64,000 bases of DNA from contig OZ281497.1 in assembly GCA_965637545.1 (NCBI GenBank), positions 5,022,001 to 5,086,000 of the forward strand. The letters run 5' to 3'. The translations under genes were made by a program, and so were the position numbers. Source of the DNA: Phallusia mammillata (lineage: Eukaryota). The notes beneath the pieces are model-generated. The model worked only from the letters and a program-made list of their open reading frames with translations, was not told the DNA's origin and ran no database searches. Below, in pieces: positions 1-64,000 of the stretch. The first letter of the stretch is position 1; each line of letters starts with the position of its first letter.

Positions 1-3000
1 GAAAGCCTGAAGAAGACCCTGATGTACTTTTGAAGGTAAACATTTTGCGGTTGTTTCTGTGTTTTTTATCTACACCAGTAAAGCTCAAAAGCTTTTGAAA
101 TAAATTTCGGGAGCTGCCTTGATAGAAAATAGATAAAAACAGGCCACACTTTCCTGCACATAGTTTAAGGCAGAGTTGTTAATGGGCCTGAAATTAGAGC
201 CCGATTCCGTCCCGTACCCAAAACCTGGCCCCAATCCGAATTGTTTTTTAGAAGCCTGTTTAGACCCTAAAGTTTGATTGACCGGCCTATACATTGAAGC
301 ACAAGGAAAAACCAAGACAACAAACACCATAGATAATAATATACAACTGGTCTTGAACAAGGCATTATTAGGGCTGATTGACATTAGGTCAGGTCCAGCA
401 ACTAGATCAGTGCTCTTCAACCTTTTTAGTGACACGGAACCCCCAAGGTGTTTTGTCAAACTTTGCGGAACCCCCATAGAATCATTTTGAATGAATGTAA
501 CTCAAGTAGGCTGAATCAAAGCAACATACATTTTTACGTAACACACCCCAAGCACATAACAAATGTTGACTTCAATTAAATTAAACGATTTACTGAAACG
601 CATTTCATGTTATTTAGATTGATCGTTTGTACATTTATCTCAGAATTCAAAGAGAGATTATCAAGACTTTGATTATTACATCACAATTGATCAATGGTGT
701 AACCAAGGTTAACTAGATTGTACAGCCCTTTCAGGGTTCCGCGAAGCAAATCTAGTTAACCAAGGTTAACTAGATTGCATTGCTGTTCGCAACAATGATA
801 TTATGAATCATTTATGTTTGAATTGCTACACATAAGCTCTGCGAACCCCTGTGCGACCCTTAAAGTTCGCGGAACCCCTGAAAGGGCTGTACGGAACCCC
901 AGGGTTCCGCGGAACCCCGGTTGGGAACCACTGAACTAGATACTTAGCTAGTTAAGCTTATTCTATAAAATACTGACACAGAGTATAAAGTCAGGGCCAA
1001 ATTAGGCCCAATTTTTTTAAGAAATCTAAGCCCAACCCTGGCCCGACTTACAACTTTGGTTTGAGCATCACTGATCTCAAGCATGGTCCAAGACTAAGAT
1101 TTGCCTTGCTGCATCAGCAAAACAATTTTGAACTCAAACTTGTTTATTTTTTAGGAAAGAGGCCACCGTGAAAAGTCAGAAAGAAAACACAGGTGGGTGC
1201 AAGTTTCTCTGCAAGAAAAAAATAATTGGTGCAAATAAAATACAGTAACTGCGTTTTTCTTTCATGTAGATCTGATGACTATGATGCAGAAAAGGTAAGT
1301 CTTGTTTGCTGCTTTCCATTTGACAAGTAAAAAAATCTAAAGCTTTTATAATAATATCTTATATAAAATACCTTCCATAAAAAAATAGATTAATGGCGAA
1401 AATAATAGCTCAAATAGACGTAAAAAGCGCCATGCTTTATTGCTCACATGTTTTGGCAAATGCTCATGACTCCAGTGTATATAAACGGGTGTAACTGATG
1501 GCCTTCATATCACTGATGATGGCATGAGTATTTGCCGAAACGTTTGAATAATAAAGCATGCCGCTTTTTGTGTCTATTCGGGCCGTTATTTTCACCGTTA
1601 AACTTATGAACAGATCCGTATATAGTGTTTAAAAAATAGCTTATCTAAAAATATGCATAATTTGTCTCAGGAAAGACGCAAAAGAGAGAAAAAAGAAGAA
1701 AGAAGGCGAAGGTAAGCCTATGAACTTATAGTTAATTATGATGAGTAATTTGTTTGTGAAAATATTAAAATAATGCACATTATAAGTAAGCTGCAGATAG
1801 TGCAAACTCTTTTGGCATATAATGGCTCATAGATGCAGCTTGTGATATACAATTGACCATATTTTGGCTAATGTAGCCACACTATAGCACTCCAGTTTGT
1901 TGAAAGTAATGCAATTTGTAATGCAAGGCATGATATTTTTGACATGAAAAGTGAAAATAGATCTGTTTCTTCTTTTTCAGACACGAACAGCAAGAGGAAG
2001 AAGAAAGGGTAAAATCTTGGTGTTTAAAAGTAGCAGTTTATCGATTTTTAGCTCAAAAATCATTTACTTCTCAACACTGTTTTTCATGGTCACAAAAAAA
2101 TAAAAACAATGGCATTTTTCTATGGTTTTAGAGAAGAGAAAAACGAAAACACAAAAAGGAACATGAAGCAAGTAATGGGGACAGGTATGTTAAAAACCAA
2201 CAACTTTGTTTTGTGTTTACTTGTTATGCCACTGGTTCTTAACCTTTTTAGTGTAATTTCCCACTAAAGTCAATTACCGAGTTTAAACTTTTTTTTAGTT
2301 TCAACCCGATTTTGGTGATTTTTATGATGATGTTTTGTGTCGTACATTAGCAATGATGTTCTTCAATCAATGAAATATATTCGGCTTGTGACCAAACAAT
2401 CATATTTAAAACATAGCCAAGTGAAACTAAAGGCATGATATACTTATTTGATATTCGAGTAAAGCTTTATACAACAATTTAGGTACTATTGACTTATGCA
2501 TTTTTTCTCTGCATGTATTTTCTCACCTGTTGAGAACCACTGTGTTACCAAATGACAAAAATAACTGGTTACAACTCTTTGTTTGCAGAAACCGGGAAAA
2601 AGAAGCCACGACAAAAGTAAGTGATTATCCTTTCAAATTTGCAACATTGCTATTTACAAACAGAAGACAGTGCACATTGTTTTGGCCTATAATGTCTCAT
2701 CAGCGCAGCTGGTGACGAGATATTGGCCGTATTGGCTAGTGTAGGCATAATGGATCGAAACAGTGTGCACTGTCGGCAGCTTATCATTTATTGGCTCTAT
2801 GCTTTTACACTATTTTCAAAACTTGTAAATTGTTGCATTATTTTATAGAGCAGTCGTTCCAAAAGTAAACCCACAGATGAAGAAACTTACAGGTAAACTA
2901 ATGATTTTTTTACCCCACTTTTTACAAGATTACAAAGCCTTTTATATATTTCAGTGCACCAACGCAAGAAAATGAAGATGGGGTAAGTTTTTTATTTATT

Positions 3001-6000
3001 TAGTGACAATTCTTCTATTCATAGTTAATGATTACAACTAAACAAAATAAGGAATGTATAATAAAGAATGCGAGTGCGCTTGCTAAAGGTACAGCTAAGT
3101 AATGGCAACATGTCCGTGAATGCGAACGTCTTTCCTAAGGCACATGTTGTTAATTGTAAAATGCTCGCGATTTTCGGGTTGATGACAACATGCTCGTGAT
3201 TGCACGGGCATTTCTTAAAGGTATATGTTGCATTCTATGCCATGCTATAAGTTTTCCTCTAGATCAGGGGTGGGCAACCTTTGTCACTGTGGGGCCAAAT
3301 ACAATTGTAACAATTAGATCGCGGGTCGAACCTTTATATGACACAAGGTGATTTTACTTCGTTGCATACCAAAAACGCCTTACTACAAGTAAAATTCGCA
3401 TTTGATTCTCGCAGCATATTGTCAGGTCGCAGAAAAATAGCACCAGGCGCACTAATCTGCTCAAAAATATATAATAATTGGACTCGTTTGCCAGTACATT
3501 TGAAAGTGTCTTTGCGGGCCGCACAACCTTTAATCAATGGCCGCATGGTAAGAAACAACTGTAGAACAAAAAGTAGTGTTTAATTCAGTATTCAGAAATC
3601 AAATAATGAATTTATGAGCGCAAAAAAACTTCGGCACGTAACTGCTATGTTGTAAAAAAGTCGAAAATTGTTTGCCACATAGGCAATATGCCGTAATAAT
3701 ACGTGTCTATCTGTAGTACAATTATGAGGATGAAGAATTTGAAGATTATGAAGATGATTTTGAAGACGGAGAGGAAAAACTTGAATCAGAAGTAATATTT
3801 TTTTAGTTTGTGTCTAGTTCTTTGGCAATTGAATGGAAAACTGTGTTGTTTTCAGAATGAAGAAAACAACAGTGAAATGAACGCCATAATTCGAGCAATT
3901 AACGAAGAAAACGAAAGAGTTGCTTCAGCGAGAACCGCGTCTTCCAGAAGTGATCATAAACCAGTGGTAAGCAACATTACCTTAATAACAGTTTTGTTTA
4001 ACTTAAAAAGCACTTCTGGTCCTATACAGGTCGTCTTCATCAGGGTAAATAATGTCGTTGTGACGTGCTTGCGTTTAATTTTGTTTCCTTTGGTAATCGT
4101 GCGCTGTACTACGCATATTCAGTGTTATTTACCCTGATGAAGGCAACTTGTATAGAACGTCGAAACGTTGGGGCTAAATACAATTGCCAGAAGAGCTCTA
4201 TAAAGTTGTTGATGTTATGCCTGTCAGCATCAGCTTATGTATAACAGTTTTTCAATATCTCTGATAATAAATTTTTAAAGTAGAAAACCTCAATCAATAT
4301 GATTGAACAAAATGTACAAGCTGCAAGAACATATGTAATTGTTTTTATGTTGAACATTTTAATAAGTTTTTTATTGGACAACCCTGCATGTTATCACTTG
4401 GTAAGTAGTTTTAATGGAGAAAAATATACTTCATGCGAAAATTATAATTTTGCGGACTTCTAAAGGTATTGACTGAGCTATTTGGGTTACGGTTAGAGTT
4501 TGTAAATAAATGAACACTTTAATCATGCCGTATTTAATCTTTTTGGGCTTATACATTTACATTCCACACACTATGAGGCATGCTATGCCGTAAAATGCAG
4601 CATTCAGTACCACCCGTTTTTATTGCAGTAATTTTATGCAACAACCTTTAATTTAGCTTTGTCGGCCTTTGTTGATATATCTTACTTTTTGTAGCGTTCA
4701 TCAGAAGACAAAACTGTGTCATATTTGTTAAAAACTAGATATACCGATAAAAAACTTCAACTATGTTTAAAATGCAAACGTTGGGTGATTGTACAACAAA
4801 GTAACAAATAATAGTAGTTCAAAGGTTATGTATCGCTATGCGTGTAAACGAACGTAACCAGTGGTGAGATTCAGCCGGTTCGCACCGGTTCTATAGAACC
4901 GTGTCACGAAATTTTATGAGATCAGCGAACCGGTTAGCATTACTAGTTACTGTCAATGGACTTTTTGTAACAAAATGAAAAATGACTTTTGTGATAGAAC
5001 CGGCTGACAAAAAAATTGAATCCCACCACTGAACGTAACCATATCGGTGCCGATAAATCGGTCTAACCCTAGTTCAATAGTTTTGTATTTTTCCAGACTC
5101 TTCCTTCTGATGATGACGAGGAGAGAGATCATTCATCCCGATCCAGTTTATCGAGTCTCGTTACAACCAACGTCAACTTCTCATCCGGAAGTAGAAGAAA
5201 ACAGGGTGGACGCCTTCACAGAAAAATCCTGTAAGTTAAGGCTACTAGTTAAAATGTATCTGTTGCTTGTGGTTCTCAAACTTATATGGATCGCTACCAC
5301 CTGACAACTTTTTCTATCGCTGTGTGCCATTTAAAGTCCTAAACCCTTTTTAAATGGATAGACCGAGAAATAGACCAATTTACTCAACCTGACTAGCATA
5401 TTCAGCAATTTCAAAGAATGTACAAAACACGAGTTTCGCCTAAACCAGGGCTGATCGGTTGGATCATTTGGGTTGCAATTTTAGATCGGGCTTAAATTAG
5501 GTATAGCAGAAAGCTACTGGCGTACCACCTGAAAAGTACCACTATAGTGTACCGCAGTTTGAGAACCACTGCCTTATAGTGTCGCATTCAATATAAATAC
5601 CAAGGTGATTACTGATTACTCATTTCAAATTGTACCATAAGGAATGTAAAATGGTAATGAGGTAAAATCCTAATGTGTTTTTATACATATTTTATGCCAT
5701 GACTTCTATCGTTTCAGCAAGCGACATCGGGATCTCGCAACACTCATTCAACTTGATTTTGTTTCAATCGACTGCTTTGAACTTTCTCCAGTGACCGAAT
5801 ACAATTTTTACATCAAAAACTTCGGAAGTCAAAACACCCGCCAGGTAATACTCGTACTGCAAGCTTATAAATTAGAGTCACCCAACTTGTTGCGTGGTGG
5901 AGAAAGGCTATAAACAACCTTTTGTTCGTAGATTTAGGGTCATGTAAAGCATTAAGTCATTTGGTATCTACTTTACTAAACATTCTGTGAAGGCGAAAAT

Positions 6001-9000
6001 GCATGTAAACATAGTTCGATTTATTTCAACCAAAAAAACAACATTGGGTTTTGAGCGGCTAGATTCGAACCCCCTGAAAAAAGTTAAACTGAACACGTAT
6101 GCATGGCCATATAAGCGTTAATAAGGAGGCCCAAACGTTTGTGCGTACTCGTTTTTCTAAATTGTTACGGTGTGCAGAGACGAAACGTTGTAATGGTTGT
6201 ATTATATACGTCTCTTAGCTATATTGTTTTTCATCCGCAAGATGGCGCTCTTGTTAGCGGCGGTAAGCAAAAAATTTAGCAACCGAGACCTTGCGAGATA
6301 CACCGAATATGGTGTCCTCAATGTTAAAAATAGATTTTATAGCAGGGAATCACCTGCAGCTGTATATTCATACAGGCTTCTAATATAAATTTGCGCTATT
6401 ACACTTACTTTATATGGTAAGTAAAATTTGTATTTGTACTATATCGCCTTCACTGCATGTACGTAGATTTAAGGTCATGTAAAACATAGTCATTCGGTGT
6501 CTAACATACCAAGATGCTGTTCATGTCTCCAAGTTAGATACATCTCAATCAATAAAGCATTGTGGTCCGAGCGGCTGGATTCGAACTCTGTAAAAAAGTT
6601 GACACATTTTTGTCCGCAAGCGTTAAAGAGGAGGCCTTAAGTTTTTTGCGGTGTTGTTTGTCCAAAAAATGTGGTATGCAGAGGCAAACTCGATAACATA
6701 TATGTTGTATTCAAACCAAAATCAACACGGCTCGTAATATAGTTTACAATATATGTATAAGTTTGTAAAGTTCTAGCTGACATGTTTTCTTATTGACCAG
6801 GTCACCACTCAATGCAACGACGATTCGTTGGACGTTGAAGTACAGACAGAGGAAGCTGAAACAACAGAAACATGGACACAACATCCGCAAGATGGCGCTC
6901 TTGCTAGTGGTGGTAAAGGTTTACAATTTTAAGAATAGATTTTAGAGCAGGGAACAACCTGTGGCTTTATGGTCATATATGGGATGTAAGATAATTTATG
7001 CGTCTGTACATTAACGTTAAGTACATGCAATTTATTTTACAATGTATGTACTTAGCGCCTTGCATTGATCACACTGGCGGTCGTTAGTGAAAGAAGAGCA
7101 TGTAATACGGCTGGAAATCTGAGTGAATGAGCAAAAATCAAATGAACTAGCGAATTGTGCTCTATTTGTGTTAGAGAAACAACGTTAAATGGATTAAACC
7201 AAAAACCTTATGTTTCAGCCAATATGGACGATTGTCATCTAAACCGAGTTGGTCCAATAGATAAGCGTTTTTAAAGCTTTTGCAGACAGCTAAAAACAGG
7301 CCTACTTTGGCCAATAGCCGGCATTTATTTGTCTGATGTTAGAATACCTTTTCAAACAAAGCACAGATAATCTACCACTGCAGTATTGAGAAAATTTTAA
7401 CCCAGTTTTGTTGTAGGTACAAGGTCAGATACTGCGGGTGACCACGCCTTCGCCACACCCCTTTCGATGCAAGAAGACACCAGATCGTTCTCGAACTTTC
7501 TACAGTATGCAAATGAGCTTGTCGAATCAGCATTTATGGAAGCCACTGTATGGGGAGGTTCGGGTGGCGATCGCAAAAGCTCGTTATCTTTCTGTGATTC
7601 CTGTACACGTTTTAATACCAACATCTCCTACCTACAAGGTGAGTGGGTTGTAACTTAGACAAGGGCTACCCTAAAAGCAATGTACGCAATCTGTTACTGT
7701 GAATATACTTTTCCAACCATGAAATTTACGGAATCTATTTTAACAAAATGCGCAATTAATGAAATGCAAACCTATTTCTGTCGAAGACTTTGTTATTTCC
7801 TGGAATAAATGGAATATACGTATAACAGAGTACCCCTGGCCTATAGACAAAAGGTCTTATCCTTTCTTTTCTTTAACCCTTTGCGGTTTTCGATAATACA
7901 ATTTACGCCAAGGTCCAGGTTTCTTTAACACACAATCTCCATATACCTAAAAACTCCATTATATTTCAAACACAACAGTTGTATCAATATAGGAGTAAGT
8001 ATATCCCCAATTAAGAACGTCTAGCATAGACAAATTTTGCTTTAGACAACAAATGGAGTAAAAAAAAACATACGAAAACAATATGTACCTCTGATATAGT
8101 GGAATTCAATTCAGAACATAAAACCAATTAGAGTATGTTCATTTTATCGGGAGTATAGTACAATTTTTACATCTTATCACTTTCCATTACAATTTACATT
8201 AAGATCTAAGGCACCTCCGTATGCTGAAGTAATAACAGTATAGGAAATTAGTATATACCTGAACCACAGGATGGAGTAGCAGCCATGTTGTTAGTTCAAA
8301 TAACCGCAGAACATTCATCACAACCAAAGCATTAACTTTCCATGTAGTGTTATTATGTTTTAAGTTGTGGCTGCAAATTCCCCTTTAATTGCTTCTTGTT
8401 GTTTCGATTCTGGTGCATGTTTGGGAATTCCAACTTTCGATATGCCGTTGTAAGTTGCTGGTTCGAGCGATTAACGAATGAACAGCGGAAATGGTGGTTA
8501 AACAGAGCTATTAACAACCTATGTGGACACATACGCATTCCATAAATCAGGGGTGCACAACCTTTTTGCTAAGACGGCCGCATCGCAGATCCTTATTTCA
8601 CCAACGGCCGCCAATTACCTGCTTGTTTTTGTTTTTAAATTTATTATGTGAAAATAGGGCTTGCCCCACATACATAAACCATCTAATGGAGTCCAAAAAG
8701 CACGGTTAATTTAAAACTTGATCCACAGATAAACAGTCTGACGACCAGTCTGAGCTATTTATGACGCAGGTTGTGCACCCCTGCCATAAATCAACACCTG
8801 TACCAACTGGCTACAAATCAGTGAACAAAAATTATCTGAACGGTATATCGATACAATACATTTGTAAAGCAAATATTGCACTGTACATTGGTTTGCTGAA
8901 AGTTTTGCAAAATCTAACCACTTTTAGATAGATCATAGTACCAGGCCTATTGAAGCCGTTATGCCGCTTCAAGCCAGTCCCCAAAGCATTTCCTTATAAC

Positions 9001-12000
9001 AAGGCATAAACCATAACTGGTCTGCATGAACGCTTCAGAGCTGATCCCAGTGATGAATAAGTGTTCATTTTAGCACTTTTCTCTGAAAGTCATGGTTGAA
9101 CTGAGTCGTGTTTTTAACCCAGTACGTTTGTTTATAGGGCGTAAGATCGTATTGTCAGCTTTCGGCAATGGATCCATGGCACTGGCATTTAGTGCCGCAT
9201 CTCAACAATTCTCAGCTAGAATTGATCGGAAATGTCTCGTCACAGTGTGGAAAATCACCGACGCTGAAAACCCACATAAGTAGGTCTTAACTTGCTTCTG
9301 TAACTAAGAGGTTGAACTATTTTGCAGCTCTTTGCTGTACTCCGTCTGCTACGTCGTTGGGTAGCAATATAATGTAAAATAGCATGGAATGGTGCAAATA
9401 TATAATAGCTATTGGGGACATTTAGTTTATTGTAGTGTCTTTTATGTTTGTGTATTCGAACATTTGTTATGAACGCAGAACTTCTACTTGTGATTGTTTT
9501 AATCAAATTTTACCGCAAGACCTTAATCACAACAAAGCAACAAAACCCATCTTGTGACTAAAACGCTCGAGGCAAAAATTTTTAAAAAATGACAAAAAAA
9601 TCCCATTAGGATGTTTTGCCTTACGGGGGTATAAGTTAAACTATCTTGCAAAATTCACATAGTTTTTTTCTATTACACAACTTTTTATCTTTGAAGGGTT
9701 TTGGTTTGCGATGCTGTCCCAACCGCGTGTTGCTTCTCTGCCTCCAACAAGAATCTGCTTTTCGTCGGAACAGTTGAGTTGTATTTGTTTGTTTTTGGCT
9801 CTAATCTTAATCTCGTTTGCGTTGAAGCCCTAGTTTACTTGTGCGTTTGGTTTAGCTAGAAAGCAAATATAAATCATTTTTTAATGATTTTAAAAGTTGT
9901 AGAAACCATTAGGATGTTACATTTTAGTATGTGCTATCGCAGCAGCGGCCTGTCCAAAAACAGCACTCTTTATATTATAAAGTCGTTCTCAAACGTTTTT
10001 AGCATGCGGTACATTAAAAAACTGATTTTTTTTCTTCCGCTGCACACTTGGCAGTTAAACATAACAAAAGTTGTTCAAAGAATGGTAATTTTCAACTTTA
10101 TTGTAGTGGGTAAGGATGCTTTTTATTACCAATAACAAAAATGTGAGCTTTGAAACGTTGTCATACACACAAGAATTTTGCCATGAAGTCCTAAAACACC
10201 AGGGAATGTTTTCACTTTAACATGGGAAATCTTTAGCCGCACAGTTTGAGAATCACTGCTTTATACGTTGCATTTGGGCGCCTTGGTATTTAGGACGATG
10301 GTTGTGTGCTGGCTTACGACTTGGCGGAACCGAGCACGATGCACCACAAGTTGCTGTTAGAAAAAAAGAAAACCAACATATTCCGTTCCCCTACCTACAC
10401 TACTGGTATGTAGAAAACAACCGCCACGAAGATTAAATCGTGTAGTTGTAGCAGTTAAGCTTGGGTTACTTTTTCTTACCGCTTAAAAACTCTAATAAAG
10501 ATAATGTAGTGACGTTAACACTATGTCTATTTCAGGTTGGACAGACGACACTCATTCGAGCCCTATTGTAGCTGTTCATTCCCTCACAGATGACGGAGCA
10601 ACCAACCAGATCTACTCGTTAGAGGAAAATTCACGTATCTGTGTTTGGGTAATTCACTAATATTTTCCCCTTTATACAAATTAGTTAGGTATATGTTTGC
10701 GGATCTTTAAAGAAACATGTGACCTTAATGTTGATACAACTCATTAGCCACCATGGCCCTGGTTTAGAGCAATGGAGCTGTAGCCTCAACCGTAAGCCTT
10801 TTTAGAGGTACATCGTTTCAAATGGGTAAAGTGCTCTTTGTGCCACCTATCGAAAATTAGCTAATGGTGGGTCTGCTCTGAGATAAGTGGATTTTCCGAT
10901 TTTATGACCCATGCTCTTGGCACTACCTACTGAATTATGTTAACGTGAGTTTAGTAGTCGTTAAAACCGCATCCCTTATCACCCAACTTTACGTTGATTA
11001 TAAGACTTTACGTTGATTATAAGACAATTATATAAGACTGATATGGAATATTATGAGAATTATATTTTGACACAGTTGGTTGCCGAAGTGGTTTCTGACG
11101 TAGACGATGACGTCGGTCTGGTTCCGCATGGACGCGTAAAGCTCGTCAGAGGCATGGTGATCGACGTGCCCACGTAAGTCACATATGTGAACACGTAAAA
11201 TTTATTTCAAAGCAAACATGTTTTTTGTGTTACAGCACGGATATTTCAACCTGCGTTCGCTGCCCTGATGCTAAAACTTTCTACGTAGGAACAGACAGTG
11301 TGAGTGACTCTAGGGTGGTTTGTTGGCTGCCAACTGTCAATTGAGTACAATATGTATATGTAGTAGAAGTGGGCCGAGTCGAGCCAGAACCCGAGTACTC
11401 GGTACCGAGCATCGCTGTTTTTGATGCTCGGTGCTCGGCCGAGCAGTTGCACAAATTGACCCGAGCATTAAATTTGCATATTTATCCCCTGCTAAGATAC
11501 GACTAGTGTTCGAAAGGGTATCTAATAACAAAAATTACTGTTGTTTTAAATGCGTTGGATTGTGGAAAACGTGTACTTCTGTGGCCTGTACAGCTTAATA
11601 TACCGCTGGTGACGTGAGGGGACTCGCGTGCTCGACCAAACAGAACATTTGCGACTTTGGCCCCCATGTAGCTTTAACTATTGGCTTGCAAGCCACCAAA
11701 CCTGTCTAGCTCAGATGGCAGAGCGCTAGCCTCATTCCGTTGTGTGTTTAATCTCTGTTTATTTTTAAACCAACTTGTTTTTGGTCGTAAAACCGAATTT
11801 TGTACAAAAAAGACCGACTTAACCTCATAATGTTATTGGACAACGAGTGTGTTTTAATGTGACTACTTGTGATAAAAAAAATCGTTGAGCCTAAACTTTT
11901 CCCTAGTCTAAACAGATAGGCGAAACACGAATTAGAAAAAGGGTAAATTTATATTAAACGACACAGGTTTCCTCACATACAAAATGATAAACAACGTCCG

Positions 12001-13407
12001 TAAACATAAGGCCCATATTTATAAACACCTTACCTCATAATCATAATAATCGTTTCCTAAAACCCCTATTGCGTTCGATGTTTTTGTTACAACATAATAA
12101 TAACAGCCTATCTTCCGTTTACGTAGCTTTATCCGCTTAATGGGTCAACATCCCATTAGGGCAAAACAATTCCTACGAAATTTCCGTATAACTAAGGTGA
12201 TGCAATTCTCGGCACGAACCGGGGTTCTAAGATCCTTTGTTATTGGTAGCTGTGATGAATGCCTTGTCAAATTTCAAAACCAGCGAAGCGTATTGAAAGT
12301 TGATAGTTTCATGGATGGAGAAATGTCCTGACTAAGTTCTAACATGGACTTTTTTGTTTTCTATGCCCTTATGAAACCCTAAAGCTTTTGAGTTACATTT
12401 AAACGATGCCATCGCAGTAAGCAGGCACTTAGCTCGTTCAATAATGGAAAAATTGCACAAAAATGGTTTTCAAAGTGTTACAACAAGGCTATACACTGTT
12501 AAATTTATTTAGTTTTGTCGGCAGGTTCAGAAAAACTTTTGATTTGTAGCACATATATGTAGACTTGTTATTTGCGTATGTTTCAGATTTGAATGGTTAA
12601 CTGGCGTGTTTTTCTACGTTAACCTTAATAACGTCGTTTTGGGTTCCATACTATTTCACTATGTTCTCTTTAAACTATTTTATTTTTTTCTTCAGGGAAA
12701 CATTATTAGCGTAACAAGAGACAAGCGTCGTCGTACATTCGACTCTCGACATTTAGGAGCCGTCACTTGTCTTGCTTTTAACCCATCCTCGTCTGAATTA
12801 ATGTTATCAGGGCACGTAGATGGTTCTCTGTGTCTTTTCCACATTGGACAAGGTAAAAAAATTCCAAAATCTTCCTTCTCTCTAAAGCGAAACTGGAAAA
12901 AAACGCAACCTTTTTTCTTTTTCTCTCGTTTTCTGTAGGAGCGCGCCTGATGAGTTGGACTGTGGGGGAAGAACCCATCGTTGCTTGTGATTGGTCGAAC
13001 TGCCGCTCCTCGGTATTTGTGGCACTCGATTCGACCAATCAGATTCACGTATGGGATTTAATGGCAATTGACTCTGCTCCTGCCGTGTCGTGTAAACTGG
13101 ATGACAGGTAAGTTATATTGAAGATTTGGGCGGTATATATCAGTTAAATGCTTTTTTTATTGCGCAGGGCTCTATCTCTTTGTATTGATCAATGTTCAAA
13201 AAAATCAACAAGCTTGGTGAGAGAAATTCGTGTCTTCTTTTGACAAATTGTTAATTGTTAGGAAATAAATAAAAACGCCTTTTCTTGCAGCTGGTTGCTT
13301 ACGAGTCATGTGACTTTGAGGTTCACCGACTTTCGTCACACTTCACCGACTCTGTGACGTCAGACGAGGCCGAAAGCATGACGTCATCGATCCAAATGTT
13401 TGCTTGA
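1..13407 (+). CDS. DYNC2I1: Cytoplasmic dynein-2 intermediate chain 1 (WDR60), multi-exon, 5' end lies upstream of window
   Basis: Spliced exons give a K/R/E-rich N-terminus, YNYEDEEFEDYEDDFED (3717), LIQLDFVSIDCFELSPVTEYNFYIKNFGSQNTRQ|VTTQCNDDSLDVEVQTEEAETTETWTQHP (5718-6890) and WD40 repeats (LGAVTCLAFNPSSSELMLSGHVDGSLCLFH, IVACDWSNCRSSVFVALDSTNQIHVWDL). These match WDR60 motifs recalled from memory. Stop TGA at 13405-13407, AATAAA at ~13442. Confidence 0.85.
692..933. mobile_element. Degenerate hAT-type MITE with internal GGGTTCCGCGGAACCC palindromes
   Basis: Right TIR GGTTGGGAACCACTG at 919-933; left TIR degenerate; internal 20-bp duplication. Confidence 0.55.
1390..1601. mobile_element. 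Inverted-repeat element (~52-bp arms) enclosing a hammerhead; Penelope-like/retrozyme-type remnant (inferred)
   Basis: 1390-1441 and 1550-1601 are reverse complements with few mismatches. Confidence 0.6.
1510..1547 (+). ncRNA. Minimal type I hammerhead ribozyme motif
   Basis: TCA-CTGATGA-T-GGCA-tgagtatt-TGCC-GAAA-CGTT-TGA: core intact, palindromic ACGT helix III, 3-bp stem I, GUU triplet. Confidence 0.55.
3265..3545. mobile_element. hAT-type MITE fragment
   Basis: Left TIR CAGGGGTGGGCAACC and internal GCGGGCCGCA; right TIR not found. Confidence 0.5.
4126..4180 (+). ncRNA. Minimal type I hammerhead motif (family A)
   Basis: TATTTACC-CTGATGA-A-GGC...GTC-GAAA-CGTT-GGGGCTAAATA; stem I CC/GG plus TATTTA/TAAATA. 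Confidence 0.6.
4859..5031. mobile_element. hAT-type MITE
   Basis: TIR CAGTGGTG(A/G)GATTCA; perfect 8-bp TSD AACGTAAC (4851-4858, 5032-5039). Confidence 0.9.
5267..5571. mobile_element. hAT-type MITE
   Basis: GTGGTTCTCAAAC ... GTTTGAGAACCACTG TIRs; TSD decayed. Confidence 0.7.
8548..8783. mobile_element. hAT-type MITE
   Basis: TIR CAGGGGTGCACAACCT; perfect 8-bp TSD CCATAAAT. Confidence 0.9.
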
Positions 13408-13969
13408 ACGTCCGCCGCGTAGATTAGATGTTTATTTTGGTAATAAAACCACGTTCTTCGTCAAAATTTTAACAGTTTGAGTCAAGTCCGGACCGAGACA
13501 AAAATAGGCACATAAAGATTACGCTATTTATAAGTTTGTTATTATTTTCTCACTAACGAAATTTAGTTTTTCTTTTCTGTCCGCAATAGTGGTTTGTGTC
13601 AGGTGATTGGAATAGCAGTTCAAAATAAGTAAGACTCGTGTAGGTAGGCTGGCTTTGTAAGATTTTACACCATAACGTACTGCAAAAAAAGCTATGTATT
13701 AGTCACAACAAGTAAAAAAAGATATGTAGCCTATCATATCAAAAAGCAATCGTTGACATGCCACCAAAAAAGACCGCGTATCAAAAGTTATCAACCCCTG
13801 CTCTAAAACAAGAAATAGGAGCTGCACTGTACGAAACCAAAAATTTCCTTACACACAGTTCATTCATCACAACAACACATATTCAATTGGCTGATGCGCT
13901 CGGACTGAATCAAACTATAGGGCGGGAGCAGACTTTGGTTACAAGTTTGCAGTTGGCCGTTGGATAGGG

Positions 13970-14215
13970 CAGTGGTTCCCAACCTTATTCGACGAATTCC
14001 TTCCTTGACCATCCATAACATTTGCATTCCCCCCTATAAAACTACATGGTAGGTCCTGAACCATACGAAGGTCATTCAAAATTGGGTATTTTATCAACAT
14101 TACAGGTCATTTTCCCAGAGCTTAAGTGTGCATTTACATACCACATGTACAAATTGAATTAAATTCCTCGAATTCCTCAAAATTCCTAAAATTCCTCCCC
14201 GGCTCAGAACCACTG
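13970..14215. mobile_element. hAT-type MITE between DYNC2I1 and b561-1
   Basis: CAGTGGTTCCCAACC ... GAACCACTG; internal AAATTCCTC tandem. Confidence 0.65.
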
Positions 14216-14481
14216 GGCCAGGGTATGGATCACCCTGCTATAGTGGAACAGTTCGCGGTAAAACCAGAGTCATGTTCTGGGGCGGAGTCTGACAAGCCAC
14301 AAGCTCCGGTGTTTGGTAAATAGAAGAGGGAAAATGTAACGGAAACCGGAGCTATTACTCAGACGGGCTTGGACGAGAAAGGAAGTTGTCATGTTGCAAC
14401 CCCTTGTTTTTTCGGTCCTTCTCATGCTCATTCGCACATTTACCTTGCAGAAGACGGCAGCAATATTTTAACAGCTAAAAA

Positions 14482-17400
14482 ATGCCAGTTAAAGAAAACT
14501 GTTGTAACAGTCGGAAGACCTTTTGGGGTATCTTTGGCCTCGCACAGGTAATTTTGAATCAAAAATGAAAAGCTTTTATTGTATTTACGTGTGGAATAAA
14601 ATAAATACTTACAACAATTGTTTGATTTTTTTGGACTGCCAATTATAGACTGTGGATTGCTTTTGGCTTGCTTGCAATTTAAATCGTTAGTGTTGAATAT
14701 CGCTTAAACGTAAAAACAATAAATTATTGATAATTTGGTTATACGTTTTTGGTAGCCAGTATTATTAATTATTGTTGTTTTGTGTGTACAACTATATAAC
14801 ATTTTTGCAAACATTACTTAAGGGCGACGATTTGCAAGCAAATTATTTACCAATTTGGTTTTTAGGTATGCGGACTCTTGGCAATCTCTCTTCTTGTAAT
14901 GTGGAATGTGGCTTACAACATGGGATATCAATGGGGCCATAGGAATCAACAATTTTCAATTCATCCACTGGTCATGATTATAGGAATGGTTTACATGTAT
15001 GGCGATGGTAAGCTACATATTTTTAACGCAATTTCGCTCCTCTGTTTACCACTGGGATCAGAACCGAAATTTTATTTACTCGGATCTAATTGAGGACTGC
15101 CTTAAGCTTACACTCGGCCACCTATGTCATAATTTCGTAAATATAATTTTTTGAATTGTTTGGGTTACCCGCTTTTTTAAGAAGTATCGTAGACCTAAAC
15201 GAAGAGATTTCAAAATCTTCAATTAAAATAATAATTTCGTAAACCGGACGAAGAATTTGAATTGAATACTAGACCTGATGTAAGCTCTAATCTTACTATT
15301 TTCTTTGACGTATTAAAAGGCGACCCAACAGATTGATATTTGGGAACAATAACGTTACATGTTTTTTTTTCTTTTCTTGCAGGGGCTCTGGTTTATCGGG
15401 TACTGGAGTGCTTGAGTCGTTTCCAGGTGAAGATTATACACATGGTTATCTTTGCCCTCATTCTTATCTTATCCATATTCGGTAAGTCACTATTAATTTA
15501 GGTACTTTTATCGCGTTTTTGCTGTAGACACTGGCAGCTTAAATTGTGCGCAAATAGATAAAATTTCGTGCACCAAAGCTTTATAGCAGTTTACTGTGCG
15601 ATGATGTATTTAAGCTGCCAGTGTCTACAGCAAAAACGCAATCATTTGTTATCATAATGCTGGAGTAATTAATTGCGCCGAGGCGTTCATTCTCCAACTT
15701 TACGTGCAAAACAAATGCATAGGCCAAATTACAAAGTTGTAGCTGAAAAATAATTTGCCTTAATCCAACAAACGTATGGCGGCTGTTGTACATCACTCAC
15801 GTTCAAATAGGGTGTGACTTTAGGAGAAAAAACTGGGTGTGGCCATAAATCATTTTCCCAGGAAAATTGGACTGACTAAAACCGGATCGTAAGCATCCCA
15901 TGTGCCAAAACGTAACTAAGAGACGACATTTTGGTCCGGTCGGCTGTTGCCAGACAGGATATACTGTGACAGATAGGAGATCGATTTTGTCTCTTGTTTC
16001 AGGCGTCTACACCGTTTTTAACTACCACGCCTTTATGAACTATGGAAATATGTATACCATGCACAGCTGGTGTGGAATGATCAACGTCGTCGCGTTTGGC
16101 CTGCAGGTTCGTGACCTTAAGTAACCTTGATACTGATACGCGAGGTCAATCATGTGGGGTTTAAGAAAGGGACGAGAGGGGTTGCAAAATACCTATTACA
16201 CCTTCCATATACTGGTAATTTAATTGTTTACTGTGTTGTTCAAACAAGGCAATTACAGGAACTTTCACTGTCAAAAACCGCATGAGATTTACACACTTTT
16301 TGCGTGTTTTAAACCGGTGACAAAATCCCTTATTCTGCAACCGTGTTTAGCAATTCGTATGCTGTTTTAGTACAGCCAATTTTCTATTCAGTATGCCAAT
16401 TAACCAAAATGCTCTTTTGCAGTTTTTTATTGGATTCGGAATTCTCCTTTGGCCTGGAGCAAAGGGAAAAATCCGTAATATCTACATGCCCATACATAGA
16501 TACAGCTCTTTTGGAATAATGGCGATCACGGTAGGAAGTATTGCCAGTGGTGTAGTGGAAGACCTACTTCTTTGCATGTAAGTGTCCCCGTAACTTAGAA
16601 GTTTCTACGTTTTCGAAATACTATGTTTCTACTTGCACACCCTCGACCAGAAAAATACACGCAAGGTCCGAGTAAGGACTTTCAGAATCCTGATAGCAAA
16701 GATCACTTGCACATAACAATTCACAGTTAATGGAAGAGCTTATTTGTCCGGACAATATTGCTGCATTTTATTTAAACCTAACTATAAGGAATTCTTGAGA
16801 AAACGATATAACTGATAAATATGTCTCTTTTTAAATTTCCACATACTAGCCATAATTCGCGTATAGATGTTTTTAAAGGCTATGTTAGTTTAAAAAAGAC
16901 GGGGTCTTAGCATACAATCCTATTTGAAAAAAAAACATCTTTTAAGCAATGTCAGTCAAAGTTAAGTAAGTGGACAGGATAAAATCAATCAATTATAGGC
17001 GGAAGTTTTAGGGCTTTTACTTGGAATAATGTAAAGTAGAAGAAAGCGGTAACAATGTTTACATAACATGGGTCTTACGTATAATAACAAAAACATGATA
17101 ACAAGGCGTTTTGTTTTTGTTACCACCTGTACATAAAAACAACGTAATCCATCAACTTCTTATGACAAGCGTTTCCCAGTAAAGCCTACGATAGTCGGTT
17201 GTTTACTTGTTTTAGACATGGGGTAACAATGAGGTCATGGGGTTCACATACCTAAAGCATCGCACTAGTGTTAACCACGTGGCTGTATGTGAGCACAGTT
17301 ATTTATTTGCTTTTAACTATTAGACAAACTTGAGTGCAATTGTTATATGGATGCTGTCACTAACAAAGTCCTTTTATATAGAAGTTGCAATTAAACAAAT

Positions 17401-18118
17401 TTTTATGTTGGTTAAATAAAGTTACAAACTTGACTTAATTAAACACCAAGCAAAACTAGTAGGTGTGTAGTGAGTTACTATGAGTGGTAGAATATACAAA
17501 ACATGTCGACAGTAAATTTTATTGTTGGTCGTTTGGTGTAACAATGCAATTGGGTCAATAACTTATAAGCCACAAGTTTTTTCACTTGCAAAAATCTGTC
17601 AGAAGTGTGATCAGTTTAACAAACTGAAATTTAAATTTAATTAAAAACATGACTTCCAGAGAGCTTGTTTGTATGTATAAAATACATCTGAGTGCAGACT
17701 GCAGACTTTGATAACCTGCACTGATGACAACAGCGATTGTTGAAACGTCTGCACTAATATGTATTCTATATACACAAGCTCTTTGGCGGTTATGTTTTAA
17801 TTAAAATATGATTACTTTCACCTACGAGATTACTTTTCACCTATCACCTACTTATTACACTAACTTAATACTACGATTTCAATTTGTAGTGACAACAGAG
17901 AATACAGAGAACTGCCCCTTCACGCTGTCTTGTTCAACGTTATCGGTGTCCTTTGCATTGTCTACATATTACTTGTAATGTACCTCGTTTACCGGGACGA
18001 CTGGAAGCGAGGGACTAAGCTGACGCCCGCTGAAGAAGCCCAGGAAAAAGGGGACGCTTCGGCGGAGCAGAGTGCTCCAGGTCCCAGCGAAACTGACAAG
18101 TTGCTGCCGAAGGAGTAA
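14482..18118 (+). CDS. Cytochrome b561-family ascorbate-dependent transmembrane reductase, paralogue 1 (6 coding exons)
   Basis: MPVKENCCNSRKTFWGIFGLAQ...FSIHPLVM...GALVYR...KIIHM...YTMHSWCG...MPIHRY...DKLLPKE*. All four heme-ligating His are present and splice phases are consistent. Confidence 0.9.
15513..15639. repeat. Perfect 32-bp inverted repeat with 63-nt spacer (foldback/MITE) in a b561-1 intron
   Basis: GCGTTTTTGCTGTAGACACTGGCAGCTTAAAT (15513-15544) and its exact reverse complement (15608-15639). Confidence 0.85.
17717..17753 (+). ncRNA. Minimal type I hammerhead motif
   Basis: TGCA-CTGATGA-C-AACA-gcgat-TGTT-GAAA-CGTC-TGCA; GUC triplet and perfect 4-bp stems I and II. Confidence 0.7.
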
Positions 18119-19410
18119 TTTGACTTGGTTTGGTGTTATTGATTGATGTACAACAGTATTTGTATTTAAATTCGTGCACTTGTAGCATAAGTTTTAAAAG
18201 TTCTTAGGTGTCTTGTGTACTTCTTCTAGTTTATTTGTGTTGTAAGTAAATGGTGGTGAATAACTTCAGTATTTTTTCTTCGCAATTTTGCTACTTCTAC
18301 CTTGTAAAACATTCTTTCTTGTGCATATTCGGATTAGCAAATGGTTATTTGTTGTTTAAACTTTATTTTCTCCTGCCGTTCTTGTTGTCAAACGCAATCT
18401 TTTCCTCTGTGTGGTGCTTGCTTTCTGCGCACCATCTTTTGTCTTTGTGTAAATAGCTCAGGAATTTATGCGCGTTTTACGCGTTGTACATATTGTAAAG
18501 CTTATTCAAAAAGAGATAATACATAAATAGCAACTTACGAGCTTGTGTGATGTAAATTACCAATAACACTGAAGGTACATTCTCAGGGCACAGGAAAATA
18601 CTTGCTGCGCACAAACTAGTGCAGTATTTCTTAAACATGTTCCCTGTACCAAACCATAAACACCTGGTTTAATTGCGCACTTCGTCGTCTACAGACAAAA
18701 ACCACAAATTTATTTTAAGATTGCCTGCTGGTTGTGGCTGCGAAACGATGCCAGTTTTTCTTTTCTTTGTGCATTAAGATAGCTTGTTTGTGTGTCCAGA
18801 GACATTTTTAATACAATTTTACCGCATATTAACTTTAATCTATACTTTCCCGTAATCCTCACAAAAAATCCTAAAGCCATTAAAAAAAATTACCAGAAGA
18901 TGGCGCAATGTAGCTTCTTGGAATTCTTTGCTCGTGGCATCACACGCGGCGCGCTTGTCAATTCTGTGAGGATCAATTAATTACATCGGTCCTGTCGAAG
19001 CATTTCGTTTTGATAAACAACGCTACGTCCAGCTTGTTTCAGCTGGATAGTGTTCTCTGTTAGTTTGGTTCACCTTTTGACATCACCACTAATTTTACAT
19101 GCGTCTGTGCAATTTTACACAGCAATCTCAGTTCTGTGGAGATTACTGTGAGTAACTTGTTTATTTTATTAGTTTACAGTTTTATTTAAATTTTTCAAGG
19201 AAATTTTGTTCTGCATTGAGAGTGTGCAAGCAATAGGTGAAGGTAACTTTTGCAAAAGATCCAAACTCTAGGACGTTCTGAAGTTACGGAGGGTCGCTAT
19301 GTTCTCCAGCAATAAAGCCAATCAGGTTATATGAGACCCGGAAGGGGGCGATTAGTTATCTGCAGCTCGTTACAACACACCATGTCCGACCTCAACCATA
19401 GTGATAAGAT

Positions 19411-22400
19411 ATGGCAGCAAGAGAGAACTGTTGCAATAGCAGGAATACTTTCTGGGTAATATTTGGAGTGACCCAGGTATGTATTGTTTTTGATAACTTT
19501 GCCAAAGGTATAAACAATGTGTGTTATGCGCATGCTAGTATGTTTTGGTTACTTTTGTAGTAAGTAACTTATTTAAACTCAAAGTTTTGTTTTTCGTAAG
19601 ATTTAAATTATTGTTAGAATGTATAAAAAGTAAATGGTTCAATAACACGTAAAAAGTGACATATTATATTCTAAGACGCTTTGTATATGGCATGCAATCT
19701 AAAACGTTTGCAGAATTTGCTGAAGCAAAAAATGGTTACTCGAAATGAAGCATTATAAGTATAACTTGCAAACATATCTGTACGTTGTATTAAAAGATAC
19801 GCTTAAATTATTCTCTTACGTACAACATAGCATTTGAAATATTTGTAGTTAATTAGCTTTTGTGGTCATAGTTTTATAGATTGACTACAGCATATCACTT
19901 TTTAACAAGAGTACATGTCCGTGATACATTTAGTTCTTCGGACTGCTTGCTATAGCGTTAATGGTGATATGGACGTGTGTGTTCAATGGTGGATATAAAT
20001 GGAATGGCCGGTATCATCAGTTTGCTATTCATCCTCTTGTTATGATTCTGTCCATGGTGTTTTTGTATGGCAACGGTAAGCTATCACTTTTTCTAGATTT
20101 GCTTTTTTCTAGAGATTCTAAGAAAACGTTTTTGTGTAGTTTATAAGGCTGAAATTTTGTAACTTCATGTGATGTGTGAGGCTGCTTTCGGAAACAAGGA
20201 GATTAAACGATTTTCTGGCATTGTCATATACAGCCGAATTTCGCCATCAAGCCCCAAAGCAGAGATAATAAGTTTAACTCTTGAAAGTATTTAGTGACAC
20301 ACCTGAACATCTCTCACGTCACGCTAATGTACAGTGGTTTATAAAACTTGTCAACAAAAAGAATTCGCCATATTTGTAATTTGGTACCAAGCGGTGTATG
20401 CAATTTTACATATTGTTGTAAGCCTTCCAAGTGTTTGGAATTGCTTCCTGGACGCGTTTTGTCACACTTGCCTTGAATCAATTGCAAAATCTTTTTTTCA
20501 AATCCAGGGTATTTTTCTCGAGGCTGTTTGTAAGGCTTTTAATAAAGCTTATGGATCGAAGATCCAAGGATAACCCTCAAGTACTTAAGTACGTGATAAT
20601 TACGTAACCATTCCATGTGCTTTACAGCTGCATTAATTTATCGAGCATTGGATTGTGTTCCTCGCTGGAAGACCAAGTTCATTCACATGATCATCACAGG
20701 CATCACTCTTGCACTTGCAATTTTCGGTAACTTTCTCGTAAATGTTAATGGAAACTAGGTATATATGCACTGTGTGACCTTAATGGCATAGCTAATGTTA
20801 CAGCACGTGCTTACAATTTCCGGTATTGCATTAGTAACAGTTGCAATCGCCATTTGAATTACGAGAAGTAAATTATTTCATGCTCTTTCCAAGTAAAGAT
20901 ACAAAAATCGGTTTTTAAAATATTTTTGACCCAACGTGGCGACTCTGGAGCACAATAAAGTGTGATTGATGGTTATAACAAAACTTGCCCTAGATTGTAG
21001 ATGTTAAGATCATTCGCTACACAAGAGCCTCAATAAAATGTTATTTGCAGGGGTTGCAACAGTTTTTATTTTTGACCACCGCATGAACTACGGGAACATG
21101 TACACCATGCACAGCTGGTGTGGGATCACCACTCTCGGTTTCTTTACATTTCAGGTTGAAACCTTTGTTAATATATCGACAATATTAATCATGATGTATC
21201 ATATTCTGATGAAAATTTAGTAACTTAAATAGTCGTAAAAGCTATATACCTTATTACCAAACATTTAAGCCATCATCTCCTACGATCATTGTTATCCATA
21301 AGATTTTTCACGAATGTTTCATGCAGTTTAGGTTCATGTTTTTTCACAAGAATTACAAATGGAACATTGTTTAGTGTTTCAAAGTGTCAGTTGAATTATA
21401 TTTATTATGTTAACGCCTCTGAAATCAAATCTTTTGTGAAGCCAGTCCCAAACATAGGTACAGCGTACAAAGGCAGTGATCTACCTACATTTAAAAGTGA
21501 CTTTGGATACACTCGTCCATATAAACGCCCTATGTTGTTTTTGTGGTACCAGCGATACTCATGTTATAATTTGTTTTCAGTTTTTTGCCGGTTTCTTTGC
21601 CTTCATGTGGCCTGGGGTGAAGGGTTCCATACGAGACATGGTGCTTCCTATTCACCGTTTTGGTGCTTTCGCAATTCTTGCTCTTTCTTTGGGAAGTATT
21701 ATGAGTGGAATTGTCGACGATCTTTTGCTCAGCATGTAAGTTGTTGTAAAAGCAAACATATATTTTACCTCATACGTTAGCTCTACAGGAATCGTAAACA
21801 AATGACAGCATTTTTTTGGGATATTTAAAGCAGCAGTTTCCAGCTTTAGAGAGTAGTTTCCAGCTTTCAAGATTGTTCACACCGCACGTTACTGGCGCTT
21901 TAAAATTTTGTAGCGGGAAATAAGTAAACTTTTTCATCGATTTAAATTACACATCTTGACATCTGGAAATTCGAGAGTTTCAAAGTTGATATTTCGGGAC
22001 AGGGGTAATATATTGTTGGGCAACAATAAGTCTGTTTGTGGAATGTAAAACCAATCGTTAGTGTACTGTACTGTTTTAAATACCTTTGAGTATGATGTTA
22101 GAGTGTGCTAGTATGAGTGGTTTAGTTAACATTCTATAAATATATATGCTTTCACTGACACACCACATCCTGATGTCCACACACTCAAAGTTTTGTCTTT
22201 GAGGAAACTTGCTACGTGGAAACAGTGACTAATGTTACCCACAGACAAGCGTGGTACCTGTGGCGACAACTTTGCGTTGATTAATTGCTTTTTTTCACAA
22301 CACACTTTGTTGTGTAGTACTATGTGCAGTTACTGGGTGCAGGAAAGTAGTTTCCCAACTTTATATACATTTTTACTTCTTTACAAATTTTTCTGCAATG

Positions 22401-22700
22401 CAGTATTAAAGAAAAAAATAAAATAAAACAAATTCTATTTGAATAAGGAAAAGCAAAGAGTACCGAGAGCTTCCACCTCATGCCATATTTTTCAACGTCA
22501 TCGGTCTCCTCTGCATGGCGTACATCCTCCTAACAATGTATCTTCTGCACCGGAATGACTGGAACCAAGGAGCTCCTTTGCCACCCCCTCCACAATTTGT
22601 TCTGGAAGAGGCGCAGGAGCAACCAGGAGCAGATCCGACTCCTGTTCCTGAGACGTCAGGGCCTGGGGAATTGGAAAAGTTACTTCCGCATCCGCGTTGA
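19411..22700 (+). CDS. Cytochrome b561-family reductase, paralogue 2 (same exon structure)
   Basis: MAARENCCNSRNTFWVIFGVTQ...FAIHPLVM...AALIYR...KFIHM...YTMHSWCG...LPIHRF...ELEKLLPHPR*. Four His conserved. Confidence 0.9.
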
Positions 22701-23886
22701 TGTAGCGTGTGAAAAAGGGATACATTGTACCTTATTAGTTATAATATTGTCTCATGGATTGTATAACTATATCCTATATGAATGGGATTACATATAACAA
22801 TGTTTGAAAGTTTAATAGAGATCTCCCTTCAATTTGCATAGGGTGTGCTATAATACATGTGCAATAGAGTATTTAACTTGAATACAGTTAACATTGTATC
22901 ATAAGCTTTTTGGTAAATTAAGTACCCCAGACCTATTTCAAGTGTCATATCGAATTAAGCCAATCCCCAACCCGGGTCTTGGGTCTGCATAAAGTCCTCA
23001 GGGCCTTTCCTCAGGTTTCATTGTTCTTTGTAAAATGTAAATCTTAGTTTATTTAGCTGTCATTCCTGTGCGGCAAGGCATCTTGACTGTGGTGAGATTC
23101 GGACCCACGACAGGAGCCTATCCCTGGTCTGCATGACTGTTTCATGGCATGATCCTGTTGTTTATAGTTGTTGAACAATGGCCTAACTGGCGATCGTCCA
23201 CTGAAAAGCTGTAACGAAAATGCTTGAGAGACGGCTTGATTTGGTATTACGCCTATAACATGCCTGGTGTACTATGATTTATGTGTGAGAGTGTCGAGAT
23301 TGCAAGTCTACATAATCACTAGCTTCAAGGCTGATGCCAGTTACAAACATAACACAAGGTCGACTTGTATCTAACAAGACCTCTGCTGCGGCAAAATTAC
23401 ATATGTAAGAAAGTCTAGCGTCACTGAGGTGTTACATTTTATGTCATGTTAACCATGGGTTGCATTGGTAAAGCATGTTTGACGAAGCTTTAATGCGTAT
23501 CGTTGGCGGCTTTAACGGCAGGAAGCAGTTGCACATACTTTTGTGCAGCAAGTCAGATACAAGAAATACGTAATGCACAGTTACAAATTACCATACAGGT
23601 ATATGGTGTTGCGACATTAAGTGGTCGAAACTTGCATTTGAGAGTATGTTTTTCGCAAGGTGTTTGTACACTCAATAACTCACTACGAAAACAACCGGCT
23701 GTCGTAAACGGTGTTGTTTACTAGTTAGCCATTTAAACCCCGTGAGAGGCACCGCATACCGCCATACACAATATTGACATGATTGTATAGTTTACCTTAT
23801 GAGTCTGCATAAATTATCGATGGCTACATAGCACGGTTACAGGAAAGCAGTGTGTTATATGCTGATTTGAAATCGGAAAGAAAAAC

Positions 23887-26800
23887 ATGAAGTTGCTTGT
23901 GTTTTTAAGCTTGTTTGCAGTTTGCGTCTTTGCGCGCAAAACCTTTCATGGGTAAGTATATGTAAAGTAAGGTTTTTGGACTAACAATAAAACAACAACA
24001 CCCCTACATATTAAATACAATAAACACTGAATATATTTTAAATATGGAGAAATTGAGTTTCCAAGATTGCAAATAAAGCAGATCTTTGTTCTTTGTGCTA
24101 ACAGCCCACCACGTAGATCACGTCGATTTAAACTGTAAAAATGTAGTGCCTATTTTATTATCGTTTTTAGGGACCAAGTTCTTCGTTTGCATCCAATTAC
24201 TGAGGGACAACTAAATACATTGCAAAACCTAGAGAAGCAGTACGAGGTACCAATACTTAGCTCGATTTAGTGTATCAATAATGTCACATGTTGTTGTAAT
24301 GCAGTTGGACTTTTGGACGCCAGTCAGAGGTATTGGAATCCCTGTAGATATCCGTGTGCCTTCTGGCCGTCTCGCTAGCTTCAAGGCGTATCTGTCCACT
24401 ACTGGGTAAAATTTTGTTTGGATATTATCGGTTTAAACAAAAGCTATTCCCTTTTGTATGGTCTTTGAAGTTATGTAGAGATTACTGACATTAAGGCAAA
24501 AAAAAATATTGCTAGTGTTTGAGATGATGTTTCTTTACCTATTATATCGCGGACTGTTTTTGATGTATAAGCATTCGTTAATCTAATAAAAACGCAAAAA
24601 TTAAAAAAAAATTACATAATAAAAACAATATGGAGTTAAAACCAATTTGTCTGAGATAACAGCGGACTCAGGAAAACCGTTTAACGATTCATAAACAAAG
24701 CATGTTGAATTAGCTCTTTATTATAACAACCATATATTGTGTAGTCATTCTTTGACTAACTGTCGTTTATACGTTTTTGCGTACTCCTGATGGATTATCA
24801 CTTACAGGATTCATTATGCGGTTTTTATCGACGATGTCCAGAACTATATTAATGCAGAGCGAACCGAACATCCTACTCCTAAAGCTCTAGCTGATTTTAA
24901 CTATCATGTTTATCATCATTTTGATGAGGTAAGCACCAATAATTACTTTTTTGGGGGAAAATTTTTTAACCGAATGACTGACTTTTTTTGTAGGGCCCTA
25001 ATTAGACAATATCCACTCATAAAACTATCAATATGAAAACTATAATTCAGTATCTACAACAAACTTCATTTATGAAAGTCAGTACTGCGTATTTGCTTAA
25101 TTTTGCTTTGTTAATGCTAAATTGCAGATTCAACAATGGATTAGCGACATGGCTGCTGCCCATCCGAAACTTCTCACCAACTCAACAGTTGGAACTTCCT
25201 ACGAAGGACTGAAATTCAGTGCTCTTACCGTAAGTGTTAAAACGTTTGATATCTTTGTATGTTAGGCAGTGGTTTTGGTTGGTTTGATGCACTTTTCTAC
25301 TACCTCTGTTGAATTAATTACAAGTCAAAAATGGCGTATGGCGTTTCATCCAACACAGAATACTAAAATTTAAATTATTACTGTTAATCCCTAGAGAAAG
25401 TTATTTCAATCAAAACATTTTAAAAAAATTAAAGAATAACCTGTTTTTGAAACATAAAAGAGAATAAATGGACAACAAAAATCGTAAGTTTGAATTTCAG
25501 GTCACCACTAAAAAGGGAAATCCCCAGTTCGTCATCAACTGTGGAATTCACGCCAGAGAATGGATAAGCCCGGCTACCTGCATGTTTTCAGTCAAACAGG
25601 TGAAATAGGTTTTTCTGTCTTGTCTGCAAATTTACTTTATTAACAGATATGGCTTATTTACTTTAGCTCGTCACCGAGTACGGAACTGACCCGACGATTA
25701 CAGGGCTTTTGGATAAAGTCGACTTTGTTTTTATTCCAAGTTCAAACCCTGACGGATACCAATACACTTGGAGTGACGTAAGAATACCTATCACTTAAAT
25801 ATGTTAACTTTTAAATCTAGAAATCTACACAATTTTCTGAGAAACTAACAACGAACATAAAGCGCCTAAATGTGTATGTTTTGACGCGACAAACTATTTT
25901 ATTTTGTTATCGTAGAAAAGCTGCAAATTTAGCTGCAGTTCAGTTGTTTTGGTGACAAAAACAAAATGATAGCGCTGACGCGAACGTGCTGTACTGCTGC
26001 CTAACGGTAATAGTATTGTGTTGCTTAGGACCGCATGTGGCGTAAAACCAGAACACCAAGTAGCGCTCGTTGCACTGGAGTTGATCCAAACCGAAATTGG
26101 GACGCAAACTTTGGAGGTAATGCGGTCTAAATCAAATATTGCAACAATAAAGAATTACAAAATAATACAACTTGTTAGAAATCTGTCTGTAACAAAGATG
26201 TTGTTAAAAAATGGTTTTAAAACTATCGAACATATAAAAACATGTTTAGGTCCCGGAGCCAGTGACATGCCCTGTAGTGACACTTATTACGGACCTTACG
26301 CGTTTTCGGAGGTAGGTATAACAACCAATTAATAAAAATAATTGTGTGATACTGACTGAAAAAAGTGTGCGTAGAAAATAGTAGTGACACTGTACCACCG
26401 ACACCAACAACAAACAATCCCATACTCTCTCCCTTTCTCTTTGTCTTTTTTATCTCTCTACATATCCTTTATGTTTGAGCCGATTAATGACAAAAATGAC
26501 CCTTCGCTTTTTTGCAAAAAAACTAAATGTTTGTAAAATTGGTTAAGACATATGTTTAACTCTTTACTCTGATCTAAATGCTGTAAATATGTTGGTTTAT
26601 TAGCCTTGCACCTTGGCTCAAAAGAAGTTCGTGGAAGGCCTTCCAAACCCTAAAATGTATATAGATGTTCACTCATACAGCCAGCTGTGGATGTTTCCAT
26701 ACGGTTACAAATTGGATCGTCCAAGCAACTTCGACACCTTGGTTAGTTTATAGATTTTTTTGGATCATACTAACTTACCTAAGGATCTGGATCATACTAA

Positions 26801-27591
26801 CTTACCCAATTTATATTCTTTTCAGACACTCACGATGCATACAAAAGCGTGCATTTGTTTCGTAAAACAAATTAAACACAGCGACAGATTTAGTGGTTTT
26901 CACGCTGAATTTTCTTACACCTAATCTAAATAATCACCTTCAAAAATTCAATTTGGCGCCTCTTTCGGACATACTAAAACTTGATCTACCTGCCATTTCT
27001 ACTTTGCCGTATGCGCATTTTTTTCAGGATAAAATTGCGAACGACAGCGTAGCGGCAATTAAAGTCACCCATGGCAAGACGTACCAATCAGGACAAATTT
27101 CAACCACTATCTGTAAGTAGCTGGGTAGCTTACCGTAAACCTTTTTTTTTAACAAAACGTTTTTTTGCACAGAACAAGCTCACCCAAAACTTGTTCACAC
27201 AAAATACACCTAAAGATACAAAAAATACGTTAATAACGATCTTTTGCGCTTATGAAAACAAGAAAGTGTACCAACGCAGTTGTCAGGAATGACTTTATTC
27301 TTCTGTACTAACATTTCAGATGTGGCATCTGGCAGCACTGCCGACTATTTTTACGACAATGTAACTCCGTGTTCATTTGCTGCCGAACTGAGAGACGAAG
27401 GACAGTATGGTTTCCTTCTACCGGAGTCGTAAGTCCACGATAACAAACTTGAAAGCAAAATTACATCGCATGTAAACTACTTTAAAGTCTATTTTAATTT
27501 TAGAGAGATCCAACCAACAGCTGAAGAATCACTTGCTGCTTTCCAAGTTATGGCGCAAGCAATTATCGACCACAAGTGTGATTCGTATTAA
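23887..27591 (+). CDS. Secreted M14A zinc carboxypeptidase (CPA/CPB-like) with signal peptide and activation propeptide
   Basis: [16 protein letters not shown] signal; propeptide DQVLRL...LDFW; GIHAREW (H69/E72), RMWRKTR (R127), DPNRNW (N144/R145), DVHSYSQ (H196), [12 protein letters not shown] (Y248), AELRD (E270). Stop TAA at 27589-27591. Confidence 0.92.
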
Positions 27592-30500
27592 GTTCGTATG
27601 GCCAAATCGTGTACCAATAAAAGCTTGCATTCAGAGTTATACGTGGATTAGAAAAATTTGTAAAGAATACTTTCTCTCCTGGATAGTAATTACAAATAAA
27701 ATAATTTAAAATTTAGTTGCCGAAAAAAACATGATTGTGCTGCACCGGATATATTTGCAGTCGCCTTCGTTGCAAAATGTATTTACTTTTGAAAGAAAAG
27801 TGGCGCGTATCGTATGTTAGGTTTAAATTTAAAAATAAAGGTTTCAGTTTTTATGCAATAATGTCAGTCAATGCCACGACGGACATATCCGATGTAGTCA
27901 GGTGGACATCTAATGTTCTGAGAAATGTTTGGAACAAAGAGACTATTCTAAAAGCAACATCATATTCAGAAGTTTGTAAAATTGTACAGCACTGAGAACA
28001 AGTGCACTAGCAGTAAAGTTGAGTTCTATCTTAGGTCTCTTAGATATCTTGGTGTATGTGTATTTTTTAGCCTAAGAAAATCCATTTTTCAGCATTGTGT
28101 GCATTGGTGGCTTATTTTAGGCCTTTTATTAAGCATAAGTTTTTTGCTGCAGGACACATTTTATCCCGTTTAATTCAGCAATGCCATCAAGCACAATTTG
28201 TAAAATACCTTTCAAACCTATAAAGGTACTCCATCCCAGATCCCACCCAGTGTATTTGGGTATAAATGTATTAAAGGTGTTTGAATGATTTTTTTATTGG
28301 GTTGTCTACTTAATTCTTTTCTTTCTCTAAACATGTTCATTGTCAGTGTGGCATGTACATTTAGTGTTTTGGTAAAATATTTTTTTTATTGATTTACATA
28401 CTGTTATAATGAGAGGTGCAGGTGCAGGTTTCCTGCCCACCCTACAACTGTTTTTTCTGTTTGTCCAACATTTAATAACGTCTGTAAATAGGTAATTTGT
28501 AAATAAATAAAAAGTAAATCACATCAAGCAAGCTTATCTTGCTTAGTTTGTGAAAATTATATAATTTAACTAGCTAACTTGAAATGTAACCAACAAAGAA
28601 ATATTTTCATGTTTTTGTTGGTTTAATGTTTATTTTTTGTAAAAAAGTAAAGCTGACAGAGACACGTTAACTTTTTTAGTGGGTTCTTATCAATGTTTTA
28701 TTTATCAGGCTTGCCATACACTAGCTATTGATGTTTTCATATGACTCTACAATGGATTGTCCAGAACTCTGCAACACCATAGTTGGTTTTAAACATTTTG
28801 GAGAAATCAATGGAGAATTAGCATCCAAGAACAAATTTTCCACACAGCTGGTGGAAATTCATTTTACAATGCCAAAAGTCTGAAGTGTTAATAATGGAAT
28901 AAATCAGGAAAAATCTGCATACAAGGTATGTTAAAAGCTAAGTATATTCATACCGTTCTGACTGTACAGTTATATGCATCTTGACTCTTTGAGAGTCACT
29001 TGTCTATATTGTGCCTTAGTGCACTTGTCATGGCAAAAAAGCCACAAACGTGCAAAGACATAGCTGGTATTTTTAGTTAGGTATGTTGTTGCGTATGAAC
29101 AAAAACCCTGGTGACCGACTGCAGCACCAAAGAAATGGTATACTTGTATGTTATTGAATATCATTTTATTGTCTTTGTTTACAGGAAGTGCTTATTGAGT
29201 GACTGACCCGACTGTTGGATTTTGCGATATTTTACAGTTTATGTGCAACTACTAATTGAGACTGGAACAACGTGTTTGTCAATTTGCTTGGCGGTAACAG
29301 TGAATTTGAAAACTCCACATGGTATATGGATCAAAATGTCAAGTGATGATGATGTTTTAAAAATGATCTATTTTTTGTGTGGTCACAGGTATGGGGAGTT
29401 TTTTTTCAAAATAACATTTTTCATGTTATAAAATGAATGTGAATTGGTGCAATATTACTACTTTTTTAATGAGGTTCATTAAGTACTATTGTACTTCATT
29501 AACAAAGTAATGATAACGTGCAAGTGCACATATTACACATGACAACAATGGTAAGTTGGACTATTGCCTTCAATAACATTCTGAGTCCACATTTTTAATG
29601 GTGGAAATATTTAAACTTGGCATGGACACATGAATCATGCAAAACAAACAGACAAACAAAATGGGAATCAATACTCACACAATTTGGAATGAAACAACAT
29701 TTGTGAAGTGACCTGCAGGCTGGAAGACAAGTTTGCTACCACATTTTGTGTACATCTTTGCTAAAAAATGGTACAGGTAAAGGAAAAACATACAAAAATC
29801 CACTCAAATTCTGTTCATGGGACCGCAGGTTGGATGATGGCAACACACAACAAGAATTGTATCAAAAACTTTCTGTAATGGTGTTGGTTTTATGTAAAAT
29901 TTCATGGTTTATTGTCTGCATTTGACTTATTTTTGTTTTAAACATACATTTATAAGAAATATCGGCTTAAAATCTTACCAGGTAAGTTAAAAATCTTGCT
30001 TTTTTCTGGAACCTTCACTTCTACAGCAATCACAGAAGGGTGAAACCTTTCAAAATAAATGTAGAGTTCTTATTGAACTTTTACCTACACAGCACAGGGA
30101 AACCATATTTGTTTTGAACCCACCACACGGTAAACGACAGCTTGACTGGTTCGTGGGAATGCAACAGATGCACAATATGTTTGTTCCCACGACAGCATGT
30201 CTACCTTTATCCTCACAGGAAAGTCCATTACCCTGTTGGCAGACAGTTAGACATTGACGTTTTAACGGAAGGTTGATGTTTCACAATGTAACCGGAAAAC
30301 GCCGCAAAAATTATTTGCTTTGGATTTGTAAGGTCTAAACTACAAGCTTAACCTATGTATTAATATTCCTGGGTTTTAATTTACTTGCAAAATGTAACTT
30401 ACAGTGCTTAGACATTATATACAATGGCATATTTGAAGTTCTTTGCGTTAGTTATAGCGCAGGTTTGTTTCATCACCTGTAAAGCAGTAAAAGAAAACGA

Positions 30501-31309
30501 GTTTTTCGTTGTTGGACTTTCACCACTACAACCTGTATACGAAAGAGTAAGTTGTCAATGTATGATTTGGATTCCTTTTGTCATGGGTTAAATATCCATT
30601 GCATTTAAAAGTTTACTTTGGCTAAAAGGTTCTTGACCAAATATGGTGCTTCTTTCACGAGTAAATTGCATAACCGAACTATGGTCACATCGCAAAACAA
30701 CAGGGCTCAAACCTTTTCTACAAATGTTGAATATTTCAGTATTATCAAATGAGCAATTACGCTTTGTTACATATAAATTGCAATTATCCGCTATTCCCTG
30801 AAGCGTCTATGCTACCAGAATGTTTCTTTTAAATGGCTTTTGTTAATAGGGACTTACTGCCCACAACTTAAAATCGATTCTGCATTTTACTTCATCTGTC
30901 ATCTTGGAAGTAGGTCTAGATTTTAGCCCCAGTGATCATAATATGTATAATCTACGCTCATTTTATTACGCTGTTCAAATGCACTAATAGAGAGCTAAGA
31001 GAATATATATTCATTACTGGGATAAGCACTACAGCAGTTCGACATCACGCCTTTTTAACAGGCGCGGCGTACAATGTTCCGCGTTCATTTGTAGACCTAA
31101 GCTTCGGAATCTCAAGAACACATTCTTAAAACAAACGATTTTTACAATCTTTTCGCCGTTTCTTAATATGTTACATGTAAATTGGCAAACAAACATTGGA
31201 AAGGAAATCGCCAAAGCACGTGATAGTGAAACATATGCATCATATAATATGGGTCTGTCTCTAATTTGGAGTCACTAATTCTGCACAGTGGGTATATAGG
31301 CAAAAACAG

Positions 31310-32430
31310 TTATGCTTGCCATTTCGCAAACAAATATACAACACCAACAGTAATTATTGTTGTATGTGGTGAAGCATGGAAAGGTGAATAAGTTGACCTT
31401 GCATTTATTGAACCGTGTTCGTAATTTGTCGTTGGTGTCAAATTGACTGTAAAATGTAACAGACAAGATATTTGATTGTGTTACTGCCATTTTGCACCAA
31501 AACATGCAAACTGTAGGCCTATGTGCTAGCTAGACTGCTGACACATTTTAATAAACTAAACAGTTCTATTAGAAGTCCTTATTCCAATACTATATATTTA
31601 TAAAACCAACCTGGAAGTGATGGTGACGTAATTGTTGCGACTGTAACAAGAGTAATGACGTGTTAGTTCGTAAAAGGACATCTTTAATTTAGCGACAACA
31701 TCAAGTAAATTTTCTGCACTAACATTTTCGTATCCAGGAATTGTATTTTGCGACTCGTGTGTACCCCAGGATTTTTGGCTTGTGCACAATCTCTTCCAAA
31801 AGACGTCCTATCAGGAACCACGTGCTTTCGCCGATAAAACGCACAAGTGGTCCACCTGAGTCGCCCTGTAAAATACTGTTTATTTGAATTCTTTATTGTC
31901 AAGCTGCACCTGCAGAGTTTTTAAAGATGACTCGTCACAGATGGTAGGGCCCCTTCGACGAGTTACACCAACATTACCCACCCCGGTCGTGTTATACTCA
32001 CAGTGCGCCAAACTTCCGCCAAATAACCCTTTATCAAATGGTGTAGCTCCTGCGCGTTCGGTCGTGACCCACCAACTGTTTCACCCACTATTTTGCCCTC
32101 CATAGCGTTTTAACGTTGGGCAGCTATTTCCGGCTTGTAAATGACTTAGTACAAGTGTGTAGCCTGCGTATTCTATTCTATTATCAAGCGAAATAAATTA
32201 GACTGAACATTGTGACAGGAAATAAGGCAAACCAAGATCAACTCATAAATAGTTGAATCGCATAAAACATATTCCTACCAATTGCCAACTATTCTGTATT
32301 CTGGTTTACCTGGCACGAGTCCACCCCTCCCTTCTTATTATCCCCAGCGCAAATTTGAGTTTCCGATATAGCACTGTAGGACTTTCGGCAAACGTCTTGG
32401 TCGACAATTGGAACTCTGACTTGGTGTATT
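31310..32430 (-). pseudogene. Truncated trypsin-like protease pseudogene (3' exons only; paralogue of 38874-43212)
   Basis: Exon ASNHDMP*AIHQVRVP...GGVDSCQ has TCA>TAA. The GDSGGP exon has a small deletion relative to the paralogue's GVTSFG that shifts the frame. No CUB, LDLa, His or Asp exons are found upstream before the shared promoter block at ~33150. Confidence 0.85.
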
Positions 32431-32516
32431 GCTTACGGCATGTCGTGATTGCTTGCTACAAAATAATCAAAAGTTTTTGCTACCCTTGTAAAAGCTTCAA
32501 GCGAGTAAATGATAAC

Positions 32517-32564
32517 CTGCAGACAGTGCACACTGTTTCGACCTATAGAGTCTCATCAGTGCAG
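32517..32564 (-). ncRNA. Complete type I hammerhead ribozyme (family B)
   Basis: Reverse strand CTGCA-CTGATGA-GAC tctatag GTC-GAAA-CAGTG tg CACTGTC-TGCAG: all core nucleotides, G10.1-C11.1 pair, full helix III, GUC site, 5-bp stem I. Confidence 0.85.
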
Positions 32565-33149
32565 CTGGTGACGGGAGATAGGCCGTATTGGTTTAGCCAT
32601 CCAACGGCACTCCTCTAGTTTGTGCCTAGTTGTGGATTAGAACAAAACAGATGAGGCATGGTTTTACAGCCCGTTTCTTCCAACAAGCTGGAGTGCCGTT
32701 TCGATGGCTAGCCAATACGGGCCATCTCGCATCACCAGCTGCACTAATAATACCGTATATGTCGAATCAGTTGGCACTACATGCTGCTTATGTCTTTACA
32801 CTTGTTTTTAATGAATACACAGAAACGCGATTTCGACAAATGTTAATAAAACATGCTAGTCAAATGGTTAGAAGTTCAGTACTTACATAATTTCCTTCGA
32901 CATGTTTAAAGTCGAATTTAGTACCGAATTCCAACATGAGATTGTCATTTACATTTTTTAAGGGGGCCACAGGTCCTACAGGGTTGTGTTGACCGATACA
33001 TACAGAATAGTTTGCAATTGGCAGGAATTTATGTTTTATGTGATTCAACTATTTAAGACTTGACCTTGGTTTGCCTGACACAATGTTGAGTTAAGTATAT
33101 TTCGCTTGAAGAATAGAATACACAGGCTATGCACTTGTACTGAATCATT

Positions 33150-33610
33150 CACAAGGCAATTTCCGTTCTATTTCTTCGCCCTTGACATAGAATAAAAGCT
33201 ATTTGAAAACGTTTCTTTGTCGAGTAGCTTTTGTGTGTATAGAACGCTTAAACTATTTACCAATCACCGCTTAGAAGTCTGTTTGTGGTTGATATTGCAG
33301 GTGTTGGATCAAAAAGTTTTGTATTGTACTTTGATTTGTGCGAAAATCAAGTTATGCGGCAAGTGGTAACACGTAAATAAATAACCCTCCGACCTTGTTA
33401 GCTTTGACATTGAATTAGTGGCTTCGAAAAATACAAATTACATTGCCACACGTTACTCCAAACAATAGCTGGACCAGGCTAATTTCTTTTGAACTTGTAG
33501 CAATTAAAGTCGACAACGTACCATACATGATCGAAACGTCAAACATGTATAGGCGGACTACAGTATTACTCATTTTATACATGGTATATCGTATAAACTA
33601 ATCGTGACAA
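33150..33610. promoter_or_regulatory. Candidate bidirectional promoter between head-to-head trypsin and CUB genes; twin at ~43500-43930
   Basis: Non-coding block strongly conserved between the duplicates and located between divergently oriented genes. Confidence 0.45.
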
Positions 33611-36600
33611 TGTTGAATTATCTAAGTTGGTGGTCTGGCGCCTTGTGCTCCACAAGTTGCCCGAAAACGTTGGTATTTTGTTTTGTTTATGGTTTAAACG
33701 ATACGATGCTATAGTTCCACGGTTAGTGTTACAAAGATATTAGTAAAAGAAAACTCCACAGAAAAAATAACCTGTTACTCATTTATGTTGCTCCTTCTGA
33801 ATCAAATAGACAAAACGTTTCAAAAATTACGAAGAAAGACATTCATTGTTGCAGTACGATACAAAAAAGTCCCCGTTTCCTTGACCTCATATAATTTTTG
33901 CGAAACTATTGCTTACCCGGTTCCGAAACGAGGTTTTGTTGACAGATACAGGTCTCACAAGAGTGGAGTGTAGTCAGTGAACCGCACCAGGTCCAAAAAT
34001 ATTATATCTCAGAACAAAGTTTATCAATTTTTTATGTTGCTCTGAATCTGAAAAACATTGCAGAAGAATGTCGCATGAATCATATTGGTTCTCTAACTCA
34101 AATAACCAGGCATATAGATAAAGTTATGCTTGAAAGGGTTTTATTAAACATTTCGCACCTGCACATTATTGTTTTTCTCTCAACGGCTCTGTGTGACTTT
34201 TCCAGTGTCCCGATAAACATTCTTATTGTTTACGTTGTAGGCGAATGTTTTGTGGCCCGTTCCGCCATCGCCGATCAATGACCTTCAAAACCTCAAGGTC
34301 GCCATTAAGAACATGGGTGAAACAGCTGGTGACGTCGGTTTTCACACGTATATCCCCGATTCCGCTGAAATGACTTCATTTACTATGCACACGGAAGGAG
34401 TTGCTTACAAAGGAATGAAAACTGACCGCAAGGGAGCGCAGGAGATGCTCGATAAAGCAATAAAGGGCGATCACGTGGCTGTTATGCATTCCTCGAAACG
34501 TCTAACAGGTGAACTGCAATTTCGTAGTATTGCAGGTTTGCAGTAAAATACGGTTATAGTTTCATTTCAACTTCAATTGCTAGTCAGTGCAATGCTGTTG
34601 CTGCGCTTTTTGCAACCATGCGAAATGGACCGAACTATTCAAATAAAGACACTGCAACAAGGCAACTTTATACTAAAACCTTAATAGGCAACAAATAGGC
34701 CCATGGGTGCCGGTACGTAAAGGCAAGAGGAGGCACAAAGTCAGTGAATGACCAAACTAGCGTGTCTGCTTTATACAGTAAACGTTTTTATATGTTGTTG
34801 CCGTAATCTCTGCCGTTTTGCTGTATTTAGAACAAACAAACTGGTGCACGTGATAAGAATGATACGGCTTTTAGGCAACGTAGTCGCACTGAATATAACT
34901 TGCGCCCATATTTACGTAGTTACAAGATATCGTAATCCATCCATATAAGTATGTATGCGTCAAACCTAGCCTCCTCTTAAATAAGGTGTTGCTGCCTGGA
35001 TAATATCAAGTTTGTAGAGCTCTTCTGGAAAATGAAATTTTATTCCGACGTTTCGACGTCCCATACGGGTCGTCTTCATCAGGGTAAATAACACTGAATG
35101 CGACTAGAGTTTATCGTGGACTGCCTATTCTTGCTAAATTTTGTGCCGGTGCCCACGAATAGGGTTTATTATGTCGATGTACATGAATCACAGGTTAATC
35201 CAGTTGTAAGACATCACTTAAATCCAAACACCAATTTTTGTAACTTACTTTTAGCTTATCTTTGTGCCAAACTTTTGCAGAAACCTTCGTCACACAACTG
35301 CAATCGGCAAAAAACACGATCCACATCAAAAGTAACACCGAGATTGCCTTTAACATCGAGTACAAAATAACCGTGCCAGACGTGACCGACTCCGATGTGA
35401 AGATACAAAACAGGGCCCAGGTGGTATTTGATCTTTACGGCTCCACTGTTCAGGATTTGGTGGGTGAGATATTTTCTCCCAACTATCCTCAACCTTATCC
35501 AAACTCTGCTGACATCGCGTGGCTAATTCGTGTGCCTGAGGATAAAATAGTGCAACTTAATATCGTTGACATAGATATCGAGGAATGCTGCGACCGACTT
35601 ACCATCTATGACGGTAACTCTGTTGATGGACCAGTTATTGACATTATATCGGGTTCATTGACCAATTCGAATAGCTTTTACCGTTCCACTGAAAATAGTA
35701 TGTGTTTACATTTTACTTCTGACCTTTCAGGGTCAAAAAATGGATTCAAAGCTACTGTTTCTTATGATGTAAGATTTACTGCTGACCTGTACCCAAAAAC
35801 ATTCTCTTATGTACCAGAAAAACCAAAAGTTTCCAATTATAATGCTTTAAATTGTTCTGCCACAGAGGATCTATACCCTGAATCGTGTGCTTTATATACT
35901 TTAGCTTCACCCAATTATCCCAGTCAGTATTTCAACGACATTGACTGCTGGTGGTACATCCGCCTCCCTTATCAAGAAAACCTAATAGTCTCCTTGGAGA
36001 TTACCTACCTCGACTTGGAAACAAACTACGATTATCTCCGTTTATACGACAGTAGTTTATTGCTTGCTGAATTAACTGGAACGACTTATTCACCAGACCC
36101 ATATATTGCAGTCGTTTATATGTCTGTTAACTTTGTAACCGACAAATCAGTAACAAAAGGCGGCTTTTTTGTGCAGTATGAAGCACTACCTTCACCCCAA
36201 TGCAACGAAACTCAACATCTGATTGCTTACGCTCCTTCCGCCCGCTATCTACAATCACCAAACTACCCATTTTATTACTATAATATGCTACATTGCACAT
36301 GGAGTATATATACTCAATCTACAGATTTGGTGGTGCGATTATTTGCATCTGGGATCGACCTTGGAAATTTTGAAGATAATTTATTGTTTTTAGATGGTCC
36401 TTCGTACTACTCCCCACAAATTCCGTATCCGTCTCAATTTCTGCTTTCGACAGGCTCCTACATGTTTGTAGTATTTAATTCTGACGACAGTACTCCAGGC
36501 AAGGGGTTCAGTCTTGCGTATATATCTGTATACCGGTACCAACTAATTAATGAAAACAACGCAATAGCTGCCTGCTACGACGCACATTACATGGACATTA

Positions 36601-37277
36601 ATCCATATTTTTACCTTTACATATCGTTGAATTACCCCGGCATGTACGATAGCAATATGTCTTGTAGTTGGAAAATTCAAACAATGTATCCAGGATACGG
36701 TATTGAGTTACAACTAAACGATGCCCGCTTTGGCCAAGGCGATGGTATCGTTGTGTACGACAGTTGGGATTCAACTTCTTCTGCTGTTATATCTGTGTAT
36801 TCAAACACCCCTAACCGTTTCTTTGTCAACTCCAGGCAGATTACCATAACCTTTACTTCTGACGCAAATTACAACGATTACGGCTTTTTGATCTTATTAA
36901 AAGCCGCACCAATGAACCCTGCCTGTAACTATGGAGTTGAAACTCTTGACATTTATGATGTACCAACCTATCTTACGTCACCAAACTACCCAAGCGGATT
37001 GTATTCCCTACAAGTGTGTACTTGGACCATACACGCGCACAGTGGAGATTACATAATGCTTACTGTGCACGACCTTAGTGTTAATGCTTACGACCATGTT
37101 ATGTTTTGGGATGGCTCGTCTACAGCGGACCCTTTCTTGGCAGAGTACTATCAAAATTCCTATGAGTCTCCTTTGTATTCTACTGGCAACTATATGACAG
37201 TCCAGTTTGTTACCATGCACAGTCTTTACTCTGGTTTAGGTTTTCGATTTCTACTAACTCCCCAAACTACTGGATGA
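33610..37277 (+). CDS. Extracellular protein with an unrecognised N-terminal region plus five tandem CUB domains; CUB part is one ~2 kb exon (35281-37277)
   Basis: The 671-aa ORF has five SPNYP/SLNYP...C.W.I...D....YD...F.SD....GF units. Upstream exons inferred from in-phase GT/AG sites at 33610-33672, ~33945-34120 and 34240-34509. CUB call is strong; the 5' model is tentative. Confidence 0.8.
35040..35091 (-). ncRNA. Minimal type I hammerhead motif (family A)
   Basis: Reverse strand TTATTTACC-CTGATGA-A-GACG a CCC gtat GGG a CGTC-GAAA-CGTC-GGAATAA; GUC triplet and extended stem II. Confidence 0.75.
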
Positions 37278-38873
37278 TTCCTATTATAAATCAGCTCCTT
37301 TAAAAATTATTGGATTTTGTGAAGATATATAATTAATTATTGGTGTCATACCTTAATGTAGGCTGTGGAAAATGAATGTTTATTTAAACGTAATTTTTTA
37401 AATTGCAACGTTTGGGTAATTTATGGTGGCAGAGGCAATTTAAAGCGGTGCAAAAGCAAATCATTTTTGAGGTATTAAATAAACATGTGAACAGAAATAC
37501 CACAAGCGTGTCATGCTATGGAGTTTAGCCAATGGAAGAACGAACGAAAAAAACTATCAAAGTGACTTCAAATGAATGTTTAACGACCCTCACTTTTCTT
37601 AAACTCAACATTCAGTTCCCTTTTTTCCGACGCCAATGTACCTGTGTTTTGTGTGTATTGCGCGTACTGATTAAATAGAGGTACGTGACAATAAAGGCAC
37701 GCACTATCTTCTGATAACAAGCAAACAAACAAGCATAATTTCGCAAGGAAGTATTAAATTATACCACATTTTGCGGTAACGTTTTCATTATATAAAAAGC
37801 TTTTGAAAATTTTATGTACAAAGAAAATTAAACAGTTTTAGGGATTATAACAATAAAAAAAGAATTCATTTGCATGTAATATAAAACAAAACACAACTAA
37901 TGACGATTTGGTTAAAAAGTCACTGTACTGTACGAACGGTACAGTGTTGAAGCCTATACATTTCGCCACAAACTAGGAAAAGATGTGGGGTCTTCGGCCC
38001 ATGAATATCAAAGTTCAAGATTAAAATAGGTTTTGCAGCTAAATAGTGTTGATTCTGATTGTCAAGCTGTATTTCGACAGATATATTGGCCCATACAGAT
38101 AGGAAGGGGGACAAGAAAATGTTTCTTTTCTTCTCGTGCTTGGTGGTGGCCCTTGACTTCATGCCGAAGCAATTACTCTGTTCAATGGGCCCCTGGTGAC
38201 GTTGATGACATAGTAACGAAGACTAATAACAATTAGGCCACTTACATGCGATTTGTTGGAGTTTGTCACGGGATAAGTTTTCGTTCTGTGGTGTTGGATA
38301 TGTTTGTGGTTTCAGTTCAGGATTTTGTGTATCATGTACCAAACATAACAAAAGCTTAAAATAACAAAAATTTTGAAGGAGTCTTTTGTTAATGCGGCGT
38401 GTGCATGCAATAATTTTCTACGAATATTTTTTTCTGTTATAGACTAAGTCTAGGCTATTTAAATACTAAAACGTCCGTGGCACCAGAATTTACCTTAAAT
38501 TCACACGGACATGCAGCCATCAACGAAAAACTAATCCTGCCTTCTTCTGTCATTTTTGAAGTAGACTTAAGCTGCAGTGACCATAATAGGTATAATTTAC
38601 CCCCATTTTATTACGCTTTTCCAATGCACTAACAGAGAGCTAAGAGAATATATATTCATTAGACTACCGGGATAAGCACTACAGCAGTAAGGCATCATGC
38701 GTTTCAACGGGCCTGGCGTACCATGTTCCACGTTTAGAGAATATGAGTTTAAGCCCAATAGAAATCGCATGAACACATTCTTAAACCAAAAACCTTCTGC
38801 AATCTTTTCAGCGTTTCTTAACAAGCCTATGTTACATGTAAATTGGCACACAAACATTGGAAAGTTATGCTTG

Positions 38874-43212
<4,339 letters not shown>

Positions 43213-43949
43213 TTTTGTACTCTATTAATTTAGCAGAAATTGTTTTCCTTGCAAACAACAAAAAAATGTTTGATACTTTTTTCCAAATTCGAAACTTTCT
43301 GGTTTAGTATTTATCCGATTGCAAATTTTAGCATCAAAATGGCTCGGTTATGTTCAAAATTATACACTTACAAAACTGTTAGACAATCTAAACTCTGCAA
43401 AAAGTATACATCACAGTACATGTTTACCACAAATGCACCTGTTGCTGGTTCAACCTTTTAGTCTGCAAAATTTCCAATATGTTTACGATTATATTCACCA
43501 TGAAGGCAATTTCCATTCTATTCTTCGTCGTTGACATAGAATAAAAGCTATTTGAAAACGTTTGTTTGTTAACTAGCTTTTGTGGGCAAAACACGCTTAA
43601 ACTATGTACCCATGACCTATTAGAAGTCTGTGTGTGATTGTTATTGCAGGTGTTGAATCAAAAAGTTAATTTTACTTTGATTTGTGCACAAATCAATTTA
43701 TGCGACAAGTGGTAACACGTGAATAAATAACCCTCCGACCTTGTTAGCTTTGTCATTGAATTAGTGGCTTTGAAAAATACAAATTACATTGCCACACGTT
43801 ACTCTAAAAAATAGCTGGACTAATTTCTTTTAAGCTTGGAGCAATTAAAGTCGACCACGTATCAATACATGCTCGAAACTTTAAACAACTATAGGCCTAC
43901 AGTATTAGTCATTATATACATGATACAGTACAAATTAATCGTTTCAATT

Positions 43950-46900
43950 TTTTTATCTAATAAGTTGGTTGTCTGGCGCCTCGTGCTCGACAAGTTGCCC
44001 GAAAACGTTGGTATTTTGTTTTGTTTATGCGGTACGATGCTATAGTTCCACGGTTAGTGTTACAGAGATACTGGTAAAAGGAAACTCCACAGAAAAAAAC
44101 AACCAGTTTCTCACTTATTTTGCTCCTTATGAATCAAAAAGACAAAACCTTTCAAAAATTACGAAAAAAGCACTCATTTTTGCAGTACGATACAAAAAAG
44201 CAAGTAAAACAGCAGTTTCCTTGCACCTTATATATTTTTTGTGAAACTATTGCTTACCCGGTTCGGAAACAAGATTTTGTTGGCCAATACAGGTCCAATA
44301 CACTCACAAGAGTGAAGTGTAGCCGGTGAACCGTACCAGGTTCAAAATATTAAATCTCAGAACAAATTTCAGTAAGAACAAATCAATTGATTAATATTGC
44401 TTTGATTCCGAAAAAAACATTGCAGCAGAATGTCGCGTGAATCGTATTGGTTCTCTAATACAAATAACCAGGCATCTAGATAAAGTTAGGAAATATTTTG
44501 CACCTGCACATGTTGTCTTTCTCTCAACGGCCCTGTGTGACTTGTGCAGTTTCCTGAAGCATTCTTATTGTTTACATTGTAGGCGAATGTTTTGTGGCCC
44601 GTTCCGCCATCGCCGATCAATGACCTTCAAAACCTTAAGAACTTTGGTGAAACAATTAATGATGTCGGTTTTCACACGTATATCCCTGATTCCGCTGAGA
44701 TGATGTATTTTACTCTGCACACGGAACGAGTTGCGTACAATGGAATGAAAACTGACCTCAAGGGGATGCAGGAGTTGCTCTGTAATGCGATAAAGGGCGA
44801 CCACGTGGCTGTTATGCATTCCTCAAAACGTTTACCAGGTAAAATGCAATTTCGTAATACTACATATTTTTAATAAGATACTACCATTATTTATCATCAA
44901 CCTGAGGTAAATTACACAAAACGCAGTAAAGCAGTGAGCATTTTAAGGCAGCGCAGCGAAGGTGCAGTTGCAGATCGTTTAACCTTGATCCACCAATTGT
45001 GACCTCTGCTGCAATACATTCCAAAGATATGTAGCTATTTTGTTGCTCAGACGCTATTCAATGCAATGCTGATCCTTCGCTTTTCGCAGCCAAGCTAAAT
45101 GAAACTAACTTAACAAAAGCAGGCATTACATAAAATGTGTGCAAATACCTCAAACCGCAACAGCACATTAGTAAGTTAAAGTTGAACGCAACAACACACG
45201 TAGTAGGTTAAATCGTAGGATATCAGCTAAATCAAAACACTACTTAAACACTACAGGGCGACAACTTTAACCTACATGTTGTCTGTTTAAAATTAGACGA
45301 ACTTACTTTTAGCTTACCTTTGTTTCAAACTTTTTCAGAAACCTTCGTCACACAACCGCAAACGACAAAAAACACAATCCACATTAAAAGTAACACGGAG
45401 ATTGCCTTTAACGTCGAGTACAAAGTAACCGTGCCAGACCTGGTCGATTCCGATGTGAAGATACAAAACAGGGCCCAGGTGGTATTCGATCTTTGCGGCT
45501 CCTCTGTTCAGGATTTGGTTGGTGAGATCTTTTCTCCCAACTATCCTCAACCTTATCCGAACTCTGCTGACATCGCGCGGCTAATTCGTGTGCCTGATGA
45601 TAAAATAGTTCAACTTAATATCATTGACACAGATATCGAGGAATGCTGCGACCGACTTACCATCTATGACGGTAGCTCTGTTAATGGACCAGTTATTGCC
45701 GTTTTTTCGAGTTCATTGACTAATCAGAACAGTTTGTACCAGTCCACCGAAAATAGTATGTCTTTACATTTTACTTCTGACCTTTCAGGGTCAAAAAGTG
45801 GTTTTAAAGCGACTGTTTCTACTGTTGATGGTTTGACTGCTGACCTGTACCCAAAAACATTCTCTCATGTGCAAGAAAATCCAATAGTTTCCAATTATAA
45901 TGCTTTAAATTGTTCTGGCACAGAGGATCTATACCCCGAATCGTGTGCTTACTATTCTTTAGCTTCACCCAATTATCCTAGCCAGTATTTTAACGACATT
46001 GACTGCTGGTGGTACATTCGCCCCCCTTATCAAGAAAACCTGATAGTCTCCTTGGAGATTACCTACCTCGACTTGGAAACAAACTACGATTATCTCCGTT
46101 TATACGACAGTAGTTTATTACTTGCTGAATTAACTGGAACGACTTACTCCACTGAGTCATATATTGCTGTCGTTTATATGGCTGTTAACTTTGCGACCGA
46201 CAAATCAGTAACAAAAGGGGGCTTTCTTCTGCAGTACGGAGCATTGCCTTCACCACAGTGCAACGAAACTGAACAATTAGATGCCCACCCTACCTTTTAT
46301 CAAACAATCCAATCACCAAACTACCCATTTTATTACTATAATATGCTCTACTGTTCTTGGCGTATCTACTCGCCTTATTCTGGTTGGGTGATACAAGTAT
46401 CTTTAATTCAGCTTAACCTTGGAAATACGGAAGATAATTTGATGTTTTACGATGGCCATGACCAATTTTATCCACAGATACCTTATGGGTCTCCATCGAC
46501 TCCATATTTACGTTCGACTGGGCCATACATGTCGATTGTATTTACTACTGATGATAGTTTTCCGGGTACCGGCTTTATTCTTTCGTATGGGTTATTTGAC
46601 ACTTACAAACTGGTACGAGAAAATAACGCAATAGCTGCCTGTTACGACGCACAGTACATGGACATTGACCCTTATTCTTACCTTTACATATCGTCGATTA
46701 ATTACCCCGGTATGTACGATAGCAATTTATCTTGTACTTGGAAAATCCAAACAATGTATCCAGGACATGGTATTGAATTACAACTTAACGATGCCCGCTT
46801 TGGTCAAGGCGATGGTTTCGTTGTATACGACAGTTGGAATTCAACCTCTATCGTTATATCTGTGCATTCAAACACTCGTAACCGTTTCTTTGTCAACTCC

Positions 46901-47340
46901 AGGCAAATTACCATAACGTTTACTTCTGACGCAAATTACAACGATTACGGCTTTTTGATTTTGATGAAAGCCGCGCCAATGATCCCTGCCTGCTACGGAG
47001 TTGAAACTCTTGATATTTACGCTGATCCCACTTATCTAACATCACCTAACTACCCAAATGGGTTATACAACTACCAAGTGTGTACATGGACTATACACGG
47101 CCATACCGGAGATTACATAATGCTCACAGTGCACGACCTTTGGCTCGATGATAACGATAGTGTTTCTATCAGCGATGGACCTTCTACAACCGATCCTTCC
47201 TTGGCAGTGTTCTAACAAAATTACTTTGAGTTGCCCTTGTATTCTACTGGTCATTATATTACTTTGCAATTTTATTCCTTGCATAGTTTCTACCCGGGTT
47301 TAGGTTTTCGATTCCTATTCACTCCCCAATCTACTGGGTA
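43950..47340 (+). pseudogene. Second 5xCUB gene, probably disabled
   Basis: The 631-aa ORF 45320-47215 ends at TAT>TAA inside CUB5, and the rest of CUB5 continues to ~47340. The 5' exons lack the ATG of copy 1 and carry TGG>TGA (~44313) and a frameshift. Conserved CUB1 Trp is Arg. Confidence 0.7.
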
Positions 47341-48255
47341 ATCTCTTTATAAATCAGCTCCTTTAAAATAATTGGATTTTGTGGAGATATATAATTATTT
47401 ATTGGTGTCGTACCTTAATGTAGGCTGTTGAAAATGAATGTCAAACAGACATTGCATGCTTTATTCAGACGCAATTACTTAAATTGCAACGTTTGGGTAA
47501 TGCATGGTAGCAGGGGCAATTTTAAAGTGGTGCAAAAGCAAATCATTTTATATAGGTATAAAATAAACCTGTGAACCGAAATACCACAAGCGTGTCATAC
47601 TATGTAGTTCAGCCAATACAAGAACGAACAGAACAAAACTAGCAAAATGGCATAACATGAATCTAAAACGACCCTCACTTTTGTTAAACATTGTGTTCCC
47701 TTTTTTGACGCCAATTTACCCGTGTCTTGTGTGTATTGCGCGTACTGATTAAATAGAGGTGCGTGACAATTAAGGTACACAATATCTTCTGATAACAGGC
47801 AAACAAACAAGCATAATTTCACAGGAAGTGTTAAATGTCACCACATTTTGCGGTAAAGTTTTCATTTTATAAAAAGCTTTTGAAAATTTTATGTACAGAA
47901 ATTTAAGAAAAATAAACAGTTTTAGGGATTATAACAATACAAAAAGAATTCATTTGCATGTAATATAAAATAAAACATAACTAATGACGATTTGCTCATA
48001 AAGTAGTTGTATGAACTGTACAATGTGGGAGCATATACACATTCGCTACAAATTTCGACAAAACTTACAGTATATATATATATATACCATACACGCTTTG
48101 CTACCTAAGCGCCTTAAATTTTAAGTCATGAATTCTTGGAAGCGAATACAACACAAAGCATAAAACAAGCACATTTGTGCTTTGTATCGTTGGTAGGTAG
48201 CCTATGCATTGGCTATCGTACGTTCGGATATTGCTTGAGTGCAGCAGCACCACGA

Positions 48256-51200
48256 CTAACAACACTGCATGATTGCTTGTCTAATATCATCATCTAGAAT
48301 GCAGTACAGCAGGAAGACAACGATTCCCTGCGATCCGTTTACCACAGTGTGGATGTACATCAACACCTCGTTGGAAATTTCGTTTCCGATTCCTGTAAAA
48401 AAGTGACATTTTTAGGCTTCTTGTGTCCGCCTTGACGTAAACCTACACTGAGTTGAGTTTATTTCGTTGGGTGAAACCATAGTCTTTACAAAAAAATCGG
48501 AAACGAAATTTATGTAAAGGCTATGGTGAAACAAATCGTAGCAGCACAATTGCGAAAATAGCTGCGCAACGTTGAGACGTTATTAAGTGCGCCAAAGCAG
48601 ATGGCACAATTGGTGGATGGATGGTAAACGCGCTGCAACTACACTGTTAAACTGCAACCCTACAGTTTGCATGTAGCCAAGATGTATATCACATACCTAA
48701 TGCGTAAACACAGTGAAATCAGAGCCTATGTCGCGCTACAGCAAGCCAACTAAAAATTTCGTTTTTTGAACTTTGGGACACAATTCTTTTTTCCCCATTC
48801 CGGTAGACAGTTCGTTAACAGAAGAAACTTGCCAAGTCCAGTCATAAACTGAAATATTCCATGGAAACACACTTTAAACTCTTATCTCAATATTGTTGTC
48901 TCCAATTTCTTGGTAGAGCTACTAACATAAGAACTCACAATAGACAAAATTTGCTAAATATCAGTAGATGTCGTATAGAGCAGTGGTTCTCAACCGCCGG
49001 TCCGTGGACCGGCACCGGTCCGCGTCAACGTTTCGTCCGGTCCGCCAAATATATTACAATTTTATATCTCATTTGCAAAATGCAAGATGTTGAAGGCAGA
49101 GAAATCGTGTGGAAGTCAACGCTCTACTTCGCCTTGCAGAAACTTCATTAGAACCGCGTTTAACACGCATGATATCAAACAGACAGCAGTAAACTTCCCA
49201 TTTAATTGAATTTTTCATACTTTTTTGATCTGCATATTTTTGTCGTGATGACATTTTGGGTTGATTTTGATAGTGCACCGGTCCGCAAAATTATTTTTGA
49301 AAGTTTACCGGTCCGCAAACTTAAAAGGTTGAGAACCACTGGTATAGAGCGCAGTAATTTTTATTAACAGTGAGACTACATGGTACGGTTAGAAACATAT
49401 TTTTATTCGTTCTTGCTCTTTGCGCCACCTAACGGTTAGCAAACTTGTCTGGTGTGATTTTTATGTTAGTAGATTTTCTCAATTTCTTACCTATGAAGAA
49501 ACCAAATGCCCACGTTCCTCCAAGCATGAAAAATAGAACGAAAAATGATTTTGCTGCTTTCAACGCGTCTTCTTCATCGGGGGACTCTCCTCTGTTCCGC
49601 ATCTTTCTGGAGTGGTACATGACACGAGTCGTCTTCAAAACGATGAAGAAATTGACAAGTAGGGCAAGGCCGAGAGGTGCTATGTTGGAGGCGTAGAAAA
49701 TAGGAGTGCCCGGTGCCATCCAGCACCTGTCATACTTAGAAATAAGTGATGTTTGGTTTAGAACAGTTTGACACTGTTCGTATAATGGTTGAACTTTCAT
49801 GTACAAGCCCTGAGAAAAGCCCACACCCGCAGCAATGCCCACTATCAGAAGCGGAAGGACCCAGCCAATCAAAACGAAGATCTTGTAACGATTGTCGGCG
49901 TCCTGGGTTTGAAAGAAATATGGAAAGGAAGTTGCCATTAGCAGACGGGTGCCTTCCACAAGAAACCACATTCCTAAAATGTAAGCTGATTTATGCCAAA
50001 GGTTTATACAACATACAAGGTTATAGGCAGGGTTGCCATACCGTCTCTATTTCTAAGATATGTCCTTATTTTTCAGAGCAATGTCTTAAAAAAATTTTGG
50101 GTCCTGATTTCTAAGAAATGTCCTTGTTTTTGACTCGAGTCCTTAGTTTGTCTTATTTTCAACATTTACAAGTATAATCCCTGCTACAAGCAAAAGTAAA
50201 CCAAGACCTGAGCTGTCATGAGATGTATACAAAGCATTTTCTACGCAAGGAGTAGCTGGAAGTTAAAACAGATAGTTTTGGGCAAAAAAACGTCGAAAAC
50301 TGCTGGAAGAGCAATACTCGTTTATATATAATTATGATGTTATAGAAACAATTCATGAACCTGTAGACAGCAATAGGTAGTGGTTGATCAGGGCAAGCAT
50401 CATGCATGGAATCTCGTCAATAACTGCAAGATCATGTGCTACGTTGAACGTGTGAAGAAGGAGAAGTGCCACTGACAGATTGATTTGAACTTTAACCCGA
50501 TCACGGTCTCCTCCAGCCCAGCGAAGGATTGCTATAGTAACCACCAATGTCAGAATAGATACGATTTCCGTCGCATACGCAGTGATCTAAAATAACAAAA
50601 GTAGGTAAGAAAGAGGAATTTTTTTCATAAGACACTTCCCAAGTACCGTTACTGTATCATTCGACAAAGTTTGTGTTTTGTATACGTAGCTTAAATCGAG
50701 TAAGAAATTGAGTGTCCCGTGAACCCTGGTCTTCATGAACGCTTCAGGCCTGATCTCAGTTAAGAAGTTATGTTCATCTTAACTGATTACTGGTCAACCT
50801 GGCGATCCTCTAGTACGAAGCTGACATGTGCAGCATACAAGGCAAGCAACAGTGCTTGTGATTCAACTTTTGACGTATTCACCACTGAGCTTGCGTAGCT
50901 CAGTTTATAGAGCGCAAGCACAAGGATGGCTCCTGTTGTGGGTTCGAATCCCAACGCAGGCTAAACTTTTCCATCCCACGCCTTGTCATATGCGAGTGCT
51001 TGATGCCCGCTGATTTGGTAAAAAGCATTCGATGGACCTGATTATGAATACAAAATCCGATCGAGTTTTGAATACCTTACATCTATGGTGTTTGTACGTA
51101 AAAAGTTTGATACTAAAGAAAAATAAGTTAATTGAGTGTTCGAAACAGACAAAATCTTCACAATCAGAGGTTTACCTTTACACCCATGGGTAGAATTACA

Positions 51201-52365
51201 GTGGTCGCCGCAAGAAGAACGGTGAAAATGGTGAGATGGTTGCATTTGCAGGAAACTTTGCCTTTTGAGTCAACAGCGCTGGTGCATCCTTCGTTAGAAT
51301 ACTTCAGTGTTTTTCTATCGAAGAAAACGCAGGCTGGATCTAGTTTGCCTGAGCTTAACGAGCCCTTTGCGTTCTTGTTTGCTTTTTCAATGACCATACA
51401 GCCTGGTCCCAGGGACATAGGTGGGACTTCGAAGCTGATGGTGCCTGAAAGTCTTTTAGCTCCACCCCATGCGTTGCCAGAAGAGGACTTGAAGCTATCA
51501 GCATTCCAGCCATCAATTACAAGAAAAGTTGTATCTTCCGTAGCTATGTATTTTTTCATCATCAGTGAGCTTGGTTCAACTGGTTCATCTTGGGCTTGTT
51601 CTGTTACATTGAGACTGAACGCGTACGCTGATGCCACAAGGCGGTTAGCGCCATTGGGTTGCAAGGTTAGGTTAACATTGGTTGGTCCTAGTTGGATTGA
51701 TGTGTTGTAAATATCCTGGGATACGTTTGTAACTTCAATAAACAGATGACCGCTTCTGGAGTTTTGAATGACTTGGTTCTCATCCGAAACCACACGAGAG
51801 ACGTTCATGAGCAAATTTTCGATTTGCTGCAAATCCTTTAGGTCAGAAGGCTTTCGGTTTCCTTGTAGGGTTTGAAGCTCCGGTAGTGGATAAACTGTTT
51901 AAAATACAAAGAGAAAATCAATATTTGTGCTGTCTAACCCAGGTTGTGAAACTCGTTTAGTACTCTGGCCTTGAATTTACTTTTGACAAAAATCAAAATG
52001 CAATTAAGTCTTGAAGTTGCGTTGTTGCATCACAACAAGGGTAGTTTGTTAAACTCTTAGGATTGTCATTAAGTTGTACAGTTTTGGCAATCTCCATAAT
52101 TTTTATTTTTTAGAGTATTAATGGAAAAAAATCTTTGTCGCTTCGAGGGGCCTATTAAACAGACGTGAGGCAAGCACACGTTTACGGTTGAAAATCGTTC
52201 AACTTTCTTAGTCAACGCTGATATATTTATATACTTACTCACAAGCTGTCAAACTTTTGACAAACTGTCAAACAGTTGTACGTACCGTGCCCTACGATAT
52301 GACATGGTTGAGTTTGATGGACTACGATATGCATGGTTGCCAATATCAGAACGAATCTCCCTCGT
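48256..52365 (-). CDS. Adhesion GPCR (GAIN/GPS + secretin-like 7TM), copy 1; start codon exon not located
   Basis: CVFFD...GC...CKCNHL/TIFTVLL GPS; TM segments ...KVQINLSVALLLLH...CMMLALINHYLLLSTGMWFLVEG...IGWVLPLLIV...RCWM...AAKSFFVLFFMLGGTWAFGFF...NGSQGIVVFLLYCILDDDIRQAIMQCC*. Five exons in phase. Confidence 0.9.
48981..49341. mobile_element. hAT-type MITE in last GPCR intron
   Basis: TIR CAGTGGTTCTCAACC; perfect 8-bp TSD GTATAGAG; absent at the homologous site (~56115-56135) of GPCR copy 2. Confidence 0.92.
50028..50300. repeat. CAGGGTTGCCA-headed repeat; further copies at 56777-57070 and reverse at ~61750-62029
   Basis: Shared CAGGGTTGCCATACC...TTTCTAAGA...TGTCCTTATTTT blocks. Confidence 0.75.
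50888..50962 (+). mobile_element. tRNA-derived SINE head or tRNA pseudogene in GPCR intron; twin at 57652-57726, relative on - strand at ~23085-23150
   Basis: TAGCTCAGTTTATAGAGC (A box/D arm), GGTTCGAATCC (B box/T arm) and a pairing acceptor stem, but no proper anticodon stem. Confidence 0.7.
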
Positions 52366-53885
52366 CTGAAGGCACGAAAAAAGAACGACACCATGTTTTA
52401 AATTTAACAAAAAGCTTCAAGAGTTAACAATTTCCAATTTATACGTCTTTTTTGGACAAGACATTGTAAAAAAAAGAGCTTGGGCCCCATTAAATGTCAA
52501 AGCTTTGCATAAATGGCGTATCGAATCTCTTTTGTTGACAAATATCTATTCTTAACGTGCCTCTGGCTTTGTAGGGTATTGTAAATTACATTCTTTACTC
52601 GTTTGTGTCTTTATATTACCCAGAATAACGTTGGGACCATATGTTTTTAAACGTCAACCGGAATACCGCGGATTTACATTATGACATTGCTTAATCCTAT
52701 ACCATTAAGTAACAAGCATACGCTGCAAATGCCAGCCTTTTCCAGGTTTTTTTAAGGTTTGGTTTGGGTGACCACTAAGTAGTTTTAAGAGACCGCAAGT
52801 GTTTCATTTAAATACCAAAAAATAGCCAAATTTGCTTAAACCAAATTTTGGGAAACCGCTGGAGAAATTTGGGTTCGGGTAGGGCTTCAGGCTTATACTT
52901 TTGTTTTAGGGCCCGCTTACAAATCTGGACAGAAGTTACCGGCGGCGTCGACAATACACTATTTCGACTGAACGTAGTCTTAATGGCCCTAGTTGGGGCA
53001 CCTACCTCGGCAAAACACCTTTGCCCCGACTTACAATAATACGTTATCAGTTAGCGATATATGGATGATTGCTAACATACTACAATATCAATATATCAGA
53101 TTAAACTAGACTAGTTTAGACCATATTACACTGTACTGGACTAAAATAAAATAAACTGTACTATACCAGGCAAGGATCATGAGACTATAGAGTAGATTAA
53201 TATAACGCACGGAGACATTAGTGGCTAGTGCTCATGTGTCGTACTTGAACGTTTGCTGTATTTTGTGTCATGCGCTTTGCGTATACGCCATACATGTTTT
53301 TAGTCAGACGGACGCTGCTGTCTAGTGTTGTTCTTTCATTTTAGTGAGTCAGATCGCGCATTTTCCTATTTTAACTTCAACGTTGCGTGACGAAAGTTAA
53401 AGCAGGGATCACCAACCCTATGCCCGCGGGCACCTGGTCGCCCGTTGCATCCTTTCCAGTCGCCCGCGACACTTGTTCTGGAAATAGCCAGTTGCGCTTT
53501 TAGTTTACACAAAATGCTGCGCCTTACGTAGATTAAAAGTAATGGAACACGTTTATCTACCATGGGCCAGTGGTACGCTAAAATGTTGAAGACCAGTGGC
53601 GGCTCGTGCCTAAAATTTGTGGGGGTGCTGCTCCAAATTTTTGCCTTTATTGAACATATATAAGTTGACAATATATATGAAGCTACATTTCTAGTTTTCT
53701 AGCCATTGTTTTGTGTAGAAAAACAAGTAACACAAATCTTAATTAGCTACTCCATTGTGACGTAATTTTTGTTACGCAATAATGTACACGAGTATAAACA
53801 GCAGAAGATATCATTTGTGTATTTTGTTTACTTGCACAGCGACGGGCCAAACACAATTACATTCAGTAATAATGTGGAACAAAAA

Positions 53886-54575
53886 CAGTACATGGATATT
53901 AACCCTTATTTTTACCTTTACATATCGTTGAATTACCCCGGCATGTACGATAGCAATTTATCTTGTACTTGGAAAATTCAAACAATGTATCCAGGATATG
54001 GTATTGAATTACAACTCAACGATGCCCGCTTTGGTCAAGGCGATGGAATCGTTGTGTACGACAGTTGGGATTCAACTTCATCTGTTATATCTGTGTAATC
54101 AAACACCCCTAACCGTTTCTTTGTCAACTCCAAGCAGATTACCATGACGTTTACTTCTGACGCAAATTACAACGATTACGGCTTTTTGATCTTGTTGAAA
54201 GCCGCACCAATAGACCCTGCATGTAACTAAGGAGTTGAAACTCTTGACATTTATGATGTACCGACCTATCTTACGTCACCAAACTACCCAAACGGATTGT
54301 ATTCCCTATAAGTGTGTACTTGGACCATGCACGCGCACAGTGGAGATTACATAATGCTTACTGTGCACGACCTTAGTATTAATGATTACGACCATGTTCT
54401 GTTTTGGGATGGATCGTCTTCAGCGGACCCTTTCTTGGCAGAGTACTATCAAAATTCCTATGAGTCACCTTTGTATTCTACTGGCAACTATATGACAGTC
54501 CAGTTTGTTACCATGCACAGTCTTTACCCTGGTTTAGGTTTCCGATTTCTACTCACTCCCCAAACTACTGGATGA
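53886..54575 (+). pseudogene. Third CUB copy: CUB4-CUB5 fragment with three in-frame stops
   Basis: Aligns to 36580-37277. Stops at ~54096 (TAT>TAA), ~54228 (TAT>TAA) and ~54308 (CAA>TAA). The 5' part is absent. Confidence 0.88.
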
Positions 54576-55466
54576 TTTCTATTATAAATCATCTCCTTTA
54601 AAAACAATTGGATTTTGTGAAGATATATAACTAATTATGGGTGTCATACCTTAATGTAGGCTGTGGAAAATGAATGTTTATTTAAACGCAATTACTTAAA
54701 TCGCAACGTTTGGGTAATTAATGGTGGCAGGGGCAATTCAAAGCGGTGCAAAAGCAAATCATTTTTTGGGTATTAAATAAACATGTGAATAGAAATACCG
54801 CAAGCGTGTAATGCTTATGCAGTCCACCGAATGCAAAAACGAACGGAACGAAACTATCAAAGTGGCTTCAAGTGAACGTCTAACGAGCTTCCTTTCTGTA
54901 ATAGTCCCTTTTTTCCAACGCCTCAAGTTCACTTTTTTCGACCCCAATTCACCCGTGTCTTGTGTGTATTGCGCGTACTGCTTAAATAGAGGTACGTGCC
55001 AATGAAGGTACACACTACCTCCTGATAACAAGCAAACAAAAGAGCATATTAACGCGACGAAGTATTAAATGATACCACTTTTTGCGATAACGTTTTCATT
55101 TTTCATTATAAAAAGCTATTGCAAATTTTATTTGTACAGAAACTTGGTAAAACAAACTTTGTAAGGATTATAGCAATAAAAAACAATTCATTTGCATGTA
55201 AATATAAAATAAAACATAATAAATGACGATTTGCTAAAAAAAGTACAATGTTGGAGCCTATACACATTTGCTACAAAATACGATAAAACTTACAGTTTAT
55301 ATCATACACGCTTTGCTAACTATGTGCCTTAAAATCCAACATTGTGAATTGTTGGTCACAAATTCAACACGTACCACAAGCACATTTCCATTTTGTATTG
55401 TTGATAGGTGGCACATACGTTCGTTATCGTACGTTTGGATGTTGCTTGAGTGCAGCAGCACCACGA

Positions 55467-58400
55467 CTAGCAACACTGCGTGATTGCTTGTCTAATATCC
55501 TCATCTAGAATGCAGTACAGCAAGAAGACGACTATTCCCTGCGATCCGTTTACTACTGTGTGGATGTACATCAACACTTCGTTGGAAATTTCGTTTCCGA
55601 TTCCTGTAAAAATAATCATTTTTAAGCTTTTTGTTCACCTTGATGTAAACCCACACTGAGTTGAGTTTATTTCGCCGGGTACAACAAATCGTAGCAGCAC
55701 AATTACGCTAAAATATTCACCAGGCCGGAAATAGCTGCGCAACGTTGAGGCGTTACAAAGCGCGACAACGTTCGGCGCTCAATTGGTGGATGGATGGGAA
55801 ACGCGCTGCAGCTACACCGTTAAACTGCGTCCCTACAGTTTGCATGTAGCCAACATGTAATACATATACCTAATGCGTCAATACAGTAAAATGTCGCGCT
55901 ACAGCAAGTAAGTGCCTAATTAACTTTTGGTCACAATTTTTTGTTTCCGATTTCGGTTTGACAGATCGTTAGATGAAAGAAAGCCGCCAAAGACATAAAA
56001 TGGAATATTCTCATAGAAACACACCTCAAAGTTTTTTTCAATATTGTCAGCTCCAATTTATTGGTAGAGCTACTAACCTAAGAACTCACAACAGACAAAG
56101 TTTCCTAAATACCGATAGATGGCGCATATAGCACAGTAATTAACATTGAGTCTATGATGGTGTTTGAAAAAAACTCGTTTTTTAGCAAAATTGTCAGGTG
56201 TAAGTTTTTATGTTAGTAGATTTGTCAAATTTCATACCTATAAAGAAACCAAATGCCCACGTTCCTCCAAGCATGTAAAATAGAACAAAAAATGATTTTG
56301 CTGCTTTCAACGCGTCTTCTTCATCGGGAGCCTCTCCTCTGTTCCGCATCTTTCTGGAGTGGTACATGACACGAGTCGTCTTCAAAACGATGAAGAAATT
56401 GACAAGTAGGGCTAGGCTGAGTGGTGCTATGTTGGAGGCGTACAAAATAGGAGTGCCCGGTGCCATCCAGCACCTGTCATACTTAGAAATAAGAGATGTT
56501 TGGTTTAGAACAGTTTGACACTGCTCGTATAATGGCTGAACTTTCATGTACAAGCCCTGAGAAAAGCCCACACCCGCAGCCATGCCCACTATCAGAAGCG
56601 GAAGGACCCAGCCAATCAAAACGAAGATCTTGTAACGATTGCCGGCGTCCTGGGTTTGAAAGAAATATGGAAAGGAAGTTGCCATTAGCAGACGGGTGCC
56701 TTCCACAAGAAACCACATTCCTAAAATGTAAGCTGATTTATGCCAAAGGTTTATACAAAATATATGGTTATAGGCAGGGTTGCCATACCGTCTCTATTTC
56801 TAAGATATGTCCTTATTTTTCAGAGCAATGTCTTAGAAAAACTTGTCCTGATTTCTAAGAAATGTCCTTGTTTTTGACTCGAGTCCTTAGTTTGTCTTAT
56901 TTTCAACATTTACAAGTCAAATCCCTGCTACAAGTAAAAGTAAACCAAGACCTGAGCTGTCATGAGATGTATATAAAGCATTTTCTCCAAACAAGGAGTA
57001 GCTGGAAGTTAAAACAGATAGTTTTTGGCAAAAAATCGTCGAAAACTGCTGGAAGGACGGCAAAACGTCGAAAACTGCTGGAAGAGCAATACTCGTTTAT
57101 ATATAATTATGATGTTATAGAAACAATTCATGAACCTGTAGACAGCAATAGGTAGTGGTTGATCACGGCAAGCATCATGCATGAAATCTCGTCAATAACT
57201 GCAAGATCATGTGCTACGTTGAACGTGTGAAGAAGGAGAAGTGCCACTGACAGATTGATTTGAACTTTAACCCGATCACGGTCTCCTCCAGCCCAGCGAA
57301 GGATTACTATGGTAACCACCAATGTCAGAATAGATACGATTTCCGTCGCATACGCAGTGATCTAAAATAAAAAAGTGGGTAAGGAAAAGAGCAAATTTTT
57401 TCATAAGACACTTCCCAAGTACCGTTACTGTGTCATTCGATAAAGATTTATGTTTTGTATACGTAGCTTAAATCGAGTACGAAATTGAGTGTCTTGTGAA
57501 CCCTGGCCTGCATGAACGCTTGAGGCCTGATCCCAGTTATGAAGTTAAGATTACTGGTCAACCTGGCGATCCTCTACTACGAAACTGACATGTGCAGCAT
57601 ACGAGACAAGCAACAGTGCTTGTGATTCAACGTTTGACGTATTCACCACTGAGCCTGTGTAGCTCAGTTTATAGAGCACAAGCACAAGGATGGCTCCTGT
57701 CGTGGGTTCGAATCCCAACGCAGGATAAACTTTTTCATCCCACGCCTTGTCATACGGGAATGCTTGCTGCCCGCTGATTTGGTAAAAAGCATTCAAAAGG
57801 CCTGATTATGAGTACAAAATCCGATCGAGTTTTGAATGCCTTACATCTATGGTGTTTGTACGTAAAAAGTTTGATACTAAAGAAAAATAAGTTAATTGAG
57901 TGTTCGAAACAGACAAAATCTTCACAATCAGAGGTTTACCTTTACACCCATGGGTAGAATTACAGTGGTCGCCGCAAGAAGAACGGTGAAAATGGTGAGA
58001 TGGTTGCATTTGCAGGAAATTTTGCCTTTTGCATCAACAGCGCTGGTGCATCCTTCGTTAGAATACTTCAGTGTATTTCTATCGAAGAAAACGCAGACTG
58101 GATCTAGTTTGCCTGAGCTTAACGAGCCCTTTGCGTTCTTGTTTGCCTTTTCAATGACCATACAGCCTGGTCCCAGGGACATAGGTGGGACTTCGAAGCT
58201 GATGGTGCCTGAAAGTCTTTTAGCTCCACCCCATGCGTTGCCAGAAGAGGACTTGAAGCTATCAGCATTCCAGCCATCAATTACAAGAAAAGTTGTATCT
58301 TCCGTAGCTATGTATTTTTTCATCATCAGTGAGCTTGGTTCAACTGGTTCATCTTGGGCTTGTTCTGTTACATTGAGACTGAACGCGTACGCTGATGCCA

Positions 58401-59114
58401 CAAGGCGGTTAGCGCCATTTGGTTGCAAGGTTAGGTTAACATTGGTTGGTCCTAGTTGGATTGATGTGTTGTAATGATCAAGAGATACTTGTGTGACTTC
58501 AATGAAGAGATGACCGCTTCTGGAGTCTTGAATGACTTGGTTCTCATCCGAAACCACACGAGAGACGTTCATAAGGAGGTTTTCGAGTTGCAGCAAACCC
58601 TTCGGGTCAGAAGGCTTAAGGGTTTCTTGCAGCTTTTGGAGCACCCGTAATTGAACTGTTCAAATTACAAAAGCGAAATCAATGTTTTCGTATATAAATG
58701 TCTAACTCACTGTTTAAAATACAAAGACAAAATCAGTATTTTCTCATAATTGTCTAATCCAGGGTGTCAAATCGGTATAGTACCCTGGCCTTGAATTTTC
58801 TTTTGACAAAAATCAAAATGAAATTAAGCTATGAAGTTGCGTTGTTATACATCATACCACGGGTAATTTGCAAAACTTTATCGCTCAAGGATAGGCCAAA
58901 TAGATCAGGGCTTGAAAACCGTTAACATTAATTTCTAGTTGACACTCGATTTTTTAGCATTTAAATTGTGTATAAATGTTAAACTGTTATTTCCACAATC
59001 TTAAACCTAAATGAGCCAGCTAATAAATACGTACCGTCTAACACCAGATGGCATGGTTGGGTTTGAGGGATTCCGATGAACATGGTTGCCAAGATCAAGA
59101 TAAATCTCCCGCTT
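55467..59114 (-). CDS. Adhesion GPCR, copy 2 (near-identical paralogue)
   Basis: Same exon structure and GPS (CKCNHLTIFTVLL); ends ILDEDIRQAITQCC*. Confidence 0.9.
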
Positions 59115-62100
59115 CTGAAGGCACGGAAAAAGTATGACTCCATCTCGGCTTAGTTAAATCAGCAAAACGTCAGACCAAAATAAACTTACAGCTATTGCTG
59201 CCAGGCATAATATCAAGTAGTAAAAACACTTGCCAGAACAATTCGAAAGGGTTTATACACTGGGTTTTAAATTGTATTGATGTAGAGAACAGTAATCACC
59301 GTAAAACTGCTACTGTAGGTGGAGTTTAGTTCAACCAAACTTTATTTGTTAACACTTGCCAGAAGAGCTGTATAAACTTGTTACGTTTCTTTTTTTTTGG
59401 ACAAAACTTTATAAACAACTAAAGTTACTGGACTGCCTTTAGATATAAAAGATCTACATAAACGGCCTTATCAAATCTTGTTTGTAAACAAATATCTATT
59501 CTGAACGTGTCTCTGGCTTTGTAGCGTATTATAAATCACATTCTGTACTCGTCTGTGTCTTTGAATTACCCAGAACAACGTTGCGACAATGTGTTTTTAA
59601 ACGTCAACAAAATACCGTGGATCAACATTATGACATTGCTTAATCTTATACCATTATGTAACAAGCATACCCTGCAAATGCCAGCCTTTGGAAACAGCCT
59701 AATCAGAATTTGTAAGTACGTTCGGGGAATAGTTAATATATTATTGTTTAAGTTACGAAATATGCACTTTGTATTTAATTAAGTTACTTGCCAAAAAAAA
59801 TCCGATTTCTTACTTAGAAATGCAGAAAAGTTATTTTGCGAAGTGTTTTTTTTAAATACTTATATTTTTTTGGCCTATTTGTACAGAAATACTGAAAAAA
59901 GCTAACTTTTTTTCACCGGTTACACTATATTTATTGTTTTATTTGCTATTTTTAGCCTTATTCAAAGACGGCAAGTGTCCTGTTGAGGGTAAAAAGCGTT
60001 ACAAGTTTTGGATGGTTTGTGTCTTTCCTTATTGGCTTACAGATCTTACACTGCCAATCAAATAATTTTAACATTTAATTTGGCATGTCATATGGTCTAT
60101 GACGGACTTGACAGATGTTGTGTAATGTGGACATCGTTCTGTGTAAAATGTTGACATGAAAAGGGCCGTCTTGTCTGTCACACGTCTGATATTATAGAAT
60201 GTAACACAAACAGAATCTGATATTAAATAATATTACGCTTGCAATTCTGAAAACAAATCTGCCTCTGGTTCTTTTGGCATTTAAGAGACTTCTTTTAACC
60301 TTGGACGGAAACGTTTTTACAAATTATGGTTGTGAACGTTATGATAAAAGCAAAGTTGTATGTCACGCCAGCTTTTTCGGGTCATGTTCGGGCCGGGTTA
60401 GGGTTCGGTTTTTTTAACAAATGGGCTTGATTTGGGCCTGACTTTACATTCTGTGGCAGTAAAAATTAATATATAAACTGGATATGACCTAAATACCAAA
60501 CAAAACGTCCTGTTTAGGTTATTGTCTATTATCTTCATTTGTGTATGCTCTTCTTTATTATAGGCCTGTCAATCAAAATTTCGGGCCTAAACAGGCTTCA
60601 TAAAAACGATTCGGGTTCGGGCTTATACTTTTGGTTTGGGGCCCGTTTACCAATCTGGACAGAAGTTACCGGCGGCGTCGACAATACATTATTTCGACTG
60701 AGCGTACATGTTTGTGTGTCATTGAGTCTTATTGCCGCTAGTTGGGGCAGCTTATCCCAGTAAAACACATTTACCCCGAGTTGCAATAACACGTTAGCAG
60801 TTAGCGATTTTATATGGACGATTTGCACAGTTTGAGAACTACTGGTACAAAGACTGGAAGCATTCGTGGCTCGTGTCCATGCGTCGTACTTGGACGTTTG
60901 CTGTATTTTGTGTCATAAACTTTGCATATACGCCATATTTGTTCTAAGTCAGACCAAGGCTACTGTTTATAGAGTGTTGTTCTTTTATTTTAGTGAGTCA
61001 GATCGCGCATTTGCCTATTTTAACTTTAACATTGCGTAATGAGAGTTGATCTTACGTTTTATGACATAAATATGCAAACAGTGATCACGCCCTTAAGTGG
61101 CATTAACACGCATTAAACCTTTCGCGTCATGTCAGTTTAGTCTTGTTTATTAGTTTTCGAAATCCCCCATTTGTTTAGCGAGGGTTGATACTGTGGGCAT
61201 ATCGGTCAGCTTTTTATTGCTGCTATATTTGTTTTACTTTTTTACCCCATAGTTTGTATCGAGTTGACAAGGATAGTCGTCCACGGACAAACTAAAACTG
61301 CCCTGAGTAAATCACTGTCGGATACAGTTAACGAAGAATCGCGAGAAACGGTGACCGGCATATAGCGCTCCGCAGTCTTACATCAACAGTCTTACATCTC
61401 TCATTGGTGCATGTGAACAAGCTAGGTTTTGTCTTAGGCCGTATTGTGTGTTCTTTATTTTAGCGGCTCATCAGACACTTGCGGTAATCGTAACTTTATT
61501 TGAAAGTTTGCCGACTTCGGAGATTTTGCCTTCTCTTTGTACCATCACAATTTGGCCAATCAAAATCGCGTTAAAGTTCACCAGTTTGTATAAATCAACC
61601 AATTTATGAGTTCCCTATATCCACTGTATTGTTTTGGACTTATAATCAGGCTTGCCATCGACTTGAAACCAAAAATAAGGACAACCTAAAAATTAAATTT
61701 TTATGCGAAACGAAACAAACGTTTTTGAACAAATCTTTGCATTTATACGAGCCATGACATAATATTTGCAATATTTTGGCCAGAAACAATCTGTTCCAGC
61801 AACTTGTTGTTCATAGAAAATACTAAGTGCATCTCACAACAGGCCGGGTCTAGGTTCACTTCTACTTGTAGCAGGGATTTGACTATTGTAATTGTTGAAA
61901 ATAAGGCAAAATAAGGACTACTGTCAAAAATAAGGACATTTCTTAGAAATAAGGACAATGAACTTTTGTAAGTCATAGCCCTTCAAAATAAGGACAAATC
62001 TTAGAAATAAGGATGGTATGGCAACCCTGCTTATAATGGTGTCCCCTCATGGCAATAGAGGTCCATACGGGTTGGTATTTCGATGGTCAAAACTAAGCAA

Positions 62101-62743
62101 CCAAATAATCTTTGCAAGTTTCCATGGAACTATGGCAATTACAATAAAGACGTCCTCAACCTGGTGTGAAAAGAAGCCTCATTCGAAAGCCTGAAAAATT
62201 TTCATCCTTAATGGCTGATTAGTTATTATCAGCTAAAGCAAGATAACTAGCATCAAAGGATTGCTGTGCATATGATTGTTAACTCTATAGCTTTTTTGTT
62301 ATAAGTGTAATCCTGACAAAGTTGAAAACACATTGTGGCAGATGTTTTAATTGCTAGTAAGTTTTTAACACACCAACAAAACTACATACAAGCAAAACAC
62401 ACACAGTTACTACACATTTTAATTGCAAGTCTTCACAAAATTAACAAACAAACACGAAAAAGAATAGTGAAACATAACTACCAATTTAGCAAGTTATATC
62501 ATTGTTTTTCCACAATGCTAACAATTTAATCTTTAATTCAGCTCTAGCCTGTAAACAGTTTTTTGTATGTTTTAAAATTTTTCAGTACACTTTTATTTTT
62601 AGGCCTCAAACCTTGTTTAGGGCTGTATCACCCTGATGGCTTTTGACAAACCATACAAATTTTTAGGCATTAAACTGAAAAATAATACCAAACACAGTTA
62701 ATAAAACAATAACAGGGGTTGCTTAACCCAAGTTGATTTTTTC

Positions 62744-63721
62744 TCAAATAAAAAATTCATCTTCATGGCTTCGCATATGATATTTTTTTTGTTCTGGATA
62801 GCGAAATGCCCTTTTACAAATCTCACATTTATACTTTTTTATGTTAGTATGAATGACTCTGTGTTTTAAAACATAGTCTCGTTTTGCAAATTTTTTACCA
62901 CAAACATCACAATCGTATTTTTTAGTTTCCAAGTGAAGATACATGTGACCCATTAAATATCTGCGCTTCTTGAAAGTTTTTCCACAGATGTCACATTTAG
63001 ATGGTTCTAAGTGAAGAATCTTTGCAGGTTTGTTTGTCTTTTGTTGTGTTGGCACTTTATTCATGTCTTCCGCTTTTTCAGTCCTTTTGTAATGATTCAA
63101 CATATGTCTCTTCATGTTCCCGGAGAGTGAAAAACGCTTTTCACAAATACTGCATTTAAATTTTTTTATTTTGTTATGGGTATACATGTGGTCACGTTTG
63201 TTTGAAAGTTGTGAAAATCTTTTATTGCAGATTTCACACTCATGTGGCTTTTCTCCAGTGTGAAGTAGCAAATGTTTACGCAATCCACTATTATGTGCAA
63301 ATAACTTTTCACAATGTTTGCACTTGTAGCGTTTTATTCCACTGTGTGTTAGCATATGGCGCTTTCTGGATGGTGGAGTTTTAAAAGACTTTTCACAAAA
63401 TTCACACTTGTATGGACGTTCATCAGTGTGTACAAAGGAGTGTAATGTCAGTTGTGCTCTTCGTTTGAAGACCTTATCACAGATTTCACATTTGTGAGAT
63501 GTTTTTCTACCATGGACTACTAGAGAGTGTTGGATAACTCCTTTCTTTTTTGCAAATGATCTATCACAAATCTCACATTTAAACATATTTTTTTCAGTTG
63601 AATCGATTGCATGTAAGTCTTTTGTCAGAAAATATTTAGTTGTATTGTCTATATTTAGCCTTTTAAGAATCACTCGAGGTTCCGGATAAGCTGCCATGGC
63701 TACCATTGTATTGCACAGCAA
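62744..63721 (-). CDS. C2H2 zinc-finger protein, 9 fingers in a 6+3 arrangement, single exon visible
   Basis: Nine CxxC-x12-Hxxx(x)H units with TDERPY/SGIKRY/TGEKPH linkers. True start uncertain (ORF opens at TTG; ATGs follow). Confidence 0.9.
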   Translation of the reverse strand: MLCNTMVAMAAYPEPRVILKRLNIDNTTKYFLTKDLHAIDSTEKNMFKCEICDRSFAKKKGVIQHSLVVHGRKTSHKCEICDKVFKRRAQLTLHSFVHTDERPYKCEFCEKSFKTPPSRKRHMLTHSGIKRYKCKHCEKLFAHNSGLRKHLLLHTGEKPHECEICNKRFSQLSNKRDHMYTHNKIKKFKCSICEKRFSLSGNMKRHMLNHYKRTEKAEDMNKVPTQQKTNKPAKILHLEPSKCDICGKTFKKRRYLMGHMYLHLETKKYDCDVCGKKFAKRDYVLKHRVIHTNIKKYKCEICKRAFRYPEQKKYHMRSHEDEFFI

Positions 63722-64000
63722 TTACACAAATGGTCTGTTTTGAAACACTCTTTAGCTGCAACACATAGACTGAAAATGTTTGATTTGTAAAGACTAATAT
63801 ACTCTGCACAAAATTCACTAAATATATCCATTTCTGATTGGTTGTTAAACAACATTCAAGTTAATAGTAATAGCACTACAGTACTATGAAAAATGACATT
63901 TACAAGTGTTGCGAATAATATCACTTAATTAATTCTTGTACAGTTTTGTCACTGCTTTTGTTTGTTTCTTTATTACTATATCTTGTTCGTTTCTTATTTG

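What the first reader, a model, noticed from the sequence alone, without database searches (positions are those of the whole stretch)
32517..32564. Textbook-complete hammerhead ribozyme sitting sense-strand in the dead trypsin copy
On the - strand, the trypsin transcript strand, the intron reads CTGCA-CTGATGA-GACTCTATAGGTC-GAAA-CAGTGTGCACTGTC-TGCAG. Seen in sequence: every conserved core nucleotide, three closable helices and a GUC site. Established: this is the type I hammerhead consensus, and such motifs occur in animal Penelope-like elements and retrozymes. Inference: it should self-cleave as a monomer.
Basis: partly seen in the sequence, partly recalled or inferred. Interest (0 to 1): 0.8.

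Follow-up and report, generated by a model that had tools for sequence, protein, structure and literature searches.

The report
Repeat-borne hammerhead ribozyme relic, masked
The hammerhead ribozyme motif is real and sequence-complete, but it belongs to a very abundant small jumping element of a known kind, and at this site an inverted second copy just upstream should keep it from folding, so it is an ordinary relic.

Summary
Observation confirmed. Window 32517-32564 (- strand) carries every conserved hammerhead core nucleotide, with closable helices of 5, 4 and 5 bp and a GUC cleavage site. A strict descriptor finds it once in the window, against 0.01 hits per shuffled window. It lies sense-strand in intron 32456-32886 of a trypsin pseudogene.

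It is not a stand-alone ribozyme gene. It is the 3'-proximal module of a dispersed repeat: four more copies lie in this window, and DNA contig depth over it is several thousand-fold above the flanks. Here the repeat forms a head-to-head inverted pair (arms 32512-32591 and 32712-32791), the known insertion pattern of Penelope-like retroelements and their non-autonomous relatives. The partner arm carries a decayed hammerhead on the + strand.

In the sense transcript the complementary arm is made first. The intron's lowest-energy fold pairs 38 of the 48 ribozyme nucleotides with it. Forcing the hammerhead fold costs about 36 kcal/mol, and predicted helix probabilities are 0. "Should self-cleave as a monomer" is plausible only for a short excised transcript in vitro.

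No Rfam model reaches its gathering score. No RNA evidence of transcription or cleavage was obtainable. This scan has noted the same element many times elsewhere in this genome. Known kind, low interest.

The parts
32517..32564 (-). Complete type I hammerhead motif: helix I 32560-32564 with 32517-32521; CUGAUGA 32553-32559; helix II hairpin 32540-32552; GAA 32537-32539; helix III 32523-32536; C17 at 32522. Predicted cleavage is between 32522 and 32521.
   Evidence: Sequence read. Single strict-descriptor hit, 0.01 expected. Weak sub-threshold Rfam hammerhead hits.
32739..32786 (+). Decayed inverted partner hammerhead on the + strand. Its core reads CUAAUAA and GAAU, so G5, G8 and A14 are lost. 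Its complement on the - strand is the antisense mask of the intact motif.
   Evidence: Alignment A1, inverted repeat I1, and the pairing partners of each hammerhead nucleotide in the intron's lowest-energy fold.
32504..32800 (.). Foldback insertion made of two copies of the repeat unit joined head to head with their 3' ends (hammerhead plus short tail) outward. Arms are 32512-32591 and 32712-32791 (78% complementary) with 120 nt between them.
   Evidence: I1; the 301-nt fold is -150.1 kcal/mol, z = -12.3. Self-match.
32456..32886 (-). Intron of the trypsin pseudogene that holds the foldback, with GTAAGT at 32886-32881 and AG at 32457-32456.
   Evidence: Sequence and comparison with the paralog's exon ends. 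Use of these splice sites was not shown.
32310..32455 (-). Trypsin-domain exom downstream of the intron, carrying an in-frame TAA at 32433-32435.
   Evidence: Translation. Pfam PF00089, 25.7 bits, profile positions 139-177. The paralog has a serine codon at the stop position.
31684..31902 (-). Last trypsin exon of the dead copy. The GDSGGP segment, the SFGRDCAQ segment and the C-terminal segment lie in different frames.
   Evidence: Three-frame translation compared with the intact paralog exon near 39662.
40462..40660 (.). Paralogous foldback in the same intron of the intact trypsin copy. The sense (-) arm hammerhead has G12 changed to A and lacks 13 nt of helix III and helix I. The + arm hammerhead has an A.C at the base of helix II and an unpaired helix I.
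2665..2809 (.). Independent foldback copy of the same family. The - arm has AAAA in place of GAAA. The + arm starts inside helix II.
1787..1909 (-). Single (not inverted) decayed copy of the same family.
41779..41850 (-). Single copy of the same family with an internal deletion that removes the helix I 5' strand and most of CUGAUGA.

Best explanation
The motif is the hammerhead module of a short, very abundant, non-coding retroelement of the Penelope-like / animal-retrozyme kind. The element inserted into a trypsin intron before the gene was duplicated. It inserted as two copies joined head to head, which fits reverse transcription primed on both cut DNA strands so that both 3' ends, each with a hammerhead, face outward. 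One arm has kept the family's ribozyme sequence almost unchanged and the other has decayed. At this locus the motif has no role. In a sense transcript the complementary arm is transcribed first and pairs with the ribozyme as it emerges, locking it in a stem of about 130 bp, so appreciable self-cleavage is not expected. Shown here: the motif, its repeat membership, the inverted-pair anatomy, the pseudogene state and the predicted energetics. Inferred: mobilisation by a Penelope-like enzyme, and lack of cleavage in vivo.
For: The motif is complete and non-random. Family membership has two supports. Four other copies lie in the window. In two DNA runs the summed contig depth over 32404-32637 is several thousand-fold that of the flanks, with about 1,800 and 3,500 contigs laid. 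Within the hammerhead, the only listed place where most family contigs differ from this copy is 32549, which is C-G in the family and U.G here. Other copies show opposite-strand joints at different internal points (table 5) and single-arm copies exist. That fits variable head-to-head retro-insertions and does not fit a fixed terminal-inverted-repeat transposon. [quoted passage not shown] For sequestration, 38 of 48 nucleotides pair with 32739-32784, enforcing the hammerhead costs about 36 kcal/mol, and helix probabilities are 0. The insertion predates the duplication because both paralogs carry it in the same intron. Survival of one intact arm among about eight in the window fits neutral decay at the roughly 22% paralog divergence.
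Against: No reverse transcriptase or GIY-YIG reading frame was found in this window: the ten frames scanned (two trypsin exon pieces and eight of the 13 ORFs of at least 130 aa) gave none, and five of those ORFs were not scanned. The autonomous partner is therefore not identified here. No target-site duplication could be recognised. The copies here are not in tandem, so the retrozyme definition is not met at this locus. Nearest-neighbour energies ignore hammerhead tertiary contacts, helicases and proteins, and a Penelope-like protein was reported to assist hammerhead cleavage (PMC11167929). The two arms differ unexpectedly in decay, with about 3 against 13 changes in 48 nt, and I cannot fully explain that. 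All runs were stored as contigs, so RNA ends at the cleavage site could not be examined.
Confidence: 0.82

Rival explanations
1. One reading: the motif is an active monomeric self-cleaving ribozyme that cuts the pseudogene's pre-mRNA at the GUC site.
For: All core nucleotides and three helices are present. Helix III has 5 bp with a tetraloop, longer than the 1-2 bp typical of animal type I hammerheads that need dimers (PMC4209133, PMC7229834), so a monomer is structurally possible.
Against: The upstream complementary arm is predicted to sequester 38 of 48 nucleotides, including all of CUGAUGA and GAA, at a cost of about 36 kcal/mol. The isolated 48-mer and the 101-nt context also disfavour the hammerhead fold. 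Helix I has only 5 bp here, whereas 5 of 6 other in-window arms carry a C at the next position, which would add a pair. No loop-loop tertiary contact is recognisable. No RNA contig covers the unique flanks of the locus in the two likely-RNA runs laid, X3 and X4.
Confidence: 0.1
2. The foldback is a miniature inverted-repeat DNA transposon that happens to carry hammerhead-like ends, not a retro-insertion.
For: It is a compact palindromic element with outward-facing similar ends. No poly(A) tail and no coding capacity are present.
Against: Foldback lengths and inner junctions differ between copies: 297, 199 and 145 bp, with one arm starting inside helix II. Single-arm copies exist. Inverted joints lie at varied positions in other genomic copies. 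No target duplication was seen.
Confidence: 0.05
3. The long hairpin is the functional unit, for example a small-RNA precursor, and the hammerhead is incidental.
For: The fold is very stable at -150 kcal/mol with z = -12. Sub-threshold matches to plant microRNA precursor models reflect the hairpin shape.
Against: The microRNA model scores are far below their cut-offs (40 against 500, 32 against 200). The hairpin is fully explained by the inverted insertion. The paralog has lost about 100 nt of it. No small-RNA data were available.
Confidence: 0.02
4. The motif is a chance match to the hammerhead consensus.
For: Rfam gives no match at gathering score.
Against: Expectation is 0.01 per window. 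The same motif recurs, in decayed forms, in homologous repeat copies and in hundreds of family contigs.
Confidence: 0.01

Closest known systems
Hammerheads of Penelope-like elements and their non-autonomous derivatives (Cervera and de la Pena 2014, PMC4209133; Craig et al. 2021, PMC8557442; Mob DNA 2024, PMC11167929)
   Same: The hammerhead lies near the 3' end or terminal repeat of a dispersed retroelement. Insertions often form an inverted pair. Copy number in an invertebrate genome is massive. There is no poly(A) tail. The ribozyme's role is unclear, and it was not needed for insertion in vitro.
   Different: No reverse transcriptase or endonuclease reading frame is present here, and the unit is short and non-coding. 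Most Penelope-like hammerheads are minimal, with a long helix II and little or no helix III. This one has a canonical 4-bp helix II and a 5-bp helix III. The minimal type is present separately in the window at 35007-35099 and 4117-4208.
Animal non-LTR retrozymes (Cervera and de la Pena 2020, PMC7229834; Li, Clavereau and Pollet 2026, bioRxiv 10.64898/2026.07.22.740005)
   Same: Both are short, non-coding, AT-rich repeats that carry a canonical type I hammerhead with a helix I of about 6 bp and a helix II of 4 bp. Both are thought to be mobilised by Penelope-like enzymes.
   Different: Retrozymes are defined by head-to-tail tandem units whose hammerheads release circular RNAs. The copies seen here are inverted pairs or singles, not tandems. 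Copy ends do not coincide with the cleavage site. No circular RNA was examined.
Satellite and SINE-borne animal hammerheads (newt satellite 2, Schistosoma Sm-alpha)
   Same: A type I hammerhead embedded in a highly repeated short element, with a partly palindromic helix III region that could also pair between two molecules.
   Different: Those have a 1-2 bp helix III and work as dimers from tandem transcripts. This one has a helix III that could stand alone.

Membership tests
Hammerhead ribozyme, type I | Conserved core: C3 U4 G5 A6 N7 G8 A9, G12 A13 A14, A15.1-U16.1, and a non-G at position 17 | tested here: met
   Exact match on the - strand at 32517-32564.
Hammerhead ribozyme, type I | Three helices around the core, with helix I open-ended and helices II and III closed by loops | tested here: met
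   Helices of 5, 4 (one U.G) and 5 bp, with loops of 5 and 4 nt (descriptor; the structure scores -9.4 kcal/mol).
Hammerhead ribozyme, type I | Match to the curated Rfam hammerhead covariance models at gathering score | tested here: not met
   No match at gathering score. Best scores are 22.9 bits against 56.3 and 19.2 bits against 48.5.
Hammerhead ribozyme, type I | Tertiary contacts between loop 2 and a loop or bulge in helix I, needed for fast cleavage at cellular Mg2+ | tested here: inconclusive
   Helix I ends after 5 bp here and after 6-7 bp in most sister copies. I could not recognise a closing stem or loop 1 by inspection.
Hammerhead ribozyme, type I | The hammerhead fold is accessible in the natural transcript | tested here: not met
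   Helix probabilities are 0 in the 301-nt and 431-nt contexts, with a penalty of about 36 kcal/mol. This is a thermodynamic prediction only.
Hammerhead ribozyme, type I | Site-specific self-cleavage that leaves a 5'-OH and a 2',3'-cyclic phosphate | not testable with these tools
   All available runs are stored as contigs, which cannot show RNA ends.
Penelope-like element (autonomous) | A reading frame with a telomerase-like reverse transcriptase and a GIY-YIG endonuclease | tested here: not met
   No such domain in the ten reading frames scanned against Pfam: two trypsin exon pieces and eight of the 13 ORFs of at least 130 aa. Five of those 13 were not scanned. The repeat unit is short and non-coding.
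Penelope-like insertion architecture | Inverted or partial-tandem copies with 3' ends outward and variable inner junctions | tested here: met
   Foldbacks of 297, 199 and 145 bp with unequal arms. Opposite-strand joints at varied positions in other genomic copies. The criterion is taken from PMC8557442.
Animal non-LTR retrozyme | Head-to-tail tandem repeats, each unit with a type I hammerhead | tested here: not met
   No direct tandem of the unit at this locus or elsewhere in the window.
Animal non-LTR retrozyme | Expression as unit-length linear and circular RNA | not testable with these tools
   Only contigs were available. Likely-RNA runs hold family copies inside contigs of about 2 kb (records 19 and 29), which says nothing about circles.

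The most novel reading that the evidence does not exclude
The difference between the paralogs (sense-strand hammerhead intact in the dead trypsin copy, broken in the expressed copy) reflects selection against cleavage-competent sense hammerheads in introns of working genes. This would imply that such relics do cleave often enough in vivo to matter despite the antisense mask.
Probability: 0.05. Interest if true: 0.45.

Novelty: new member of a known kind. Interest (0 to 1): 0.15.

Why it matters
It adds one more well-preserved copy to a hammerhead-bearing repeat family that is already plentiful in this genome, and the general kind has been described since 2014. Its small value is as a worked example. 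A sequence-perfect ribozyme motif can be catalytically irrelevant because the insertion mechanism places an antisense copy beside it. Genome-wide counts of "intact" hammerheads therefore overstate the number that can act. The pair of paralogous insertions also gives a dated natural decay series for the motif.

Tried and rejected
- **Rfam at gathering score over the whole window:** nothing.
- **Rfam in E-value mode:** only sub-threshold hammerhead hits, plus plant microRNA-precursor hits that merely reflect the hairpin shape. I rejected the microRNA hits as not meaningful.
- **RNA evidence:** the single run search found no run on record as RNA that holds the locus. Laying two DNA runs and two likely-RNA runs gave contigs only. 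There were no start or end pile-ups and no coverage of the unique flanks in the likely-RNA runs, so this neither supports nor excludes transcription.
- **Target-site duplication:** I looked by eye at the flanks of the 32504-32800, 40462-40660 and 2665-2809 copies and found none convincing.
- **Autonomous partner:** I looked for one among the window's long reading frames and found none in the eight scanned; five of the 13 ORFs of at least 130 aa were not scanned.
- **Selection on the intact arm:** rejected as unnecessary. About 3 changes in 48 nt is within expectation at the paralog divergence. The odd arm is the partner, with 13 changes.
- **Organism name:** not verified. Run names are coded, and earlier scan notes call the genome an ascidian.

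Full report

Yes. In standard hammerhead numbering the parts are:
- helix I 5' strand, 32560-32564
- C3-A9 (CUGAUGA), 32553-32559
- helix II hairpin, 32540-32552, with pairs G10.1-C11.1, A-U, C-G and U.G and a 5-nt loop
- G12 A13 A14, 32537-32539
- helix III, 32523-32536, with A15.1-U16.1 plus four pairs and a GUGC loop
- C17 at 32522
- helix I 3' strand, 32517-32521

Cleavage would fall between 32522 and 32521.

I wrote a strict descriptor requiring an exact core, at least 4, 3 and 3 pairs in the three helices, and a non-G at position 17. It finds this site and no other on either strand of the 64-kb window. Three hundred second-order-Markov shuffles gave 0.01 hits per window.

The curated models do not endorse it. 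Rfam finds nothing at gathering score. In E-value mode the best hammerhead scores are 22.9 bits against a cut-off of 56.3, and 19.2 bits against 48.5. By descriptor it is a hammerhead. By Rfam's thresholds it is not called.

**2. Where does it sit?**

- The exon just downstream on the - strand (32310-32455) matches Pfam Trypsin (PF00089, 25.7 bits).
- That exon carries an in-frame TAA at 32433-32435. The paralog at 40303-40416 has a serine codon at that position.
- In the last exon (31684-31902) the GDSGGP stretch, the following stretch and the C-terminus lie in different reading frames. The paralog's last exon near 39662 is continuous.
- The exon upstream of the intron has lost the GWG motif that the paralog keeps.

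The host is therefore a trypsin pseudogene on the - strand. The motif lies sense-strand in intron 32456-32886.

**3. What is the motif part of?**

It is not isolated. It occupies one arm of an inverted repeat (32512-32591 against 32712-32791, 78% complementary, 120 nt apart). The 301-nt stretch folds into one long hairpin of -150.1 kcal/mol, with z = -12.3 against shuffles.

The other arm, read on the + strand, is a decayed copy of the same hammerhead. Its core is CUAAUAA and GAAU, so G5, G8 and A14 are lost.

The same sequence recurs in the window:
- a foldback at 2665-2809
- a single copy at 1787-1909
- a single, internally deleted copy at 41779-41850
- a foldback at 40462-40660, in the same intron of the intact paralogous trypsin gene

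The two paralogous regions are about 76-79% identical overall, so the insertion predates the gene duplication.

I laid contigs of two DNA runs of the same organism on 31000-34500 at 90% likeness. Summed depth over 32404-32637 was several thousand-fold that of the unique flanks, from roughly 1,800 and 3,500 contigs. That summed depth is not a copy number, but it shows a very abundant repeat.

Inside the hammerhead, the only place listed where most family contigs differ from this copy is 32549. There the family has C-G and this copy has U.G in helix II, so pairing is kept. In 5 of 6 other in-window arms the base after the helix I 3' strand is C, which would add a sixth pair that this copy lacks. 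This arm is therefore close to the family's majority ribozyme, with two small weakenings.

**4. What kind of element is it?**

The copies have constant outer ends (hammerhead plus a short conserved tail) and variable interiors. The foldbacks measure 297, 199 and 145 bp. One arm of the 2665-2809 copy begins inside helix II. Other genomic copies show opposite-strand joints at different internal positions (table 5). Single-arm copies also exist.

This is the published insertion pattern of Penelope-like elements:
- Hammerheads lie in their terminal repeats (PMC4209133).
- A purified Penelope-like protein cleaves and extends both DNA strands (PMC11167929), which would explain two outward-facing 3' ends.
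- Canonical animal type I hammerheads belong to short non-coding retrozymes (PMC7229834).
- Those retrozymes have recently been argued to be non-autonomous derivatives of Penelope-like terminal repeats (bioRxiv 10.64898/2026.07.22.740005).

The ten reading frames I scanned against Pfam (two trypsin exon pieces and eight of the 13 ORFs of at least 130 aa) hold no reverse transcriptase or GIY-YIG endonuclease. The unit is non-coding and the copies are not tandem. I therefore file it as a non-autonomous, Penelope-mobilised, retrozyme-like repeat. It is not an autonomous element and not a retrozyme in the strict tandem sense. I could not recognise target-site duplications.

**5. Would it cleave here?**

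In the sense transcript the complementary arm (32791 to 32712) is transcribed before the ribozyme arm.
- In the lowest-energy fold of the whole intron, 38 of the 48 hammerhead nucleotides pair with 32739-32784. These include all of CUGAUGA and G12-A14.
- With the hammerhead fold enforced, the ensemble free energy rises from -153.8 to -117.8 kcal/mol in the 301-nt context. In the whole intron it rises from -176.6 to -142.0.
- The mean pair probabilities of helices I, II and III are 0 in both contexts.
- Even alone, the 48-mer prefers a fold in which the helix I 5' strand plus C3-G5 pairs with the 5' half of helix III (-12.8 against -9.4 kcal/mol).

These are nearest-neighbour predictions. They ignore tertiary contacts, proteins and helicases.

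In the motif's favour, helix III has 5 bp, against the 1-2 bp of most animal type I hammerheads that need dimers (PMC4209133, PMC7229834). A short excised transcript might therefore cleave as a monomer at high Mg2+. I could not test this. The + strand transcript would carry only the dead partner.

**6. RNA evidence**

No run on record as RNA holds the locus. The two likely-RNA runs laid contain family copies inside contigs of about 2 kb but nothing on the unique flanks. Contigs cannot show RNA ends. Transcription and cleavage at this locus remain untested.

**7. Is the intact state meaningful?**

With about 22% divergence between paralogs, about five changes per 48 nt per lineage are expected. 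This arm has about three, which is unremarkable. One intact arm among about eight in the window fits neutral decay.

The unexplained item is the partner arm, which has 13 changes. It lies on the more diverged, rearranged side of the pseudogene.

A separate scan note on this window proposes that ribozyme state tracks gene state. With one paralog pair and a masked motif, I give that about 5%.

**8. Comparison and verdict**

The closest known systems are the hammerheads of Penelope-like elements and animal non-LTR retrozymes. The differences are the canonical (not minimal) helix II and III architecture relative to most Penelope-like hammerheads, and the inverted rather than tandem arrangement relative to retrozymes.

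The scan's own notes show that the same fold-back hammerhead elements were reported many times elsewhere in this genome. One was read by an earlier agent as a head-to-head Penelope-type insertion. My analysis of this locus reaches the same reading from the window, the reads and the papers.

The verdict is a new member of a known kind, of low interest.

Noticed in passing
window 35007-35099 (-), 4117-4208 (+), with fragments at 4019-4052 and 59352-59383: A second, unrelated hammerhead repeat family of the minimal Penelope type. It has CUGAUGA, a helix II of about 8 bp, then GAAAC-GUC with essentially no helix III (palindromic ACGU), the form proposed to act as a dimer. The two long copies are 82% identical.
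   Followed up: partly
window 32134-32299 and 33000-33155: About 165 bp of the intron downstream of the trypsin exon is present again, inverted (81-91% complementary), upstream of the hammerhead intron. It sits where the intact paralog has the exon encoding the GWG region. This is a local inverted duplication or rearrangement that helps explain why this copy is dead.
   Followed up: partly
window 32712-32791 compared with 32512-32591: The two arms of the same foldback differ strongly in decay, with about 13 against about 3 changes in the 48-nt hammerhead. Equal age would predict similar decay. Possible causes are gene conversion of one arm, different source copies, or a regional rate difference near the rearrangement.
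   Followed up: partly
window 2700 region, 40490 region and 1810 region (- strand copies): Three decayed copies carry the same G12-to-A change (GAAA to AAAA). C11.1-G12 is a CpG in this family, so the key catalytic G looks like a mutation hotspot.
   Followed up: no
window 35262-37277 (+) and 45320-47215 (+): Two large single-exon reading frames, each with five CUB domains (Pfam E-values 1e-67 and 5e-59), lie next to the two trypsin copies. This fits a duplicated protease/CUB gene pair. Further on there are two GPS-motif exons (51164-51832, 57928-58644), a secretin-family 7TM exon (49429-49971) and a C2H2 zinc-finger frame (62744-63721).
   Followed up: partly
window 32896-32990 and 31936-32169: Two other stretches near the locus also show very high summed contig depth in the DNA runs and appear in the likely-RNA runs, so they belong to other abundant repeat families. 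I did not identify them.
   Followed up: no
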